Shown here in pieces: positions 1 through 47,498 of a DNA stretch of 47,498 nt (positions are counted from its first letter, which is position 1; each line of letters begins with the position of its first letter). This DNA is from a virus. Both the position numbers and the translations under genes were made by a program. The DNA lies in IMG/VR virus record IMGVR_UViG_3300022561_000016, positions 1 to 47,498 of that record; one strand, given 5' to 3'. The notes under the pieces were generated by a model that saw nothing but the letters and a program-made list of their open reading frames with translations, had not been told where the DNA came from and did not search any database.

Positions 1-127
1 TACGAAGCAAAGGCTTTCACCTATGCAGTGCATTGCAGCACTCCCACGCGACGACACGACGGACGACACGGAAGACACCGACGAGATCATCAATGTCCTG
101 AGTGGCAGGTAGCTACCGCGAGGCGAT
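1..127. repeat. Terminal direct repeat, copy 1 (identical to 47372..47498)
   Basis: Bases 1-127 recur base for base at 47372-47498, so the unique unit is 47371 bp. Confidence 0.97.
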
Positions 128-484
128 GAACGCCTCCAGCATGGAGATGACGGTATCCTGATCGCGCGCGTTGAGGCGATCCAGGCCGTCAAGGAATTGC
201 GACACGCGCGGCGACTCTTGGAGCGCTGCGCGTCGTGCGGTTCGCTCGGTGTCGTCCGCGCTGGCGCTGATCGGGTAGCCCGCATACGGTGCCAGATCGC
301 GCGTTTTCAGCCCGAACGCCTTCGCCACTTTCGCCACCTGCAACGGCTTCGGAACCACCCCGTCCTCGTTGTTGAGCCAATTGGCGACCGTGGAGCGCGA
401 CACGCCCGCCGCCTCCGCCAGCCACGCGGGCTTATGCCCCTTGCTGTCCAGCAACTCCCGAACCTTCGATCCCCACGCGTTCAT
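113..484 (-). CDS. XRE/CI-like HTH transcriptional repressor
   Basis: N-terminus WGSKVRELLDSKGHKPAWLAEAAGVSRSTVANWLN is a classic XRE helix-turn-helix. Start taken at the ATG at 484, preceded by GGAGGGG. The gene is divergent from a Cro-like gene. Confidence 0.8.
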   Translation of the reverse strand: MNAWGSKVRELLDSKGHKPAWLAEAAGVSRSTVANWLNNEDGVVPKPLQVAKVAKAFGLKTRDLAPYAGYPISASADDTERTARRAALQESPRVSQFLDGLDRLNARDQDTVISMLEAFIASR

Positions 485-559
485 CGTATTCCCCTCCGTA
501 GCACAGCTCGTGCAACGCAATCTGCCAATCAATGCAACAAGTATACCGCAAATATCTAT

Positions 560-588
560 TTGATTTATTGTACGATTGGCTGTATAAT
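560..588 (+). promoter_or_regulatory. Sigma70-type promoter (TTGATT-17 bp-TATAAT) for the rightward early genes
   Basis: TTGATT at 560-565, a 17-bp spacer and TATAAT at 583-588. It lies upstream of the 625 start in the divergent intergenic region. Confidence 0.6.
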
Positions 589-624
589 ACTCCTAACGGA
601 ACAGAAAACACAGGAGTTGACTCT

Positions 625-843
625 ATGTCTCGCTATCCTGGAAAACCGCTCGGCCTGACCTACGCCGTGCAAGCCTTTCTTGACAAGGAAACGTTTGGCC
701 AAGTGAACGCCTGCGCTACAAAGCGAGGCGAGTACCGGGCCGAGTTCGTGCGACAAGCGATCCTGTTCTTTCTGATCACGGAATGTGCATCAAATTCGAT
801 TGGCTCACGAGTGCAGCCGATTGACGAAAGGAGCGCGCTATGA
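625..843 (+). CDS. Small Cro-like / ribbon-helix-helix-like regulator (function tentative)
   Basis: ATG at 625 with AGGAG at 612-616. The pattern LTYAVQAFLD..KETFGQVNA..YRAEFVRQAILFFL looks like strand-helix-helix. The gene is divergent from the CI-like gene. Confidence 0.6.
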   Translation: MSRYPGKPLGLTYAVQAFLDKETFGQVNACATKRGEYRAEFVRQAILFFLITECASNSIGSRVQPIDERSAL

Positions 844-1094
844 CGACCTCGATCACGTATCACGGCGGCGGCGAGGCTGCCTACCCCTTCCGCGTTGTCG
901 AGGACGGGCTATGGATCGCGTCAGTGGCGTCGTACTCCACTGGCGACAACGTGCTGACCAGCCGCCTGCCGCGCCTGTGCGCGGGTTGCGGCGACCCGGC
1001 GAGCGCGGAATTGTGCGCCGCCTGCACAGAAGATTGTGTCATCGACTTCACGCCGCTTGACGTGGAGTTCGCGCCCGTGGGCTTCCTGGTATAG
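840..1094 (+). CDS. Hypothetical Cys-rich protein (CxxC..CxxC)
   Basis: 84-aa ORF whose ATGA start overlaps the upstream stop. Contains CAGCG...CAAC. Confidence 0.55.
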   Translation: MTTSITYHGGGEAAYPFRVVEDGLWIASVASYSTGDNVLTSRLPRLCAGCGDPASAELCAACTEDCVIDFTPLDVEFAPVGFLV

Positions 1095-1247
1095 CCCGCG
1101 CTTTTTGGGGCCGTGTCGCGCCCGCTGGTTTGAATTAAGCTCTTAGCGGGGCTTGCATTCTCAGGGGGCCAGCGGGCGCGAAGGCCAATTGTCTATGTTC
1201 TAAGTAGAGTATACGACAGCAAGTCGCAAGATAGGGCATCGATAGCA

Positions 1248-1553
1248 ATGTCGGAAAAGATCGCTTGGATCTCGCTCGCACACACCGCGCTCCTATGCCT
1301 CGCCTGGGCCTACGCGCGCTTTCTCGATCAGGGCTGGGTGCATCGCATCTACTCGCCCGATCATATTTGGATGACGGTCGCGGGCGGCGATTTCCTGATC
1401 TGGCCGTTCGTCGCCGCGCTGTATTGGCTTGCGTTCCCGTGGTGGTTGAACGCGATCTTTTACGTCACGCTCCATCTTGCGGCGGGCGCACCGATCATCC
1501 ACTGGCAGCGCCAGCGGGGAACAATGCGCCGTCGTGAAGTCGAGGCGCTCTGA
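1248..1553 (+). CDS. Hypothetical integral membrane protein
   Basis: 101-aa ORF with 3 hydrophobic segments (ISLAHTALLCLAWAY, FLIWPFVAALYWLAFPWWLNAIFYVTL). Confidence 0.6.
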   Translation: MSEKIAWISLAHTALLCLAWAYARFLDQGWVHRIYSPDHIWMTVAGGDFLIWPFVAALYWLAFPWWLNAIFYVTLHLAAGAPIIHWQRQRGTMRRREVEAL

Positions 1554-1831
1554 TGCCACAGCTCAAACGCGGCGGCAAGGAAACACTTGATTCGCTGTTT
1601 AACAAACTTGACTATATTGACCACTACACTGACGACAATCCAGCGGCGGTCAAGAAGTTGACGCGACAGATGCGTGAGCAGTTAGCAGAGGAAGTCAAGC
1701 CGTATCTGATGCGCGCTGCTCCTGACCTGGAGCGGCAAGTAGAGGAACTGCGGCACACGGTCGAGGATCTGGCGCGACAGGTTGCGGAGATCAAGCAGCC
1801 GAACGTGACCCGCTTTCGCAAGGCGGAATGA
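1553..1831 (+). CDS. Hypothetical helical protein
   Basis: 92-aa ORF. Its start overlaps the upstream stop. The sequence is charged and coiled-coil-like. Confidence 0.6.
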   Translation: MPQLKRGGKETLDSLFNKLDYIDHYTDDNPAAVKKLTRQMREQLAEEVKPYLMRAAPDLERQVEELRHTVEDLARQVAEIKQPNVTRFRKAE

Positions 1832-1857
1832 ACAGGCCCGCGCGCCGATGAGGGAAT

Positions 1858-2682
1858 ATGACAACAGTACGGACATTCGGATACGGCGGCGGCGTGCAGA
1901 GCACGGGCGCGCTTGTGCTCGCTGCACAAGGCGCGCTCGATTACCGCATGTTCCTTTTCTGCCATACGGGAGAGGACAGTGAAGACCCCGCCACGCTGGA
2001 GTATTTGGAGCGATACGCCAAACCGTTCGCAGATGCAAACGGGATTGAGCTGCTGACTATTCGCTACACGCGCAAGCGCGACGGCGCGCAGCCGACGATC
2101 TTAGAAGCCATTGCAGCCGGGCGCGACATTATTCCCATGTATTTCGAGATGACGCGGGCCAAAGACCCGAAGCGGAACGGCGAGCCGCAACGCCTTTCGC
2201 GCACCTGTACCGCCGATTGGAAAGCCTCGGTTGCGGCAAAGTGGCAAAAAGAACACGGCGCCACGGCGGACGATCCGGGCGTGCATGGCCTCGGCATCTC
2301 GCTTGACGAGTTCGAGCGGATGCGAAGTTCGAGCGGGTTCGCGTGGCAGACGCTCGACTATCCGCTCGTGCGGATGCGGCTCACGCGGCAAGATTTGATC
2401 AATGTCATTGTGCGCGCGGGGCTGCCTGAGCCGCCGAAATCGGCATGTTATTTCTGCCCGCATCATAGCGTAGCTACGTGGCGCGCGATGCGCGACAAGC
2501 GGCCTGAGCTATTCGAGAAAGCCAAGGCGCTTGAGGCGGATGTAAATGTGCGGCGGGCCGCGAAAGGACTCTCGTCCGCGTACCTCAATCGCAAGCTCGT
2601 GCCGATTGATCAAGCCGTGGCTGGCGAACAGGCCAGTCTAGATTTTGACGACGCCTGCGAATCAGGCTTTTGCATGACGTAG
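1858..2682 (+). CDS. PAPS reductase-like / PP-loop ATP-pyrophosphatase family protein, paralog 1 (DndC/CysH-like fold)
   Basis: N-terminal FGYGGGVQSTG is a degenerate SGGxDS PP-loop. Conserved Cys residues occur at CTADWK, SACYFC and the C-terminal CESGFC. It is a paralog of 13127..13876. Confidence 0.75.
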   Translation: MTTVRTFGYGGGVQSTGALVLAAQGALDYRMFLFCHTGEDSEDPATLEYLERYAKPFADANGIELLTIRYTRKRDGAQPTILEAIAAGRDIIPMYFEMTRAKDPKRNGEPQRLSRTCTADWKASVAAKWQKEHGATADDPGVHGLGISLDEFERMRSSSGFAWQTLDYPLVRMRLTRQDLINVIVRAGLPEPPKSACYFCPHHSVATWRAMRDKRPELFEKAKALEADVNVRRAAKGLSSAYLNRKLVPIDQAVAGEQASLDFDDACESGFCMT

Positions 2683-2742
2683 ACAGGCGAGGCACGGCGT
2701 TCACGCACCGGCCTCGCCCTAGGAACAAAGGGAGTTAGCCCA

Positions 2743-2925
2743 ATGCCCATCACTCATCATAGCACGGAAATCGAAGCCCTGATCAAGGAAGCCAACCGCG
2801 CACGCTTGCTGTCGTGGTACGGCCTGGAGGAGAAGCGCGCAGCCCACGCGGCGCACGCGGACGCGCTCATTGAGCAGCTGCGACGGATCAGCGTCGAATG
2901 GTCAAAGGAGACACGCGGATGCTAG
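2743..2925 (+). CDS. Hypothetical protein
   Basis: 60-aa ORF with AAGGGAG upstream. Confidence 0.5.
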   Translation: MPITHHSTEIEALIKEANRARLLSWYGLEEKRAAHAAHADALIEQLRRISVEWSKETRGC

Positions 2926-3173
2926 AGGAAACAACAGCGCCAATCTTCGGCTACGTCGGACGCTGCCGTACCTGCAAGGCGGCATTAGCGTGGCGGCGTG
3001 ACGACCCTGATCGGCGTGACGACACTGATCGGCACGCCGATGTCGCAAGCATGGTCAGTTTCATGATCAGGTCCGATCTCTATGTGGAATACACGCGCGC
3101 TGATGCAGTCCATATGGCGCGCACACTTTGCGGCTGCAAGCGCGGTCGTCCATGCTGGATAGCAGGCCAATGA
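2919..3173 (+). CDS. Hypothetical Cys-containing protein
   Basis: ATG at 2919, 9 nt after AAGGAG (2904-2909). Contains CRTC...CGC. Confidence 0.5.
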   Translation: MLEETTAPIFGYVGRCRTCKAALAWRRDDPDRRDDTDRHADVASMVSFMIRSDLYVEYTRADAVHMARTLCGCKRGRPCWIAGQ

Positions 3174-3340
3174 GCGACATGCACATCTCAACCGCCGTCG
3201 AGGAGACGCGGCGCTTCGTCGCCAGTTGGCGGGCCTATCGCCGGATGTTGCCGGACTTCACGGACGCACGCATGAAGGCGCACTACCGCCGCCTGATCGC
3301 GGACTTGGCATTCATCATTCGCAGGAGATCAGGGCTATGA
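3170..3340 (+). CDS. Hypothetical protein
   Basis: ATGA start/stop overlap at 3170-3173. 56 aa. Confidence 0.45.
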   Translation: MSDMHISTAVEETRRFVASWRAYRRMLPDFTDARMKAHYRRLIADLAFIIRRRSGL

Positions 3341-3576
3341 CAAACGACGACATCGATCTCCCCACCGCGCGCGAGGTGCAGCCGGGCGTCTTTCTGGCCG
3401 AATGCCCGCACGCGCAGCGCATGTTCCGGTCGTCAGAGTACAGGCGCATACAGGTCGGCGTTCGGCCGGTCGTGTGGACACGCTGCGCCTGCTGCGACGC
3501 CTATATGCGCACGGGCACAGACCGCGACCCGCTCGAACCGCAGTTTCATCTGTATTTGATCGAGGTGCCACGATGA
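3337..3576 (+). CDS. Hypothetical protein (Cys pairs)
   Basis: ATG at 3337 overlaps the upstream stop. Contains CPH...CACC. Confidence 0.5.
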   Translation: MTNDDIDLPTAREVQPGVFLAECPHAQRMFRSSEYRRIQVGVRPVVWTRCACCDAYMRTGTDRDPLEPQFHLYLIEVPR

Positions 3577-3860
3577 AGATTCGTAGTGCCGCCTATCGGG
3601 ACGCCGTGCATCCGAGCAATCCGCACTGGACACAGCTGCGCAAGGAGCGCCGCCTCCAGCAGGGCGGGCGCTGCGCGGTCTGCGGCGGCGTGCTCGGAGA
3701 TCGCTTCGAGGCGCATCACACGAATTACGACCGCCTGGGCCGCGAGACGATCTTTGACATCCGGGTCGTGCATCCGGGCTTTCCGTGCCACTGGCTGGCG
3801 GACGTGTGGCGGCGGCAGGCGGGCCGGTTCGCGCGCTGGTTCTGGAGGTTCGCCCGATGA
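3573..3860 (+). CDS. HNH-like small nuclease-fold protein
   Basis: CAVCGG...EAHHTNYDRLGRE...PCH resembles the CxxC..HH..N..CxxH HNH layout. ATGA overlap at 3573. Confidence 0.5.
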   Translation: MKIRSAAYRDAVHPSNPHWTQLRKERRLQQGGRCAVCGGVLGDRFEAHHTNYDRLGRETIFDIRVVHPGFPCHWLADVWRRQAGRFARWFWRFAR

Positions 3861-3881
3861 TACGAAGCGAAATGACATGCG

Positions 3882-3909
3882 CCTGCGGTGCGCCGTGGCG
3901 GATCAAGAT
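3882..3909 (+). repeat. Direct repeat copy 1 (28 bp exact, CCTGCGGTGCGCCGTGGCGGATCAAGAT)
   Basis: Identical to 4216..4243. This copy sits in a 20-codon truncated version (ATG 3872, MTCACGAPWRIKI...) of the 4191..4313 ORF. Confidence 0.9.
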
Positions 3910-3930
3910 TGAAAGAGCAGGAGGCCGCGC

Positions 3931-4188
3931 TTGACAACAGTGAAGCCGTGGAACCCCGCTGAAATTGTCGTCCCGTCAAGAGTCAACGGGAATGATGCCG
4001 ATGCCACAGTGTATAGCTTGTTGCAAGCTATGGCATCGCCAATGCGCGTGTACTGCTCGCCTGTGCCTTATGCAACGCCGTTGCCGTGTGTTGTCTTCGA
4101 GTGCGTGAAAGAAATGCACGGCCAAAGGACATATCGTGTAATGCTCGTTGAATCTGGAATTTCTTCAGACAAAGAAAGCTACGAGTAG
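3931..4188 (+). CDS. Hypothetical protein in a lower-GC insert
   Basis: 85-aa ORF with a TTG start 6 nt after AGGAGG (3919-3924). It is flanked by the 28-bp direct repeats. Confidence 0.45.
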   Translation: MTTVKPWNPAEIVVPSRVNGNDADATVYSLLQAMASPMRVYCSPVPYATPLPCVVFECVKEMHGQRTYRVMLVESGISSDKESYE

Positions 4189-4190
4189 CG

Positions 4191-4313
4191 ATGACGAGCA
4201 AGATAGCGACCTGCCCCTGCGGTGCGCCGTGGCGGATCAAGATCGTGTTCGGCGGGCGGGCGTTTCGCTGGTGCAGCACGTGTTGGCAATCTCGCGCGCG
4301 GGTGAGCGGATGA
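4191..4313 (+). CDS. 40-aa zinc-ribbon-like peptide (CPC...CSTC), not in the ORF track
   Basis: My translation is MTSKIATCPCGAPWRIKIVFGGRAFRWCSTCWQSRARVSG. Its stop overlaps the ATG of the next gene (ATGA at 4310-4313). Confidence 0.4.
   Translation: MTSKIATCPCGAPWRIKIVFGGRAFRWCSTCWQSRARVSG
4216..4243 (+). repeat. Direct repeat copy 2 (28 bp)
   Basis: Identical to 3882..3909, 334 bp downstream. Confidence 0.9.
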
Positions 4314-4531
4314 ACGAGGAACAACGCTGCGGCCGCTGGGCGTGGGAGTTCGTCACGCGCCACCCCCACGCCCTCACACGCGAGATTGCCGACGCGACGG
4401 CAGAGTATAGCGCGGACGACGTGGCGCACGCCTTGATCACGCTGGCGAGCCTGGGCTACGTCGCACGTGACGCGGGCAGCGGCAAGCGCGGGTGGGTGCC
4501 GCTGGTGCGCTGCGTGGCGGTGCGACGATGA
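4310..4531 (+). CDS. Winged-helix (MarR/ArsR-like) DNA-binding protein
   Basis: Internal ATG at 4310. TREIADATAEYSADDVAHALITLASLGYVARD looks like wHTH recognition helix plus wing. Confidence 0.55.
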   Translation: MNEEQRCGRWAWEFVTRHPHALTREIADATAEYSADDVAHALITLASLGYVARDAGSGKRGWVPLVRCVAVRR

Positions 4532-4547
4532 GAGGCGGCGTGACACA

Positions 4548-4769
4548 TCACGCCGCTCGCAGCCTCGGCTCTCGTTGCCCCGCGCCCGCTTCCTTGCGCG
4601 CCCTAATCGCCTCGGCTACCAATGTCGCCAGCATATTGCTGATTGATCGATTCTCTACGTCTGCAAGCCCCTTCGCCTCGTCAAGCACATCAGCCGGTAT
4701 CACGAGCTGGAACCGCTCGCGCCCGCCTTTTGGCCCGCGCCTACCTTTGCCCTTGTCGCTTTCAGCCAT
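4548..4769 (-). CDS. Ribbon-helix-helix (CopG/Arc-type) regulator
   Basis: RFQLVIPADVLDEAKGLADVENRSISNMLATLVAEAI fits the RHH strand-helix-helix. It is a lone minus-strand gene facing a divergent promoter pair. Confidence 0.7.
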   Translation of the reverse strand: MAESDKGKGRRGPKGGRERFQLVIPADVLDEAKGLADVENRSISNMLATLVAEAIRARKEAGAGQREPRLRAA

Positions 4770-4803
4770 CGCGGATTCTCCTATGACTAAACCCTACTCG
4801 TTG

Positions 4804-4832
4804 AGTATAACTGATCTGTGTTGCGCTGTCAA
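4804..4832 (-). promoter_or_regulatory. Consensus sigma70-type promoter for the RHH gene (TTGACA-17-TATACT on the minus strand)
   Basis: Plus-strand AGTATA at 4804-4809 and TGTCAA at 4827-4832, with a 17-bp spacer. Confidence 0.65.
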
Positions 4833-4836
4833 TGAG

Positions 4837-4869
4837 AATTGTGTAATAGCGCTTGACAATTACACACTT
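4837..4869. promoter_or_regulatory. Inverted-repeat operator AATTGTGTAAT-N11-ATTACACACTT over the -35 of the rightward promoter
   Basis: The arms 4837-4847 and 4859-4869 are reverse complements at 10 of 11 positions. A second perfect palindrome, CTGTATACAG, lies at 4884-4893 near the expected +1. Confidence 0.6.
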
Positions 4870-4881
4870 ATCGTATATAAT
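4853..4881 (+). promoter_or_regulatory. Perfect-consensus sigma70 promoter (TTGACA-17-TATAAT)
   Basis: TTGACA at 4853-4858, a 17-bp spacer and TATAAT at 4876-4881, upstream of 4920. Confidence 0.75.
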
Positions 4882-4919
4882 ACCTGTATACAGATAAGCA
4901 AGCAGTACAGGACACCGCA

Positions 4920-5129
4920 ATGCAGAACCTAGCAAACATCACCCTCGCACAGCTCGAAGGCCAGCGCTTCAACGCAGCGCAAGCGGGTCGCCCGCAGTTC
5001 GCGGCGCAGACGCCAGCCCAGCGCGCGACGGAGCTGGTGGCGCGGATGGACATTGCTCGCCAGCATCGCAACAAGGCGGCGTTCCTAGAGGCCCAGGCGG
5101 AATTGAAAGCGCTCGTTGAGCAGATGTAA
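4920..5129 (+). CDS. Hypothetical helical protein
   Basis: 69-aa ORF, the first gene after the consensus promoter. Confidence 0.55.
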   Translation: MQNLANITLAQLEGQRFNAAQAGRPQFAAQTPAQRATELVARMDIARQHRNKAAFLEAQAELKALVEQM

Positions 5130-5141
5130 AGGAGCGACACG

Positions 5142-5348
5142 ATGGGACACTTTAGCAATCAGCAGATTTCTGAGACGTACTCGGCGGACGTGGACACGCA
5201 CGGCAGCAGCCGCGCCAGCCGCACTGCGTTCAACCGCGCGCGCATCACCGAGGCGCTGAAACGCATTCCGCCAGTGTGCGCGGCGTGTGCGCAGTCTGGA
5301 CACACGATCCAAGGATGCCCTGACATTCGCAAGGAGCTATTCCGATGA
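5142..5348 (+). CDS. CCHC zinc-knuckle protein
   Basis: CAACAQSGHTIQGC matches C-X2-C-X4-H-X4-C exactly. AAAGGAG lies upstream. Confidence 0.6.
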   Translation: MGHFSNQQISETYSADVDTHGSSRASRTAFNRARITEALKRIPPVCAACAQSGHTIQGCPDIRKELFR

Positions 5349-5572
5349 CACAGAACGAGATCAACGGCTTACGCGCCGAGCTTGACACCGCGCATCAGCA
5401 CATTGCGGCGTTAGTAGGCGCAATCGATGAGTTGGACAGCCTAGGCGAGTGGATATGGAGCGAGCCGGATGACGCAACGCTCCTGAGCATCCACCTGAGC
5501 GAGGAGCATCACACGGAATTGACGGATCTGATGCTTGCGGCCCGGACGTGGCTTCGCCGCCCCGCCGCCTAA
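5345..5572 (+). CDS. Hypothetical protein
   Basis: 75-aa ORF with an ATGA overlap with the upstream gene. Confidence 0.55.
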   Translation: MTQNEINGLRAELDTAHQHIAALVGAIDELDSLGEWIWSEPDDATLLSIHLSEEHHTELTDLMLAARTWLRRPAA

Positions 5573-5614
5573 CGACGCCCGCCCCCACGACAACACTGAA
5601 AGGCAACGACGAAC

Positions 5615-5914
5615 ATGGCTGACATCGAATTCACACGCGGCTCTGCCACCGCCGCTGCGATCCTGCTGGGCGTGACCCGCCGCACGGTGTACCGCTGGCT
5701 CGATCAGGGTCGCTTGAGGTGGCACGCGGGGTGCGTCGTCATCCCCACGCCCGCGCCGACGATGCGCCCACGCGGCCCGCAGGCCAGCCCGACGAGCCAG
5801 CGCTACACGCGCGGGCGGCACACGTTTCGCGGGGATGCGTGGAGCATCGAAGCCAGCCAGCGGATAAGCAGCGCCCAGCCCGGCGAGCTGGCGACTGAGG
5901 AGAACGTATCGTGA
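5615..5914 (+). CDS. HTH DNA-binding protein (MerR/excisionase-type HTH)
   Basis: AAAILLGVTRRTVYRWLDQGRL is a typical excisionase-family HTH. Confidence 0.6.
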   Translation: MADIEFTRGSATAAAILLGVTRRTVYRWLDQGRLRWHAGCVVIPTPAPTMRPRGPQASPTSQRYTRGRHTFRGDAWSIEASQRISSAQPGELATEENVS

Positions 5915-6351
5915 CCGCGATCATCGTCGATCTCGACGGGACGCTGTGCGACGTATCGCATCGTGTCCACTTCGTCAAAGCGTCGCCGCCGAACTGGCAG
6001 GGCTTTTTCGATGCCTGCGTTGACGACACGCCGAACCCAGCGGTCGCGGCGCTCGTCGCGATGGCGGCGCGCGCGCACTACGCGATCCTGTACATCAGCG
6101 GCCGGCCGGATTCGCATCGCAGCCAGACCGAGGCGTGGCTGGCGCAGCACGGGCTGGCCTGCCACACGCGGCTGCTGATGCGTCGTGAAGGCGACTATCG
6201 GGAAGATACGGCGGTCAAGCGCGAGCTGTTTGACCAGTACATCAGCGGGCGGTGGGAGATCGCCTTCACGGTCGATGATCGAAATTCCGTGGTCGCAATG
6301 TGGCGCGGCATGGGGCTGGCCTGCTTCCAAGTCAGAGAAGGCGCGTTTTGA
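5911..6351 (+). CDS. HAD-superfamily phosphatase (polynucleotide 3'-phosphatase / nucleotidase-like)
   Basis: N-terminal IIVDLDGTLCD is HAD motif I (DxDxT). Also ISGRP and a C-terminal DD motif (FTVDDRNS). Confidence 0.7.
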   Translation: MTAIIVDLDGTLCDVSHRVHFVKASPPNWQGFFDACVDDTPNPAVAALVAMAARAHYAILYISGRPDSHRSQTEAWLAQHGLACHTRLLMRREGDYREDTAVKRELFDQYISGRWEIAFTVDDRNSVVAMWRGMGLACFQVREGAF

Positions 6352-6435
6352 AGGCGAACGATTATCAGTGGCGTGACATGCCGTATATCAGCGCCTTCGC
6401 CGCAGAGGAGGAGGCGCTGGAAGAAAGACTATTCG

Positions 6436-6615
6436 ATGAATCCACAGCAGCGCTACACGCGAGCCGACCAGGCAATCCGGCACTACCAACGCCTGATTGC
6501 CGGACACCTCTCGCCCGCCCAGCTCCGACAGGCGCGGGTTCAGATCGTGCGCGCGGTGTTCGCTCGCGCGAAGGCACTGCGGGACATCGAACGGACTGAG
6601 GAGATCGCAGCGTGA
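6436..6615 (+). CDS. Hypothetical helical protein
   Basis: Internal ATG at 6436. Third codon positions are strongly G/C in this frame, unlike the overlapping 6300..6599 frame. Confidence 0.45.
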   Translation: MNPQQRYTRADQAIRHYQRLIAGHLSPAQLRQARVQIVRAVFARAKALRDIERTEEIAA

Positions 6616-6628
6616 CAGTGCGCCGATC

Positions 6629-6664
6629 CCGCGCTGGAGGCGGCGAGCGGTCGCGCCAGCGCGG
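6629..6664. terminator. GC-rich stem-loop between convergent genes
   Basis: CCGCGCTGG (6629-6637) pairs with CCAGCGCGG (6656-6664). There is no clear U-tract. Confidence 0.35.
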
Positions 6665-6665
6665 T

Positions 6666-6917
6666 TCAGCGCTCGTCGGGGGCGGCGGGGAGGGGATCGG
6701 AGAGGACGAGGAGATCGCCGGGTGTGCAATTCAAATAGCGACAGAGTTCCGTTATGGCTTTCCGTGGATATTCAGACAACGTATCGTTTGCGAACCCGCG
6801 CACCGTGTACTCATTCAGCCCGGTATCGCGCGCTATCGAACGCAGGCTCGTGCGCTTGCCGTCGCGCCGCTGGCGCTCTGCGAGCAGTATGGAAAGATTG
6901 CTTTTCACGATTTTCAT
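6666..6917 (-). CDS. XRE-family HTH regulator
   Basis: SLRSIARDTGLNEYTVRGFAND is an XRE HTH. ATG at 6917 with GGAGG upstream. Confidence 0.8.
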   Translation of the reverse strand: MKIVKSNLSILLAERQRRDGKRTSLRSIARDTGLNEYTVRGFANDTLSEYPRKAITELCRYLNCTPGDLLVLSDPLPAAPDER

Positions 6918-6990
6918 GCCTCCGTTTGTACCGCATCTCGGAACAAGAGTCAAGTACAGTATACCACACCAACCAATGATTAGTCTAGCA

Positions 6991-7019
6991 TTGCATTCTC
7001 TGATGTTATATGTTATACT
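6991..7019 (+). promoter_or_regulatory. Sigma70-type promoter (TTGCAT-17-TATACT)
   Basis: TTGCAT at 6991-6996, a 17-bp spacer and TATACT at 7014-7019, in an AT-rich divergent region. Confidence 0.55.
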
Positions 7020-7046
7020 AAGCAATAACTAGGAATACTAAGCAAT
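7015..7046 (+). repeat. Two 12-bp direct repeats ATACTAAGCAAT spaced 20 bp apart (putative operators)
   Basis: Copies at 7015-7026 and 7035-7046 overlap the -10 and the leader. TATACTAAGC also occurs at 47182-47191. Confidence 0.6.
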
Positions 7047-7065
7047 CATCGAAAAGGAGCTACCC

Positions 7066-7263
7066 ATGGAACGGGAAAAGATCGAGGACTTGACGGGCAA
7101 GACGTTTGGTCTATTGCGCGTCGTTGAGAAAGCCAACAACATCATTCATCGCAACGCTTTTTGGCGCTGTATTTGCGCGTGCGACAAGGTGGTGTATGTG
7201 TCTGGCACGAACCTGCGGCAAGGCTACACCACGCATTGCGGATGCGACCAGGGGACGCGGTAA
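7066..7263 (+). CDS. Small zinc-binding phage protein (L.GK.FG.L.V...W.C.C.C......SCGC-type)
   Basis: LTGKTFGLLRVVEK...FWRCICACDKVV...THCGC is a widespread phage/AP2-associated N-terminal pattern. AAGGAG lies upstream. Confidence 0.6.
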   Translation: MEREKIEDLTGKTFGLLRVVEKANNIIHRNAFWRCICACDKVVYVSGTNLRQGYTTHCGCDQGTR

Positions 7264-7273
7264 CAGGAACGAT

Positions 7274-7304
7274 CTGACGTGGCGCACATTGTGCGCCACG
7301 TCAG
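7274..7304 (+). other. Perfect 14-bp-stem hairpin (loop ATT)
   Basis: CTGACGTGGCGCAC-ATT-GTGCGCCACGTCAG lies between 7263 and 7321. No U-tract follows. Confidence 0.5.
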
Positions 7305-7320
7305 CAGATTGAGGCACAAA

Positions 7321-8436
7321 ATGACCGTAGCAATCCAAACAGCATTTTACGACTATGCCGCGCTGGATAGCGAAACCCGCATCATTGTGCAGCAGCGCAC
7401 GAGCGAGATCAAGGCGCTCATGAAGCGCGCCGCATCAGACATTATCGACATCGGGCAGAAGTTAATCGAGGTTAAGGCGCGGTTGGGACATGGCGAATTT
7501 ACGCCTTGGCTCAATACAGAATTTGATTGGAGCTGGGACACCGCCAAAAGATTCATGCGTGTTGCTGAAGTATTCCAAAATCAGCAAATTGCTGATTATC
7601 AAATCGCACCGAGCGCCCTATACCTACTCGCCGCGCCTTCGACTCCAGAGGACGTGCGAACAGACATAATCGCCCGCGCAGAGCAAGGCGAAACGATCAC
7701 CCACAGCGCAACGCGAGACGCTATCGAGCAAGCCCAGGAAGCACGGCGCTACGACGGGTTTGCGCTCGTGTCGCCGCCTGATGACGAAGACGACGAACCG
7801 CTATCAGCCTACGAACAGAGCATAGCGCGCTCCTACGTGCCGCCGGTCATGTCGCAGCCAATGAGCGTACTCACTAGTCAAGGCACCGTCGAATGGTACA
7901 CCCCGCCTGAACTGATCGAACGCGCCCGCAATGTCATGGGAGGTATCGACCTCGACCCTGCCAGTTCAGATGTTGCGCAACGATGGATTCAGGCCGGAAC
8001 GTACTACCAGTTCGATCTGAGCGCATTTGACTTTGACAAGCCACGCGCGAACGATGCTGAACTGAAACGCGATCTTAGCCGGTTCAGCCAAGCGCAGTTC
8101 GCCGCGCAGCCGCAATGGGCAGGCCGCGTATGGCTTAATCCGCCGTTCGATGACACGCCCACATGGGTTGATCGGCTCGACAGCGAGTACATCCATGGCG
8201 ACGTGACCGCAGCTGTCCTCTTGGTCAATAGCGCTCCTGGCTATATCTGGTGGGAGAACCTATGGCGGCGGCGGCCGGTCTGTATGCTACGTGAGCGTGT
8301 GTGCTTTTATCAGGCCGATGGCACATCTGATGGCCCGTCCAAGAAGGGCACCACGATTGCCTATTACGGCGAGAACGTTCAATCCTTCATCGCACAATTC
8401 GGCGCGCTTGGTCGCATCATTCTACCGGAAGAGTAA
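7321..8436 (+). CDS. DUF3102-like domain fused to a phage Dam-type N6-adenine DNA methyltransferase
   Basis: N-terminus IGQKLIEVKARLGHGEFTPWL...DTAKRFMRVAEVF (DUF3102 pattern). C-terminus VEWYTPPELIERAR..IDLDPAS...WLNPPFDD (Dam PF05869-like NPPF/Y motif). Confidence 0.75.
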   Translation: MTVAIQTAFYDYAALDSETRIIVQQRTSEIKALMKRAASDIIDIGQKLIEVKARLGHGEFTPWLNTEFDWSWDTAKRFMRVAEVFQNQQIADYQIAPSALYLLAAPSTPEDVRTDIIARAEQGETITHSATRDAIEQAQEARRYDGFALVSPPDDEDDEPLSAYEQSIARSYVPPVMSQPMSVLTSQGTVEWYTPPELIERARNVMGGIDLDPASSDVAQRWIQAGTYYQFDLSAFDFDKPRANDAELKRDLSRFSQAQFAAQPQWAGRVWLNPPFDDTPTWVDRLDSEYIHGDVTAAVLLVNSAPGYIWWENLWRRRPVCMLRERVCFYQADGTSDGPSKKGTTIAYYGENVQSFIAQFGALGRIILPEE

Positions 8437-8439
8437 ATC

Positions 8440-9381
8440 ATGGCAAAGTGGCAACCACCTATCCCGGCCGGTGCACTGTACAGCAAACCGGCCCGCGCGC
8501 TCGGCCCAGCTCTACCGTTGCTCGCCTACTGTTACGACTTAGTACAGCGGGACGGGTGGCTAGACCTTGACCTCACAGAAGCCGCCGGGGACATGGAAGA
8601 ACCATACCCAACCGTCAAGCGCTGGTGGAAGGCCGTCAAGGAAGGCCCATTCTTCAGCGAGGCGATTGACCGGGGGCGACGAGGGTGGCGCGTGAAGTTT
8701 CGGCCCGTCTGGATTGACCTTCGTATCCTGAGCACCAGGCCAATAGCCGCCGATCCTTCAAGTACAACTCAAGGATCAGAAATGATCCTTGAAGATACGA
8801 AAGTGGAAGTACAAACGCCTCAAGGACATTTCAAGGACATTTCAAGGACAAATGAAGGATCAGAAATGATCCTTGAAGATAATGTATATGGTACTCAAGA
8901 CTCATATCAAGCAAAAGAGATTGACGACGCGAAAATTTCGCGCACGTCGTCCCCTAAAAAGAAAGCTGACGCACCGACACCCAAACCGATACGAGAAACA
9001 CTTGCAGAGGTTTGCGGCATCGGACGTATCAGCACTCGTGAGCAGCAACTACAGGTCAACCAATCGGCGGCACAGATTTGGAAAGAGCAAGAACGTGCTG
9101 GCCTCGATGCTGATCGAACGGTCAAAGATATTCGCCATACGGCTAGTTATTTCCAAAAGAATGACTGGCGCGGCAAGAAGGGCGACCGACCGACGCCAGC
9201 ACAGATACGGGAAGTTTGGGTAGCAGCGCACACGAACGGGCATCGTCCTAACGGTCAAATCCCTGGTGACCTGCCGCTTTTTCAAGCCGACCCGTCGAAG
9301 CGGCTGACACCAGAGGAACAAACGGCAGCGGCGGCACGCCGACGGGCCATTCGAGAAGAATCACGATCAGCAGGGAAGTAG
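8440..9381 (+). CDS. Replication initiator / helicase-loading protein (lambda O-like logic)
   Basis: Sits immediately upstream of dnaB. It has a winged-helix-like N-terminus, and the central linker coding region carries iterons and an AT-rich patch. Confidence 0.55.
   Translation: MAKWQPPIPAGALYSKPARALGPALPLLAYCYDLVQRDGWLDLDLTEAAGDMEEPYPTVKRWWKAVKEGPFFSEAIDRGRRGWRVKFRPVWIDLRILSTRPIAADPSSTTQGSEMILEDTKVEVQTPQGHFKDISRTNEGSEMILEDNVYGTQDSYQAKEIDDAKISRTSSPKKKADAPTPKPIRETLAEVCGIGRISTREQQLQVNQSAAQIWKEQERAGLDADRTVKDIRHTASYFQKNDWRGKKGDRPTPAQIREVWVAAHTNGHRPNGQIPGDLPLFQADPSKRLTPEEQTAAAARRRAIREESRSAGK
8753..8900. repeat. Putative origin of replication: iteron array in an AT-rich patch inside the initiator gene
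   Basis: A 27-bp exact repeat AAGGATCAGAAATGATCCTTGAAGATA occurs at 8771-8797 and 8855-8881, each containing the palindrome GGATCAgaaaTGATCC. An 11-bp tandem TCAAGGACATT x3 lies at 8820-8852. Confidence 0.6.
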
Positions 9382-9385
9382 CGAT

Positions 9386-10714
9386 ATGCATATCGAAGAA
9401 CTGCCGCAGAATTTGGACGCAGAGAAGGCGACGCTCGGCAGCGTCCTGCTCAACCGCGATAGCTTGGTAGCGATTGCGAACTGGCTGACGCCGACGATGT
9501 TTTATCTCCAGCGGCACGCCGACATCTACGCGGCGATGCTGCACCTGTTCAGCCAGCGCACGCCGCCCGACACGCGCACCGTGTCCGACGAGCTGAAGCG
9601 GCGCGGCCAGCTGGAGGCCGTCGGCGGGACGATGTACCTGTCCGACCTGACCGACGCCGCGCCTTCCAGCTATCACATCGTTCACTATGCGCGCACCGTA
9701 GAGAGCCTCGCGATGCGGCGGCTGATGATCCGGAACAGCGGCAAGGCGGCGGCGCTGGCATACGACGAGAGCGTGTCCGATGATGATCTGCGTGCGGGCG
9801 TGATTGCGCTCGCGACCGAGGCGGCGACCGCGCGCGACGATGCCGGCGCGACCTCGATTGGCGAGATGATGGACAGGATGCTCGACCGGCTCGGTCAAGA
9901 CCGCGCGCCCGCCACCAGCACCGGCCTGCACGACCTTGACGAGATTATCTACGGTCTGACGCGGACGGGGCGGCTGATCACTATCGCCGGGCGTCCGGGT
10001 CACGGCAAGACGGCGCTGGCGCTCACGATGGGCCTGAGTTTGGCAGAGCAAGGCAAGCACGGAAAAATCTTTTCAATGGAGATGACTGAGGAAGAACTCG
10101 CCGACCGCTTCGCATCAATGCGGAGCAACATCGACGGCAAGATTATTCAGAGCGGCAGCCTGACCGACGACCAGTTCCGCAAAGTGACCGAGGCGGTCGG
10201 CGCGGTGAATCGATTGCCACTGTACACGCGCGCAGCCAGCACCTTCTCGCTGGCTGATATTCGCACCATGACGCTTCAGCACATCATGACGCATGGCCCG
10301 CTGGATTTCATCATCGTGGATTACCTGGGCCTTATGCGCGCCAGCGGTCGCAAGAATCAAACTCGCCAGCAGGATTTGGGCGAGATGACGCGCGGCCTGA
10401 AGGCGCTCGCGATGGAGACGGGCGCGGATCTGTTCATGCTGGCCCAGCTCAATCGCGACATTGAGAAGCGCGATAGTCCGACCCCCACCCTGTCCGACCT
10501 GCGGGAGGCTGGCGACATCGAGAACGACAGCAACATCGTGCTCTTCGTAATCAACCCGGAAAAGCTGGACCCGGAAACGACCGACAAAGGCAAGGGAATG
10601 CTGTGGGTCGTCAAGCATCGGGGCGGGCCGTGCGGCAAGGTGGAGTTGCACTTTAACGCGCCGTTGACGCGCTTTGACAACTTGGAGAAGTACCGTGCCG
10701 TCGATGGATACTAA
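9386..10714 (+). CDS. dnaB: Replicative DNA helicase DnaB
   Basis: N-terminus PQNLDAEKATLGSVLL, Walker A GRPGHGKT, IVDYLGLM and LAQLNRDIEKR are canonical DnaB motifs. Confidence 0.93.
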   Translation: MHIEELPQNLDAEKATLGSVLLNRDSLVAIANWLTPTMFYLQRHADIYAAMLHLFSQRTPPDTRTVSDELKRRGQLEAVGGTMYLSDLTDAAPSSYHIVHYARTVESLAMRRLMIRNSGKAAALAYDESVSDDDLRAGVIALATEAATARDDAGATSIGEMMDRMLDRLGQDRAPATSTGLHDLDEIIYGLTRTGRLITIAGRPGHGKTALALTMGLSLAEQGKHGKIFSMEMTEEELADRFASMRSNIDGKIIQSGSLTDDQFRKVTEAVGAVNRLPLYTRAASTFSLADIRTMTLQHIMTHGPLDFIIVDYLGLMRASGRKNQTRQQDLGEMTRGLKALAMETGADLFMLAQLNRDIEKRDSPTPTLSDLREAGDIENDSNIVLFVINPEKLDPETTDKGKGMLWVVKHRGGPCGKVELHFNAPLTRFDNLEKYRAVDGY

Positions 10715-10892
10715 GCCGCTGCCGCGCGTCGAGCTACCCGCGCTGGCGACGATCCACGACGCTGATGAGCGCTTCTACCTTCGGATGTATCTGCGCTCGA
10801 ATATGGCACGCGATCAAGACGAGGCGCGCAAACGCTGCGCGGAGGCAGGGATTGACTATGAGCAGGCACGGCAGGAAGCGAGGCTGACGTAA
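10704..10892 (+). CDS. Hypothetical protein
   Basis: ATG at 10704 overlaps the dnaB 3' end. 62 aa. Confidence 0.45.
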   Translation: MDTKPLPRVELPALATIHDADERFYLRMYLRSNMARDQDEARKRCAEAGIDYEQARQEARLT

Positions 10893-11266
10893 TGCCCGTG
10901 GACTGGAAGCGCTACCCCGCCGATTGGAGCGACATCGCCCGCAGATGCAAGGACGCGGCGGACTGGAAATGTCAAGATTGCGGAATGCAGTGCCGCCGGG
11001 CGGGCGAGACGTTCGACACGCACAAGCGCACGATGAGCGTGCATCACGTCGGCGCTCCGAAGGACGACGGGACTCTCGGCGACATGCACGACAAGATGGA
11101 CGTGCGGGATTGCAATCTTATCGCGCTGTGCAGCAAGTGCCATCTTGCGCGCGACCTTCCTGGACATATGGCGAACGCAGCCCGGACGCGGCGGGCGCGT
11201 AAGATCGACGCAGGCCAGATGGAATTAACATACATCAGCGTTGACGTGACGCCGCCTGAGCGTTGA
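10892..11266 (+). CDS. HNH endonuclease
   Basis: CQDCG...SVHHV...NLIALCSKCH is an HNH motif set. Confidence 0.8.
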   Translation: MPVDWKRYPADWSDIARRCKDAADWKCQDCGMQCRRAGETFDTHKRTMSVHHVGAPKDDGTLGDMHDKMDVRDCNLIALCSKCHLARDLPGHMANAARTRRARKIDAGQMELTYISVDVTPPER

Positions 11267-11274
11267 CGTGACGC
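11237..11274 (+). repeat. 16-bp direct repeat AGCGTTGACGTGACGC x2 across the HNH stop codon
   Basis: Copies at 11237-11252 and 11259-11274. Confidence 0.8.
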
Positions 11275-11341
11275 ACGGAAAGCGGGCGGGCGGTGTGATA
11301 GACGGAGCGAGGCGCAGACGGGCGCTGAGAGGGCTTACACG

Positions 11342-11539
11342 ATGAGCGAGCATACTCCAATGAATCTGCCAGTGATCGATTGTTGCGCAACATGTGCGCA
11401 CAGGCGCGGCAGGCCAGTTCACATGTGGTGCGGAAAGCATCTGATCGAAGTCGCTGCTTTCACGAAATGCGACGACTTCACGCGCCTTCCAGCGTATCCG
11501 CTGTGGAAGACCTGTGATGTCATAGCAGGGAAGGCTTGA
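11342..11539 (+). CDS. Hypothetical Cys-rich protein
   Basis: 65-aa ORF with CCATCAH...WC...C. Confidence 0.45.
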   Translation: MSEHTPMNLPVIDCCATCAHRRGRPVHMWCGKHLIEVAAFTKCDDFTRLPAYPLWKTCDVIAGKA

Positions 11540-11541
11540 CA

Positions 11542-11829
11542 ATGCAGCACGCACGCAAGAAAGACCTCATGCATACGCCGATTGTGACAACGCTTCAAGG
11601 CGTCGGCGCGGCGGTCAGGGAAACGTATCAGTTTCCCAAGATGCTCGATATTTTAGTCGCGTATCGCGGGCAACTGTTCTGGGCAGAGATCAAGAACGAC
11701 GCCCGCACCGCTGAGAAGGATTTGACGCCAGCCGAGCGGGCCTTGATTGACGACTTCGCCCGCGTTGGCGTGAAGATTCACGTTTGGTGTACGCCCGATC
11801 AGGCGTTGAAAGCGATTGGAGCGATATGA
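11542..11829 (+). CDS. VRR-NUC-like nuclease
   Basis: LDILVAYRGQLFWAEIKN...LTPAERALIDDF..GVKIHVW matches the VRR-NUC D..EVK core and layout. Confidence 0.6.
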   Translation: MQHARKKDLMHTPIVTTLQGVGAAVRETYQFPKMLDILVAYRGQLFWAEIKNDARTAEKDLTPAERALIDDFARVGVKIHVWCTPDQALKAIGAI

Positions 11830-12074
11830 CGCACGACAACACCGCCGAGCCGACCGTCAAGCGCGCCGCGTTCCCGATGGCGATCCTGCGCGGTGGCACG
11901 CCGCTGTTCCACGCGCCCGGCACGTTCCCGCCGGAGTATCGACGGGATGCGCAGCTCGAAGCGCTGTGGCGGGCCGGGCAACCGCAGCCGACAAAGCAAC
12001 TGATGTTTCCGGGCTGGGCGTTCGTGCCTGCGTCCGCCGCAATCGCCTGGCGGTCACAAGGGGGGAAGGCATGA
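11826..12074 (+). CDS. Hypothetical protein
   Basis: ATGA overlap at 11826. 82 aa. Confidence 0.45.
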   Translation: MTHDNTAEPTVKRAAFPMAILRGGTPLFHAPGTFPPEYRRDAQLEALWRAGQPQPTKQLMFPGWAFVPASAAIAWRSQGGKA

Positions 12075-12304
12075 ACAGCAAAGATAGCTTTGACCTAGGC
12101 TGCGCTTGGTGCGCCGCGCAAATCGCCTCCTGTGACGATCTACGCCGCGTTGGCGAGCGCATCGTTTGCCCGAACTGCGGCAAGCCCAACACCATCGAGT
12201 ACGATCAAGAGGATAATGACGACCCGTCCAGCGAATGCTATTTTTGCTTGCACCGGGTGATCGAGCAGCGCAAGCATGGTCACGCAACAATGGAGCTGAT
12301 ATGA
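12071..12304 (+). CDS. Zinc-ribbon protein
   Basis: CAWC...CPNCG...CYFC. ATG at 12071 after GGGGGAAGG. Confidence 0.5.
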   Translation: MNSKDSFDLGCAWCAAQIASCDDLRRVGERIVCPNCGKPNTIEYDQEDNDDPSSECYFCLHRVIEQRKHGHATMELI

Positions 12305-12651
12305 TCTACCCGACCGCCGCCGACCTCGCCGCGCAGGGCGTCACGTTGCAGCGCGACGTGTGCCTGTGGAGCGCATTGCTCCGGCGCGAGTCTGTCGAGG
12401 CCGAAGCTGAAGCCGAAGCCGCCGACGTGCCGCCGCAGCCCAAGCCCAAGCGGCCCGCCAGCAGCACGCCGCGCACGTTCGCATCCAAGTACGTCGGCGT
12501 CACGATCCATCACGACCGCTGGCTCGCGCAGTGGGGGCCGCGCGGCGCGAAGAAGGGCCGCGTGTTTCCGCTGACGCCAGCGGGCGAGCTGCTGGCGGCG
12601 ACCGAGCGCGCACGGGCGCTGGGCTTGGACGCGCCGCAGATCAGGGCGTGA
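12301..12651 (+). CDS. AP2-like DNA-binding domain protein
   Basis: SKYVGVTIHHDRWLAQWGPRGAKKGRVFPLTPAGELLAATERARA fits the AP2 pattern (Y.GV...W.A.......G.F....A). ATGA overlap at 12301. Confidence 0.55.
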   Translation: MIYPTAADLAAQGVTLQRDVCLWSALLRRESVEAEAEAEAADVPPQPKPKRPASSTPRTFASKYVGVTIHHDRWLAQWGPRGAKKGRVFPLTPAGELLAATERARALGLDAPQIRA

Positions 12652-12681
12652 GCAGATGGATTATTAGAGGAGAACGTGACT

Positions 12682-12930
12682 ATGCAATCTTGTGACGCGC
12701 TAGAGTACGAATTTCGATTCGCGGATGATTCTTTCTTCACGCAAGATATGCGCGATAAGCGAGGGCTTACAGATCAAGAGTGGAAAAAGGTTTGCGTTTC
12801 GGTATACGCGGGCGTCGAAGCGCTGACCATACCCGAAGGAATGATACGCACGATCACGACCGTTTACGGAGGCTGGGATGTTGTGATCGACTACCCGGAC
12901 GGCGTGCGCCCGCTAAGCGCCTTCCGATGA
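12682..12930 (+). CDS. Hypothetical protein
   Basis: 82-aa ORF after AGGAG. GTG at 12676 is an alternative start. Confidence 0.5.
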   Translation: MQSCDALEYEFRFADDSFFTQDMRDKRGLTDQEWKKVCVSVYAGVEALTIPEGMIRTITTVYGGWDVVIDYPDGVRPLSAFR

Positions 12931-13130
12931 GTAATCGCAACGCCTTCCGACCGGCGGGCGAACTGGACAAAGCCGCGAGCGCCGCCGTATCCGCGATCAT
13001 CGTGCGACTGCGGGATCAGGACGGGCTATCGTTCGCACGGATTGCGCGCCGATTAGCGTATGACTTCGATGTTCAGATCAGCCGCGCCGCCGTGTGGCAG
13101 CGCTATCAACGAGAGGCAAAGGAACCATGA
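12927..13130 (+). CDS. Small HTH protein (resolvase/sigma-r4-like HTH)
   Basis: GLSFARIARRLAYDFDVQISRAAVWQRY. The last 46 bp are duplicated 800 bp downstream. Confidence 0.5.
   Translation: MSNRNAFRPAGELDKAASAAVSAIIVRLRDQDGLSFARIARRLAYDFDVQISRAAVWQRYQREAKEP
13075..13120 (+). repeat. Direct repeat copy 1 (46 bp, 41/46 identical to 13875..13920)
   Basis: AGATCAGCCGCGccGCCGTGTGGCAGCGCTATCAACG... encodes the C-terminus ISRAAVWQRYQRE of the upstream gene. Confidence 0.9.
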
Positions 13131-13876
13131 ACACACAAATACTTAACTACGGTGGTGGCTGGCAGACCACCGGCATGCTCGTGCTGATTGAGCAAGGCAC
13201 GCTCCCGCGCCCCGATCGGATCGTGATCGCGGACACGGGACGCGAACGCAAGACGACATGGCGGTACCTGGAGCAAACGGCCCAGCCGCGTATGCGGGCG
13301 TTGGGACTGGAGATCGAGATTGCGCCGCGCTCGCTGGCGAAGGTTGACATTTACTCGCATCAGGGAACGCTATTGTTGCCGGCGTATACCGCAACTGGCA
13401 AACTCTCGGCTTATTGCTCAAACGAATGGAAACAGCGCGTTGTTGACCGCTACCTGCGGCAAACTGGTGCGCCGGTCGCTGCCGAGCGCACGCACTGGAT
13501 TGGCTTTACGTATGATGAACGCCAGCGGATCAAAGGAGAGCAGGGCCGATTGTATCCACTGGTCGACATGATGCTCACAAAAGCAGATATTCGTCAAATT
13601 ATCCGCGCCGCTGGCTGGCCTGACCCGACCCCTAGCGCGTGCTTTATGTGCGCCAATCTGGATAATGCCGAGTGGCGCAACATCCGCGCAAACGACCCCG
13701 CCGATTTTGAAGCCGCGTGCGTGCTCGATGAGGAAATACGCGAGGAAGATAGGTTTCGTGGCGGATCGGGCGTGTGGCTCCATCGTAGCCGTGTGCCGCT
13801 ACGCGAGGCCGATCTTGACGTGGAAGATCGCAAAGACCCAGCGCGCCAGTGCGGGCTAGGGATGTGCTTCGTGTAG
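13127..13876 (+). CDS. PAPS reductase-like / PP-loop family protein, paralog 2
   Basis: NYGGGWQTTG (PP-loop-like), CSNEWK, SACFMC and the C-terminal CGLGMC are the same motif set as 1858..2682. The gene is flanked by 46-bp direct repeats. Confidence 0.75.
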   Translation: MNTQILNYGGGWQTTGMLVLIEQGTLPRPDRIVIADTGRERKTTWRYLEQTAQPRMRALGLEIEIAPRSLAKVDIYSHQGTLLLPAYTATGKLSAYCSNEWKQRVVDRYLRQTGAPVAAERTHWIGFTYDERQRIKGEQGRLYPLVDMMLTKADIRQIIRAAGWPDPTPSACFMCANLDNAEWRNIRANDPADFEAACVLDEEIREEDRFRGGSGVWLHRSRVPLREADLDVEDRKDPARQCGLGMCFV

Positions 13877-13920
13877 ATCAGCCGCGTTGCCGTGTGGCAG
13901 CGCTATCAACGGGAGACGAA
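13875..13920 (+). repeat. Direct repeat copy 2 (non-coding relic reading ISRVAVWQRYQRETKNA-stop)
   Basis: Exactly 800 bp downstream of copy 1. It begins right after the stop codon of the PP-loop gene. Confidence 0.9.
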
Positions 13921-13922
13921 GA

Positions 13923-14270
13923 ATGCGTAACATTTCATTTTCGGCAACCAAGCCGCAGTTTCGTGCGCGCACCAAGACCGTAACGCGCCGAATGGGCTGG
14001 GCGCGTCTGAAAGCAGGCGATTTTCTGATGGGCGTAGAGAAGGCGCAAGGCTTGAAGAAAGGCGAAAAGATCGTTGCGCTTGGCCCGGTCTGGGTCGTGA
14101 GCGTGCGGCGCGAACCGCTCAACATGATTACGCAAGACGATTGCGACCGTGAAGGCTTTCCAGAATATACGCCCGCGCAGTTTGTGGCATTCTTTTGCAC
14201 GTTCAACGGCTGTGCTCCTGATGCCCTAGTAACGCGCATTGAATTTGCATATGAGGAGAAGCAACCATGA
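13923..14270 (+). CDS. ASCH-like (PUA-fold) domain protein
   Basis: ISFSATKPQFRARTKTVTRRMGWARLKAGDFL...EGFPEYTPAQFVAFF resembles the ASCH N-terminal beta-barrel pattern. Confidence 0.5.
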   Translation: MRNISFSATKPQFRARTKTVTRRMGWARLKAGDFLMGVEKAQGLKKGEKIVALGPVWVVSVRREPLNMITQDDCDREGFPEYTPAQFVAFFCTFNGCAPDALVTRIEFAYEEKQP

Positions 14271-14467
14271 CCAGCCAAGCACTGCCACGAAGCGACGCCG
14301 AGCAGCTGCGCGACGCACGGACGGCCAACGGCCTGCTCCGCGAGCGGCTCGCCGAGCAGGAGGCGCTGGTCGCGCAGTATCGCGCGCGGGCCGATGCGCT
14401 GGAGGCGCGGCTGGGCGAGGCGATGGCGCTGGCGGAAGACGTGCTGAGAACGTACCGGCCAAAATAG
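14267..14467 (+). CDS. Hypothetical coiled-coil protein
   Basis: 66 aa. The C-terminus RADALEARLGEAMAL is repeated in the next gene. Confidence 0.5.
   Translation: MTSQALPRSDAEQLRDARTANGLLRERLAEQEALVAQYRARADALEARLGEAMALAEDVLRTYRPK
14390..14432 (+). repeat. Direct repeat copy 1 (43 bp, 1 mismatch)
   Basis: GCCGATGCGCTGGAGGCGCGGCTGGGCGA(G/T)GCGATGGCGCTGG recurs at 14639-14681. Confidence 0.9.
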
Positions 14468-14491
14468 AATGTGGGTTAAGGAGGGACGGGG

Positions 14492-14719
14492 ATGCCAAAA
14501 GGAACAGTAGCATTGTCGTGGGGAGATTGGGGCGGAGTCTACGCCAAGCGGGGCTATAGTTGGCGGCTGTGTTTTGGCTGGGTCGCCTTGACCTGGCTGC
14601 CCATCGAGCTTGACGATCTCGTTGAGGGGTACGCGCGCGCCGATGCGCTGGAGGCGCGGCTGGGCGATGCGATGGCGCTGGTGGCGACGCACGCCGAGAT
14701 TATGCGCAAAACATTGTGA
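14492..14719 (+). CDS. Hypothetical protein (Trp/Gly-rich N-terminus, C-terminus homologous to the upstream gene)
   Basis: 75 aa after AAGGAGG. Confidence 0.45.
   Translation: MPKGTVALSWGDWGGVYAKRGYSWRLCFGWVALTWLPIELDDLVEGYARADALEARLGDAMALVATHAEIMRKTL
14639..14681 (+). repeat. Direct repeat copy 2 (43 bp)
   Basis: 249 bp downstream of copy 1, in frame in both genes. Confidence 0.9.
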
Positions 14720-14735
14720 AATGAGGAGGAACAGG

Positions 14736-14969
14736 ATGCAGCTATTTGACCGACTACGAACGTGCCTTGAGTTGGAAAGCAAATCGCACAGGCTGTGGGA
14801 TGACGCATTCTCGAACGTGTGTTACGCCAAGCTATCGGAGAAGATGCGCGACGGCTATATCCAAAAGACATACGAAGCGACCCGCCTGCACGCCGAGGCG
14901 CAGCAGAATCTCCGCGATCTTGCGAAAGAGCTGAACGAAATACTCAGCACAGGATATCACCTCGACTAA
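14736..14969 (+). CDS. Hypothetical helical protein
   Basis: ATG at 14736 after GAGGAGGAAC. 77 aa. Confidence 0.5.
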   Translation: MQLFDRLRTCLELESKSHRLWDDAFSNVCYAKLSEKMRDGYIQKTYEATRLHAEAQQNLRDLAKELNEILSTGYHLD

Positions 14970-14972
14970 CAT

Positions 14973-15001
14973 GTGACAGAATGTGACAGGAGCGCTACGA
15001 T
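14973..15001 (+). promoter_or_regulatory. Conserved promoter/operator element copy 1 (GTGACA-17-TACGAT with GAATGTGAC in the spacer)
   Basis: ATGTGACAGAATGTGACAGGAGCGCTACGATA. An inverted copy TCACATTC lies at 15007-15014. Confidence 0.5.
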
Positions 15002-15082
15002 ACTGATCACATTCCTTTGTTGCGTAATCATTCCAAGCGTGGTACGATTGACTCGGTAGAAAGAGAAAGGAGTGAGAAAACG

Positions 15083-15214
15083 ATGCTTTTAAAACCGTGG
15101 TGGGATCGGAAGTCCGCCGCCCACAAAGCAGAGAATTGGCTGGGGGCGTGGCTGTACACCCAGCAAACGTCCCATCGGCGCAAGCCATCGTATACGCGCC
15201 GCAGTCCTCGTTGA
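15083..15214 (+). CDS. Possible 43-aa leader ORF
   Basis: ATG at 15083 after AAAGGAG. Its stop overlaps a TTG (15211) that could start the HTH gene. This is weak evidence. Confidence 0.3.
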   Translation: MLLKPWWDRKSAAHKAENWLGAWLYTQQTSHRRKPSYTRRSPR

Positions 15215-15417
15215 TTGCAGCGCTGACCACTCAGCAAGCCGCCGACGAACTCAAGGTGTCGCGGCGGCGGGTCAACACGCTGATCGCGCTCGGCACGCTG
15301 AAGGCGGAGAAGTTCGGCGCGGCGTGGCAGGTGGAGCGCGAGAGCGTTGAGGCCTACCGGGACAGCCCGCGCAAGGCGGGGCCGAAGGTCAAGAAGAAGA
15401 TCAGTGACGGAATGTGA
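15211..15417 (+). CDS. Excisionase-family HTH protein (paralog of 22888..23124)
   Basis: LTTQQAADELKVSRRRVNTLIALGTLKAEKFGAAWQVERESVEAY. The start is uncertain: TTG at 15211, or upstream as far as 15097. Confidence 0.55.
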   Translation: MIAALTTQQAADELKVSRRRVNTLIALGTLKAEKFGAAWQVERESVEAYRDSPRKAGPKVKKKISDGM

Positions 15418-15431
15418 CGAATTGCTACGAT
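15404..15431 (+). promoter_or_regulatory. Conserved promoter/operator element copy 2 (GTGACG-16-TACGAT)
   Basis: AGTGACGGAATGTGACGAATTGCTACGATA, overlapping the 3' end of the HTH gene. Confidence 0.5.
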
Positions 15432-15457
15432 AAGGATTGACAGTGAAAGGTAATGCA

Positions 15458-15760
15458 ATGACAGCGGAAATTATCGGCCCGTTTGAAGAAAACCGCGTGG
15501 TAGTGAATGGCTGCGCTGTGCCTGGGCTAACTGCGAACCATAGACCTGACGGAACTATCGAGTTGATCATTGATCGCCGGTTGGCAATTGATATTCCCGA
15601 AAGCCTGTTTAACCAAGTTGCATGGCTCGTGGCGAACGCACTGGCTATCGGGGCGGGATATTCATGCCACGGAGAGAACAGTCGAATCGCTAATCCATAT
15701 CAGGTGCGCGTATCTGCGCTTGGAGATGTGCCAGAGCCGCCAGTCACACCATCCGCGTAG
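15458..15760 (+). CDS. Hypothetical protein
   Basis: ATG at 15458 after GAAAGG. 100 aa. Confidence 0.5.
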   Translation: MTAEIIGPFEENRVVVNGCAVPGLTANHRPDGTIELIIDRRLAIDIPESLFNQVAWLVANALAIGAGYSCHGENSRIANPYQVRVSALGDVPEPPVTPSA

Positions 15761-15804
15761 ATAGTAAGTGGTTTTACGGCGAAATCAATCAGCTAATCAA
15801 CGAT

Positions 15805-15835
15805 GCTCGACGCCAGCGTAGAACCAGCGTCGAGC
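15805..15835 (+). other. 9-bp-stem hairpin (GCTCGACGC...GCGTCGAGC)
   Basis: Intergenic, with a 13-nt loop and no U-tract. Confidence 0.35.
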
Positions 15836-15873
15836 GGTGTATCCGAAGCGAATACGAGAGGAATAATACCACA

Positions 15874-16410
15874 ATGGCACAGCGACGACTCTTCGATGTC
15901 AATGGAAACGAAGTCATCCCCGGCGCACGTCCGACGCGCAGCGGGGCAGGGATCGGGGCGGCAATCGACACGGCGCTGAAAATCTTCGCCAGCGTGGCGA
16001 CGCTCATCCTGATCGCAGGCGTCGGCTATATGTGCTGGCCGCAGATTCGTGCGGCGTATTTCGCTGAGGCCGGAGCCGTCACGGTGACGACGCTGCCTCC
16101 CAGCGCGACCGAGCTTGACACGGTGAAGGCGCAGATGCAGCGGCTTGAAGCCGAGCTGCGCGCCGCACGAGCGCAGCAAGCAGATCCGGCGGTGATCGTC
16201 CAGAGCGTCCCAGCGGGGCAAGCGCCGCAGGCCGTGACGATCCCCGCGCCGCAGCCCCAGCCAGCGGTTGACGCGGCGGGGACGGTCGTGGAGGTCGCGC
16301 CACAGCCGATTGTGATCGTGCATCAGGTCAGCGCGGACGGAGCCGCGCAGACCGTTACCGGGTCGGGCGCGTGCCGAGTCTCGCGGGTCGCGGCGCGGTG
16401 CGGGAAGTGA
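15874..16410 (+). CDS. Membrane-anchored coiled-coil / Pro-rich protein
   Basis: One TM segment (IFASVATLILIAGVGYMCW), followed by a coiled coil and a PAPQPQP region. Confidence 0.55.
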   Translation: MAQRRLFDVNGNEVIPGARPTRSGAGIGAAIDTALKIFASVATLILIAGVGYMCWPQIRAAYFAEAGAVTVTTLPPSATELDTVKAQMQRLEAELRAARAQQADPAVIVQSVPAGQAPQAVTIPAPQPQPAVDAAGTVVEVAPQPIVIVHQVSADGAAQTVTGSGACRVSRVAARCGK

Positions 16411-16412
16411 AG

Positions 16413-17072
16413 ATGAAGCCGATATTGTTTAGTGCGCCGATGGTGCGCGCCATCCTCGACGGAAGGAAGACACAGACACGGCGGGTTGTGAAGCCGCAGC
16501 CGACCGTTACCGAAAACGGGTGCCCGCGATGGGGAACCTACGACGGAAGAAAAATGCATATGGTGCCGCGCAGGGCTGGCGGGGGAAGCGCGGTAACAAT
16601 GACCGACCTGATTGGCGAGTACTGTCCCTACGGGCGTGTCGGAGATCAGCTGTGGGTGCGCGAGACGTGGCACCCGTTCGGTACGGGTAAGCATCCAAAC
16701 TGGATGAGCGACCGCGTACTCTATCGCGCCGATAACGAAGGATTGCAGCCGTTCGATGGCTGCGCGAGTCATCCACTGCCGTCGCCGGTTGAATGGAGCG
16801 GGCGGCAAACATCAGCCTGGAAGCCTTCAATCTTCATGCCTCGTTGGGCGTCGCGCCTGACATTGGAGATCACAAGCGTGCGGGTGGAGCAGGTGGCGGA
16901 TATTACAACCAAAGATTGTGCCGCAGAAGGCGTACAACTTGAGCCAGGCCGAGATACCGAGCACTTGAAGCGCGATTTTATCGAACTCTGGGACTCCATC
17001 AACGCGAAGCGCGGATACGGCTGGTCAGCGAATCCGTGGTGCTGGGTTGTTGCGTTCAAGAGGGTGCAATGA
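16413..17072 (+). CDS. ASCH-like domain protein (MKPILFS.PMV.AIL.GRKTQTRR family)
   Basis: The N-terminal MKPILFSAPMVRAILDGRKTQTRRVV signature is common in prophage ASCH-like proteins. Confidence 0.6.
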   Translation: MKPILFSAPMVRAILDGRKTQTRRVVKPQPTVTENGCPRWGTYDGRKMHMVPRRAGGGSAVTMTDLIGEYCPYGRVGDQLWVRETWHPFGTGKHPNWMSDRVLYRADNEGLQPFDGCASHPLPSPVEWSGRQTSAWKPSIFMPRWASRLTLEITSVRVEQVADITTKDCAAEGVQLEPGRDTEHLKRDFIELWDSINAKRGYGWSANPWCWVVAFKRVQ

Positions 17073-17953
17073 TAGGCCGCATCATTCCCGTCGTGCTGAT
17101 TGCCCTGGTCGCTGGCGTGGCATCGTTCGCCCGCCAGCACCAGCTTGCCACCGCAGCACCGGCTCGCCTCGCACCCGCGCCCACCACGGCGCGCGAGGTC
17201 TGGGCGGTGGACTTCCTCGCGGCGCTGGGCAACGTGCAGCCGACGCCCGCGACGGTCGCAATGGTCGTCGCGTGGACGCTGGCAGAGGATAGCGGCGATG
17301 GCGCGTTTGAGCGCAACAACCCGCTCAACACGACGATCTGTGGACACAACTTCGTCGGTGCGATCAATGCCGACGGCGCGTGCGGCGTGGGGCATTACGC
17401 CAGCTATCAGGACGGCGTATCTGCCGCTGTCGATACCGTCACGCAAGCGAACTTTCGCGCGATTGTCGCCGCACTCCAAGCGAACGACGCGGACGGAGCG
17501 AAGCAGGCGCTATGGGCGTCGCCGTGGGCCGAGTCGCACTATGGCTACGGGAGTGACTGGCCGGTGTATCGCGTGGCTGCGCCGCCGGTTGCGCCACGCT
17601 GTCCGCTCGATCCGTGTTGGCAAAGCGGCACCGGCTACAGCGAAGGGCATCCTGGGATCGACCTGGGAGCGTCGGAGGGGCAAAGCGTTTACGCGGTCTT
17701 GGACGGCACGGCTGCGCTGTCGAGTACATGGCCGTGCGGCAATGGCGTGCTGATTACGGCTGGCGGTCGGCAAGTGCTGATGTGCCACCTGAGCGCGTTC
17801 ACGGTCGCCGATGGCGCGACTGTGCGGGCGGGCGATGTGGTGGCCCTCGCTGGGAGCACCGGACAAAGCACCGGCCCGCATGTGCATTTCGAACTGCGCG
17901 AAGACGGCGTGAGTATCGATCCGCGTGACCTATTACAAGGAGCATTGACATGA
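17069..17953 (+). CDS. Signal-anchored M23 (LytM-type) peptidoglycan metallopeptidase
   Basis: N-terminal TM segment IIPVVLIALVAGVASF. The C-terminus has HPGIDL...GDVVALAGSTGQSTGPHVHFE (HxxxD and HxH motifs). Confidence 0.85.
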   Translation: MIGRIIPVVLIALVAGVASFARQHQLATAAPARLAPAPTTAREVWAVDFLAALGNVQPTPATVAMVVAWTLAEDSGDGAFERNNPLNTTICGHNFVGAINADGACGVGHYASYQDGVSAAVDTVTQANFRAIVAALQANDADGAKQALWASPWAESHYGYGSDWPVYRVAAPPVAPRCPLDPCWQSGTGYSEGHPGIDLGASEGQSVYAVLDGTAALSSTWPCGNGVLITAGGRQVLMCHLSAFTVADGATVRAGDVVALAGSTGQSTGPHVHFELREDGVSIDPRDLLQGALT

Positions 17954-18378
17954 TCATTGGCTGGGTTGTCCTCGGTGCTGTCCTCGTCGCGCTCATCGTC
18001 GGCTTCGCGCTGGCGCCGCGCTCGTCGTCGGCAGCAGTGTATGACGATGATGATGATGAGCAGCAAGAAGACGAGCCGCCCGCGCGCCACACCCGCACGT
18101 TCTTCCCTGGCTACCATTATCGCTGGGAACAGATCGCGCCGTTCTTGTGGGCGCTTGGCTACACGCGCAACGAGGCGGATGCCATGTATACGCGCGGATT
18201 TGTCGAAGTGTGGCGCAATGGATTTTATGCCGAGTTTGACGCAACACTTGGTATGGCAGATCGAGCTGATGGCGAGCCAATGTTCGCCTGTCATGGCTTC
18301 GACTCGCGGGCGGATACTGAGCATGTGGACATTTGGGATCGCGCTCCTGACGCGCACGCATTGGAGGCCTATCGATGA
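17950..18378 (+). CDS. Single-pass membrane protein with acidic linker
   Basis: TM segment IIGWVVLGAVLVALIVGFAL followed by DDDDDEQQEDE. Confidence 0.55.
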   Translation: MIIGWVVLGAVLVALIVGFALAPRSSSAAVYDDDDDEQQEDEPPARHTRTFFPGYHYRWEQIAPFLWALGYTRNEADAMYTRGFVEVWRNGFYAEFDATLGMADRADGEPMFACHGFDSRADTEHVDIWDRAPDAHALEAYR

Positions 18379-18578
18379 CTATTGACTTCGCTTTCCTCAT
18401 CATTGACTTCGCTCTCTTCATCGTCGTCGCCGCGTTCGTCGTGTGCATCGCAGTGGCGCTACGTAAGCCGCGAGGGAACCCCTACGCCGCGCACGATGCG
18501 TTCGTTGAGTCGGAGCTGGCGCAGCTGCGGGCCGCTGGGATTAAGCCGAGCGGGGATATATGGAAGGATTTGATATGA
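18375..18578 (+). CDS. Small membrane protein
   Basis: Hydrophobic N-terminus encoded by a 21-bp tandem duplication (18381-18401 and 18402-18422: IDFAFLI / IDFALFI). Confidence 0.5.
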   Translation: MTIDFAFLIIDFALFIVVAAFVVCIAVALRKPRGNPYAAHDAFVESELAQLRAAGIKPSGDIWKDLI

Positions 18579-19252
18579 TGCACTATTGGACGAGGCGGCG
18601 CAAGATCAGCCTCGCTATTCACGTCGCGTTCGTGCTGGTGCCGTTCTCGCTGTCAACGGCATCCGCGCTGCTGTTCTGGTATGCGATGTTCGGCGGCTGG
18701 TGGCTGGCGGTGCCAATGGTCGCGGTGATCGAGGTGCTGTCGCTGGTTGGCTTGGTTCTGTTCCTGACGAAGATCGAGTCGCCGTTTGTGCAGCTGCGGC
18801 ACTTGCTACCGTTCATTTCCATCGTGCCGCTCGGACGAGAGTTGTACTTGCTCTTGCAGCACAACCCGCCAGTGATCGCATGGTCGCTGACAGTGGTCGC
18901 CACGCTGGTGCTGGTCGTCATCGCGTGGCAGTGCTTCAGGACAATCGAGCGACTGTTCATTGATCCGATGGAGGCAGCACGCGAGCACGCGCACGAGCAG
19001 GTGGCGGAGTTCCGGCTGAAACTGACCCAGCACGAAGAAATGAGTTTGATAGTGGACGACTTCATGCGCGAGCGCATGAACTATCACGGCACTATCACGA
19101 CAGTCCAGCCACTCGCATTTGAGAGTACCGCGCCAGCGCTCTCACTCTCAAAGACAGCGCGCGTGAGAGCGCTGGCGCAGTCAAGTGGCAGGAGTGAAAG
19201 CACGGTCTGGCGCGGCGTGAAAGACGGCACTATCAGCCTCGAAGGAGCATAG
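18575..19252 (+). CDS. Polytopic membrane protein with C-terminal HTH-like tail
   Basis: About 4 TM segments, then LSKTARVRALAQSSGRSESTVWRGVKDG. ATGA overlap at 18575. Confidence 0.55.
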   Translation: MMHYWTRRRKISLAIHVAFVLVPFSLSTASALLFWYAMFGGWWLAVPMVAVIEVLSLVGLVLFLTKIESPFVQLRHLLPFISIVPLGRELYLLLQHNPPVIAWSLTVVATLVLVVIAWQCFRTIERLFIDPMEAAREHAHEQVAEFRLKLTQHEEMSLIVDDFMRERMNYHGTITTVQPLAFESTAPALSLSKTARVRALAQSSGRSESTVWRGVKDGTISLEGA

Positions 19253-19254
19253 AC

Positions 19255-19725
19255 ATGGCAGTAACAACAGCACCACTGGTCACCCCGCGCGCGAAAGAGA
19301 GCGCCGTCGTGCGCCGCGCTACGCTGCGAAAGCAGCGCGGAAAGGTTGAGCGTGCGACCGCTTGGATCGTGTTGTTCGTGTCGGCTCTCGGCACCATAGC
19401 GACATTCGCAGGCGGATGGGAACCGCTTATCGCCAGCATCCGCGCCCTGCGGCCGAACTGGGCCGCGATTGCGGGCGGCGTTGGCGCACAGGCGCTGCTC
19501 ACGTTCCTCGAATGGCACTACTACGATGTGCCGCTCGTATCGTGGCCTGCGCGGTTTTTTGACACCATCCTGACCGCGCTTGGCTACGGGCCGCTGGTGG
19601 CTGCGCTGCTGATTGGCATTCTCACGACGCGAAATGCCCCGTTGCCTTTTCAGCTCGCGTGGGGTATTATTATTCTTGTATCGTTTTTGATCGCCTACTA
19701 CCCTGAAAGCCGCCTAGTTGAGTAA
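19255..19725 (+). CDS. Polytopic membrane protein
   Basis: Basic N-terminus followed by about 4 TM segments. Confidence 0.55.
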   Translation: MAVTTAPLVTPRAKESAVVRRATLRKQRGKVERATAWIVLFVSALGTIATFAGGWEPLIASIRALRPNWAAIAGGVGAQALLTFLEWHYYDVPLVSWPARFFDTILTALGYGPLVAALLIGILTTRNAPLPFQLAWGIIILVSFLIAYYPESRLVE

Positions 19726-19739
19726 TCGGAGATTGCCCG

Positions 19740-20285
19740 ATGACACAAGATGATGTGTTAAATACCGTCGTGCTGCTTATCGTGATCGGCGCGCTTGTGG
19801 TCGGGCTGCTCTCTATGCTGATCGGTAAGATCGTTGATGCCTGGGATGTATTCGCGGCGTGGTGGGGGGCGGGTGTGCAGAAGGCAATCCACACGCGACC
19901 GAGCGATATGTCAAGCAGGCGCGTGTGGATTTCGTCATATGAAGACGAAGAACCCGACGAACCGCGTTCAAGCGAATTTCCGCTACTGAACGGCGTAGAA
20001 CCACAATTAGAACGTTCCGTGAACCCGCCAGAACTGGCGTTGAACGCGGCGGAAATGGCAGCGATCCAGCGCATGATCGTACATAATAAAACAGCGGCCA
20101 AACCGTCAAAGTCCAGCACGATCCATGCAGGCTTTGGCGTATCGCGCGGTGGAAGCGCAGCGTACATTCGCGCCAGCCTGATCTATGACACGCTGTTTGT
20201 CCCACCAGCACCTACTGTCCGATATGTACAGCGCACGCCAGAGCAAGATGCTCTTCGTGATCAATTAGGCATAGCAAGACCCTAG
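19740..20285 (+). CDS. Single-pass membrane protein with C-terminal HTH-like segment
   Basis: TM segment VVLLIVIGALVVGLLSMLIG. The C-terminus has SKSSTIHAGFGVSRGGSAAYIRA. Confidence 0.55.
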   Translation: MTQDDVLNTVVLLIVIGALVVGLLSMLIGKIVDAWDVFAAWWGAGVQKAIHTRPSDMSSRRVWISSYEDEEPDEPRSSEFPLLNGVEPQLERSVNPPELALNAAEMAAIQRMIVHNKTAAKPSKSSTIHAGFGVSRGGSAAYIRASLIYDTLFVPPAPTVRYVQRTPEQDALRDQLGIARP

Positions 20286-20309
20286 CCCCACCACCTCCCC
20301 ATCCTACCG

Positions 20310-20335
20310 AGCGCCTGAGCAGTCAGGCGCTTTTT
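20310..20335 (+). terminator. Rho-independent terminator
   Basis: AGCGCCTGA-GCAG-TCAGGCGCT followed by TTTT. Confidence 0.8.
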
Positions 20336-20338
20336 GGT

Positions 20339-20367
20339 GTGACAAGAATGTGGCATTTCGCTACGAT
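20339..20367 (+). promoter_or_regulatory. Conserved promoter/operator element copy 3 (GTGACA-17-TACGAT)
   Basis: TGTGACAAGAATGTGGCATTTCGCTACGATA. Confidence 0.5.
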
Positions 20368-20385
20368 ATTGCAATAAATCTCTGC

Positions 20386-20413
20386 TTGCAATGCAAGCAT
20401 TGTGTGCTATGAT
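20386..20413 (+). promoter_or_regulatory. Sigma70-type promoter with extended -10 (TTGCAA-16-TGcTATGAT)
   Basis: TTGCAA at 20386-20391 and TATGAT at 20408-20413, preceded by TGC. The palindrome GCTTGCAaTGCAAGC overlaps the -35. Confidence 0.55.
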
Positions 20414-20474
20414 ATGCACATCGGTAGGGCAAAGTAGTACAGAGAAGCGCCCGATGCGGCGCGGAAAGGCCACT

Positions 20475-20972
20475 ATGAAGATCGTTCACACGTATCTGCT
20501 GGACATCGACTCCGAGGACGGCATCCCCGTGCTGACCGACGAGGAAGTACGGGCGAAGGCTCGCCCAGTCCGTGTGTCGGTTACGCGTCTCTCAGTCGAT
20601 CATCGAATGGATGGGTTTTGGCCGGAATCCAAGTGGTTCCAGTTTTGCGTTAACGATGTCGTCTTTGACGAGGAAGTCTCCGCCGACGAAGCGCGGATTA
20701 TCGCGTGGCGCACCGTCGCAGGGCGGCGTGCCGACCGCTATCAAATCAAGCCGAACGCCCTGCACGCACTCGCCAAGGCGGTGCTGCGAAACAAGGGCTA
20801 CCACTCGCCATCGAATGGTCGCGTCGTATCCTTCGACGGCGAGGGAGCCGTGGAATGGGCGGGGCGTACATGGCTCGTGCGCGGCTTCGGCCCGCAAGGC
20901 ACGCCGGAGTACGTCAGCAGCGATGGCGGTATCAAGTGTATCTCGGATCGCGGCGAGGTCATCTTCGTGTAA
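20475..20972 (+). CDS. Hypothetical protein in an insulated cassette
   Basis: ATG at 20475 after GAAAGG. 165 aa with no recognisable motif. Confidence 0.55.
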   Translation: MKIVHTYLLDIDSEDGIPVLTDEEVRAKARPVRVSVTRLSVDHRMDGFWPESKWFQFCVNDVVFDEEVSADEARIIAWRTVAGRRADRYQIKPNALHALAKAVLRNKGYHSPSNGRVVSFDGEGAVEWAGRTWLVRGFGPQGTPEYVSSDGGIKCISDRGEVIFV

Positions 20973-20996
20973 TCCCGCCCGCCCGCCGCCCACGCA

Positions 20997-21020
20997 ACGC
21001 CGCGCTAATCAGCGCGGCGT
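20997..21020 (+). terminator. 10-bp GC stem-loop after the cassette gene
   Basis: ACGCCGCGCT-AATC-AGCGCGGCGT. No U-tract. Confidence 0.4.
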
Positions 21021-21042
21021 AGGATAGCAAGGAGCTACGCTG

Positions 21043-21408
21043 ATGGCACAGATGAGTATTCGGATGGATGCGGATCAGTACGCCCGCATCCAGTCCGCCG
21101 CGAGGAGCAGCGGCAATTCGATGGAGAGCTGGGCGCGCGACCTGCTCCTCGCGGCGGCGCTCGCACCGGCGACCCCGGAGCGCTACGGCATCCACGGGCG
21201 CGTGCCGGGGCGGGTCACGCTCAAGCGCTTCGGGGCGCGCCCGAACGAGACGGTTGTGTCGGGCGAGGGTTGGACGTTGGACGCAGCGGATGCCGTCAAG
21301 GAGGCGGAGGAGCTGGTGCGGCGGAACGAGCCGGGGGATCGCGAAAGCGCGGTCACGCTGCTCAAGGCGCACTTCGAGATCGTGGTGGAGATGGGGTTGA
21401 GTTCGTAG
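21043..21408 (+). CDS. Protein with N-terminal RHH-like (antitoxin/Arc-like) segment
   Basis: MSIRMDADQYARIQSAARSSGNSMESWARDLLL. AAGGAG lies upstream. Confidence 0.5.
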   Translation: MAQMSIRMDADQYARIQSAARSSGNSMESWARDLLLAAALAPATPERYGIHGRVPGRVTLKRFGARPNETVVSGEGWTLDAADAVKEAEELVRRNEPGDRESAVTLLKAHFEIVVEMGLSS

Positions 21409-21455
21409 CAGCAGCAGAGCACGTCAATGCGGCGTGCCGAATAAGGAGAGAGACA

Positions 21456-21731
21456 ATGAACGCACAAAACCTGTACGACCGCCGCGACGAGTTCGGCGAA
21501 ATCGATGGTAGGGATCTGCACGCGCTGTTCGAGGCCGTCTGCGGCGAGCCTAGCCCCGCCGGACGCACGCCGATTGACGCGACCGCGCTGGCTGCCTATG
21601 CGGCGGAGCGCCGCGCTACCTACGCTGCGCACGTCGACAGCGGTGGGGTTGGCGGTCGTGACCTGCTTGACGTGGCGGATTTTTGCGAGGCGCGGCTGGC
21701 CGCGCAGCACCTTGAGATCATGGGGGTGTGA
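21456..21731 (+). CDS. Hypothetical protein
   Basis: ATG at 21456 after AAGGAGAG. 91 aa. Confidence 0.5.
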   Translation: MNAQNLYDRRDEFGEIDGRDLHALFEAVCGEPSPAGRTPIDATALAAYAAERRATYAAHVDSGGVGGRDLLDVADFCEARLAAQHLEIMGV

Positions 21732-21732
21732 A

Positions 21733-22011
21733 ATGATTATTATGATTAGCGAAGGCATCCGGCGCGTCATTGCCGAGAAGGCCGCAGAGCAGGCCCGCAG
21801 CGGGCGGCGCTACGATGAATGGTTCGTGGTCAACGGTACGACCGTGGCGCACAAAGCGCGCTATGCGCCCGCGGCGCCGTGGGACGCCGCCGCCCACGTG
21901 ATCGGGGTTGACCAATTAATGAAGTATTACGCGGTGAATGTCGGCGGTAGTGCAGTCGAATGCGTGCCGGACTGCTATGATGCGACGCAGTACGAGGCGT
22001 GGATAGCGTGA
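21733..22011 (+). CDS. Hypothetical protein
   Basis: ATG at 21733. 92 aa. The last gene of the plus arm. Confidence 0.5.
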   Translation: MIIMISEGIRRVIAEKAAEQARSGRRYDEWFVVNGTTVAHKARYAPAAPWDAAAHVIGVDQLMKYYAVNVGGSAVECVPDCYDATQYEAWIA

Positions 22012-22037
22012 TCGCATATTAGGCCCCCAGCCCCCAC

Positions 22038-22063
22038 GCCCCGCCGGGACATCCCGGCGGGGC
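22038..22063. terminator. Bidirectional GC stem-loop between convergent arms
   Basis: GCCCCGCCGGG-ACAT-CCCGGCGGGGC, an 11-bp stem between the stops at 22011 (+) and 22070 (-). Confidence 0.5.
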
Positions 22064-22069
22064 ATCGCT

Positions 22070-22729
22070 TTACCCCGCCCGCCCGACGACCTGTAGCCAG
22101 ACCGTCGCCGCCCCGCCTGCCGTGGACACCCACAGCTTCGGCCCTGGCACGAAGCCCTGCGTGTGTGTCTCGACGCCGGGCGCTTGCGTATTCAGAGTCA
22201 AAAAATACGGAGCCGCCTCGGTGCCAGCGCGCACCTTGACGTTCGCCGCGCCCGCTGACGCCGCGAGGCGGATCAGGTACGCCGCCGCCGGTGGTACGCC
22301 GAACGTCGCGGGAATGTCGATGAGCACGCCGCCGCCGAACACGCGCCCGCTCCAGTCTGGCGACACCATCGGCGCATCGAACAGCGCCACGCCGCCCGCG
22401 CCCGGCACGCCCGGCACGCCCGGCGCCCCTTGCTGCCCCGCTGCGAACGGGACGTAGGCGGTGATCCGATAGCGCGGCGGCGTAGCGTGCGAGCCGGTTT
22501 CCTTGTTGCCGACCGCCCACAGCCCCACGAGCGGGTTGCATTCGAGCGCCGGTCGCCCGCTGCCGGGGAGTGAGAGCACCTCGGTGGTGCTGCCGTCCGG
22601 CGTGACCATGACGACCGTGCCCGCGTCGTTCTGCTTCTGGAAGGCGTAGAAGACATTGCCGTGCGCGTCCTCAGCTGAGAACGCGTTCGCGCCGGTGTAG
22701 CGCGTGATGGTGCTAGGAAGTGCTGTCAT
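22070..22729 (-). CDS. Collagen-like-repeat protein (possible fibre or surface protein)
   Basis: GQQGAPGVPGVPGAG is 5 Gly-X-Y triplets (nt 22391-22438) between two beta-rich domains. GGAG lies upstream. It is a lone minus-strand gene. Confidence 0.6.
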   Translation of the reverse strand: MTALPSTITRYTGANAFSAEDAHGNVFYAFQKQNDAGTVVMVTPDGSTTEVLSLPGSGRPALECNPLVGLWAVGNKETGSHATPPRYRITAYVPFAAGQQGAPGVPGVPGAGGVALFDAPMVSPDWSGRVFGGGVLIDIPATFGVPPAAAYLIRLAASAGAANVKVRAGTEAAPYFLTLNTQAPGVETHTQGFVPGPKLWVSTAGGAATVWLQVVGRAG

Positions 22730-22774
22730 GCTGTTGGCTCCGTTTGGACTATTGAAAATCGAACACTTGGGCTA

Positions 22775-22803
22775 TTGACAATCTGTCCCGTATGCGGTAC
22801 AAT
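22775..22803 (+). promoter_or_regulatory. Sigma70-type promoter (TTGACA-17-TACAAT)
   Basis: TTGACA at 22775-22780 and TACAAT at 22798-22803. The 12-bp repeats CTATTGA(A/C)AATC lie at 22749-22760 and 22772-22783. Confidence 0.6.
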
Positions 22804-22887
22804 AACATCAGTTAGAAGCAACGTATACGAAAGAGAGCAATACAATGGTTTACATCGGCACACGCAGCCCGAAAGTTGGGCGCATAA

Positions 22888-23124
22888 ATGCTGACCACTA
22901 AGCAAGCAGCGACGGAGCTAGGCATACAGCCTGGTTCCGTGAAGACACTGTGTCAACGCGGTATCTTGAAGGCAGAGCGGATCGGGCGGGATTGGCTGAT
23001 TGAGCTATCCGAAATTGAGCGGTATAAGATTGAGCGACGAAGCCCAGGCAAGCCAAAAGGAACCAGCAATGAGCCACCCAAGCAGCAAGCGACCGGGTTG
23101 GAAGGTGATACGAAACCGCTTTAA
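22888..23124 (+). CDS. Excisionase-family HTH protein
   Basis: MLTTKQAATELGIQPGSVKTLCQRGILKAERIGRDWLI. Confidence 0.6.
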   Translation: MLTTKQAATELGIQPGSVKTLCQRGILKAERIGRDWLIELSEIERYKIERRSPGKPKGTSNEPPKQQATGLEGDTKPL

Positions 23125-23362
23125 TGCGACTACGCGGGAGTTAGCAGCACTGGCACTTGCTGCCAATCCTCCCGCGCCTACACCGTGTCCGCGTGTCATT
23201 CGTCCCTCAGCACAGCCCAAGGCGGCTCGTGCGGCTAAAATCATGACCGAGCACGAGGCAGCAATAAAAGCGTGGTACTTGTATGGCGGGGCTGACGATA
23301 TGCCCCCCGCTGGATTTACCGAGGCAGCACTAATGCGCGTGCGTGAAAGGTTTTGTAAATGA
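23069..23362 (+). CDS. Hypothetical protein (start uncertain; ATG at 23243 is an alternative)
   Basis: The ORF overlaps the upstream gene by 56 nt if it starts at 23069. Confidence 0.35.
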   Translation: MSHPSSKRPGWKVIRNRFNATTRELAALALAANPPAPTPCPRVIRPSAQPKAARAAKIMTEHEAAIKAWYLYGGADDMPPAGFTEAALMRVRERFCK

Positions 23363-23541
23363 CCGACAAACCCCAGCGCGGCGGCCTCCGCACCCCAGCC
23401 GGAGGCCGTCCCCGCAAAGATAACGTCATCCTGCATTGCTACATTCCTCCCGCCGTCCTTGCCATCATCGACAAGCAGCGCGGCCCGCTGACACGCGGCG
23501 AGTACATCGCTGCGCTGGTGAACGGTGCCGCGCCCGCGTAA
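23359..23541 (+). CDS. RHH-like small protein
   Basis: NVILHCYIPPAVLAIIDKQRGPLTRGEYIAALV has a strand-helix-helix pattern. Confidence 0.5.
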   Translation: MTDKPQRGGLRTPAGGRPRKDNVILHCYIPPAVLAIIDKQRGPLTRGEYIAALVNGAAPA

Positions 23542-23545
23542 CCTG

Positions 23546-23758
23546 TCATTCGTCTTCTCCTGTCGTCACGATTGGCTCCAGCTGCAATAGCGCATCCAGC
23601 TCGCGCACGCCGCCGACCGCGCTGTCGAGGCTGCGCTGGAGGTCGGCGAGCGCCCGGATCGCGCCGTCGCGCTGCGCCTCCAGGTCGGCGAACGCGAGGC
23701 GGGCCGTGCTGATCTGCGCGGCAAGCGCGGCGCGGCGGGCGGTGATCTGGTCTTTCAT
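23546..23758 (-). CDS. Small coiled-coil protein at the end of the tail operon
   Basis: ATGA overlap with the fibre gene stop at 23755-23758. 70 aa, heptad-like. Confidence 0.5.
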   Translation of the reverse strand: MKDQITARRAALAAQISTARLAFADLEAQRDGAIRALADLQRSLDSAVGGVRELDALLQLEPIVTTGEDE

Positions 23759-24438
23759 AGGTAAAACACCCAGCCGCAAAACGAATACGTATCGGTGCCG
23801 CCGACGCGGCTGATGGTCACGCCACCACTCGCGGTCGCGACCGCGAGCTGATTCGGAGCGCCTGAGCCAAAGAAAGCGGTTCCCCCGGCACCGGAGGGTA
23901 GTGTTTGGGAAAACGTATTCGTGAATGCGGACGTATCGTCCCGCGCCCCGCCGAAGATGCACATAAACTTCGTGAAGCTGCCGGTCGGCAACACCGTCAC
24001 TGTGCCGCTCGTGATGCCGTTGCCCTCGAAAAAACCGACGTTGCCGCCCGCCGCACCTTTGACATGCAGCTTGGCCTGCGGCGCGGTCGTGCCAATGCCG
24101 ACGTTGCCTGCGGCGTCGATCCGCAGCCGCTCCAGTGCTGCCTGATTGTCGTAGATCGAGAACTCGCCCGCATTCGAGAGTGCGTTGGCAAAGATCCGCC
24201 AGTCCACCACCGCGCCGCCCGCCTGCTTCGCCGCCAAGCGCATCCGTGCGTTACTCCCGTTAGCGGTGCCTTCAGCCCCGACGCTCGCGCCGGTCGTCAG
24301 CACCGCGTTCAGCGTGTTGTCGAACACCACCGGGCCTGCGGTGCCTTTCAGGTAATTGAGATTATCGCTAACCGCGTTCATCTGCGCCGCAGTGAGCACG
24401 GATCCCACTGTGAACGCGACGGGTGCGCTCCATGCCAT
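23755..24438 (-). CDS. Tail fibre / receptor-binding-type protein
   Basis: N-terminus W..P..F..G..LTAAQMN..SDNL.YL, and the internal NVGIGTTAPQAKLHV motif typical of phage fibre proteins. Confidence 0.65.
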   Translation of the reverse strand: MAWSAPVAFTVGSVLTAAQMNAVSDNLNYLKGTAGPVVFDNTLNAVLTTGASVGAEGTANGSNARMRLAAKQAGGAVVDWRIFANALSNAGEFSIYDNQAALERLRIDAAGNVGIGTTAPQAKLHVKGAAGGNVGFFEGNGITSGTVTVLPTGSFTKFMCIFGGARDDTSAFTNTFSQTLPSGAGGTAFFGSGAPNQLAVATASGGVTISRVGGTDTYSFCGWVFYL

Positions 24439-24447
24439 TGCAGTCTC

Positions 24448-25887
24448 CTAATATGCGAGTCGGCTCGTGTCGAGCACGCCGTTGATCGCGCTGTCGAGTA
24501 TGAAAAACTGATCATTGCCGACCGGGTACACCTGCCAGTTGGTCAGCCACTGCGCCGCGCCGATGCTCTGGCTCATCGCGGCGATGCGCGCCACTTTCGC
24601 AATCGTGCTGCCCCCGCCCGGCGGTCGGCGCAGCACGGTGATCTTGTCATCGAACGTGCGGCTGAGTATTTGCGGCCACAGCGTCAGCGGTGCCAGATCG
24701 CCATTCAGCACGAAGGATTGCACGCGCATATACGGCTGCGCGTACAGAATCAGCAGGTACTGTGCGCGCGACAGCGCCTCGGCGTCGGTCGTGATTTGCA
24801 GATTGGTGATCTGTTTCGCACGCACGCCGTAGGTCGCCTGACTGGCGGCGTCATTCGCCACCTGAACGGTGCCGCCCGCGCGCGTGACCTCGGCGTGATT
24901 GATCAGCCGCGTGTCATCAAACGAAAACGGCACATCGACATACGGCAGTTCGCCCGTGACTGGCGCACTGTTGCCGTGCGATGCGGCGATACTGCCATAC
25001 GCTCCGCGCGTGCAGCCGGTCAGTGTCGGCGGAAAGAACGACGTGTTAATGCCGGTGTAGGCGATGAACTCGCTGTCGATCTGCACGGTGCCAATGGTAG
25101 GAAAGCCCGCAGCGCTATTGAGCAGGATACTCGTCGCGACAGCGGTATGCGCGCCGAACAGCGGCGTGGTGGCCGTGCTCGATGCATCGCCAAACAGCGC
25201 GAAATTGGTACTATTCCGCGCCGACCAATAGCGATCATGATAGACGGTGCGCCCGTCGTCTTCAATGAAAAACGTGCCGCCGTCCGCCGCCGCAATCGTT
25301 TGGATCGCCGGAAGCGCGGGCTGCGACGGATACAGCTGCGCCGGGATCTGCGTCGGGCTGTTGACCCCGGCGTCACGATCCGCAGCCGGCCAGCCGATCA
25401 CGTTGAGCACGTCGCTAATCACGTTGACCGGGTTGTTGTTGCCCGTCTCGTTCATCGTGAAGGTGGTGTAGTTTAATGCTTTGAACAGGTCAACCGCCGT
25501 CAGCCGCACCAGGTTCTGCGCGACCGCGCCGATACTCGGATCAAGCGGCACCCAGCTTTCCACGTAGCCGGTGAACAGATCGTAGACCACGCTGTTCCAG
25601 GTTGCGCGCACGTTCACACGCCGGGTCGGGATGACATTCGGCCAGTACGGGCTGGCGGCGTTATCGGGGTCGAAGCGCCGATCCCGATTGTCAAGCATGA
25701 ACGAACACGTCCCGGCCTGCATGGCGTCCAGCTCGAACTGCCGCCCGCGATTGATCGTGATCGGACTGCCGCCGGGATTGCCGTCCAGCCACACATAGGC
25801 CGAAATATCGACCCAGGTAAGGCCTGCGATTGCCGCGAATGGCGCATTGCCAAACGCGATCCTGACTTGGATGGTCGGTCGTGTCAT
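24448..25887 (-). CDS. Distal tail / minor tail protein
   Basis: Lies immediately after the tape measure with an ATGA overlap. 479 aa. Contains I.IDSEFIAYTG....LTGCTRGAYGS, a pattern seen in minor tail proteins. Confidence 0.65.
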   Translation of the reverse strand: MTRPTIQVRIAFGNAPFAAIAGLTWVDISAYVWLDGNPGGSPITINRGRQFELDAMQAGTCSFMLDNRDRRFDPDNAASPYWPNVIPTRRVNVRATWNSVVYDLFTGYVESWVPLDPSIGAVAQNLVRLTAVDLFKALNYTTFTMNETGNNNPVNVISDVLNVIGWPAADRDAGVNSPTQIPAQLYPSQPALPAIQTIAAADGGTFFIEDDGRTVYHDRYWSARNSTNFALFGDASSTATTPLFGAHTAVATSILLNSAAGFPTIGTVQIDSEFIAYTGINTSFFPPTLTGCTRGAYGSIAASHGNSAPVTGELPYVDVPFSFDDTRLINHAEVTRAGGTVQVANDAASQATYGVRAKQITNLQITTDAEALSRAQYLLILYAQPYMRVQSFVLNGDLAPLTLWPQILSRTFDDKITVLRRPPGGGSTIAKVARIAAMSQSIGAAQWLTNWQVYPVGNDQFFILDSAINGVLDTSRLAY

Positions 25888-28800
25888 CGGATGCCCGTGC
25901 CTCCGTTGCGCGCCTGCAATTGCAACAGCGCGGCCTGAATCGCCTGTGCGTTCGCCGCTGCGTCCAATCCGCCCGGAATATAGATCTGCACCCCGCCGTT
26001 GATCTGCACGCCCGACAGTCCGGCCCCGCGTTCGCCCGCGCCGCCGACCGATGGCGTGATGCCGCTGGGATTACTCAGCTGCGCCAGATAGGCCGCGAAC
26101 TGGCCTTGTGCGGCGGCGGGATTCACGCCGAACTCGCTGGCGATCAGCGCGTGGCGCTTGTCGGCCTCCTGGCCGGTGATCGCGCTCATTTTCCGCTGCG
26201 TGTCGGTGTAGGCCAGCAGCTGCTTGCCCAGCGCCGTGTCAAGCGTCCCCTGCTGCTTGGTGTAGCTGGTCAGCGCGCTCGCTTCCTGGCGTGCGAAGCT
26301 GGTATTTTCGCTCGCGAGCTGGCGGGCGTGCGCCGAGTCAGCGACCTTCTGCTGCTTGTCGAACGCGGCCTGCGCCTTCAGCTCGCCCGTATCAAAGGCG
26401 GTTTGCGCGTCGGTCAGCTGCTGCGCCAGCGCGGCCTGACGCTGCTGGCGATTGGTCGCGAGATGCTGCGCCTGTTTGGCCTCGCCGCGATTGTAGCCGT
26501 CGCTCTCGGCATTGAAGCTCTTTTGCAGGCTGGCGGCATCGGCCTGATAGCGCGTTTCGTCACTCGCGATCTGCTTGGCGTGCGTGTCCTGGAGCTTGGC
26601 GAGCTGGCTTGCGGTCACACGGTCGGCGGTCGCAAGCTGGCGCGCATAGGCGGCGCTGGCGGCACCTTCCGCATTGGCGTAGGCGCTATCTTGCGCGGCC
26701 TGCTGAGTCGCCAGCGTGGCCTGCTGCTTGGCGAGCTGTTTCAGCGCCTGGGCGTCCTGCTGGGCCAGTTGTGTCGCGGCCTGGGCGTCCTGTTTGGCCT
26801 GCTGCAACGCGGCCTGCTGCTCGGCGCGTGCCGCCGTCTGCGCGGCCTGCTCCAGCTGTTTGGCGAACGCCTTTTCGGCCTTTTCGGCCTGCCGATCATA
26901 GCTGGTTTGGGCCTTGGCTTCCTGTTTGGCGTAGCGCTCATCCTCGCTATCGATCTGCTTTTGAATGCTGGCCTTTTGCTTGGCATCGACCGCCGCGTGC
27001 AGCTGCGTTTGCAGGTCGCCCAGGCGGTCGTTATGATCGCCCGCACGCGTTTGCCGATCTTCCTGGAATTGCTCGCTATTGGTCTGCTGTGCGTCGGCGG
27101 CGCTCCTTTGCAGATCGGCGGTGCGCTGCGCGTATTGCTGCTCCCTGTCGGCGAGCTGGGCGGCGGCTTGCGTTTGCCGGTCACTAGCGCGCTCAGCGGC
27201 TTGGGTTTGCCGGTCGGCGGCGGCTTCGACGGCCTGGGTTTGCAGATCGGCCCCGCGCTGCACAAGTTGGCCGATCCGATCCTGATACGATTGCGCGGAC
27301 GATGCCTGCCGGTCATGCTCGCGCGTCTGCATGTCGGTCAATTGCTGCGCGGCCACCGTCGCCGCCTCCACGCGCCGGGCCTGATAGTCCTGCTCGTGCG
27401 CCACGTCGGTGGTTTGGCGCGCGGTCTGGAGGTCGCTGGCGCGGGTGTGCAGGTCGGCGATCTTGGCCTGCTGCTGTTCGGTCGCCGCCGCCTGCCGATC
27501 CTGTTCGGTGGCAAGCGCGTCGGTTTCGGCGCGTGCGGCGGTCGCCAGCGTGCTGCGCTGGCGCTCCTGGTAGCTCGCTTGCCGGTCGGCGTCGGCATCG
27601 CGGTAGCTTTGCTGCGCCGTCGCGCGGCCACCGAGCGCCGCCTGATCGATGCTGGTGAGCCGCGCCTGATGATCCCCGGCGCGCTGCTGTTCGGCGTCGG
27701 CAAATTGCGCCTGGCTGTTCGCCAGCTTTTCATACGCGGCCTGCCCGGTCACGCCGGTTTTGTCGAGTTCGGACTGATACTTGGTCAGCTGTTCGGTGCT
27801 GGCCTGAGTCGAGAGCGCCAACGCGGCCTGCGACTGCGCGGCATCGCCCCACGAGCCGCCGCCGCCGTTCGACATCGCTGCATTGGCATCCTTCGCCAGC
27901 GGCGCAAGCAGCCCGTATTGTCCGCCGAGCTGCCCTAGCTGGTTGAAAACGTCCAGCAGATAGCCGCCGCTCGCGAACTTGGCGAGCGTGTTCGTGCCGA
28001 GAATGTCACCGACATCGCTGGTGCCCATGCCGGGGATCTTGATGTTTTGGAGCGTCTGATAGGCATCCACCACTGGACGCACCACGCCGTAGACTGCCGC
28101 GATCCCGTCGTACCACTGCTGACCTTGGCGGATGATCTGCGGGAGTTCGTCGCGCACAACCGCGCCCAGCGCTGCGCCAATCGCCTCGATATTGGCCTTG
28201 CCTTCGGGCGAGTTGAGCGTATCAACGAGCTGCTGGAGGTACGGCTGCACCTCTTTAATCGATGCACCTAGGAGGTCGCGACTGCCGATCTTTTCCAGGT
28301 CTTGCAGGCTGTTCATCAGGCCCGATACGGTGCCTGCCTGCCGCAGCGCCGCGCCGCCGAAATCGTTCTCAAGCGAGTACGCGATCGCCTTGATTGCCTG
28401 ATCCGCCGGGATCATCCCGGCCTCGCGCAGCTTGACAATCTCTTCGGTCGATTTGCCGAACGCCTTGGATAGAATCTGATCAACGCTAACGCCCGCCAGC
28501 GCAAGCTCTCGAACCTCACGCCCGCTGATGTTGCCTGAGATCTCGACCTTGCCCAGCGCGGCCGCCACGCGGTTGAGGACTTCGGTGGTTTGCCCCGAAC
28601 CGGCGCTGAAGTCAACCAGGTCTTGCGTCAACCGCTTGGCGGTGATCGCGGTTTTGTCGGCGCTCTCGGACACAAAGCCGAACGCCTCGACCGTCCTGAA
28701 CGCGCTGGCGATCCCTGCCTCGTCAAACGGCGAATTAACGGCGAGTTGCTCGTTCCACTTCAGCAGCTCCTGCGCTTTGGGCGCGGCCTGCGCTAAGGCG

Positions 28801-29150
28801 TCGGCCATGCTCAACGTAGCGTCGGCATTCCGCAGCTCGCGCGCGAGCAGCGTATCCAGCGATAGGCCCAGCCGCTCATTTTCGGCATACGCGCCAACCG
28901 CGCCTTCGACAAAGCCCGCGACTGCCCGCGTGGCCTGTACCACCGCCTGGAAGGTCAGGAACTTGCCGAAGAAATCATCGACCGCGCCGCCTGACCCGCC
29001 GCCCGCGCCGCCTGACCCCAGCCCCTCGATCTTGTCTTGGATCAGCGCCAGCTGCTCCGACGTGCGCGCACTGAACTGCGCCAGCGTTTGATCCGCTGAC
29101 GAGGTATCAGCGGATACGACCGTCTTCAAGGATTCGGCATCAATCGACAT
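25884..29150 (-). CDS. Tape measure protein
   Basis: 1088 aa with a long Q/A/R/D coiled-coil middle and Gly-rich ends. It follows the G/GT chaperone. Confidence 0.9.
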   Translation of the reverse strand: MSIDAESLKTVVSADTSSADQTLAQFSARTSEQLALIQDKIEGLGSGGAGGGSGGAVDDFFGKFLTFQAVVQATRAVAGFVEGAVGAYAENERLGLSLDTLLARELRNADATLSMADALAQAAPKAQELLKWNEQLAVNSPFDEAGIASAFRTVEAFGFVSESADKTAITAKRLTQDLVDFSAGSGQTTEVLNRVAAALGKVEISGNISGREVRELALAGVSVDQILSKAFGKSTEEIVKLREAGMIPADQAIKAIAYSLENDFGGAALRQAGTVSGLMNSLQDLEKIGSRDLLGASIKEVQPYLQQLVDTLNSPEGKANIEAIGAALGAVVRDELPQIIRQGQQWYDGIAAVYGVVRPVVDAYQTLQNIKIPGMGTSDVGDILGTNTLAKFASGGYLLDVFNQLGQLGGQYGLLAPLAKDANAAMSNGGGGSWGDAAQSQAALALSTQASTEQLTKYQSELDKTGVTGQAAYEKLANSQAQFADAEQQRAGDHQARLTSIDQAALGGRATAQQSYRDADADRQASYQERQRSTLATAARAETDALATEQDRQAAATEQQQAKIADLHTRASDLQTARQTTDVAHEQDYQARRVEAATVAAQQLTDMQTREHDRQASSAQSYQDRIGQLVQRGADLQTQAVEAAADRQTQAAERASDRQTQAAAQLADREQQYAQRTADLQRSAADAQQTNSEQFQEDRQTRAGDHNDRLGDLQTQLHAAVDAKQKASIQKQIDSEDERYAKQEAKAQTSYDRQAEKAEKAFAKQLEQAAQTAARAEQQAALQQAKQDAQAATQLAQQDAQALKQLAKQQATLATQQAAQDSAYANAEGAASAAYARQLATADRVTASQLAKLQDTHAKQIASDETRYQADAASLQKSFNAESDGYNRGEAKQAQHLATNRQQRQAALAQQLTDAQTAFDTGELKAQAAFDKQQKVADSAHARQLASENTSFARQEASALTSYTKQQGTLDTALGKQLLAYTDTQRKMSAITGQEADKRHALIASEFGVNPAAAQGQFAAYLAQLSNPSGITPSVGGAGERGAGLSGVQINGGVQIYIPGGLDAAANAQAIQAALLQLQARNGGTGIR

Positions 29151-29841
29151 TAAGCGGGTTCTTCCTGCTGCGCGGCCTCAGCATTCTGGCGTTTGATCTG
29201 GCGTCCCTCGTCCTCAGCCACGAAGCGGCACTGCGCGCGACTCAGCCATTCGGGGTGCGCCTCCCACTCCCACGGCCCCACGCCGGGATACTCCTGGCGC
29301 AAGCGCGGCGCTACACACTCGTCCCACCAAAGGATCCGCCCGAAGCGACCGCCGGAGCCGAGCCATTGGCGGATGTCGCGCCGCGCCAGATTACCCCCAA
29401 AAAATCGTCAAGAATCCCCGTATCGACGGCGCGAATAAACGCGCGCGGCAGTTGCGCAATGATCGCGTCCCACGCCGACTCGTAAACAGTGGCACGCTCC
29501 GCAAACGAGATCGGTTGCTGTGCGATGTCGCGCCGATCCGCGTCGGTGAGCGGGTGATCAGCGTCGCGCCCTGCTTGCGCGCGCTCGGTTCGTGCTGCGT
29601 AGACCGCCTTCTCCCACACTTCATCCTCTTTCGGCGTTGGCTGCCAAGGTTGCCCGCCCTTGAGCAAATCCCAGCCCAGCAGGACCCGCCGCATTCGTTC
29701 GCGGATCGGCATGCCATACACGCCTTCGGTCATCTCAACTACGAAGGCGGCGCGGTCGTAGGTGACGTGGAGTTCCTGGCTTTCCCAGGTCACGACGATT
29801 TCGATGGGCCTGGGCGTGCGCAGTATCTCGAATGAAAGCAT
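29150..29841 (-). CDS. Tail assembly chaperone, -1 frameshift-extended form (gpGT analogue)
   Basis: After the slip at 29398-29404 the -1 frame stays open for 82 codons (GGNLARRDIRQWL...AEAAQQEEPA). It ends in a TAA that overlaps the tape-measure ATG (TAATG at 29148-29152). Confidence 0.6.
29311..29841 (-). CDS. Tail assembly chaperone (gpG analogue)
   Basis: 176 aa, lying between the major tail and tape measure genes. Confidence 0.7.
   Translation of the reverse strand: MLSFEILRTPRPIEIVVTWESQELHVTYDRAAFVVEMTEGVYGMPIRERMRRVLLGWDLLKGGQPWQPTPKEDEVWEKAVYAARTERAQAGRDADHPLTDADRRDIAQQPISFAERATVYESAWDAIIAQLPRAFIRAVDTGILDDFLGVIWRGATSANGSAPAVASGGSFGGTSV
29398..29404 (-). promoter_or_regulatory. Slippery heptamer T TTT TTG (programmed -1 frameshift site)
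   Basis: The zero frame reads gaT TTT TTG GGG GTA (D F L G V). This is an X XXY YYZ pattern. Confidence 0.6.
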
Positions 29842-29866
29842 AGATCCCTTCGATCTGCTGGCGACG

Positions 29867-31162
29867 TTACAGCGCCGTCAGCGTATTTTGTAGTTGCACC
29901 CTGGTCGCATAGCCCGCCACCGGGTCGTGTACCCATTCGCCGCTGAAGGTATTGCCCAGCAGCGTGCCGTCCACGTCCTTGAAGTCGCTGATTTTGGTCA
30001 ACTGCACCGCCGTGTCGATCTGTAGCGAGTTGGACAGCACGCCCTCGATCAGCGGGCCGGTCGCGCTTACGCGCATCCATACGACCGTGTTGTTGCGGAG
30101 GTTCGCCAGCTGCGCCATGCCGATGTCGTCAGCGGCCAGATCGAGCGTGACATCGCCCTTCGGATCGGCCTCGACTGTGCCGCCGAAGCCCGCGCCAAAC
30201 GTCGGGTTCATCGGGAAGAACGGGTTGTCGCGATTGCTGATCTTCCAGGTGTACTGAAAGTCGCGCGTCAGGAACGGCGCGGCTCCCAAGTTGGCCTGCG
30301 TGGTTGCCAACTGCATACCAATCGTGACGGGCGAGATTGGAATAAGCGGCATCTGCGTTGCCAGCGGCGACAGGCGCGTGAGCAGCGACGTGCCGCCGGT
30401 TAGCGTGTCAGTGGTAACGATGGGACTAGGCAGCGTCGGGCTGGGAATGTTCGCTAAGGTGCCGGTGAACAGGATGCGCATCGGCAGGCTGGACAACGGC
30501 CCGCCGGTGACGATCACGTTGCCGGTGCCGACCGACACGAGCGCCGCAATTGCCGTCTGCACGGCGGAGGCGGTGGCGTTAAAAGCCAGCGCGCTCGTAG
30601 TGTTCGCGCCGATGGTGATCGTGAACGTCCCGGCGGTCACCGTGCCGAGAAACGAAAGCCACTTGACCTTATCATCGTACCCGGCCTGGCCGAGCATCGT
30701 CCCGGCGATCTTGACCACATCCTTGCGGTTGAAGGTCAAGCCGAACTCGGTGAACAGACAGTTGCGAACGTGATACGCCCGCACGGCATTGCTGCCCAGC
30801 TCCATCGAAAACGTGCGCTGACTGTCCGGCGCGGTGGTGCTGATCTGGTACGTCCATAGCCGACTCAGCGTGCCGCCGCCGGGCGTGGTGATCACCGGGT
30901 CGGTCAGCACGGAGGCGAGCGGGTAGACCATCTCGTTATAGGTGCCAATGCCGTCAACCTTGATGTCGGTCTGCTCCTTGATCAGCACTGCCGTCGTCGG
31001 GAACTTGTAGCCTTTCGGAGTGAACGTTTTGGCGGTCGGGTTCGGCGTGACGGTCACACTGTAGCCGCCGATGATGCGGGTCGTTTGCACCGTAGTGCCG
31101 GGCGTTGCAAGCGCTTCGACCCCGATCTGACTACCTTCAAAGACCATTGCGCGCTCTGGCAT
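29867..31162 (-). CDS. Major tail protein with inserted ~95-aa module
   Basis: The gene sits upstream of the chaperone pair. 431 aa. The insert spans aa 168-264 (nt 30371-30661). Confidence 0.65.
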   Translation of the reverse strand: MPERAMVFEGSQIGVEALATPGTTVQTTRIIGGYSVTVTPNPTAKTFTPKGYKFPTTAVLIKEQTDIKVDGIGTYNEMVYPLASVLTDPVITTPGGGTLSRLWTYQISTTAPDSQRTFSMELGSNAVRAYHVRNCLFTEFGLTFNRKDVVKIAGTMLGQAGYDDKVKWLSFLGTVTAGTFTITIGANTTSALAFNATASAVQTAIAALVSVGTGNVIVTGGPLSSLPMRILFTGTLANIPSPTLPSPIVTTDTLTGGTSLLTRLSPLATQMPLIPISPVTIGMQLATTQANLGAAPFLTRDFQYTWKISNRDNPFFPMNPTFGAGFGGTVEADPKGDVTLDLAADDIGMAQLANLRNNTVVWMRVSATGPLIEGVLSNSLQIDTAVQLTKISDFKDVDGTLLGNTFSGEWVHDPVAGYATRVQLQNTLTAL

Positions 31163-31174
31163 CGCAGTATCTCC

Positions 31175-31888
31175 TTATGCTTGCACATTGATATCATAGA
31201 TACCGCCCAGCTGGCGATATTGCACCCCGTTGGTGGCTTCGGTCAGGCGAAACGGGCGCTGACGCACGCAACTGACGATCCGCCCGCCGCCTTGCACGCT
31301 ATCAGCCGTTTGGGCGTGAATCAGCGCATCGACCCGATTAGCGATCTGCCGCAAGGTCGCGCTGTAGGTCTGCCCTTGCGCCATGCCCTTGATCAGATAC
31401 TGCGTGCCGACCATCACGCGGATCGGGCCGGTCGCAATCACATCAACCGCGCTCATGATCTGCGTGATGATGTAGGGAAATGGCACGCCCTGCGGCGCGA
31501 CATCGCTCCACACCCGCGCGCGCTGGCTGATACTGAGCAGCGCTCCCGGCCCGGTCAGCCCCGCTCCATCGCCCGTGATTGGCGCGAGATTGTTGGTGAG
31601 CGTGCCGACGAAGATCACCGTCCAGCCGGCCACCTCGCGATTGAACACCAGCGTTTGCTTCGTGCCGACCGTACTCAGCGCTTCGAGCGCCGCGCCCACG
31701 CTGCCCACGCCGATCACTGGCGCGCTGTAGGCAATCGGCGTCGTCGTTTGGCCCTGGTACGTCAGGGTGAACGTGCCGCCACTCGCAACGATGCCGATCT
31801 GCTGACATGGCGCAAGCGCGGCCAGCGTCAGATCGGCCCCGATCACGCTCGCCAGCCAGGTATCGACAATCGGCGTTTCGACACTCAC
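31175..31888 (-). CDS. Tail terminator / tail completion (DUF3168-like) protein with inserted ~95-aa module
   Basis: The C-terminal half VWSDVAPQGVPFPYIITQIMS...RQRPFRL fits the DUF3168 pattern. The insert spans aa 29-122 (nt 31523-31804). Confidence 0.55.
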   Translation of the reverse strand: MSVETPIVDTWLASVIGADLTLAALAPCQQIGIVASGGTFTLTYQGQTTTPIAYSAPVIGVGSVGAALEALSTVGTKQTLVFNREVAGWTVIFVGTLTNNLAPITGDGAGLTGPGALLSISQRARVWSDVAPQGVPFPYIITQIMSAVDVIATGPIRVMVGTQYLIKGMAQGQTYSATLRQIANRVDALIHAQTADSVQGGGRIVSCVRQRPFRLTEATNGVQYRQLGGIYDINVQA

Positions 31889-32328
31889 GAGTCGAGCAGC
31901 TTGGTCAGCGCGGCCCGGAACGGTGCGCGGTTCGATGCGGCGGCTTGGGTCATCGCGCCGTCGCCGGATCGCCGCTGCGTCCCATCGGGGCCGGTTTCGC
32001 CGCCATACTCATTGATCAGGCCATAGACCGCCCCGACCGCCACAATCGCGGAGTACGGATTCGGGCGCGCGACTTCGGGTAGCATCTGCGTGCCAGGATT
32101 GGCGGCCTGTACTGCCGCCGCTGCTTGCGGATAGGTGCTGCTGTTCGCGGTCACGACGTAGGCGCTGTTGACCTGTGCGCCGGTGTCGCGCCGCGCATTC
32201 AGCTGGTAATCGCGCTGCACATCGAACGCAGTTTTGCGGACAATCTGGCCGGCGCGCTGCCGCATCCGCCCGCGTAGCTCGTCAAAGCGGTTGAACTCGA
32301 TTCTGATCTTGACCTTGATACTGCCCAT
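31885..32328 (-). CDS. HK97 gp10-like neck protein
   Basis: FDELRGRMRQRAGQIVRKTAFDVQRDYQLNARRDTG resembles the gp10 family N-terminus. Confidence 0.6.
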   Translation of the reverse strand: MGSIKVKIRIEFNRFDELRGRMRQRAGQIVRKTAFDVQRDYQLNARRDTGAQVNSAYVVTANSSTYPQAAAAVQAANPGTQMLPEVARPNPYSAIVAVGAVYGLINEYGGETGPDGTQRRSGDGAMTQAAASNRAPFRAALTKLLDS

Positions 32329-32673
32329 TTAGCCTATCTCCACAGCCTGCACTTGCCGAATCAGCGCGGCATTGAGCGGATCGACAATCCCCTCGACCTG
32401 GAAGGTGCGACCCGCGATCACGATGCGGTCGGAGCTGCGCACGTCAGTCGCGTTCGGCATGTTGATGCGCCATGGGATGATCGTGCGCAGCTCGCCCGCG
32501 ACGATCACTTCTTGCGCCCCGCTGGCCGTCGCGCGGCACGGCACGTTCGTGGTGATCGTTTGCCAGTTGTCGTCGCCCGGATTGCGGGCAATCGTCGCCA
32601 TCTGCGTCCAGCTTTGCGCGAGCGATGCTAGCATGTCGGCGCGGTCGGCGGGCGAAAGAAAACCAAACATCAC
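32329..32673 (-). CDS. Head-tail adaptor / head closure protein (by position)
   Basis: 114 aa in the connector block. Confidence 0.5.
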   Translation of the reverse strand: MMFGFLSPADRADMLASLAQSWTQMATIARNPGDDNWQTITTNVPCRATASGAQEVIVAGELRTIIPWRINMPNATDVRSSDRIVIAGRTFQVEGIVDPLNAALIRQVQAVEIG

Positions 32674-32677
32674 GATC

Positions 32678-33124
32678 CTATTCCCGTCGCCGCGCGCGGT
32701 ACGGACTGCCTTGGTAGGCAGCGTCGTTCACGTCCGGCGGATAGGTCGGCGTCAGCGGCGCGGTGGTGGTGATCAGCCCGGCCACTCCGGCGCGGTTGCT
32801 GCGCGTGTTGCGCTCGACGCGCTCCAGCTCGCTTTGCACGTCGGCCCGCATGCTCAACAACGTTTTTGCCTTGTCACTCTGGCTGCGACTGTGATCGTTC
32901 GCGATGTTGTACGTTACTTGACCGCGAACGATCCCCAGCACAGCATCAATCGCACGCCGCTTGGTGTACAACTCCTGAAGCCGCGCCGAGATCTGCGCCT
33001 TATCGGTGTAGCTGGCCCACATCAGCGCGATATTCGCAGCCAGCACGCCGGTCGGCCACGCGACGGTGATCTCGTCGCCGACCTCCAGGATGATCAGCGC
33101 TTGGATGTCGGCGCTACTACTCAT
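32678..33124 (-). CDS. Head-tail connector protein (by position)
   Basis: 148 aa downstream of the capsid module. Confidence 0.45.
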   Translation of the reverse strand: MSSSADIQALIILEVGDEITVAWPTGVLAANIALMWASYTDKAQISARLQELYTKRRAIDAVLGIVRGQVTYNIANDHSRSQSDKAKTLLSMRADVQSELERVERNTRSNRAGVAGLITTTAPLTPTYPPDVNDAAYQGSPYRARRRE

Positions 33125-33396
33125 GGCGCGACCGGCGCATCTGCGACCGGCGCATCTGCGACCGGCGCATCTGCGACCGGCGCATCTGCGACCGGCGCGA
33201 CCTCCACCGGCGCGGCGGTTTCGACAATCGCGCCCAAGTCCAGCAGCCGCTGGACATTGACGCCGTTCAGGTCGGCGCTCGTGATCACGCTGCCCTGAAC
33301 ATGCGGGCCGACTGCGCCGTGTAGCACGGTGTAGAACGTCAGGATCGGCGGCGCGACGCTGGGCTTCGGTCGGGCTTCGAGTTTGTTGTCTGGCAT
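33121..33396 (-). CDS. Hypothetical protein with C-terminal (APVAD)n repeats
   Basis: ATG at 33396 after AAGGAG. 91 aa. The tail reads APVEVAPVADAPVADAPVADAPVADAPVAP. Confidence 0.55.
   Translation of the reverse strand: MPDNKLEARPKPSVAPPILTFYTVLHGAVGPHVQGSVITSADLNGVNVQRLLDLGAIVETAAPVEVAPVADAPVADAPVADAPVADAPVAP
33126..33205. repeat. 15-bp tandem repeat ACCGGCGCATCTGCG x4 plus degenerate flanks
   Basis: Perfect copies at 33131-33190, in frame (5 aa per unit). Confidence 0.9.
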
Positions 33397-33415
33397 CGGA
33401 TTGATCTCCTTATGG

Positions 33416-33443
33416 CATTCTGCGGGTCTAGACCCGCAGAATG
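33416..33443 (-). terminator. Perfect 28-bp palindrome / hairpin with the capsid gene stop codon in its loop
   Basis: CATTCTGCGGGTCTAGACCCGCAGAATG, with a 12-13 bp stem. It is followed directly by the SD of the next gene. Confidence 0.45.
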
Positions 33444-34456
33444 CAGATTGCAGCGGCGAAGAGCAGGGCTGGGCCTCCATTGTGCGTATCGAACACGGCA
33501 ATACTTGGTGCGTTGCCTTCGGCCTCCGCGCCGGTGTGGTTCGAGATGTACATATACGGCCCCGGCGCGAGCGTCGGGTTATTGGCGTTGCGGGTCATCA
33601 TGTACTTGGCGACTGGCTGACCGGCCGGCCGCTTGCCCGTGACCAACACGGTCGCGTCAGGGATGAACGGCGTGAAGAGGCCGGTTCCATCGGCCAGATA
33701 CCCCTCGTCGTAGATTCGGATCGTTGGCAGATCGTCGCCGCTGATGATGGTGTTAATCTGATCAAGGTTATTCGCGGTGCCCAGGCCCGCCGTGCGCCGC
33801 CCGTACAGGTCGGTGCTATTGCCGTTGGTGCGCAGACTGTTGTAGGTCTTGCGGTTCATCCATGCGGTCGCTTGCGCGCCGAGATTGACGCTATGCCCGC
33901 GCGCCAGCAGCTGCACGCCCGACAGGTCGGCCAGCGGCGTGGCGGTCGCGCTGGTGGCCCAGGGCACTAGCGCGGTGTACTGCTGGATCGTGTACGCGCC
34001 CTGGTGCGCCAGCGCGCCGTTCTTCGTCGTGACAAAGAATTGGCCGGTGCAGAGCAACGTCCAGCCGATCCACTCGATCCGGTCAAGCCGACGCTGGAGC
34101 AGCTTATCCTGTTTCTCGGCGATCAGATCCTGCACATTCACCGGGCTGGCGAACGTGCCGCGCTGCCGTCGCTCGGTCAGCTGAATCTCATCGATCATCT
34201 CGCCCTCGCCGTAGTAGCCGGGGCGCTCGATGTAGGACTTGGAGCCGGTCTGCTGGATGAGCGGCAATGCGCCGTTGATACCGCGCAGGTTCTGGAGGCC
34301 GGTGTAATTGTCCTGTTGTTCCCACATGATCACCGATGCGTCGGTGTCTTCCATCGGCATCAGCTCGAAGATCGGGCGATTCGATTCGAGACGCGGCAGC
34401 TTATCCTGCGCGATCTCGTTCAGTTCGGCGTTGGTCTGGTAGGTGAAAGTTGCCAT
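33428..34456 (-). CDS. Major capsid protein (lambda gpE-like family)
   Basis: 342 aa. The layout and motifs (N-terminus ...ELNEIAQDK, MIDEIQLTERRQRG, LLQRRLDRIEWIGWTLL) resemble Phage_cap_E. It follows a decoration gene. Confidence 0.8.
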   Translation of the reverse strand: MATFTYQTNAELNEIAQDKLPRLESNRPIFELMPMEDTDASVIMWEQQDNYTGLQNLRGINGALPLIQQTGSKSYIERPGYYGEGEMIDEIQLTERRQRGTFASPVNVQDLIAEKQDKLLQRRLDRIEWIGWTLLCTGQFFVTTKNGALAHQGAYTIQQYTALVPWATSATATPLADLSGVQLLARGHSVNLGAQATAWMNRKTYNSLRTNGNSTDLYGRRTAGLGTANNLDQINTIISGDDLPTIRIYDEGYLADGTGLFTPFIPDATVLVTGKRPAGQPVAKYMMTRNANNPTLAPGPYMYISNHTGAEAEGNAPSIAVFDTHNGGPALLFAAAICILRV

Positions 34457-34468
34457 GAAATTCTCCTA

Positions 34469-34523
34469 ATTTTGGATTTCGGACGTTAGATTTTGGATTG
34501 GAGGACATCCAAAATCCAAAATC
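34469..34523. repeat. AT-rich nested inverted repeats (ATTTTGGAT x2 / ATCCAAAAT x2) upstream of the capsid gene
   Basis: GATTTTGGAT (34489-34498) pairs with ATCCAAAATC (34507-34516). A second arm pair sits outside the first. Confidence 0.7.
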
Positions 34524-34540
34524 AGCAATCAAGCATGAAC

Positions 34541-35281
34541 CTAGCCCAGCCGCACGACGCCCGCCGCGAGCGTGCCGCTGACCAGTCGCCATTTCGCTGC
34601 GGTCAGCGCGTTGGCGTCCAGCCCGACCAGCAGGGCCGTGTCGAAGGTGCCCGCAAAATAGTACGGCGCGTCCTTGCGCACCTCGCCCCACTGATTGACT
34701 GCCGTAAGCGTTCCGAGATACACGTTGCCGGTCGCATCTACGAACATGTCATATTGTGCGATGCCATACGGCACTTGCGAGCCGTCGGAGTTACCGCTGG
34801 CGTAGGGTTTCAGCACGCCGGTCGCCGCGCCGCTGGTCGTGCGTGTCACGGTCGCGGTGCCGCCGGTCAAGAGCGCGGTGTTGGGAGTTAGTAGGCTCTG
34901 GCCTTTGCCCGCGTAGGCGGTGCCCGAAAACGTGATCACATACGGGCCGGTGCCGGTCACGCCCGCGCCCGCTGCGCCCAGCACGCCCGCTGCGTTCAGC
35001 GCCGCCGCAATGGTCGCGGCGACATCACCGAAGTTGAGACTGGCGGTGGTTTTTGCCACACCCGAAATCGGGTCGGTATAGGTCAGCGTATACGTGCCGC
35101 CGGTCGCGGTGATCGCAAGCGACTGGACTTCGTTCACGGCTGCCGTGACCGGCCCCAGCAGCGTGCCCTTTGGGAGCGTGCTGTTGGGCACGAAGTTTGA
35201 CACGAGCGTGACGGCCCCATCGAAATCATAGAGCGGATCGAGCCGGTTCGCGGCGTAGATATTCTGTGCGCTGATTGGCAT
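34541..35281 (-). CDS. Head decoration protein (gpD-like ends) with inserted ~95-aa module
   Basis: The position is between scaffold and capsid. The N- and C-terminal segments are decoration-like. The insert spans aa 51-149 (nt 34835-35131). Confidence 0.6.
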   Translation of the reverse strand: MPISAQNIYAANRLDPLYDFDGAVTLVSNFVPNSTLPKGTLLGPVTAAVNEVQSLAITATGGTYTLTYTDPISGVAKTTASLNFGDVAATIAAALNAAGVLGAAGAGVTGTGPYVITFSGTAYAGKGQSLLTPNTALLTGGTATVTRTTSGAATGVLKPYASGNSDGSQVPYGIAQYDMFVDATGNVYLGTLTAVNQWGEVRKDAPYYFAGTFDTALLVGLDANALTAAKWRLVSGTLAAGVVRLG

Positions 35282-35334
35282 TGTGGATTCTCCTTAAAGC
35301 CTGACACGATAACACGATGACATGGATAGCGCGT

Positions 35335-36561
35335 CTAGTTGCCGTTTTTGAGCACATCGCGGCCCAGACCGGTCAGGCCCAGCAGTTCGGCGCGACGCTC
35401 CTTGCTCATCGGCTGCGCGGCGTCCGTCGCGCGACCGGGCTGCGCGGTCTGGTTGGCGAACACGGCAGCACTTTGCTCCGTTTTGATAAGCTCCTGAGTC
35501 AGCGTGTGCGCCGGTCGCGCGCTAAACATGGCCGTCAACTGCGCCACGCGGCTGCTGGTGTGGCCGTCGGCGAACGTGACCACGCCATGCGCGCCGTCGT
35601 CCTGCGCGGCCTGGGCAAACGCGGCGATGATGCTTTCGCGCTCGGCAGGTAGCGCCTTGTGCGCCGCGATCTGGTCGTCGGCGAAGTGCGTTGCGTCGGA
35701 CGTGATGCGGTCGGCGGTCGCCTTCACCAGCGCGGCCTTCAGGCGTGTCACCTCGGCGGACTCGCCGATCTGTGGCTCGCCCTGGAGCGCAAACGCCGCT
35801 GGGGTGAGTTCTGCGGCGGGCTTCGCTGCGCCGTTGAACAGCCAGTTGAGAAAGCCTTGTCGTTCCTGATCCATTGAAGACTCCTTATGCATAGTCGCCG
35901 CGCCAGCGCACACCGCGCCAGCTTTCACAATCGCCTCATGTGCGGCATCGAGGCTCTTTTGATCGAAAACGTTATTGCGCTTGCCAATGAACAGCGCAAG
36001 CTCGTCACTAAATGCTAGTTGTCCCATCGCGTTGCACGTTGCGCCGTGCTGGAGCGTGGTGTCGTGGATGGCTTGCAATCCGCTGGACTCGTGCCGACTG
36101 ATCATGGCGGCGGGGTCGTTACAGATTGCTCCGTGGCGCGCGGCCATATCATGCATGCTCTGATGAACGTCGTGCCCGTCCAGCGTGTCGTGGCGCGACG
36201 ATGAGAACGCGGCCATCATTGCGGCCTCAGACACGCGCGGGTTTTTTGCCAGCGCTAATCCAATGATCTGTTTCTGCGGCCCACGGCTCCAGGTCGTAGA
36301 AACGGGGATCGGCTGCTCAGGGAACAGGTCGTGCAGCCACTGCGGGACGCGGATGGCACCATGCAGCGTATCGCCGCGCAGCTCGACTTCGCTTAGTTCC
36401 CCCAGCTTGCCATCAAACACGCTGCCCTTGTGCTCGCTGTCAATCGGCACGGGCGCGAATGCGGCGATTGCATGCGTGGCTTCATCCGCGTTCAACGAAA
36501 ACGCTTTATCGGGGTAGCTGCCGATCTTGAAAATCGGCCCGCGTCGAGTGATCAGATCCAT
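35335..36561 (-). CDS. Mu gpI-like prohead protease / scaffold protein
   Basis: VPIDSEHKGSVFDGKLGELSEVELRGDTLHGAIRVPQWL matches the Mu-like I-protein pattern. It has a long helical C-terminus. Start taken at the ATG at 36561. Confidence 0.6.
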   Translation of the reverse strand: MDLITRRGPIFKIGSYPDKAFSLNADEATHAIAAFAPVPIDSEHKGSVFDGKLGELSEVELRGDTLHGAIRVPQWLHDLFPEQPIPVSTTWSRGPQKQIIGLALAKNPRVSEAAMMAAFSSSRHDTLDGHDVHQSMHDMAARHGAICNDPAAMISRHESSGLQAIHDTTLQHGATCNAMGQLAFSDELALFIGKRNNVFDQKSLDAAHEAIVKAGAVCAGAATMHKESSMDQERQGFLNWLFNGAAKPAAELTPAAFALQGEPQIGESAEVTRLKAALVKATADRITSDATHFADDQIAAHKALPAERESIIAAFAQAAQDDGAHGVVTFADGHTSSRVAQLTAMFSARPAHTLTQELIKTEQSAAVFANQTAQPGRATDAAQPMSKERRAELLGLTGLGRDVLKNGN

Positions 36562-37403
36562 GCCTCTGCTCCAATCGTGATACCGGGCGGGTCTGCTACG
36601 GTGAAATCGGCGATACTCAGACTCATAGCAACGCCCAGCTCCGCCCACGTTTTCGTTACCGGGATCGGCGCGCAGCGTCCGCCGACATGTTCGTCAAACG
36701 GCGCGGAAAGCGGGTAGCGCGTGCCGTTCTTGACAGCGCACACATCGCACGCCTTGTCGTCCGCGCTCCATTCCCATTGTTCAACCACGTCGCTATTCGC
36801 CCGGTAGTTTTCCAGCGCCGCAGACCGATATGCCGATAGCACCTCCGTCCGAGCGATAGTCAGCGCCCGCGTCCTTCCGCCGTCGAGCGCGTCCGCGAAC
36901 GTGCGGGCGATCTGCCGTGGGCCTGCGCCCGCCGCGATCCCGCGGATCAGCGCCTGCTTGACCGTCGCGGCGACCTCGGGGCCGAGTTTGGCGAGCAGGT
37001 TCTCCAGTGGCGAGCCGTCGAACGTGCGGCCAATCAGCGCGCTAATCGCCGCCGCGCGCGGGCTGTTCAGCGTGACCGCCACGCCTGCCGGTGCGCCAAT
37101 GCTCGCCGTGATCAGGGCGTGCGCGTGCTGGGTCGCCAGCTGGGCCGCGTCCTGCTGGGCGGCGCTGATCTGGATACTGGCCGCGTGGGCGAAGGCGGCG
37201 ATCTGGGTATCGATCTGGCTGATCAGCGATAGGATCCGCGCCTGACTGGTTGGCTTGCCCGCACTGAGCACGTCGTCAACGCCCGATTGCAGACGGGCCA
37301 CAACCTCGGCGTAATCGGCTTCGAGCGCACGCTGAAGCGCGGCCTCGTGCTGGAGCATGGCCGCGTCATGAAGCGGGAGTAGGTTGTTGGCAGATTCAGT
37401 CAT
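36552..37403 (-). CDS. Head morphogenesis protein (Mu F / SPP1 gp7 family)
   Basis: IARTEVLSAYRSAALENY...WEWSADDKACDVCAVKNGTRYPL. Confidence 0.8.
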   Translation of the reverse strand: MTESANNLLPLHDAAMLQHEAALQRALEADYAEVVARLQSGVDDVLSAGKPTSQARILSLISQIDTQIAAFAHAASIQISAAQQDAAQLATQHAHALITASIGAPAGVAVTLNSPRAAAISALIGRTFDGSPLENLLAKLGPEVAATVKQALIRGIAAGAGPRQIARTFADALDGGRTRALTIARTEVLSAYRSAALENYRANSDVVEQWEWSADDKACDVCAVKNGTRYPLSAPFDEHVGGRCAPIPVTKTWAELGVAMSLSIADFTVADPPGITIGAEAWI

Positions 37404-37409
37404 AGACGC

Positions 37410-37448
37410 AAAAACGGCGGTATCGATCCAAAAGGATCAATACCGCCG
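37410..37448 (-). terminator. Rho-independent terminator on the minus strand
   Basis: The minus strand reads CGGCGGTATTGATCC-TTTT-GGATCGATACCGCCG followed by TTTTT. Confidence 0.8.
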
Positions 37449-37493
37449 CTGCCTTTTCAGGGTTGGGCGAAACGCGAGGGACGAGTCAAGCCA

Positions 37494-37799
37494 TTAGGCG
37501 GCGGGGTCAACCTCCACCGGCTGCCAGTCCTCGATCAGCACCGCCAGCGCCTTGCGCCCTCGCGTGCCGTCGCGGTGCTGATCGGCGCGAGCGACAATGA
37601 TCGTATGCCCATCGCGCGGCCAGCGCTGCACGTCGCCGATCATCAGCGGGTGCGTGGACTGCCCCAGCAGCGTCTCAGCGATGTCGGCGTAGACCGCCGC
37701 ATCATCCGCGCCGCTCAGTGTCCCCTCGGCCTGCGTATGGCCGCGTGGCACGGCGTCGGCCTTGGTCGTTCGTCGTTCGTCGTTCGTCGGTTCGCTCAT
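37494..37799 (-). CDS. Hypothetical protein of a moron-like cassette between portal and F-like genes
   Basis: 101 aa with no recognised motif. A heptamer GTCGTTC x3 (37765-37785) lies at codons 5-11. Confidence 0.55.
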   Translation of the reverse strand: MSEPTNDERRTTKADAVPRGHTQAEGTLSGADDAAVYADIAETLLGQSTHPLMIGDVQRWPRDGHTIIVARADQHRDGTRGRKALAVLIEDWQPVEVDPAA

Positions 37800-37940
37800 C
37801 GTTCCCTCGTTTCGCGTCGGCGTTCAGACCGCGTTGGCTGGCTCTTTGGCAATTCGAGCAAGCATTCGAGCCGCTCGATCGCCGCCAAATGAATGCGATA
37901 CAGATCCAGCAGCGCCTGCCGATCTGCATAGGTTAGATCA

Positions 37941-37949
37941 ATTATACCA
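37941..37949 (-). promoter_or_regulatory. Extended -10 promoter candidate (TGGTATAAT on the minus strand)
   Basis: Plus-strand ATTATACCA at 37941-37949, just downstream of the portal stop. Confidence 0.4.
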
Positions 37950-37955
37950 CGCGCG

Positions 37956-39437
37956 TCAAGCGGGTGTGGGATCTGCGGTTGCTGCATTGCTATCCTGCTG
38001 CGCTTTCGTTGCAATTCCGGTCGGTGGCGTGGGCGTTTGCGGCATGCCGGGGTCGCGCACGGGCAGCCCCATGAACGTGTCAAGTTCCGGGTACTGACTC
38101 GGATCGAGATATGCGGCCTTGGTGAGTGCCGCAACGGCGTTGGCGGTCGCGCCGAAATCTTGCTGTTCCACGTTGCCCAGACCCACTTTCGGCGTCAACT
38201 CCAGCGCGGCCTGCTCGCCAAAGTTGAAGCGAATCATTTGACGGAGCACGTCGCGGGTGAGCATGCGGGTGACCGCGCGTCGTCCCTGCCGAACCAGCGT
38301 AGTCAGCGCGTCCTGATGCACCGACGCCTGCGCGCGGCTGGCGTGCTGGCCTTCGCCGGTCGCCAGTGTTTGCGTCAGAATCGCCTTACTGATCTGGCGG
38401 TCGTATCCGTCAAACGCCTGGAGAAACGCGCGCCCCTCGCCCTGACTTTGCACGACGGTAACGGCAGAACCGCCCGCGAACGCCAAGGCCGCGCCGTTGC
38501 GCCATGCCGACAACGTATCGACCATAAGCTGCTCAGGCCAGATCAGCGGGCCGGGGATCAGGTTGCCCGCGCCGTCGGTCGGCGGCATCGCCTGCGCGCC
38601 TTCCGGCGTAAAACCAATCAGACCCGGCGAGGCGAACTGCGCCAGATACTTCAGGTATTCGGGCCATGTTTGCATTTTGTTAAACCAGGCCGTATTAGCC
38701 GGGCGCAAGATTGACGAGCCGCGCGGGTCGTTGTCCTTCGGGCGAAACGTGAGGATCGCAAACTTGGAGCGCGGCAAGATGTTATCAAGCTGGCCGGGAT
38801 CGGCAATCGCGAGAATTGTGCCAGCCTGCACGGGCGCGCCAACGCCAGGGATGCGCGCGACCAATCCTAGGACGTTCAGATAGGTGTCCACGACAAACGC
38901 GGTTGCGCGCCGTGGCTTGATTTTGATGCTGACTAGCTTCAAATGCTGCTTGCCGGTGTGCGTGCGGTCGTCATCCCAATTCAATTCGGCGACCTTGTGC
39001 CCATACGCGACCGCATCCAGCATGCCCCAGAGCGTGTCGTCCATGCTCGGATCGATGTCGTCTAGCACGCGCTCGCAGTACTCCAGGAGCAGCTTCGATT
39101 GAGCGTAGCCGTCGGCGTCCTTGTCAGAGACGCGCGGCGCGAGCGTGACGCCTTCTTCGAGCACCGACGCCTTGTAAATCGTGACACTCGCGTTGACCAC
39201 GGCGTCAAAGAGCATGCGCTCGTAGTAGTCGTCGCCAAAGTCGGCGGTCAGGTCGTCGAAAGCCCACGGCAGCGACCGCGCATAGTTGCTGTACCACGCC
39301 AGGCCGCTCCCGGCGACGTATTGGCGACGCGGGTCGGCGGTGACAACGCCGCTGGTGCCGGGGATCGGCGCGATCTGGCCGTTGGGACTGCCGGGCGTGT
39401 CGCCGGTAGTCACGGGCAGGGCGAGAGTGTTGGTCAT
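37956..39437 (-). CDS. Portal protein (Mu gp29 / DUF935-like)
   Basis: 493 aa, lying between the terminase region and the F-like gene. The acidic C-terminus and overall layout are typical. Confidence 0.8.
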   Translation of the reverse strand: MTNTLALPVTTGDTPGSPNGQIAPIPGTSGVVTADPRRQYVAGSGLAWYSNYARSLPWAFDDLTADFGDDYYERMLFDAVVNASVTIYKASVLEEGVTLAPRVSDKDADGYAQSKLLLEYCERVLDDIDPSMDDTLWGMLDAVAYGHKVAELNWDDDRTHTGKQHLKLVSIKIKPRRATAFVVDTYLNVLGLVARIPGVGAPVQAGTILAIADPGQLDNILPRSKFAILTFRPKDNDPRGSSILRPANTAWFNKMQTWPEYLKYLAQFASPGLIGFTPEGAQAMPPTDGAGNLIPGPLIWPEQLMVDTLSAWRNGAALAFAGGSAVTVVQSQGEGRAFLQAFDGYDRQISKAILTQTLATGEGQHASRAQASVHQDALTTLVRQGRRAVTRMLTRDVLRQMIRFNFGEQAALELTPKVGLGNVEQQDFGATANAVAALTKAAYLDPSQYPELDTFMGLPVRDPGMPQTPTPPTGIATKAQQDSNAATADPTPA

Positions 39438-39811
39438 TGCGGCAATTCCTCAGTATGCACGGCGATAAACGCGCGGGCGCGCTGCTCAGGTGTCGCGCGA
39501 ATGAGTAAGAAGCGGCCCGTGTACGTCAACGTATCGACGCCCGTAATCCGCTCAAGTGCGGCCATGTATTCGGGGATCGATCCCCGCCGCTCGATGGCAT
39601 CCTCCAGCAGCTTCGCGTCGAAAAGGTTACTACTTGCCGAAAAGGCATGCAGGTTGGCGAAATCGTCGGTCGCGCACGCGCCCCACTGCCGCCCATCCGC
39701 GTCGTACCAGTAGGCGGGTGATTCGTATCCTGCGCCTGCGTTAATCGCCCGTCTTGCGCCCTTGTGCCAGCCGAGCAGCGCAGCGCAGCGCTCATCAAGC
39801 TCTTTGCTCAT
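39434..39811 (-). CDS. Phage ABA-sandwich-domain-like protein
   Basis: ELDERCAALLGWHKG...YWYDADGRQW...FSASSNLFDAKLLEDAIERRG resembles Phage_ABA_S. ATGA overlap with the terL stop. Confidence 0.5.
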   Translation of the reverse strand: MSKELDERCAALLGWHKGARRAINAGAGYESPAYWYDADGRQWGACATDDFANLHAFSASSNLFDAKLLEDAIERRGSIPEYMAALERITGVDTLTYTGRFLLIRATPEQRARAFIAVHTEELPQ

Positions 39812-41292
39812 CGTAAACGTCCTCCAATCGGCTGCGGACTTGGGAAGCGCGCCGGGCCGCTGGCGGCACCGAACGGTCGGCCGGTCGCGGCGAGTCGATT
39901 GAAGCCGCCGCTCGATCCATCGACCTGATCGTCGTATTTTCCGCTCGGAAAGGATAACAGCTCGTTCAAATACGCCTCGTTCCACGCGCCGCGCACGAGC
40001 CGCACGTTGCCGCCGTTCCACTGTGAGGCGAACGGATCGGCGCGGGTCGCTTTGTCGCCAGTTTCGCGCTCGGTCGCAACCGTAAGGCCACTCAGCAGCC
40101 GCACGAACGCGCGCGCGCTATCCACACCGGCGCTGCCTGGGTCTTGCGGCAGCACGGTCGTGACCGGGCCGCGCAACGCATCGCGCTCGGCGGTTTCGCG
40201 AATGACCGCATCGCGCTCATCGGTGGCCCAGCGCCCGCGCGTCACGTCCTCAATTGTGTACAGATTGTCGCTTTTGCTCATGAGCACACCCGCCGAAAAG
40301 TCACCCGTATTGTCGGACGCGGCCACGTCCCAGCGCCGTACTCGCGTTGCCTGGGCGGGCGCGGCGTCCACAAAGCCCGCCTTGCCCGCCTTGAACATAC
40401 TGCCCTCGGCGGGGTAGGGCGTGCCCTGATACAGGGCCTCGAACGCCGTCCCCATGCTGGCGCGCAAGGCCTCCAGGTACGCGATGCTGTAGCGCGGCGA
40501 AAGCGGCTGTCCAACCGCGCGCCCGCTCGGATCATGCGGCAACCCATCCGCAATCGCGGGAAAGCGCATGATCTCCCATCCGCCTTGCTCGATCAGCATT
40601 CCCGCAAAGTCTCCTTCCCACCATCTGTGGAACATGACTACGATGTTCGTATCAGCGTTCAATCGGCTAAGGACCACCTGCTGCCACCAGTCGCGCAGCA
40701 TGACGTTGACCGCTGGACTGCGCGCCTCTTGTGCGTTCTTGTATGGGTCGTCGAGAATCAGTGTGTCAACGCCTAGGCCAGTGAACCCCGTTCCCATGCC
40801 CAGCGCCTTGAAGCTCGGATTAGCGTCGCGGATCGCGGTGCGCACCGTCGTTGACCACTCGTCGGCGGGCGCGCGATCCGGCACGCGAGCGGCGAAGCGA
40901 CGCTGATAGTCGGCGTCATGCATCAAGTCTAGATTGACCTTGCTGAAGCGCTCGGCGTGGCTCACGTTATAGCACGCGACACGAATCCGCAAATCAGGCC
41001 GCACACCCAGCGCGTAGGCCGGGTAGCGCTGCGAGACTAAGATCGACTTCCCCATTTGCGGCGGGCCGTGGATCAGCAGCCGCTGGCCGCGCTGGCTGAC
41101 CATTGCCTCCAGCCGGTCGCAGATGAGGCGCTGCCAGCCTTCGAGCCGAAACGCGGTCGTGCTTTCGACGTAGGCGATGAACGGCGGGGGCGCGGCGGCG
41201 CTGTTCGCCGCACGCACGCGCACAGGGAGCAGCCGCGAGTAGTCGAGGCGCTTGTGGCTATTCGCTATCATCGTCAATCCTATCGATCCCAA
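39808..41292 (-). CDS. terL: Terminase large subunit
   Basis: Walker A LIHGPPQMGKS, Walker B TLILDDP, and a C-terminal nuclease-like region. The start may be 41271. Confidence 0.9.
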   Translation of the reverse strand: MGSIGLTMIANSHKRLDYSRLLPVRVRAANSAAAPPPFIAYVESTTAFRLEGWQRLICDRLEAMVSQRGQRLLIHGPPQMGKSILVSQRYPAYALGVRPDLRIRVACYNVSHAERFSKVNLDLMHDADYQRRFAARVPDRAPADEWSTTVRTAIRDANPSFKALGMGTGFTGLGVDTLILDDPYKNAQEARSPAVNVMLRDWWQQVVLSRLNADTNIVVMFHRWWEGDFAGMLIEQGGWEIMRFPAIADGLPHDPSGRAVGQPLSPRYSIAYLEALRASMGTAFEALYQGTPYPAEGSMFKAGKAGFVDAAPAQATRVRRWDVAASDNTGDFSAGVLMSKSDNLYTIEDVTRGRWATDERDAVIRETAERDALRGPVTTVLPQDPGSAGVDSARAFVRLLSGLTVATERETGDKATRADPFASQWNGGNVRLVRGAWNEAYLNELLSFPSGKYDDQVDGSSGGFNRLAATGRPFGAASGPARFPSPQPIGGRLR

Positions 41293-41704
41293 GGCCGTGC
41301 GCTTCTAAATCTAACGAAATCTGGAACGCTTTCAGCAGCACCCCCAGCGTGGCGGGCGTGACCTCCAGCGTCGTAATCTGCGCGTCCATCTTCTTGAGCA
41401 GCTTCGCCGCGACCGTGTACAGCCCGCGCGCCGCCTCCATCGACCGCCCACGATGCGCCTCAAGGTCGGCAAGGTAGCGCGCAGAATGCACAGCGGACGC
41501 TTCGTCAGCGAGCGATTGATCGTAGTCTCGTGACCTATCCGTCCAACCATGCTGCGCTGACCAGCGATCCATCAGTGTCTTGCTTTTGCTTAACTGCTGC
41601 CCAACCTTTGCGGTACTCCGATCCACGCCCAGCGCGAAGTAGGCGCACGCCGCTTGGTACGCCTGTGCGCTCTCAGTATCGCGTTGTGCGGGGTAGTTAG
41701 CCAT
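41258..41704 (-). CDS. terS: Terminase small subunit (HTH type)
   Basis: AYQAACAYFALGVDRSTAKVGQQLSKSKTLMDRWSAQHGW is a typical TerS N-terminus. It sits upstream of terL. Confidence 0.7.
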   Translation of the reverse strand: MANYPAQRDTESAQAYQAACAYFALGVDRSTAKVGQQLSKSKTLMDRWSAQHGWTDRSRDYDQSLADEASAVHSARYLADLEAHRGRSMEAARGLYTVAAKLLKKMDAQITTLEVTPATLGVLLKAFQISLDLEAHGLGIDRIDDDSE

Positions 41705-42812
41705 CGATTACACTGCACTCCATGCCTTCGGCCTCGGCTCTGCGAAGAATGACATCGGCATACTTTGGCGCGATCTCCATGCCGTAGCAGCGCCGTCCGG
41801 TGCGATGCGCGGCGATCAGCGTTGTGCCAGAGCCGAGGAAGGGATCGGCTACAATCGCGTTATTGTCGCTAAAACACGGCAAAACTTGAACGCCAAGATC
41901 GACATGTTTAGCGTGCGGATGCTCACTCGCACGATCAAATTTTGACGCGACTTCGATCACAGAATGCAATCCATTGAGATGATAATTTTTCGCCTTATCA
42001 GTGCGATAGTGAGCAAACAAAAGATGCTGCAAGAGTGGGATATATACATTCAAGTTCCGGCTAAATTGTCGATAGAACAGCACGAGGAATTGATTGAATC
42101 GTCCTATGTACCGTGCGCCGAGCGCGACATGCTGCTTATCTCCGAGCGCCAAAAGCCAATGCGCATAACAGTACTTTACCCACGCCTCAATCCACAATGT
42201 ATCTGCGTCATACTCAGGATCGGCAAAAAGCAATTCCGCCCGCTCCCCACCCATCAGCCGCGCCACGTTCGCCGCATCGGTGCAATCGCCCACGAGGAGC
42301 CGATGCACGCCGCCGATGCTCCATAGCTGACCGAGCTGCGTCCGCGTCGGGCCGTCGTCAGGCGTGGTATCGAACTCGTCGCCGCCCGCGCACGCCTCTG
42401 GCACGTCAGGGAACGACACGTCGGCCCATTCCTCAGCGGTAAACAGCGAACCGAGATCAACGCCGCTATCCGCGATGCTGGCGAGAATATCCGGCTCCCA
42501 CTCCAGGTTCAGCGAAGCTACGCGATTCGCCGCGATGCCCAGCCGCACGGCGCGCGGGTCGGTCGCCGTCGCGATGTCCGTGCGCCGCACGACAATCGGT
42601 CGCGTGCCGTCGCTGTCCACGATGATCGCATCGTCAAGCATCCCGTTCTCAGCGGTCTTTTCGACCCGCGCCGAACCGTCGAAGGTTTCGCCATCGGCGG
42701 CGACGGTGATCGCGCCGATCCAGCCGTCGGAGGCCAGCGAAGTCTCCAGCGCCTGCATACCGCGCGCGGTGTGGCGATTTGCGTTGGCGCGTTGTGGCCG
42801 TATCTCACTCAT
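41697..42812 (-). CDS. ParB-like nuclease domain fused to a beta-class N6/N4 DNA methyltransferase
   Basis: N-terminus IRPQRANANRHTARGMQALETSLASDGWIGAITV. MTase part HRLLVGDC...LLFADPEYD (motif IV variant) ... VADPFLGSGTT (motif I). Start taken at the ATG at 42812. Confidence 0.85.
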   Translation of the reverse strand: MSEIRPQRANANRHTARGMQALETSLASDGWIGAITVAADGETFDGSARVEKTAENGMLDDAIIVDSDGTRPIVVRRTDIATATDPRAVRLGIAANRVASLNLEWEPDILASIADSGVDLGSLFTAEEWADVSFPDVPEACAGGDEFDTTPDDGPTRTQLGQLWSIGGVHRLLVGDCTDAANVARLMGGERAELLFADPEYDADTLWIEAWVKYCYAHWLLALGDKQHVALGARYIGRFNQFLVLFYRQFSRNLNVYIPLLQHLLFAHYRTDKAKNYHLNGLHSVIEVASKFDRASEHPHAKHVDLGVQVLPCFSDNNAIVADPFLGSGTTLIAAHRTGRRCYGMEIAPKYADVILRRAEAEGMECSVIDG

Positions 42813-42980
42813 GCTGTAACGACTTTCCTTGCAATCCAAAGCAACATTATGCTCAACAATGTATATTTAAGGCCACGAAGTTACCGCCCATCGTGTACCC
42901 TGATCGCCCTATTTCGCCCCTACCAAGCCGAAATGCACCGAAACCCTTTACACTCGTTCGTGAAAGCGTGTAAAAGACTG

Positions 42981-43295
42981 TCAAATCGCGCGCTTTTCAG
43001 CCACCGCAGCGTCAATGGATTCGAAACGATTGACAGATCCGACATCCACCGGCTCATACGTGAGGGCAAAGATGTCGGGCTTGCAAGGATACTTTTCACC
43101 GGCTACGCCAGTGATGATCCAATCCCCAGCACGCACATGCATCCGCCCTTCCAGTGTATGAATGTATCCATAGGACATATCACGCGGACGGCTACCCTCT
43201 GAATCGGGCCAGGGCGTCACGCCTTCCGGCCAGGGCCGTTGATCGGGATCGAACTGCACGGCGTCGACAATCACCGGCTTCTTACGAAATTTCAT
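42981..43295 (-). CDS. Conserved phage protein (MKFRKKPV...GDWII...YPCKPDIF family), function unknown
   Basis: The pattern is common in many phages. Confidence 0.6.
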   Translation of the reverse strand: MKFRKKPVIVDAVQFDPDQRPWPEGVTPWPDSEGSRPRDMSYGYIHTLEGRMHVRAGDWIITGVAGEKYPCKPDIFALTYEPVDVGSVNRFESIDAAVAEKRAI

Positions 43296-43320
43296 TGCAT
43301 CATCTCCGCATTACAATCAG

Positions 43321-43530
43321 TTAAACCCTACACCAGTGGCTATCTTTTCGACCATACATGCCGCAACGCTGACATCGCTCCCATCGCACAACAGTCGTTC
43401 CAGTTTGCTGTGCAGCCACGAATAGCCGCATACGAAGGGCCGCCGCAATATCGAGATACCCCATGCGTTCTAATTCTGCGGCCATGTCGCGCTCAGTGCC
43501 CGAAGTGCAATGCACGTCTATCTTGCTCAT
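43321..43530 (-). CDS. Hypothetical protein
   Basis: 69 aa with a C-terminal CQRC...HWC. Confidence 0.45.
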   Translation of the reverse strand: MSKIDVHCTSGTERDMAAELERMGYLDIAAALRMRLFVAAQQTGTTVVRWERCQRCGMYGRKDSHWCRV

Positions 43531-43763
43531 TGCATCATCCCCCTACGATCCGGCGGCGTGTCATCGAACGGCAGCGAGGCGATCATGCAGCGCGTCAACG
43601 TATCCGCGCCGACCGTGCTGAAGATGTCGGCAAGCAGGATCATCTGTCCTGGCTCCAAGCTCTGCAATCGGCGCACGTCCGCGAGCAGCCCGGCCACGCA
43701 GCCCGCGCACCAGTCGCACGACACGCGCACCTGACGACGACAGCCGCCCGCGCACGGCCTCAT
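43527..43763 (-). CDS. Hypothetical Cys-rich protein
   Basis: ATGA overlap at 43760-43763. Begins MRPCAGGCRRQVRVSCDWCAGC. Confidence 0.45.
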   Translation of the reverse strand: MRPCAGGCRRQVRVSCDWCAGCVAGLLADVRRLQSLEPGQMILLADIFSTVGADTLTRCMIASLPFDDTPPDRRGMMQ

Positions 43764-43978
43764 AGATACACCTTTCGCACCTTGCGGCGCATCGTATAGC
43801 GATACGGACGGAGCGCCGCGTTCATCCGACAAAGCAGCCCCGGCCCGTAGGCGACACGCCTCCACGGATGCCCAATCGCCGCCGCCTGGACGCTGTGGGT
43901 TCCCCACCACATCGCCGCCCAAGCGTCAATGCGCGGGTCAAGACGGTCAAGGATGGTCGCACGCTCTTCGTCAGTCAT
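43760..43978 (-). CDS. Hypothetical protein
   Basis: ATG at 43978 overlaps the stop of the 27-aa ORF. Confidence 0.45.
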   Translation of the reverse strand: MTDEERATILDRLDPRIDAWAAMWWGTHSVQAAAIGHPWRRVAYGPGLLCRMNAALRPYRYTMRRKVRKVYL

Positions 43979-44058
43979 TGTTGCCACCGCGCGAGGTCGT
44001 AGAACGCGACCAGGATGCCGCCGAGCAGCATGGTGAACAGCGCAACGTCAATCGTCAT
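43975..44058 (-). CDS. 27-aa transmembrane peptide, not in the ORF track
   Basis: My translation is MTIDVALFTMLLGGILVAFYDLARWQQ. There are ATGA overlaps at both ends (44055-44058 and 43975-43978). Confidence 0.4.
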   Translation of the reverse strand: MTIDVALFTMLLGGILVAFYDLARWQQ

Positions 44059-44585
44059 AGTCCACCGCTCGTTACAATTGCGTTCGCAATCTCTATGATC
44101 TTCTCGGCGTAGGTCGTCCCCGGCACGGCCCAGCGTCCGTTGAGTCCTCGCCACGTCGGCGCGCAGCCGCGTGTGTCCCCCATCGCAGCGCGCCTTGGAT
44201 CAAAGTACATGCTCAAACGCTGCTGCGCGAATGTTCCATGACCGTCCGCGAGCGCGTAACTGAGCAGATGCGCGTATTGTGCCAGGATGCCCGCTGCGGG
44301 CGTCGTAAAGGTCTTGCCCCATGCTCCGTCGTTCGTCGCGCCAAGCCCGGCGGGGTTGAAACTGCCGATCCAGCGTGGCGACAAGAAACACGCGGTTTCG
44401 TGAACGGCTTGCGCGAACGGCAGCACATTTCCAATGCTGGTGAGTTGCCCGTATGTCGCGTAGGCGTACACGATGGCGTCGCGTTCTGCTGTGGGTCGGC
44501 GTGCGGCACGCTTGGCTAAATAGGCCGAGAGCGTGGAGACGGCGACGTTTGGGCCGTCCAGGATCGATTGTGCGCTATCGAACAT
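44055..44585 (-). CDS. Peptidoglycan glucosaminidase (LytD/FlgJ-type) endolysin
   Basis: PFAQAVHETACFLS...FNPAGLGATNDG resembles the glucosaminidase catalytic-Glu region. Confidence 0.75.
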   Translation of the reverse strand: MFDSAQSILDGPNVAVSTLSAYLAKRAARRPTAERDAIVYAYATYGQLTSIGNVLPFAQAVHETACFLSPRWIGSFNPAGLGATNDGAWGKTFTTPAAGILAQYAHLLSYALADGHGTFAQQRLSMYFDPRRAAMGDTRGCAPTWRGLNGRWAVPGTTYAEKIIEIANAIVTSGGL

Positions 44586-44607
44586 CGTGATTCCTCTAAT
44601 GCTTCCC

Positions 44608-44967
44608 TCATAGCTTCACCACGACCACGGGGCAATCAATCACGCGCTCTCTCGTCGATCCGCATAGCGCCTTCGTCACCTCGAAGCTCAGTTCCACGAC
44701 CCGCCGGGTGCGGATGTGCCGCGCCTTATCGCGCGGGTGCGATACGTCCGTCACGGTGCAATCCAGCAGCGCGCCGGTCTTTTCGCCGTACACCCACAGC
44801 CGCGTGCCGAGCGGCCAGACCGGGCTGCTGACCATACACGCCACGGGCGACATGCCGCGATTGTGTGCCACCTGTGTCATCAGGTTCGGCGCGTAGTGGG
44901 GCGCGAAGCCGCTTTGGACGAAGCCGCCGTGCAGAACCACGAACATCAGCAGGCGCAGCAATGTCAC
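44608..44967 (-). CDS. Secreted RlpA-like / DPBB-fold protein
   Basis: A GTG start at 44967 (GTGA overlap) gives the signal-like N-terminus TLLRLLMFVVLHGG. The core reads SSPVWPLGTRLWVYGEKTGALLDCTVTDVSHP. Confidence 0.55.
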   Translation of the reverse strand: MTLLRLLMFVVLHGGFVQSGFAPHYAPNLMTQVAHNRGMSPVACMVSSPVWPLGTRLWVYGEKTGALLDCTVTDVSHPRDKARHIRTRRVVELSFEVTKALCGSTRERVIDCPVVVVKL

Positions 44968-45080
44968 CCGACCCGCACGAAGATCGCCGCCAACAGCACC
45001 ACGACAATCAACAGCACCACAATCGCGTGCACGATGTACCGTGCCAGTGCGGGCGGCGCTGTCCACTCAGGATCAGTCAT
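44964..45080 (-). CDS. 38-aa transmembrane peptide, not in the ORF track
   Basis: My translation is MTDPEWTAPPALARYIVHAIVVLLIVVVLLAAIFVRVG. Third codon positions are G/C-rich in this frame and T-rich in the listed 152-aa frame. Confidence 0.5.
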   Translation of the reverse strand: MTDPEWTAPPALARYIVHAIVVLLIVVVLLAAIFVRVG

Positions 45081-45628
45081 TATCGATCTCCTCGCTGTGG
45101 AAGCACCGAACCAGGCGCAACCACGGTCACCGGCGCTTCCACTACGCGCGTGCCGTGCGGTGGCGTGGTGCCCGTCGGTGGCGGGTTCGCGCTGATCGCC
45201 TGGATCGTCGCCGCCGTTTCGACTGCCGTTGCCTGGATCGTCGCCGCCGTTTCGACTGCCGTTACCGCTTTTTCTTTTTCAAGCATGGCAATCTGTCGAG
45301 CCATTTGTTTCATCTCCAGGAGAATGGAGCCCAGGTGTCCGTCAACCTTTTTGTTGACCCCTTCCAGCGATGTCGCGTTTTCTTCCGATACTGCCTTCGA
45401 CTCAATCGCCGCTGTCTTCGCCTCGGTTGTAACCTTGAGCGTGACCAGCACGCTACTAATGAGCGTCACGAGCGTAATAATCTGCCCGGTCGCGTTCGCC
45501 ACCACCGCGTTATCAGGAGTGCCGAAAATCGCAAGCGCCACAATGGCCGCGATCACGACGGACGCGAGGATGACGAGCGCGATGATGAGCGTGTCGTTGC
45601 CGTGGCTTTGGCTTGTGGACGGTGTCAT
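45080..45628 (-). CDS. Holin-like membrane protein with coiled-coil tail
   Basis: Two N-terminal TM segments, then a coiled coil with a duplicated TAVETAATIQA. Confidence 0.55.
   Translation of the reverse strand: MTPSTSQSHGNDTLIIALVILASVVIAAIVALAIFGTPDNAVVANATGQIITLVTLISSVLVTLKVTTEAKTAAIESKAVSEENATSLEGVNKKVDGHLGSILLEMKQMARQIAMLEKEKAVTAVETAATIQATAVETAATIQAISANPPPTGTTPPHGTRVVEAPVTVVAPGSVLPQRGDR
45198..45263. repeat. 33-bp perfect tandem duplication
   Basis: GCCTGGATCGTCGCCGCCGTTTCGACTGCCGTT x2, in frame (11 aa). Confidence 0.9.
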
Positions 45629-45635
45629 ACTGCTC

Positions 45636-45977
45636 CTACGTTGTTGTCGCGCTCGTGTCGTCGCGGGGCGATGCCCGACGATCCGTGCGGGCGTCGAGGG
45701 CGTCCAGATGCGCGGTTGTCGCGTCCTGATCGGTTTGCAGACCTAATATATGCACATGATCGGCGGCCTGACCCGCACTCAGCACCCCGAACGCAACCAG
45801 CATCTTCAGCAGTTGATGCGCGGTGTTGTTCGTGCTGATTGAATTGACGCTCTCCAAGAGATCGCCGGTCGCCGCGCTCAAGCGCGACCTGAGCGCGGCG
45901 CGCGTTTCGGGGGGTGCCAACTGTGCGAGCGTGTCAGAGAACGTATCAATCACCTCGATCTGTGATTTCTGTGTCAT
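45636..45977 (-). CDS. Hypothetical protein
   Basis: 113 aa. ATGA overlap with the amidase stop. Confidence 0.5.
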   Translation of the reverse strand: MTQKSQIEVIDTFSDTLAQLAPPETRAALRSRLSAATGDLLESVNSISTNNTAHQLLKMLVAFGVLSAGQAADHVHILGLQTDQDATTAHLDALDARTDRRASPRDDTSATTT

Positions 45978-47053
45978 ACGAACATCTCCACAACGGTAGT
46001 ATTGCGCGCCTTCAGATACATGATCAGCCCGCGCTCAAACTCCGTCACGCTGTACGCCCCGCTCGCTGCATACGTCTCTGGAACCACACACTGACCGAGC
46101 GCCTTGTTGACCAGCCACGCGCGCGGCACGGCGAAGCCGGTGGCTGCGCCCGTAGGCGTGCCGACAGATCCCCAGCGGGCGAACGGGTCGGCAGGCGGCG
46201 GCAGCGTGGGCGGCGGCGGGCTGTCTGCGCCACGCACCACCGACGTGTAGAACGCCTCCGTAATCGCCGATCCAGGACATTCAGGCTTGTTGTAATCACG
46301 ATGCGAGGACAGCCCGCCGTAGCGGAGGCGCGAGGGATTAGCACAGACTTGCTCGCCGTTGACGACCAGCATTCCCGGCTTATTGATGGGATACATATAT
46401 TCAGAGGAGAGAGCGAGCCGCGTTTGCAGCGCCCGCACTGCGCCGCCGACCAGCCGCGCTACCGGAGCAGGCCATTGGACGCGCTCGTAGTAGCCAACGA
46501 CTTCGATGCCAACGCTGTAGTGCAGCCGACTCATTGCGCGGTAGGAGTTGCCCCACTTCGCGTGAATGCCGACCGCGTTCATCGGCGAAAACAGCCAAAT
46601 GAAACGATCATCAATGAACAGGTGCGGCCCGCACGGCCAGCCGAGCGAGGCGTAGTACTGCTGCACGCCGTTCAATTGGCGCTGGCGCTTCGTGAGGATT
46701 GCGCTCGCGTCCAAGTCGCGCTCGTTGCGATCCCACTTGGTCGCGGGGTCTGCGCCGATGGGGGCCCAGCTTGCGTCAGGGTTCGCGGTGTGGTGGAACA
46801 CGACGTAATCTGGCGGCACCGTGCCGAAATCGTAGGATGCGACGTACTGCTCGAACTGATCAAGCGCCATCCCGGTGCCGATGTAGGCGAAGTCTGCGCC
46901 GATGGAGGCGAAGCTCGCCCTGAGCGCCGCCGGGCGCAGCTTCTGCGGCGCTTTCGGGTCGAAGGCGTCCACGTCGTAAGGTAGGAGCGCGTTGTCGGCC
47001 GGATCGTGGATCATAGCGAGCGCGGGAGGCCGGGATGTAGCAAGGATCGGCAA
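45974..47053 (-). CDS. N-acetylmuramoyl-L-alanine amidase (Amidase_2/PGRP fold) endolysin with Pro-linker and C-terminal domain
   Basis: VVFHHTAN...SVGIEVVG...SSHRDYNKPECPG, then PPPPTLPPP and a roughly 70-aa tail. The start is uncertain (TTG at 47053 or ATG at 47014). Confidence 0.8.
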   Translation of the reverse strand: MPILATSRPPALAMIHDPADNALLPYDVDAFDPKAPQKLRPAALRASFASIGADFAYIGTGMALDQFEQYVASYDFGTVPPDYVVFHHTANPDASWAPIGADPATKWDRNERDLDASAILTKRQRQLNGVQQYYASLGWPCGPHLFIDDRFIWLFSPMNAVGIHAKWGNSYRAMSRLHYSVGIEVVGYYERVQWPAPVARLVGGAVRALQTRLALSSEYMYPINKPGMLVVNGEQVCANPSRLRYGGLSSHRDYNKPECPGSAITEAFYTSVVRGADSPPPPTLPPPADPFARWGSVGTPTGAATGFAVPRAWLVNKALGQCVVPETYAASGAYSVTEFERGLIMYLKARNTTVVEMFV

Positions 47054-47083
47054 TGCGGAAAGTCGGCGCGCCCGCTGGAGAAT

Positions 47084-47112
47084 AGTCTATACTACACGGC
47101 GCGGAATGTCAA
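47084..47112 (-). promoter_or_regulatory. Candidate promoter for the lysis/late operon (TTGACA-17-TAGACT on the minus strand)
   Basis: Plus-strand TGTCAA at 47107-47112 and AGTCTA at 47084-47089. The -10 is weak. Confidence 0.3.
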
Positions 47113-47371
47113 GCAGTCGAACAATGCAGCCGGTCGTACAACTACTGACTGTAAAATGCAGCGCGTCGCTTGACAGCGGGCGTATACTAAGCGGATACGA
47201 ACGCCCGATCGAGGAAAACGTATCTTTCCAGCGGGGAGGAGCGTTCTTCTAGTATCCAAACCACCGTTGACTTGCCGTTCGCCACGCTGAGAGCGGCCCG
47301 CCTGTACGCAACAGGTGCCCACGCGCGCTCAAAATCAGCGGCACGCCATTGTACCGAAGGATGCGGGTTGG

Positions 47372-47498
47372 TACGAAGCAAAGGCTTTCACCTATGCAGT
47401 GCATTGCAGCACTCCCACGCGACGACACGACGGACGACACGGAAGACACCGACGAGATCATCAATGTCCTGAGTGGCAGGTAGCTACCGCGAGGCGAT
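47372..47498. repeat. Terminal direct repeat, copy 2
   Basis: Identical to 1..127. Confidence 0.97.

What the first reader, a model, noticed from the sequence alone, without database searches (positions are those of the whole stretch)
1858..2682. PP-loop / PAPS-reductase-like enzyme with a conserved Cys set, present as two diverged paralogs
Seen: 1858..2682 and 13127..13876 share these motifs:
- YGGG(V/W)Q(S/T)TG, a degenerate SGGxDS PP-loop
- C(T/S)x(D/E)WK
- YPLV.M.LT..D....I..AG.P.P..SAC(Y/F)(F/M)C
- a C-terminal C..G.C

Otherwise the two are strongly diverged. Established: this fold (CysH, DndC, TtcA, QueC, TilS relatives) adenylates a substrate, and the Cys-rich members bind Fe-S clusters and modify nucleic-acid bases or backbone. 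Inference: carrying two copies in a 47-kb phage, together with two ASCH-like readers and two methyltransferases, suggests an uncharacterised DNA or RNA modification (anti-restriction) pathway rather than sulfate assimilation.
Basis: partly seen in the sequence, partly recalled or inferred. Interest (0 to 1): 0.7.

Follow-up and report, generated by a model that had tools for sequence, protein, structure and literature searches.

The report
Two SspD-like enzymes in one phage
This phage carries two old, diverged copies of a widespread phage and plasmid enzyme that is usually labelled "PAPS reductase" but is closest to the bacterial enzymes that put sulfur into the DNA backbone, so it most likely helps the phage escape host restriction and has nothing to do with sulfur nutrition.

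Summary
ORFs 1858-2682 (274 aa, A) and 13127-13876 (249 aa, B) are real genes and true paralogs (30% identity, E 3e-33).

Both fold confidently (pLDDT 93 and 91) as PP-loop/adenine-nucleotide hydrolase domains with a flexible Cys-bearing tail. Neither reaches Pfam PAPS_reduct. Both match PHROG 424, the PADLOC SspD model and the solved vibriophage protein PptA (PDB 21fy).

A profile alignment to CysH/APS reductases is weak. It puts three conserved Cys on three of the four positions that bind the Fe-S cluster in those enzymes. The sulfonucleotide-binding Arg motif is replaced by invariant Asp-Glu.

The family is large (about 7,900 clusters at 50% identity), nearly always a standalone gene, and carried on phages and plasmids. 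Its neighbours are DNA methylases, DpdA transglycosylases and ArdC-like genes, never sulfate-assimilation genes. In actinobacteria, A-type homologs sit in SspABCD phosphorothioation islands beside a canonical SspD.

Best reading: two independently acquired counter-defence cassettes that act on DNA, probably on its phosphorothioate status. The chemistry is untested. This is a new member of a known but mechanistically unresolved kind. The "ASCH readers" were not found.

The parts
1858..2682 (+). Paralog A: 274-aa SspD-like / PAPS-reductase-like PP-loop domain protein (A-type subfamily). It is the fifth gene of the rightward early operon.
   Evidence: ORF and translation. Identical protein P0001 in public assemblies. 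PHROG 424 E 2.5e-29. PADLOC SspD E 1.1e-10. AF2 pLDDT 92.8. Foldseek gives PP-loop enzymes.
13127..13876 (+). Paralog B: 249-aa member of the same family (B-type subfamily), in the middle of the early/replication operon.
   Evidence: P0121 identical. PHROG 424 E 1.2e-29. PADLOC SspD E 2.5e-8 over model positions 3-228 of 277. AF2 pLDDT 91.1. Foldseek gives LarE and GMP synthetase.
1882..1908 (+). A: degenerate PP-loop YGGGVQSTG. It takes the place of SGGKDS in canonical SspD and of SFGIQAA in CysH.
   Evidence: Alignments. G10-G12 and Q14 are at least 90% conserved.
2206..2223 (+). A: CTADWK. C117 and K122 are invariant. The motif aligns with the CC..RK Fe-S / nucleotide motif of APS reductases and with WCTxxLK of SspD.
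2302..2319 (+). A: LDEFER. D150, E151 and R154 are invariant. The motif occupies the place of the RRxQSxxR sulfonucleotide-binding motif of CysH.
2440..2457 (+). A: SACYFC. S195, C197 and C200 are invariant. The motif aligns with SIGCxPC of APS reductases and with SGCYFC of SspD.
   Evidence: An intein is inserted at this motif in relative P0326.
2656..2673 (+). A: C-terminal CESGFC (C267, G270, C272) in a low-confidence, presumably mobile tail.
13148..13174 (+). B: degenerate PP-loop YGGGWQTTG.
13415..13432 (+). B: CSNEWK (C97 and K102 invariant).
13511..13528 (+). B: YDERQR (D130, E131 and R134 invariant).
13634..13651 (+). B: SACFMC (S170, C172 and C175 invariant).
13850..13867 (+). B: C-terminal CGLGMC (C242, G245, C247), reminiscent of the ECGLH tail of CysH. 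Lies in the low-confidence tail.
   Evidence: CysH sequences.
12927..13130 (+). Context: small HTH-like ORF (67 aa) whose stop overlaps the start of B (ATGA). It is not conserved in relatives.
   Evidence: Gene call. Weak Sigma70_r4_2 hit on the longer ORF version. Sequence. No homolog next to B-type relatives.
113..532 (-). Context: repressor-like HTH_3 gene diverging from the early operon that contains A. A promoter-like site lies at 560-588(+).
7279..8436 (+). Context: DUF3102 plus Dam-like methyltransferase, sub-threshold (25.5 bits against a cut-off of 28.1).
41697..42839 (-). Context: N6_N4 DNA methyltransferase next to the terminase genes.
   Evidence: L104 2469-3611, PF01555. Gene map.

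Best explanation
A and B are two functional members of a very large clade of the PAPS-reductase/PP-loop superfamily that is carried on phages and plasmids (PHROG 424, the 'phage PAPS reductase' / PptA family). Their nearest characterised relatives are the SspD/DndC-type enzymes that insert sulfur into the DNA backbone (phosphorothioation, PT), not assimilatory CysH.

Proposed mechanism:
1. Each protein is a standalone enzyme made early in infection.
2. It binds a nucleotide in its variant PP-loop.
3. It carries an Fe-S cluster or sulfur on the Cys triad (C117/C197/C200 in A).
4. It uses the mobile C-terminal Cys pair to take up or hand on sulfur from a host donor such as IscS.
5. It acts on DNA, so that the phage is no longer recognised by PT-based (Dnd/Ssp-type) or related restriction.

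The two copies come from two old subclades, were acquired as separate cassettes, and probably differ in target specificity.

Shown here: paralogy, fold, motif conservation, family relationships, gene contexts.
Inferred: Fe-S binding, sulfur transfer, DNA as the substrate, PT as the product, and the counter-defence role.
For: Family and fold:
- Both proteins hit PHROG 424 at about 1e-29.
- Both hit the PADLOC SspD model, as do PptA and other relatives, and none hits DndC.
- The family HMM hits canonical operon-encoded SspD at 6e-24. It shares C-T-x3-K, DE..R, S-x-C-x-F-C and a C-terminal Cys pair.
- The family profile hits the solved vibriophage protein PptA (21fy) at E 3.6e-8.
- AF2 models are confident and match PP-loop enzymes, including the [4Fe-4S] sulfur transferases NcsA, TtuA and LarE.

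Active-site features:
- hhalign to CysH/APS reductases places C117, C197 and C200 on three of the four positions that hold the CC...CxxC Cys of APS reductases. Their role as Fe-S ligands is from my own knowledge, not from a tool result.
- The sulfonucleotide Arg motif is replaced by invariant D150/E151.
- Strict conservation across about 7,900 clusters argues for catalysis.
- An intein sits at the CxxC motif in one relative.

Context:
- In 45 of the 80 best cellular loci, the A-type gene lies in an SspA/SspB/SspC(/SspD) island with helicase, HATPase and PLD genes.
- On phages, the immediate neighbours are enriched in DNA methylases and DpdA, and never include sulfur-assimilation genes.
- On Agrobacterium plasmids the gene sits beside ArdC-like, ParB and ProQ/FinO genes.
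- A lies near the start of the early operon.

Literature:
- A vibriophage PAPS reductase is cited as promoting escape from Dnd (PMC13551039 and PMC10945359, citing Piel et al. 2022).
- TdpC alone suffices for PT synthesis (PMC12914056, citing An et al. 2025), so a single-protein PT writer has a precedent.
Against: - There is no biochemical or genetic datum for A, B or their close relatives. I could not read either the Piel et al. paper or any paper on PptA.
- The PP-loop is degenerate (GGGxQ[ST]T instead of SGGKDS), so ATP pyrophosphatase activity is not assured.
- All characterised PT writers except TdpC need a DndD/SspC-type ATPase, and Ssp also needs SspB. The window and the phage loci lack these.
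- In actinobacterial islands the family gene coexists with a canonical SspD. It is therefore not simply an SspD and may do something else there.
- A recurrent link to DpdA-type transglycosylases, by adjacency and by one fusion, points to base modification in at least some phages.
- One vibriophage study saw no Dnd-specific benefit (PMC10945359).
- The host of this phage, and therefore its defence systems, is unknown.
Confidence: 0.45

Rival explanations
1. Non-writing antagonist of host PT systems. The proteins mimic SspD/DndC and disable PT-based defence without modifying phage DNA. They could titrate the host sulfur donor or partner proteins (IscS, DndD/E, SspB/C), or remove or alter PT on host DNA.
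For: - Homology to SspD.
- No SspB/C or DndD/E partners on phages.
- The cited anti-Dnd phenotype (PMC13551039).
- Early-operon position of A.
- The degenerate PP-loop is compatible with a loss of adenylation chemistry.
Against: - Near-invariant catalytic-type residues across thousands of diverged clusters favour an enzyme over a decoy.
- So does an intein targeted to the CxxC motif.
- The family also sits inside cellular Ssp islands, where a pure inhibitor would make little sense.
Confidence: 0.15
2. Accessory enzyme of a base-modification pathway, of the 7-deazaguanine / DpdA type or another base exchange or thiolation. It would activate or sulfurate a base in DNA, or a base precursor.
For: - DpdA (PF23859) lies directly next to the family gene in L005/L108 (a B-type relative at 77% identity), L025/L109, L038 and L088. 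It is nearby in L024 and L059.
- A short DpdA-like gene lies near the family gene in L061, L067 and Arthrobacter phage Aoka.
- P0425 is a fusion of a DpdA-like domain and a family domain.
- PP-loop enzymes commonly adenylate base carbonyls or carboxyls (established knowledge).
Against: - The window has no DpdA or DpdA-like gene.
- Only about 8 of about 97 viral loci have one within 10 kb.
- Fusion or adjacency of independent anti-restriction modules is common on phages.
- No preQ0-synthesis genes accompany the pairs I examined.
Confidence: 0.12
3. RNA (tRNA) thiolation or another RNA modification, as done by TtcA, TtuA and NcsA, which would reprogram translation during infection.
For: The best PDB fold match for A is the [4Fe-4S] tRNA thiolase NcsA, and TtuA, MnmA and TilS also appear. 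A three-Cys arrangement is typical of these enzymes (established knowledge).
Against: - The fold matches are weak (TM about 0.4) and generic for the superfamily.
- Sequence relatives are SspD and PptA, not TtcA or TtuA.
- The genomic company is DNA methylases, DpdA, Ssp islands and ArdC-like genes.
Confidence: 0.08
4. Auxiliary metabolic gene: a true PAPS/APS reductase (CysH) that boosts host sulfate assimilation.
For: - This is the usual database label.
- There is distant profile similarity to CysH.
- B has a CGLGMC tail that resembles ECGLH.
Against: - A and B have no Pfam PF01507 hit even at E<=1.
- hhalign to CysH reaches only E 1e-5 at 13% identity.
- The RRxQSxxR motif is replaced by acidic residues.
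- No sulfate-pathway neighbour was found in the window or in 118 neighbours of relatives.
- The gene is carried on plasmids next to anti-restriction genes and in PT islands.
Confidence: 0.04

Closest known systems
PptA of Vibrio phage vB_VhaP_VH-5 (PDB 21fy) and the PHROG 424 'phage PAPS reductase' family
   Same: Same family. The profile E-value is 3.6e-8 to PptA, and PHROG 424 matches at about 1e-29. Both are about 250-aa standalone proteins with a variant PP-loop, C-T-x3-K, CxxC and a C-terminal Cys pair, encoded among early or replication genes.
   Different: PptA is only about 20% identical and belongs to another subclade (SCGAPS loop, CxxxC tail). I could not find its function in the library. 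Carrying two diverged copies, as this phage does, is unusual.
SspD (PT-modification enzyme of SspABCD)
   Same: Best-matching defence-system model (PADLOC SspD). Direct HMM similarity to operon-encoded SspD, with shared motifs C-T-x3-K, DE..R, S-x-C-x-F-C..W and a C-terminal Cys pair. Similar size.
   Different: Canonical SspD has a true SGGKDS PP-loop, passes PF01507 and sits after SspB and SspC. A and B have GGGxQ[ST]T, fail PF01507 and have no SspB/C. In actinobacteria the A-type gene is a separate gene that coexists with SspD.
TdpC and DndC / BrxP (other PAPS-reductase-domain PT enzymes)
   Same: Same superfamily. TdpC is the precedent for PT synthesis by one protein through an adenylated DNA intermediate (PMC12914056, citing An et al. 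2025).
   Different: No PADLOC DndC hit, and only one relative has a faint BrxP hit. DndC needs DndD/E and BrxP needs BrxC, and both are absent here. TdpC was not compared directly, because I had no sequence for it.
Assimilatory PAPS/APS reductase CysH
   Same: Same fold and order of motifs (Q-containing variant PP-loop, DTG..ET, C..K, CxxC, Cys-bearing mobile tail). Three of the four positions that bind the Fe-S cluster in APS reductases (my own knowledge) are conserved.
   Different: 13% identity and E 1e-5. The sulfonucleotide Arg motif is replaced by Asp-Glu. There are no cys-pathway neighbours, and the genomic context is a mobile element.
Vibriophage 'PAPS reductase' reported to counter Dnd (Piel et al. 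2022, as cited)
   Same: Phages of that collection carry family members. 434O48-1 is 33% identical to B. 236O40-1 and 168E36-1 are PptA-like.
   Different: I could not read the paper, so I do not know which gene was tested or by what mechanism it acts.

Membership tests
PP-loop ATP pyrophosphatase / adenine-nucleotide alpha-hydrolase superfamily | Rossmann-like alpha/beta fold of the superfamily | tested here: met
   The AF2 models (pLDDT 92.8 and 91.1) match only PP-loop enzymes, at prob 0.99-1.0 and TM about 0.4: NcsA, PAPS reductase, TilS, LarE, TtuA and GMP synthetase.
PP-loop ATP pyrophosphatase / adenine-nucleotide alpha-hydrolase superfamily | SGGxDS pyrophosphate-binding loop | tested here: not met
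   A has YGGGVQST and B has YGGGWQTT. The first Ser and the Asp are replaced, while the Q matches CysH SFGIQAA.
Pfam PF01507 PAPS_reduct | Score above the Pfam gathering threshold | tested here: not met
   No hit for A or B at E<=1. 35 of 75 relatives hit weakly, best E 1.3e-5.
Assimilatory CysH (PAPS/APS reductase) | Sulfonucleotide-binding R(R/K)xQSxxR motif | tested here: not met
   It aligns to G-I-S-L-D-E-x-x-R, with invariant D and E.
Assimilatory CysH (PAPS/APS reductase) | C-terminal ECGLH catalytic Cys on a mobile tail | tested here: inconclusive
   The tails CESGFC (A) and CGLGMC (B) are conserved and have low pLDDT, but hhalign did not align them.
Assimilatory CysH (PAPS/APS reductase) | Genomic association with sulfate-assimilation genes (cysDN, cysC, cysIJ) | tested here: not met
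   None in the window and none among 118 immediate neighbours of relatives.
Fe-S APS reductase subgroup | CC...CxxC ligands of the [4Fe-4S] cluster | tested here: inconclusive
   Three of the four positions are conserved (C117, C197, C200). The first Cys of the CC pair is absent. Cluster binding itself cannot be tested here.
SspD (SspABCD PT modification) | Match to an SspD profile | tested here: inconclusive
   The PADLOC SspD hits are real but modest: A 1.1e-10, B 2.5e-8. The family HMM against canonical SspD gives 6e-24 in a tiny database.
SspD (SspABCD PT modification) | Encoded in an operon with SspB (DUF4007) and SspC | tested here: not met
   There is no SspA/B/C in the window or in the viral loci, apart from L051, which carries a whole island. 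In actinobacteria the family gene is additional to a canonical SspD.
DndC (DndABCDE PT modification) | Match to a DndC profile, with DndD/DndE partners | tested here: not met
   No DndC hit in PADLOC at E<=10. No partner genes are present.
PHROG 424 / PptA-type phage 'PAPS reductase' | Profile match over the catalytic domain, plus the shared Cys architecture | tested here: met
   phrog_424 E 2.5e-29 for A and 1.2e-29 for B. PptA E 3.6e-8 with the family profile. The motifs compare.
PHROG 424 / PptA-type phage 'PAPS reductase' | Biochemical activity or phenotype (anti-Dnd) | not testable with these tools
   Known only through citations (PMC13551039, PMC10945359).
QueC (7-cyano-7-deazaguanine synthase) | QueC profile or fold match, with the SGGxDS and Zn-Cys motifs | tested here: not met
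   Only weak BFVD fold matches (TM 0.33-0.36). No Pfam or NCBIfam QueC hit.

The most novel reading that the evidence does not exclude
The family, including A and B, may be autonomous DNA-modifying enzymes that install or remove a sulfur-containing mark (backbone PT or a thio-base) without any of the SspB/SspC or DndD/DndE helpers. In some phages they would work together with DpdA-type transglycosylases, as the fusion protein P0425 and repeated adjacency suggest. In actinobacteria they would form, with an HTH partner, an undescribed component of Ssp-based immunity. The two paralogs in this phage would then write two different marks or specificities.
Probability: 0.2. Interest if true: 0.8.

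Novelty: new member of a known kind. Interest (0 to 1): 0.45.

Why it matters
Phage "PAPS reductase" (cysH) genes are among those most often counted as auxiliary metabolic genes for sulfur cycling. The evidence here argues that this clade is not CysH: the sulfonucleotide motif is lost, there are no sulfate-pathway partners, the genes keep company with methylases, DpdA, ArdC-like genes and Ssp islands, and the closest relatives are SspD and PptA. It is more likely a DNA-directed counter-defence enzyme. If so, viral "sulfur AMG" inventories are inflated.

If the enzymes act alone on DNA, they would be compact tools for DNA phosphorothioation and a widespread way for phages to escape PT-based immunity. 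A phage with two diverged copies is a natural system for asking whether the subclades differ in specificity.

Tried and rejected
- Near-identical DNA search in GenBank phages: no match.
- Pfam, NCBIfam and single-sequence PDB searches of A and B: nothing useful.
- Close-relative scan of viral contigs with A alone: no loci. With the DnaB helicase, to get syntenic genomes covering both paralogs: one 6.8-kb contig only. I therefore could not measure directly how often A-type and B-type genes share a genome. The only indirect measure is that 47519 bp (this phage) is the only contig length common to the two top-120 hit lists.
- Literature on 'PptA', on phage VH-5 and on DpdA plus PAPS reductase: nothing relevant. 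Piel et al. 2022 is not held. The Dnd antagonist JSS1_004 is an unrelated kinase.
- Conserved partner hypothesis: the ORFs upstream of A and B have no homologs next to relatives, and the actinobacterial HTH partner has no homolog in the window.
- DpdA in the window: none, neither the PF23859 type nor the short actinophage type.
- The idea that the actinobacterial A-type gene is the island's own SspD: rejected. Colinear islands show a canonical SspD as well as the family gene.
- ASCH readers: not found.
- I could not inspect model coordinates, so spatial clustering of the Cys residues is untested.
Full report
**1. The observation**

The window is a 47.5-kb, 62% GC, circularly permuted phage genome. 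Early and replication genes lie on the + strand (about 0.5-22 kb) and structural genes on the - strand.

- ORF 1858-2682 encodes 274 aa (A). ORF 13127-13876 encodes 249 aa (B).
- Identical proteins are called in independent public assemblies of the same phage (P0001, P0121).
- A and B align end to end at 30% identity, E 3e-33.
- In an alignment of 75 homologs from both subfamilies, C117, K122, D150, E151, R154, S195, C197, C200, W208 and C272 (A numbering) are invariant. G10-G12, Q14, C267 and G270 are at least 90% conserved.

**2. What the proteins are**

Sequence searches:

- Neither protein hits Pfam, even at E<=1, nor NCBIfam in any meaningful way.
- Both hit PHROG 424, 'phosphoadenosine phosphosulfate reductase', at about 1e-29.
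- 35 of 75 relatives touch PF01507 weakly.

Structure:

- AF2 models are confident (pLDDT 92.8 and 91.1). The last 20 or so residues, which carry the C-terminal Cys pair, have low confidence.
- Foldseek finds only PP-loop enzymes, at modest TM (about 0.4). These include NcsA, TtuA and LarE ([4Fe-4S] sulfur transferases), yeast PAPS reductase, plant APS reductase, TilS and GMP synthetase.
- Among viral models the best match is another phage 'PAPS reductase' (TM 0.65).

Closest solved and characterised relatives:

- A family profile finds one solved relative by sequence: 'PptA', PDB 21fy, E 3.6e-8. I traced it to the gene just downstream of the RNA polymerase gene of Vibrio phage vB_VhaP_VH-5. 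I found no paper on it.
- In the PADLOC library A, B, PptA and three other relatives all hit the SspD model and not DndC.
- The family HMM hits operon-encoded canonical SspD at 6e-24. It shares C-T-x3-K, DE..R, S-x-C-x-F-C..W and a C-terminal Cys pair.

Comparison with real CysH:

- A local profile-profile comparison with six bona fide CysH/APS reductases gives only 82% probability, E 1e-5.
- The alignment is still informative. The variant loop GvQST aligns with SFGIQAA.
- C117 aligns with the CC..RK motif, and C197/C200 with SIGCxPC. These are three of the four Cys positions that bind the Fe-S cluster in APS reductases (the ligand assignment is my own knowledge).
- The RRxQSxxR motif is replaced by G-I-S-L-D-E-x-x-R. 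That this motif binds the phosphosulfate is my own knowledge of CysH, not a tool result.

The proteins are therefore not CysH. They form a separate SspD-like clade with a degenerate PP-loop.

**3. Size and distribution of the family**

- An exhaustive HMM search finds 7,903 clusters at 50% identity with E<=1e-3, and 1,754 with E<=1e-30. Almost all are standalone proteins of 250-290 aa.
- Cultured-phage members span Thermus P23-77, Salisaeta SSIP-1, Pelagibacter and Vibrio podophages, Pseudomonas, Mycobacterium, Arthrobacter, cyanophages and a Nitrosopumilus virus.
- 180 plasmid records carry the gene, 106 of them from Agrobacterium and 74 conjugative. In pAtG3_79b it lies beside a zincin (ArdC-like) gene, ParB and ProQ/FinO. 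On a Streptomyces plasmid it lies directly after a ParB gene.

**4. Context on phages**

- I examined about 97 viral or metagenomic loci. Around the family gene no partner is conserved.
- Neighbourhoods are mosaic. Relatives with a 77%-identical A (L105) or B (L108) share almost no other gene with this phage.
- Among 118 immediate neighbours of 68 non-redundant loci, the recurrent families are N6/N4 methylases (6), C5 methylases (3) and DpdA (3). There are no sulfate-assimilation genes, no cysteine desulfurase and no DndD/SspC ATPase.
- In the wider 10-kb flanks of all these loci, N6/N4 and C5 methylases occur in 17 and 16 loci.
- A second family copy within 10 kb occurs only in L087 and L100, where the pairs are 58% identical.
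- In the window, A is the fifth gene of the early operon. That operon diverges from a repressor-like gene, and a promoter-like site lies at 560-588.
- B lies after the DnaB helicase gene among small genes. It is preceded by a non-conserved HTH-like ORF.

**5. Context in cells**

A scan of one genome per species found 343 relatives. The best 80 are 42-48% identical to A. They are mostly Streptomyces and other actinomycetes, plus Ktedonobacteria.

- In 45 of these 80 loci the gene lies in a phosphorothioation island. The island holds SspA (Aminotran_5), SspB (DUF4007; PADLOC E 1e-121), SspC (E 3e-223), a ResIII helicase (PbeA-like), an HATPase_c_3 protein and a PLD nuclease.
- An HTH_17 protein is directly upstream of the family gene in nearly every one of these islands.
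- In colinear versions the order is SspA>SspB>SspC>SspD>HTH>family gene.
- Related ssp operons show the canonical SspD, which passes PF01507 and has an SGGKDS loop, after SspC.

The family gene is therefore an additional, distinct component tied to PT-based immunity. It is not the island's own SspD.

**6. A second recurrent link: DpdA**

- DpdA (PF23859) directly follows the B-type gene in the closest B relative (L005/L108, 77% identity).
- It flanks A-type genes in L025/L109, L038 and L088.
- A short 'DpdA-like' family lies near the gene in L061, L067 and Arthrobacter phage Aoka.
- P0425 is a single protein. Its N-terminal domain is 32-36% identical to actinophage DpdA-like transglycosylases, and its C-terminal part is a family domain.
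- The window has no DpdA of either kind.

This may reflect stacking of independent anti-restriction modules or a shared pathway. I cannot tell which.

**7. Literature**

- Papers in the library treat phage PAPS reductases as unresolved (PMC11437467; bioRxiv 10.64898/2026.02.18.706556).
- Two papers cite Piel et al. 2022 for a vibriophage PAPS reductase that promotes escape from Dnd (PMC13551039, PMC10945359). The second saw no such effect in its own phages.
- According to PMC8092258, 84% of sspBCD modules lack a known restriction partner.

**8. Interpretation**

The most economical reading is that A and B are catalytically competent SspD-like enzymes carried as counter-defence cassettes, acting on DNA and most likely on its PT status.

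- Shown: paralogy, fold, motif conservation, clade membership, contexts.
- Inferred: Fe-S binding, sulfur transfer, DNA substrate, PT product, anti-defence role.

The main rivals are:

- an antagonist that does not write a mark;
- a role in DpdA-type base modification;
- RNA thiolation;
- true CysH metabolism (least likely).

The two copies belong to subclades that normally occur singly, and both keep every invariant residue. I therefore favour two independent activities or specificities over a two-step pathway.

**9. Verdict**

This is a real and correctly described feature: a new, double member of a known but mechanistically unresolved family.

Noticed in passing
P0326 (588-aa relative; not in the window). 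Equivalent window position is about 2449-2457 (the C-x-x-C motif of A).: An intein (CFAGETEV...VTGN|C, with a homing-endonuclease-like insert) is inserted immediately before the second Cys of the S-x-C-x-x-C motif. Inteins usually home to functionally critical sites.
   Followed up: partly
L005/L108 10790-11554; L025/L109 2134-2775; L038 4474-5205; L088 8852-9652; L061 2250-2816; L067 13147-13731; protein P0425; Arthrobacter phage Aoka gp36/gp40 (L203): DpdA or DpdA-like DNA transglycosylase genes repeatedly lie next to the family gene, and once are fused to it. I found no paper linking the two. The window itself has no DpdA.
   Followed up: partly
L005/L108 10790-12169: The DpdA gene is followed by an HNH endonuclease gene and then by a 67-aa ORF that repeats the DpdA C-terminus (55% identity). 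This looks like a homing-endonuclease insertion that split or duplicated the end of the gene.
   Followed up: no
L119-L198, e.g. L167 1-13302 and L122: 45 of 80 actinobacterial loci carry SspA/B/C(/D) plus a ResIII helicase, an HATPase_c_3 protein and a PLD nuclease, and in nearly all of them an HTH_17 protein paired with the family gene. This may be an undescribed restriction or regulatory module of Ssp phosphorothioation systems.
   Followed up: partly
L200 (Agrobacterium plasmid pAtG3_79b) 5473-7888; L199 (Streptomyces plasmid) 13452-14819: The family is common on plasmids (180 records, 106 from Agrobacterium). It sits next to zincin/ArdC-like, ParB and ProQ/FinO genes, or directly after a ParB gene, which resembles a leading-region anti-restriction cluster.
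   Followed up: partly
L117 3929-4786 (Vibrio phage 434O48-1, VP434O481_P0025): This gene is annotated 'putative ribosomal L7Ae/L30e/S12e/Gadd45 family protein', but it is a member of this family (33% identity to B, E 4e-35). The annotation is probably wrong.
   Followed up: no
window 7279-8436 (+): A 385-aa protein combining DUF3102 with a sub-threshold Dam-like methyltransferase region, just upstream of a 313-aa protein with no family hit and the DnaB helicase gene.
   Followed up: no
window 5911-6351 (+): PNKP-type HAD phosphatase domain protein (E 2e-39) in the early region. A similar PNK3P/HAD gene lies near the family gene and DpdA in L109.
   Followed up: no
window ends, compared with ENA contig k141_479937 (L103/L104): The same phage is assembled elsewhere with a different start point (47,482 bp). 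The window is therefore a complete, circularly permuted or terminally redundant genome. The terminase, portal and N6_N4 methylase genes at 37.9-42.8 kb lie 'upstream' of A in that assembly.
   Followed up: partly
window 12927-13130 (+): A small ORF with an HTH-like sequence (LSFARIARRL...VSRAAVWQRY) overlaps the start codon of B. This echoes the HTH + family gene pairing in actinobacteria, but the ORF has no homolog next to B-type relatives.
   Followed up: yes
P0311 (414 aa): This protein contains one and a half family domains in tandem (profile positions 3-201, then 57-264). It could be a real internal duplication or an assembly or gene-call chimera.
   Followed up: no

Follow-up and report, generated by a model that had tools for sequence, protein, structure and literature searches.

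The RexAB system of phage lambda couples a 4-TM membrane protein to DNA sensing. SpdB2, a spread protein of Streptomyces plasmids, operates alongside other small membrane proteins and partners that bind peptidoglycan (PMC4447253), and AbiP of Lactococcus and PdpSau of S. aureus prophages are membrane-anchored, nucleic-acid-binding abortive-infection proteins (PMC10127798). In phi29, the membrane protein p16.7 brings viral DNA to the membrane (PMC4974454).

Here we describe six coupled genes (g1 to g6, 17069-20285), closed by a terminator, on the + strand of an uncultivated soil phage (the window, the whole 47,498-nucleotide stretch analyzed). The first-pass annotation knew of no system with this composition, and comparison with Pfam, PHROG, PADLOC, and PDB, which returned no matches for g2 to g6, supports that view; by sequence, g4, g5, and g6, the recurring core proteins, appear to be new families. 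SpdB2, phiC31 gp25, and DUF2637-type proteins are built like g4, with four TM segments that start from a cytoplasmic N-terminus and, after a linker that is variable or acidic, an HTH-like C-terminal tail in the cytoplasm, and proteins of this type are its top, weak fold matches, but SpdB2 and phiC31 gp25 share no sequence or profile similarity with it. The window also lacks a TraB-like translocase, no mycelial habit is known for its host, and an enzymatic wall hydrolase stands in place of the peptidoglycan-binding proteins of the SpdB2 system. AbiP and PdpSau, accessory genes on phage or prophage (PMC10127798), combine an N-terminal membrane anchor with a cytoplasmic nucleic-acid-binding domain, as predicted in g4; however, each is a single gene with one TM segment and an OB-fold, whereas the module has HTH or zinc-ribbon family tails, a 4-TM domain and, beside these, a wall hydrolase and several further membrane proteins as partners. 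PADLOC gave no match for any module protein. In p16.7, an early protein, a spacer joins an N-terminal TM segment to a DNA-binding domain at the C-terminus; g6 has this layout, its C-domain being a candidate DNA binder, but p16.7 binds terminal protein and serves protein-primed replication, whereas the replisome of this phage is DnaB-type; no sequence match between p16.7 and the module proteins was found. The catalytic domain of g1 is an ordinary member of the LytM/lysostaphin-type M23 peptidases, which include phage-borne ones; g1 differs in carrying its own predicted N-terminal export signal, in being encoded with membrane proteins on the early strand, and in belonging to neither a tail protein nor the lysis region.

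Results

The cluster lies on the early strand after the replication genes, where the early arm ends and the convergent tail genes adjoin it. The six consecutive, mostly overlapping genes and the strong terminator described by the first-pass annotation were both borne out: ATGA overlaps occur at three junctions (g1/g2, g2/g3, and g3/g4), the g4-g5 and g5-g6 gaps measure 2 and 14 nt, and the intrinsic terminator (20309..20337, + strand) has, at 20309-20332, a 10-bp stem with six G-C pairs, followed by TTTTTGG. Each start is preceded about 7 nt upstream by a GGAG-type ribosome-binding site. A strong TM span is present in about 9 of about 73 phage genes, giving a probability of about 3e-5 for six consecutive ones by chance, and seven of the roughly nine TM proteins of the phage are grouped here. 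The dN/dS values against relatives (0.12-0.5) indicate that g1, g3, g4, g5, and g6 are real genes, as do the 116, 84, and 58 homologues found for g4, g5, and g6, respectively; for g2, the only indications are its ribosome-binding site (AAGGAG), an ATGA overlap at each end, and codon-position GC. A promoter-like motif, GAATGTGAC-N5-GCTACGATA, at 15410..15432 (+ strand) likely marks the start of the transcription unit. A motif search placed sister copies at 14979-15002 and 20346-20368, the latter directly 3' of the terminator; all three are intergenic and on the + strand, with 0 expected from shuffles, and a gene for a soluble HTH_17 protein (15097-15417) lies between two of them. The motif was not found in relatives.

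The product of g1 (17069..17953, + strand) is predicted to be an exported M23 (LytM-type) peptidoglycan endopeptidase. Residues 193-285 match Peptidase_M23 (Pfam, E = 1.2e-22), M23 entries in PDB are also matched (best 2.4e-15), and both zinc-ligand motifs, H194-x3-D198 and H271-x-H273, are preserved (HPGID194, HVH271). While the M23 assignment of the earlier annotation stood, its membrane anchor became uncertain: the hydrophobic segment at residues 1-23, seen by hydropathy, may just as well be a signal peptide that is cleaved off (predicted cleavage between VASFA and RQ). The middle domain (160 residues, no assigned type) is 45% identical to its counterpart in locus L083. The five other proteins are membrane proteins by hydropathy and structure models, as had been proposed. 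Hydropathy likewise agrees with a single-pass g2 (17950..18378, + strand), in which one TM segment precedes an acidic stretch (DDDDDEQQEDE) and a 95-residue C-domain, and with a 67-aa, single-pass g3 (18375..18578, + strand). A family search with g2 gave no match, and no homologue occurred in the relatives' loci examined; g3 has a homologue in L086 only (38% identity; dN/dS, about 0.27). A 21-nt tandem duplication (18381-18422) lies at the 5' end of g3.

In its AlphaFold2 model (mean pLDDT, 74.7), the core protein g4 (18575..19252, + strand; 225 aa, starting MMHYW in the database call) has four TM helices followed by a helix of 43 residues and a tail of two helices, with a variable linker before the tail; both termini and the long helix are predicted to be cytoplasmic. 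Although 116 homologues were collected, 1.84 billion proteins yielded no more than 104 representatives of g4, and searches of 185,579 reference genomes and 50,697 cultured phages yielded none. The family has invariant SPF, RH, LP, and WQCF-TIE motifs (alignment A1) and a dN/dS of 0.12-0.30. Of the two HTH-like tails noted earlier, that of g4 is supported as a prediction by homologues whose tails match HTH_23, HTH_7, Sigma70_r4, and HTH_3; the window's own tail matches HTH_23 below threshold (E = 0.082). A CxxC...CxxC zinc ribbon replaces the HTH tail in some relatives (P0060, P0111, P0021), as would be expected if its job were generic nucleic-acid binding. In 9 of the 116 homologues, an HNH or T5orf172/MUG113 (GIY-YIG clan) domain is inserted in frame between the helix and the retained C-terminal tail.

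The remaining core proteins are g5 (19255..19725, + strand) and its constant neighbor g6 (19740..20285, + strand). The former is polytopic, as annotated, with three clear hydrophobic spans and a weak fourth; it has a basic N-terminus, a conserved C-terminal ...YPE..LVE motif, and invariant W97 and P150-E151 (alignment A5), and none of its 84 homologues has a Pfam domain. The latter is predicted to be single-pass with its N-terminus out and its C-terminus in, and an acidic or disordered linker leads to a small, strongly conserved C-domain (invariant ...RMI.HN..AKPSKSSTIQAGFGVSRGGS.AY.RASLIYD; alignments A2 and A4). Its AlphaFold2 model is confident for the TM helix, with the conserved motif KPSKSSTIQAGFGVSRGGS at pLDDT < 50; the tail has no Pfam match, and the second proposed HTH was not confirmed. 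Upstream, 15874..16410 (+ strand) encodes a single-pass protein with its N-terminus in and C-terminus out by hydropathy, a TM segment at residues 27-56, an outer part that contains a coiled coil and is rich in Pro/Ala, and a pair of Cys residues at the C-terminal end. A protein of this build lies upstream of g4 in all 10 relatives in which that region is present; BLAST found no similarity between it and these counterparts, and position and architecture are the sole basis for counting it in the recurring set.

In a comparison of 12 related metagenomic loci, g4, g5, g6, and this Pro-rich protein made up the recurring set, on phage backbones that otherwise share nothing. The six genes annotated as one module are therefore not one co-conserved unit, and the boundary drawn at g1 left out a seventh, upstream member. 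The wall hydrolase is an optional, swappable member, found in 5 of the 10 relatives scored for it as M23, NlpC/P60, or SLT+M23, and g2 and g3 are variable. The genes g4, g5, and g6 are adjacent in eight loci, with g5 directly downstream of g4; L091 has the g5-g6 pair without g4 or any hydrolase, and L084 and L001 have g4 without g5 and g6. In L083, a 4-TM + GIY-YIG gene immediately follows the g6 homologue. In L084, g4 adjoins a gene whose TM product carries Walker A and B motifs; Pfam, PHROG, and PDB gave no match for this P-loop protein.

Discussion

The candidate roles listed by the first-pass annotation, namely p16.7-like anchoring, exclusion, and wall remodeling, remain the right ones. 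We tentatively favor, as possible though short of probable, a composite accessory envelope module working on DNA at the inner side of the membrane in exclusion or abortive defense, following the logic of AbiP, PdpSau, and Rex rather than handling the phage's own DNA in the manner of SpdB2 or p16.7. We infer that g4, g5, g6, and the Pro-rich protein may form a complex in the cytoplasmic membrane, in which g4 would present a small nucleic-acid-binding tail (HTH or zinc ribbon) on a flexible linker at the cytoplasmic face, g6 might likewise offer its conserved C-domain to nucleic acid, and the Pro-rich protein would extend outward into the wall. An exported peptidoglycan endopeptidase would be co-translated with this core in about half of the relatives. 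On meeting DNA that touches or crosses the membrane, the complex could block, cut, or signal foreign DNA entry, either as a membrane-anchored binder like AbiP and PdpSau or as a 4-TM channel with a DNA sensor like RexAB; the hydrolase may be an independent wall-remodeling add-on or an effector freed upon membrane depolarization.

The in-frame nuclease insertions in g4 homologues tilt the balance toward exclusion or defense, although a flexible linker might tolerate them as selfish homing genes. Support comes further from the build of g4 with its exchangeable tail, the presence of a separate lysis region, the membrane nuclease gene in L083, the recurrence of the four proteins across the 12 loci and on unrelated backbones, the position where the early arm ends (a usual place for accessory genes), the bracketing of the unit by promoter-like motifs and a terminator, and the published AbiP and PdpSau precedents (PMC10127798). 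Conversely, exclusion or defense is weakened by the empty PADLOC search, the lack of an integrase in the window, an exported peptidoglycan hydrolase with no obvious place in exclusion, purifying selection on g4 that is unusually strong for a defense gene, and unsupported DNA binding by g6.

It is doubtful, though worth serious weight, that g4, g5, and g6 instead tether replicating or transferred phage DNA as p16.7 does or form an SpdB2-like pore or translocation site. The hydrolase would then open the wall locally and, in a filamentous host, could move phage DNA between cells; nothing indicates a filamentous host. DNA-transfer machines of Gram-positive bacteria use N-terminally anchored M23, SLT+M23, and NlpC/P60 hydrolases, which those of the module and its relatives resemble. 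Besides its SpdB2-like build, the cluster follows the replication genes and shares with phiC31 gp25 a place at the end of the early region. SpdB2 itself is a pore-forming protein that binds both double-stranded DNA and peptidoglycan, a part in spreading phage DNA was suggested for its homologues in actinophages (PMC4447253), and p16.7 is a known membrane organizer of replication (PMC4974454). The top Foldseek matches of g4 in BFVD were actinophage proteins of the SpdB2 kind (RGL3 Orf23 [prob, 1.0; TMt, 0.58], phiC31 gp25, and DUF2637 proteins), but the E-values were 0.1-3, and a membrane bundle of four helices carries little information as a match; profile comparison of g4 with phiC31 gp25 and RGL3 Orf23 gave probabilities of about 1% or less, and a DUF2637 match was absent from 30 distant homologues. 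The Walker A/B protein beside g4 in L084 would fit this reading, but it went unmatched in the databases named above, and the window's module has no ATPase. Nucleases attached to g4 homologues would endanger the phage's own DNA, and its replication is not protein-primed.

An unlikely alternative to an exclusion complex is that the genes have no single function and are two or three independent accessory units lying side by side: g1-g3 (a hydrolase with small variable TM genes), g4, and g5-g6. The changing or missing hydrolase, the lack of conservation of g2 and g3, the loci in which g5-g6 or g4 stands apart, and an unrelated ASCH-like gene (phrog_874) separating 15874-16410 from g1 all fit this view. 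Against it, ATGA overlaps couple translation from g1 to g4 in the window, one terminator serves all six genes, g4, g5, and g6 are contiguous in eight loci, and most TM proteins of the phage are concentrated here.

An auxiliary or alternative lysis cassette, in which g1 would be a Sec-exported endolysin, g2 and g3 holin/antiholin-like, g4 and g5 pore-formers, and the 15874-16410 protein spanin-like, is improbable. Hydrolase domain swapping is typical of endolysins, g2 and g3 are holin-like in size and charge, the 15874-16410 protein has the TM segment, coiled coil, and Pro-rich part, and SpdB2, related by build, gave T7 lysozyme access to the wall (PMC4447253). However, a full lysis region lies among the late genes, with two minus-strand genes, Amidase_2 (45974-47053) and an endolysin-like one (PHROG; 44055-44585), and with TM proteins encoded at 45080-45628 and 43975-44154. 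The g1-g6 cluster, on the opposite, early strand, is thus separate from it, as the first-pass annotation held. The membrane proteins also persist in the half of relatives where the hydrolase is missing, and predicted DNA-binding tails and nuclease insertions would be left unexplained.

Least likely of all, and very improbable, are membrane-sequestered transcription factors, with g4 (and g6) tails freed or activated by an envelope signal to act on the promoter-like motif: g4 tails resemble Xis-, resolvase-, or HTH_23-like small HTHs, which are usually site-specific, and the threefold motif brackets the unit, but a zinc ribbon can take the place of the tail, neither a protease nor a cleavage site is apparent, relatives lack the motif, and the soluble HTH_17 protein is a simpler candidate regulator.

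Organization of the early-strand membrane gene run

With about 47.5 kb, the window looks like a complete tailed-phage genome. Its plus strand carries early functions over positions 1-22,000, including a DnaB-type helicase (9386-10714, plus strand; phrog_19, E = 8.8e-92) and a DUF3102-Dam protein, and its minus strand encodes TerL (39808-41292), the tape measure protein (25884-29150), and the portal, capsid, and tail proteins. A Cro/CI-type repressor (6666-7025, minus strand) is present, although no tRNA was found in the window and no integrase among the larger reading frames scanned there. Six plus-strand genes follow one another at the positions reported in the first-pass annotation: g1, an M23 peptidase (17069-17953), and the membrane proteins g2 (17950-18378), g3 (18375-18578), g4, which has a predicted helix-turn-helix (HTH)-type tail (18575-19252), g5 (19255-19725), and g6 (19740-20285). 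ATGA overlaps were found at three junctions, a GGAG-type ribosome-binding site lies about 7 nt 5' of every start, and the strong terminator said to close the run was recovered as a GC-rich hairpin of 10 bp followed by a T tract (20309-20337). Hydropathy revealed clear hydrophobic spans in all of g2-g6, and the charge distribution indicated an N-out/C-in single-pass topology for g2, g3, and g6 and cytoplasmic termini at both ends of g4 and g5. Strong transmembrane (TM) spans occur in about 9 of the approximately 73 phage genes, 7 of them within 15874-20285, and the chance of six TM genes standing consecutively is about 3e-5. Purifying selection on five of the genes was evident from dN/dS values against relatives (g4, 0.12-0.30; g5, 0.14-0.19; g6, 0.4-0.5; g1, 0.42; g3, 0.27).

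The proposal that the lysis genes lie elsewhere also held. An Amidase_2 enzyme that includes a Pro-rich linker and a C-domain (45974-47053, minus strand) and an endolysin-like protein related to glucosaminidases (44055-44585, minus strand; phrog_8124) are encoded on the other, late strand, with TM proteins between these lysis enzymes (within 43975-47053) at the head of that strand; the phage thus encodes at least three wall hydrolases, g1 included. The g1-g6 run was therefore rejected as the canonical lysis cassette, being on the early strand while the muralytic enzymes accompany the late genes at 43975-47053. One 182-aa two-TM protein of the lysis region contains a perfect 33-nt tandem repeat (45198-45263).

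A composite module in metagenomic relatives

The surroundings of g4 homologues were read in 11 further loci, together with those of a g6 homologue in the locus L091; as the former were found through g4, its presence in them is by construction. Across loci g4 was 49-84% identical, with flanking genes mostly unrecognizable by BLAST. A g5-type polytopic protein ending in PE..LV(E/D) was encoded directly 3' of g4 in eight loci, and in these eight a g6-type protein (a TM span, an acidic linker, and a small helical domain) adjoined g5; in two loci (L088 and L094) the g6-type protein was upstream of g4. L091 carried g5 (45% identity) and g6 (51%) without g4 and without a hydrolase. A single-pass protein whose long outer part is rich in Pro and Ala and whose C-terminus carries a Cys pair, encoded in the window at 15874-16410 (plus strand), was found in all ten loci in which the upstream region is present. 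Directly upstream of g4 in L084 (8692-10026), a 444-aa protein combines TM spans near its N-terminus with a Walker A (GPSGQGKS) and a Walker B (IVWDELP) motif; since it matched nothing in Pfam, PHROG, or the PDB, we do not call it FtsK-like. A g6-like C-domain was also tested in this protein and rejected. Among the partner proteins of the relatives, PHROGs matched only a GIY-YIG domain. In the window, the Pro-rich protein gene is separated from g1 by an unrelated ASCH-like gene (16413-17072, plus strand; phrog_874, E = 1.5e-68), whose longest reading frame overlaps 15874-16410.

Judged by its sequence, g1 is an ordinary, standard M23 peptidase, as first annotated: it matched Pfam PF01551 with 80.4 bits (cut-off, 28.7; E = 1.2e-22) and M23 chains of the PDB with a best E-value of 2.4e-15. 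Its zinc ligands, H194-PGI-D198 and H271-V-H273, align with those of 3slu, and the presence of both motifs indicates an enzyme and not an EnvC-like activator, EnvC and NlpD being devoid of these ligands. Its description as signal-anchored was upheld in part: the first 23 residues are hydrophobic, but the stretch ends in ASFA|RQ, so that a cleavable signal peptide is equally possible. The type of hydrolase varied among loci (M23 in the window, L083, and L087; NlpC/P60 in L086; SLT plus M23 in L085), and an N-terminal export signal was predicted on every hydrolase of these five loci. No hydrolase was found in the other five of the ten loci (L084, L088, L093, L094, and L096), where g4 and its partners stay, and a lysis cassette with jointly inherited hydrolase and membrane genes was rejected on account of this loss. 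No g2 homologue was found in the loci, and the only g3 homologue was in L086. In L083, the g2 position (9177-9572) encodes no membrane protein but a soluble one with a Phage_ABA_S domain (Pfam E = 1.5e-15). The 5' end of g3 contains a 21-nt tandem duplication (18381-18422) that encodes IDFAFLI/IDFALFI within the TM span.

These data confirm what the first-pass annotation observed, and its interpretation is partly supported. The positions and the coupling of the genes stand, but the single six-gene module is a composite in which the g4-g5-g6 set recurs, the hydrolase is facultative, and two small genes vary. Because of this, and because a further recurring member (15874-16410) lies outside the coordinates originally given, the module needs to be redrawn.

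The relatives found were all metagenomic, with at least some of the samples coming from soil. Neither region 16000-21000 (megablast) nor g4 (tblastn) had a match in 50,697 cultured phages. The closest terminases (35-37% identical) belong to phages of Proteobacteria and the closest capsid (32% identical) to Microcystis phages, and the amidase of the window had no match in the host-clue search. In most g4-bearing relatives an integrase lies 4-6 kb upstream of the module. Sampling through a tail gene yielded nothing in IMG/VR and one locus, L097, in a metagenome scan; the tail genes of L097 are 57-84% identical to those of the window, and g4, g5, and g6 were not found in the 5.5 kb available past them. 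Past its tail genes, L097 encodes ParB-like and ParA-like proteins (14708-16906, minus strand), which hint at a plasmid-prophage relative.

g4 combines a conserved membrane domain with an exchangeable tail

In the alignment of 20 g4 homologues, a highly conserved membrane domain is followed by a long helix, a variable linker, and a short tail. The membrane domain contains numerous invariant residues (R9, S12, P23, G59, S69-P-F71, R75-H76, L78-P79, S82, P85, E89, W118, C120, and T123-I-E125), and the tail takes the form ARV.ALA...GVSERT.WR. The AlphaFold2 model (pLDDT 74.7) comprises four membrane helices, a 43-residue helix, and an HTH at 193-217, with tail helices at 193-204 and 208-217. Several homologues matched HTH_23, Sigma70_r4, HTH_7, or HTH_3 in Pfam, and in three (P0060, P0111, and P0021) the HTH was replaced by a CxxC...CxxC zinc ribbon. 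The HTH-like tail noted earlier was supported by the Pfam matches of its homologues and by the two modeled helices, the window's own tail being sub-threshold (HTH_23, E = 0.082), and we accept it as a predicted nucleic-acid-binding module.

Of the 116 homologues found in a 5.8-billion-protein set (a profile search of 1.84 billion representatives gave only 104), nine are longer and contain a nuclease-type domain by Pfam; five of these sequences were read. In P0022 and P0027, an HNH domain is inserted in frame after the long helix, with the zinc-ribbon tail retained beyond it, and an in-frame T5orf172/MUG113 domain (GIY-YIG clan) precedes a retained HTH tail in P0009, P0044, and P0086; the other four had Pfam matches to HNH (P0045 and P0058) or T5orf172/MUG113 (P0096 and P0114). 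In L083, a separate gene encoding four TM helices fused to a GIY-YIG nuclease (11850-12563) lies directly 3' of the g6 homologue and precedes a terminator and a strong promoter. Homing genes that a flexible linker tolerates are one explanation of these insertions; we lean towards selected membrane-tethered nucleases, because a membrane anchor would be odd for a homing enzyme.

When one genome from each of 185,579 species was scanned, the g4 alignment revealed neither a g4 relative nor a prophage host, the only match being a chance-level one of 28 residues. Within the g4 coding sequence, a 19-nt inverted repeat (19127-19145/19163-19181) spans the linker and tail and folds as RNA at -40.2 kcal/mol (z = -3.7); it shows one compensatory C:G to T:A change in L086 and is poorly retained in L082.

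The g5 and g6 families

Homologues numbered 84 for g5 and 58 for g6. None of the g4, g5, or g6 homologues is named, and their Pfam domains are limited to the HTH tails and the inserted nuclease domains. Searches of g2-g6 against PHROG, NCBIfam, and PADLOC, and of ten proteins against PADLOC, were without match, and none of Pfam, PHROGs, PADLOC, and the PDB includes the g4, g5, or g6 family. The most conserved part of g6 in its alignments is the C-terminal 80 residues, with the pattern RMI.HN..AKPSKSSTIQAGFGVSRGGS.AY.RASLIYD. The second HTH-like tail proposed for the run, that of g6, was not confirmed: its C-terminal 87 residues and all 58 homologues lacked a Pfam HTH match, the conserved motif was modeled at pLDDT < 50, and the model, whose C-domain is of low confidence, had no fold match in the PDB (Foldseek). 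A resolvase-type HTH is suggested only by the FGVSR pattern of g6, and this is a resemblance. Two candidate relationships of g5 were rejected at hhalign probabilities below 1%, namely a paralogy with the g4 membrane domain and a g5-like identity of a 190-aa protein in L088.

Comparison with known systems

To our knowledge, only a few phage systems have membrane proteins that display a nucleic-acid-binding domain on the inner membrane face, examples being p16.7 in replication, SpdB2 in DNA spread, and AbiP/PdpSau in defence; here, g4, and possibly g6 too, is accompanied by membrane-protein partners and an exchangeable wall hydrolase. The families of the g4-g5-g6 set form a new group within a known kind, phage nucleic-acid binders with a membrane anchor. 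SpdB2 of Streptomyces plasmids is an oligomeric, pore-forming protein with four TM helices that binds double-stranded DNA and peptidoglycan (Thoma et al., PMC4447253), and g4 is predicted to share this build, with four TM helices, cytoplasmic termini, and an HTH tail. SpdB2, however, works with the FtsK-like translocase TraB, whereas 15874-20285 of the window has no P-loop protein, and only L084 among the loci has a TM protein with Walker A/B motifs, which is without family match. The g4 model had no match in the PDB (Foldseek), and its top matches among viral models (BFVD) were weak (E = 0.1-3) and fell on actinophage membrane proteins: the 'excisionase' Orf23 of Rhodococcus phage RGL3 (prob 1.0; TMt 0.58; E = 0.1), phiC31 gp25, and DUF2637 proteins of Gordonia phage Jace and an uncultured phage. 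phiC31 gp25 resembles g4 in layout, with four TM helices between a basic N-terminus and a Pro/Glu-rich linker that leads to an HTH-like end, and lies at the end of the early region, adjoining a GntR regulator. In hhalign, the g4 alignment reached probabilities of only 1.2% with gp25 and 0.1% with Orf23, and 30 distant g4 homologues gave no DUF2637 match. Membership of g4 in DUF2637/SpdB2 was rejected for want of profile similarity; its likeness to SpdB2 and gp25 is one of build, not of demonstrable descent.

The phi29 protein p16.7 combines a membrane anchor with a nucleic-acid-binding domain and organizes replication (PMC4974454). It serves protein-primed replication and binds the terminal protein, whereas the replication genes of the window are DnaB-type, and neither a terminal protein nor a protein-primed polymerase was seen there. 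The abortive-infection proteins AbiP and PdpSau likewise consist of a membrane anchor and a nucleic-acid-binding domain (PMC10127798); g4 matches this architecture with its predicted cytoplasmic domain, but the predicted binding fold is an HTH or zinc ribbon in g4, as against an OB fold in AbiP/PdpSau.

Possible roles of the module

Common to all readings is the notion, which we consider slightly favored, that membrane-fixed proteins present nucleic-acid-binding tails to the cytoplasm. Phage membrane proteins of known role that are neither lysis nor structural proteins act mostly in exclusion. For this reason, and because the genes occupy the usual accessory-gene position, move between unrelated phage backbones, have an interchangeable binding tail, and have repeatedly acquired nuclease domains, we tentatively prefer a role in exclusion or abortive defence, even though it assigns no clear part to the hydrolase, PADLOC gave no match, and the constraint on g4 is unusually strong. 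Strong purifying selection on g4 across otherwise unrelated backbones suggests that the host or DNA target is conserved. If exclusion or defence proved true, the module would represent a new membrane-level anti-phage mechanism carried by phages; weighing against such significance, phage genomes often contain groups of membrane genes that have no explanation.

Handling of the phage's own DNA, in the manner of SpdB2 or p16.7, is possible, if less probable than exclusion or defence: it better accounts for the presence of a hydrolase, of a protein reaching into the wall, and, in L084, of a P-loop protein, but the window has no motor, homology is lacking, and the attached nucleases conflict with it. 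It is doubtful that independent units are merely juxtaposed, an explanation that agrees with the modular distribution but disagrees with the tight gene coupling. Because the phage has a lysis region elsewhere and half of the relatives have lost the hydrolase, we consider an auxiliary lysis cassette unlikely; membrane-held regulators are a minor option that we regard as very unlikely. Equally improbable, the module might be a phage-borne counterpart of the Streptomyces Tra/Spd apparatus, passing phage DNA between filamentous soil-host cells without virions; g4 would then serve as the pore and DNA-binding component and, with g5, g6, the Pro-rich protein that spans the wall, and the exported hydrolase, open a route through membrane and wall. 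If true, such DNA transfer would change the view of phage spread in filamentous bacteria.

Transcription unit and promoter-like motif

The motif GAATGTG(A/G)C-N5-6-GCTACGATA, which resembles a -10 element plus an upstream element, occurs in three plus-strand, intergenic copies that bracket the module (0 expected from shuffles): at 14979-15002, before an HTH_17 gene (15097-15417); at 15410-15432; and at 20346-20368, just 3' of the terminator. It is probably a phage-specific promoter or operator and would define a transcription unit of 15410-20332. Conservation of the motif in relatives was rejected, as it was not found there; L083 shows the same layout as the window, with a terminator and then a promoter after its module. 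The HTH_17 (Xis/MerR-like) gene at 15097-15417 (plus strand), situated between two motif copies, has a paralogue at 22888-23124 (plus strand; 43% identical) that forms a plus-strand islet inside the minus-strand late arm. Ahead of this second gene lies the region's best sigma-70-like promoter, TTGACA-17-TACAAT (22775-22803).

Follow-up and report, generated by a model that had tools for sequence, protein, structure and literature searches.

A predicted Bxb1-type extension domain is inserted into a head, a neck and a tail protein of a siphophage

Our analysis of the window, the whole stretch of 47,498 nt of siphophage DNA studied here, identified a module of ~95-103 amino acids that is present in one copy in each of three virion genes, all of them located on the minus strand (Table 1). 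The head decoration gene is immediately upstream of the gene for the major capsid protein, and the major tail gene is located between the tail completion gene and the genes encoding the chaperone and the tape-measure protein. The module follows the N-terminal ~48 residues of the decoration protein and the N-terminal ~26 residues of the tail completion protein, and in the tail protein it sits at the junction of the two tube-fold halves. When the six reading frames of the whole window were scanned with a module HMM, exactly these 3 copies were recovered, with no fourth copy at E < 0.01 and no match in the major capsid protein. The initial annotation had delimited the same copies, with amino acid ranges that correspond exactly to its nucleotide ranges; its positions stand, and the limits are slightly wider in our analysis.

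Table 1. Virion proteins and module copies, with coordinates in the 47,498-nt window.
Feature	Coordinates	Strand	Basis
Major tail tube protein, 431 aa, predicted two-domain, module between halves	29867..31162	-	AlphaFold + Foldseek
Module copy 3, major tail protein aa 166-268	30359..30667	-	AlphaFold, Foldseek PDB/BFVD
Tail completion/terminator-like protein (SPP1 gp17-like), 237 aa, module near N-terminus	31175..31888	-	PF11367, gene order
Module copy 2, tail completion protein aa 27-122	31523..31810	-	hhalign 99.1% and 98.8%; HMM 97 bits
Major capsid protein, 342 aa, no module	33428..34456	-	PF03864 Phage_cap_E E 8e-12; phrog_29 major head protein E 4e-17
Head decoration protein, 246 aa, lambda gpD-like core + one module	34541..35281	-	PF02924 relatives
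Module copy 1, decoration protein aa 49-152	34826..35137	-	hhalign 99.6% and 98.8%; HMM 71.8 bits

First, we analyzed the three host proteins outside the module. The decoration protein itself has no Pfam match in a search of the window proteins. Six of its relatives (P0077, P0078, P0083, P0085, P0087, and P0091; 136-143 aa; E-values of 5e-23 to 4e-10 to the decoration protein) carry the Pfam domain PF02924 (HDPD) and align on both flanks of the module, with a clean gap across aa ~49-152. Judged by these alignments, the core of the decoration protein is homologous to the lambda gpD family (PF02924).

The second host was assigned by domain content and gene order. Residues 116-218 of the tail completion protein match PF11367 (Tail_completion_gp17; E 1.5e-4) with 22.3 bits, a score below the 24.5 cut-off; three relatives (P0114, P0116, and P0118) are PF11367 proteins, and PF11367 proteins occupy the equivalent position in loci L001 and L004. 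A relative of 149 aa that is 56% identical to the tail completion protein (P0124) is devoid of the module segment, as are the proteins of 139-147 aa found at the same position in L001, L002, L004, L005, and L006.

For the third host, the AlphaFold model of the whole tail protein (pLDDT 89.7, pTM 0.85) was best matched in Foldseek by the major tail protein of SH-Ab15497 (8xan_A; E 1.3e-11, TMt 0.77), followed by the P74-26 tail tube (8ed0_A; E 2.9e-11, TMt 0.68) and by the tail tube chains of T5 and DT57C (E 5.5e-10 to 1.3e-9). According to this model, the protein consists of two tandem tail-tube folds similar to the P74-26 TTP and T5 pb6, and the core fold is common to the P74-26 TTP (8ED0), T5 pb6, SH-Ab15497 (8XAN), and the 431-aa protein of the window. 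In the three reference proteins the inter-domain junction is empty, whereas in the window tail protein it holds the module; eight relatives of 327-346 aa likewise lack aa ~166-270.

Since precisely the module segment is missing from relatives in every host family, the inserts are true insertions and not universal, integral parts of their families. The flanking sequences look like ordinary family cores, as had been initially annotated, based on the PF02924 relatives, the PF11367 matches, and the two-domain tube fold.

The annotated claim that the same ~95-aa module occurs in three unrelated virion proteins was borne out by direct comparison. In pairwise BLASTP of the full proteins, the module regions were the sole parts that aligned (decoration-tail, E 1.9e-5; tail completion-tail, E 8e-5; decoration-tail completion, E 1.8e-4). 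With profiles restricted to the module, each made independently from the homologs of one host protein, hhalign gave probabilities of 99.6% for tail-decoration (E 6.7e-24), 99.1% for tail-tail completion (E 1.9e-18), and 98.8% for decoration-tail completion (E 7.1e-17). One homologous domain has thus been grafted into three otherwise unrelated virion proteins.

We next asked what this domain is. The initial annotation had not recognized it as a named domain, and there is no Pfam model for it; the weak Pfam matches in repeat-rich carriers (Cerato-platanin, URO-D, and others) were at or below threshold, covered zero significant stretches, and were treated as noise. Our sequence and fold comparisons indicate that the module is a homolog of the CTE and CTE-like domains of mycobacteriophage Bxb1, and so a member of the C-terminal extension (CTE) family, originally noted on the Bxb1 capsid (gp14) and tail tube (gp19) subunits and also present in gp23 (comparison structures: PDB 9D93, 9D94, 9D9L, 9D9W, and 9D9X). 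Against PDB sequences, the module profile matched Bxb1 gp23 with 3-4 tandem copies (9d93_Ma, E 3.2e-44), the Bxb1 capsid (9d9w_Aa, E 4.4e-10), and the Bxb1 tail tube (9d93_Ja, E 2.2e-5). The three host-family profiles each independently matched the same Bxb1 chains; the decoration-family profile (A2) matched the CTE domains of gp23 and the capsid, and the tail-completion-family profile (A3) those of Bxb1, in both cases through the module region.

The isolated tail module was modeled by AlphaFold (pLDDT 85.3, pTM 0.79) with the topology β-β-α-β-β-β-β, including a 9-residue helix. The top 11 Foldseek matches in the PDB (TMq 0.55-0.71) were Bxb1 gp23, capsid, and tail tube chains (TMq 0.62-0.71) plus one chain of phage Patience; the fit to the Bxb1 capsid chain 9d9w_Aa reached a TMq of 0.69-0.71 with an rmsd of 2.2 Å. 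In BFVD, the matches were major and minor tail proteins of actinophages, with a TMq of up to 0.87.

These results bear on whether the resemblance could be compositional, a product of β-strands rich in Thr, Gly, and Ala, or whether the segments could be integral to their own families, with no shared mobile module. The segments are indeed T-, G-, and A-rich, and their raw pairwise identities are just 30-35%. However, the profile-profile E-values range from 7e-17 to 7e-24, all three copies match the same solved Bxb1 domains, the confident fold prediction retrieves Bxb1 chains, and homologs without the insert exist in all three families. The profile, fold, and insert-less-homolog tests refute this reading, to which we assign next to no probability.

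The sharing of the CTE domain between head and tail has been described earlier (PMC8704799; PMC13252515), and the arrangement in the window resembles that of Bxb1 in several respects. In both phages more than one virion protein carries the domain, with three carriers in the window. Bxb1 likewise bears one domain of ~90-100 aa on its head, its tail tube, and one further part of the virion, and this domain is missing from close relatives of the carriers. The carriers differ, as the head carrier is a gpD-like decoration protein in the window and the capsid protein in Bxb1, the third carrier is the tail completion protein in the window and gp23 in Bxb1, and the tail carrier of the window, unlike that of Bxb1, is a two-domain tube protein. 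Copy-to-copy identity within a genome is 30-35% in the window vs 47% in Bxb1. In addition, the Bxb1 extension is named for its C-terminal position, whereas the window copies are all internal (49-152/246, 27-122/237, and 166-268/431). Given that Bxb1 gp23 also bears internal copies, the C-terminal location belongs to the CTE name and not to the domain family. The novelty is that the insertion sites are internal, that a neck protein is among the carriers, and that the lineage shares no DNA similarity with GenBank phages.

The annotated analogy with the Ig-like display domains of other phages is reasonable as a description of use, although it does not extend to the fold. The Ig-like phage domains (I-set, FN3, and BIG2) are all-β sandwiches, whereas the module is predicted to be α/β with one helix; no Ig-family Pfam match was found at E ≤ 1, and Foldseek returned no significant Ig match to the module. 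Ig-like domains, like the module on our reading, are non-essential additions to head and tail proteins with a patchy presence among relatives; they are displayed in hundreds of copies and have been proposed to mediate weak adhesion. T5 pb6 has a C-terminal Ig-like domain, and Fraser and colleagues are said to have surveyed the Ig-like domains on phage virion proteins across the family in 2006. One example of such Ig-like additions is the shared extension of ~70 aa on the capsid and tail subunits of LeBron and Wildcat (PMC3029335).

We also searched for other carriers with patterns made from the narrow alignment A5, as alignments A1 and A4 were too diverse for this purpose. Many (pro)phage loci of actinobacteria were found to carry the module on a head decoration, major capsid, or major tail protein, at an N-terminal, internal, or C-terminal position and often with two carriers in one locus. 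Loci L009-L083 (Streptomyces, Embleya, Amycolatopsis, Nocardia, and others) include head decoration and major tail protein pairs. In the actinobacterial loci the module is found in phrog_3583/PF02924-like decoration proteins of ~245 aa or at the end of the major capsid protein, plus the major tail protein; it was not found in a tail completion protein in L009-L083. The copies within one genome are 55-68% identical in these loci vs 30-35% in the window, and this higher identity suggests recent gene-to-gene exchange. Some relatives carry 2-3 module copies, or a copy at another site.

The family is very large, with >17,000 cluster representatives at 50% identity and arrays of up to 45 copies. Beyond virion proteins, giant planctomycete proteins contain tandem module arrays together with RHS repeats and Calx-beta.

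A megablast of the region against GenBank phages gave no match, the sole tblastn match of the tail protein was its module region in a minor tail protein of Mycobacterium phage Eaglepride, and genome contigs scanned with the complete tail protein yielded no relative. The closest relatives of the window phage are all metagenomic (environmental). The tail and decoration proteins have distant relatives of full length on MAG contigs that bear the labels Mycobacterium, Actinomycetota, and Pyrinomonadaceae, which are too loose for a host call.

The three window copies are each nearer to modules of other genomes than to one another. This, together with their low mutual identity, rules out a recent duplication inside the window genome and points to old or independent acquisitions. 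In the clade of the window phage, all three copies are intact down to about 55-65% core identity, and module identity follows core identity, which we read as purifying selection. The inserts do not always travel together, as in the more distant relatives L004-L006 the tail protein has the module and the tail completion protein does not.

Taking these observations together, we favor, as the likeliest account by some way short of certainty, that the three CTE-family copies of this siphophage, ~100 aa each and of α/β fold, are outward, dispensable accessory domains that most likely serve in weak adhesion. Assembly would not depend on the modules, which would face outward on the surface of the head, on the neck ring, and on the tail tube. 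By analogy, there may be about 400 copies on the head (as for lambda gpD-type trimers), 6 at the neck (as in a hexameric terminator), and 3 per ring along the tail, if its rings are trimeric as in the P74-26 tail tube (PMC10034513). Such a generic exposed domain would most likely allow the particle to adhere weakly and multivalently to polymers of the host envelope or matrix, following the logic proposed for the Ig-like domains of other phages. Its use as an extracellular repeat in tandem arrays and planctomycete proteins and its mobility between proteins are in favor of this explanation; against it, no binding activity is known for any CTE-family member. The Bxb1 extension domains are deletable, external, and immunodominant, and their function is stated as unknown (PMC8704799).

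The nearly invariant module positions (Gly, Thr, Ala, Leu, and Phe) also speak against adhesion, since they look like fold determinants and a conserved ligand site is not seen in the sequences. A structural role, in which the module makes inter-subunit contacts that hold together the capsid lattice, neck, and tail tube and confers stability instead of external binding, is suggested by two features of Bxb1. Its capsid domains pack tightly into distinct assemblies on both hexamers and pentamers, and foreign peptides could not be substituted for them (PMC8704799); the CTE-like domains of its gp23 give the tail tip the form of a barrel or cage (PMC13252515; named 'Tail tip cage' in the PDB). The head carrier in the window is itself a gpD-type cement protein. 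[quoted passage not shown] We consider reinforcement unlikely.

An exposed, variable, and dispensable layer could also act as a decoy that diverts antibodies, proteases, or environmental attack from essential virion surfaces. In Bxb1 the extensions dominate the antibody response, anti-extension antibodies are only mildly neutralizing, and an immune-decoy idea was raised by the authors themselves (PMC8704799). The decoy reading agrees with the module being slightly more variable than the core among close relatives (e.g., 80 vs 89%, 75 vs 84%, and 74 vs 86%). At larger distances, however, conservation is higher in the module than in the cores, which does not suit a fast-evolving decoy, and antibodies are irrelevant in the environments from whose metagenomes the window phage and its relatives come; shielding therefore seems quite improbable to us.

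Returning to adhesion, a broader version would make the module family a very large extracellular family of multivalent binders of envelope or matrix polymers, absent so far from curated libraries and spanning virion proteins from all parts of tailed phages as well as giant surface or RHS-type proteins of planctomycetes and acidobacteria. In this phage lineage, its placement over head, neck, and tail would then let the entire particle adhere to the host surface, and not the tail tip alone; we offer this tentatively, as a doubtful proposition.

The presence of three old, divergent copies kept together in one lineage argues for a selected function. Our findings mean that the Bxb1-type accessory domain is neither peculiar to actinobacteriophages nor limited to C-terminal extensions, and that the CTE-type domain is a freely shuffled insertion module, which can lie within a cement or a neck protein or separate the duplicated halves of a tube protein. 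A curated Pfam model of the CTE-type family would annotate many thousands of "hypothetical" segments, and the insertion sites show where gpD-like, terminator, and tube proteins can accommodate ~100 aa, which is useful for phage display engineering.

The siphophage late operon of the window lies on the minus strand and holds three genes that carry the same module of ~95-103 aa, namely those encoding the 246-aa decoration protein (aa 49-152), the 237-aa tail completion protein (aa 27-122) and the 431-aa major tail protein (aa 166-268). The three segments sit exactly where the initial annotation had placed them from the sequence, and its observation that they are one shared module is correct and statistically well founded. 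When the full proteins were compared pairwise by BLASTP, the alignments were confined to the module regions (E 2e-5 to 2e-4). To obtain three independent profiles, homologs were gathered per host protein and the module columns were excised; hhalign then matched these profiles at 99.6% (E 6.7e-24), 99.1% (E 1.9e-18) and 98.8% (E 7.1e-17). A module profile of 20 sequences (A4), run against all six frames of the window, recovered the three known copies and no fourth copy below E 0.01.

Late genes of the window, in gene order, and loci of other module carriers
Feature	Position	Strand	Remark
Large terminase	39808-41292	minus	first in gene order
Portal	37956-39437	minus	after large terminase
Mu-F-like minor head protein	36552-37403	minus	after portal
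Scaffold/protease-like protein	35335-36648	minus	before 246-aa protein
246-aa protein (decoration)	34541-35281	minus	module carrier
E-type major capsid protein	33428-34456	minus	after 246-aa protein, followed by connector proteins
Connector proteins	between major capsid and 237-aa genes	minus	placed by gene order
237-aa protein (tail completion)	31175-31888	minus	module carrier
431-aa protein (major tail)	29867-31162	minus	module carrier; putative chaperone next
Putative chaperone	between 431-aa gene and tape measure	minus	placed by gene order
Tape measure protein, 1088 aa	25884-29150	minus	after putative chaperone
Distal tail and fibre proteins	end of gene order	minus	placed by gene order
Planctomycetota carriers	L024 2701-9039; L037 1981-8940; L045 184-8988; L028 4543-9009; P0130, P0131
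Streptomyces assemblies	L009, L013, L015, L029, L041, L048, L054, L056, L057, L060, L064, L072, L074, L080, L082, L083

With the major capsid gene on one side and the connector genes on the other, a small minus-strand ORF (33121-33501) contains a perfect 15-nt tandem repeat (33128-33198; 4.7 copies, 100% identity), which encodes ~5 PVADA repeats at its C-terminal end; the product could be a small head protein of variable repeat length. The tape measure protein has an extreme content of Ala, Gln, Asp and Arg and long stretches of low complexity, and its gene produces the strongest AT skew of the window (-0.40 at 26-28 kb).

The decoration label is backed via homologs carrying PF02924, and the terminator-like label of the 237-aa protein by a sub-threshold PF11367 match (22.3 bits, cut-off 24.5) together with relatives that have PF11367 on record and the gene order. 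The major tail protein matched no Pfam family and its PHROG matches fell only on the inserted module, none on the tube core; therefore, the full protein was modelled (pLDDT 89.7, pTM 0.85). Foldseek matched this model to two-domain tail tubes, including those of SH-Ab15497 (8xan; E 1e-11, TMt 0.77) and P74-26 (8ed0; TMt 0.68), with T5 pb6 and DT57C also among the matches. By these matches it is a duplicated, two-domain tube protein of the type seen in P74-26, T5 (pb6) and SH-Ab15497. The tube halves span aa 1-165 and aa 270-431 of the model, and the module fills their junction. The P74-26 tail tube protein consists of two fused tube domains and its rings are trimeric and pseudo-hexameric (PMC10034513); given the two-domain type, the tail rings of this phage are predicted to be trimeric, not hexameric.

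Our comparison with relatives established that all three modules are insertions. First, eight relatives of the tail protein (327-346 aa) match both flanks, with a clean gap over aa ~166-270. Second, six relatives of the decoration protein (136-143 aa) carry the Pfam domain PF02924 (lambda gpD) and have no counterpart of aa ~49-152. Finally, a 149-aa relative of the tail completion protein (P0124, 56% identical) lacks aa ~27-122, and the positional equivalents in phages further removed are module-free and 139-147 aa long, PF11367 being recorded for two of them. Since insert-less relatives occur in all three families, the segment is not an integral, universal part of any of them. A 512-aa tail tube relative (P0029) has, in addition to the junction copy, a second module after the equivalent of aa ~97 of the window protein. 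Among the gpD-like decoration relatives P0079, P0086, P0090 and P0065, P0066, P0088, some carry two or three tandem modules, and others combine one module with a different ~110-aa domain that precedes the C-terminal core (Big_7 of Pfam is recorded for P0065). The decoration insertion site takes differing cargo.

The isolated module, an independently folding domain, was modelled as a compact β-β-α-β-β-β-β domain (pLDDT 85.3, pTM 0.79) and is therefore not Ig-like. No Pfam model covers it; PHROG families labelled major tail protein, tail sheath and minor tail protein align to the segment. Against the PDB, the module profile matched the tail tip cage protein gp23 of mycobacteriophage Bxb1 (E 3.2e-44, three to four tandem copies) and the C-termini of the Bxb1 major capsid protein (4.4e-10) and tail tube gp19 (2.2e-5). 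Bxb1 chains also ranked first in a Foldseek search of the PDB with the module model (TMq 0.62-0.71; rmsd 2.2 Å to the capsid chain), followed by phage Patience chain 8giu_1 and the cyanophage A-1(L) sheath, with no significant non-viral match. The best BFVD matches were major and minor tail proteins of Mycobacterium, Microbacterium, Gordonia and Corynebacterium phages (TMq <=0.87), and the Patience minor capsid protein was matched there as well. The profiles and the insert-less relatives thus uphold the proposal of a grafted, shared module, but the domain, which the initial annotation had not recognised, matches the C-terminal extension (CTE) domains of Bxb1 in both sequence and predicted fold. 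It is a CTE-like domain used at several sites of the virion.

The family is large. Among 1.84 billion cluster representatives, all searched with the HMM, 17,355 proteins matched at E <= 1e-3 (9,210 at <= 1e-10 and 1,344 at <= 1e-30), some of them from Planctomycetaceae; tandem arrays reach 45 copies, in a protein of 7,591 aa. When one genome per species was scanned for the pattern, 238 places were confirmed, which fall into two groups. The first comprises Actinomycetota, apparently in (pro)phage loci, where two module-bearing proteins often lie a few kb apart: a major tail protein and either a ~245-aa decoration protein (phrog_3583 or weak PF02924) or the major capsid protein, with the module N-terminal, internal or C-terminal. 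The second comprises Planctomycetota, Acidobacteriota and other phyla, where the carriers are 1,500-4,000 aa long and RHS repeats or Calx-beta accompany the module. Planctomycetota carriers (Gemmataceae, Tepidisphaerales) include 1,500-2,900-aa proteins with RHS repeats, one of them also with Calx-beta, and the arrays of up to 45 copies belong to this phylum too. Many Streptomyces assemblies have a module-bearing decoration gene on ~87-100 kb contigs, one annotated as a 92.6-kb plasmid (CP042280.1), which may represent a family of plasmid-like prophages.

All three inserts are kept in a relative with 58-72% overall identity (contig L007) and in all closer ones. Some more distant relatives keep the tail-tube insert and have a plain tail completion protein, and others have neither insert; gain and loss were therefore independent per gene. 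Module divergence follows that of the core, slightly faster in close relatives and slower at long range, which indicates purifying selection. The window copies are 30-35% identical to each other, and each is 44-48% identical to modules of unrelated genomes. Head and tail pairs of actinobacterial prophages are typically 55-68% identical; the window copies are thus old or separately acquired, and recent internal duplication was rejected as their source on this comparison. In the decoration proteins P0070, P0071 and P0062, the module shares 73-81% identity with the window copy versus 39-55% for the core (79% versus 39% in P0070), suggesting recombinational mosaicism in which the module or the N-terminal part moved between diverged decoration genes. 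Distant full-length relatives with the module at the same site were found for the tail tube (L075 5443-6792, 33% identity; L021 and L018, 27-28%) and for decoration (L026 5821-6582, 35%). These contigs come from MAGs labelled uncultured Mycobacterium sp. (L075), Pyrinomonadaceae (L021, L018) and Actinomycetota (L026); such bins, from different phyla, are the sole hint of host range and too loose to name a host.

The module thus occupies permissive sites in three virion proteins, is maintained by selection and is homologous to a domain shown experimentally to be external and dispensable in Bxb1. [quoted passage not shown] The modules would be displayed outward on head, neck and tail. We favor weak, multivalent adhesion to polymers of the host envelope or of a matrix as their most likely function, because of the analogy with Ig-like phage domains and because the same domain is tandemly repeated in giant extracellular bacterial proteins. 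The main rival reading is structural reinforcement. In Bxb1 the domain is tightly packed around the hexamers and forms the tail-tip cage, which speaks for this reading; the viability of the deletion mutants and the many relatives without an insert speak against it. The nearly invariant positions of the module alignment are Gly, Thr, Ala, Leu and Phe, with no conserved polar patch, and the alignment therefore gives no positive sign of a ligand site.

Ig-like accessory domains shared between virion proteins are known from LeBron and Wildcat (PMC3029335), and the use of one accessory domain on the head, the tail tube and a third component of the virion has already been documented for the CTE family. 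Modestly new are the internal insertion sites, the neck protein as a carrier, the position where the two halves of a duplicated tube protein meet, and the occurrence in a phage lineage without DNA similarity to GenBank phages. The lasting interest of the module lies in its membership of a large domain family for which there is no curated model.
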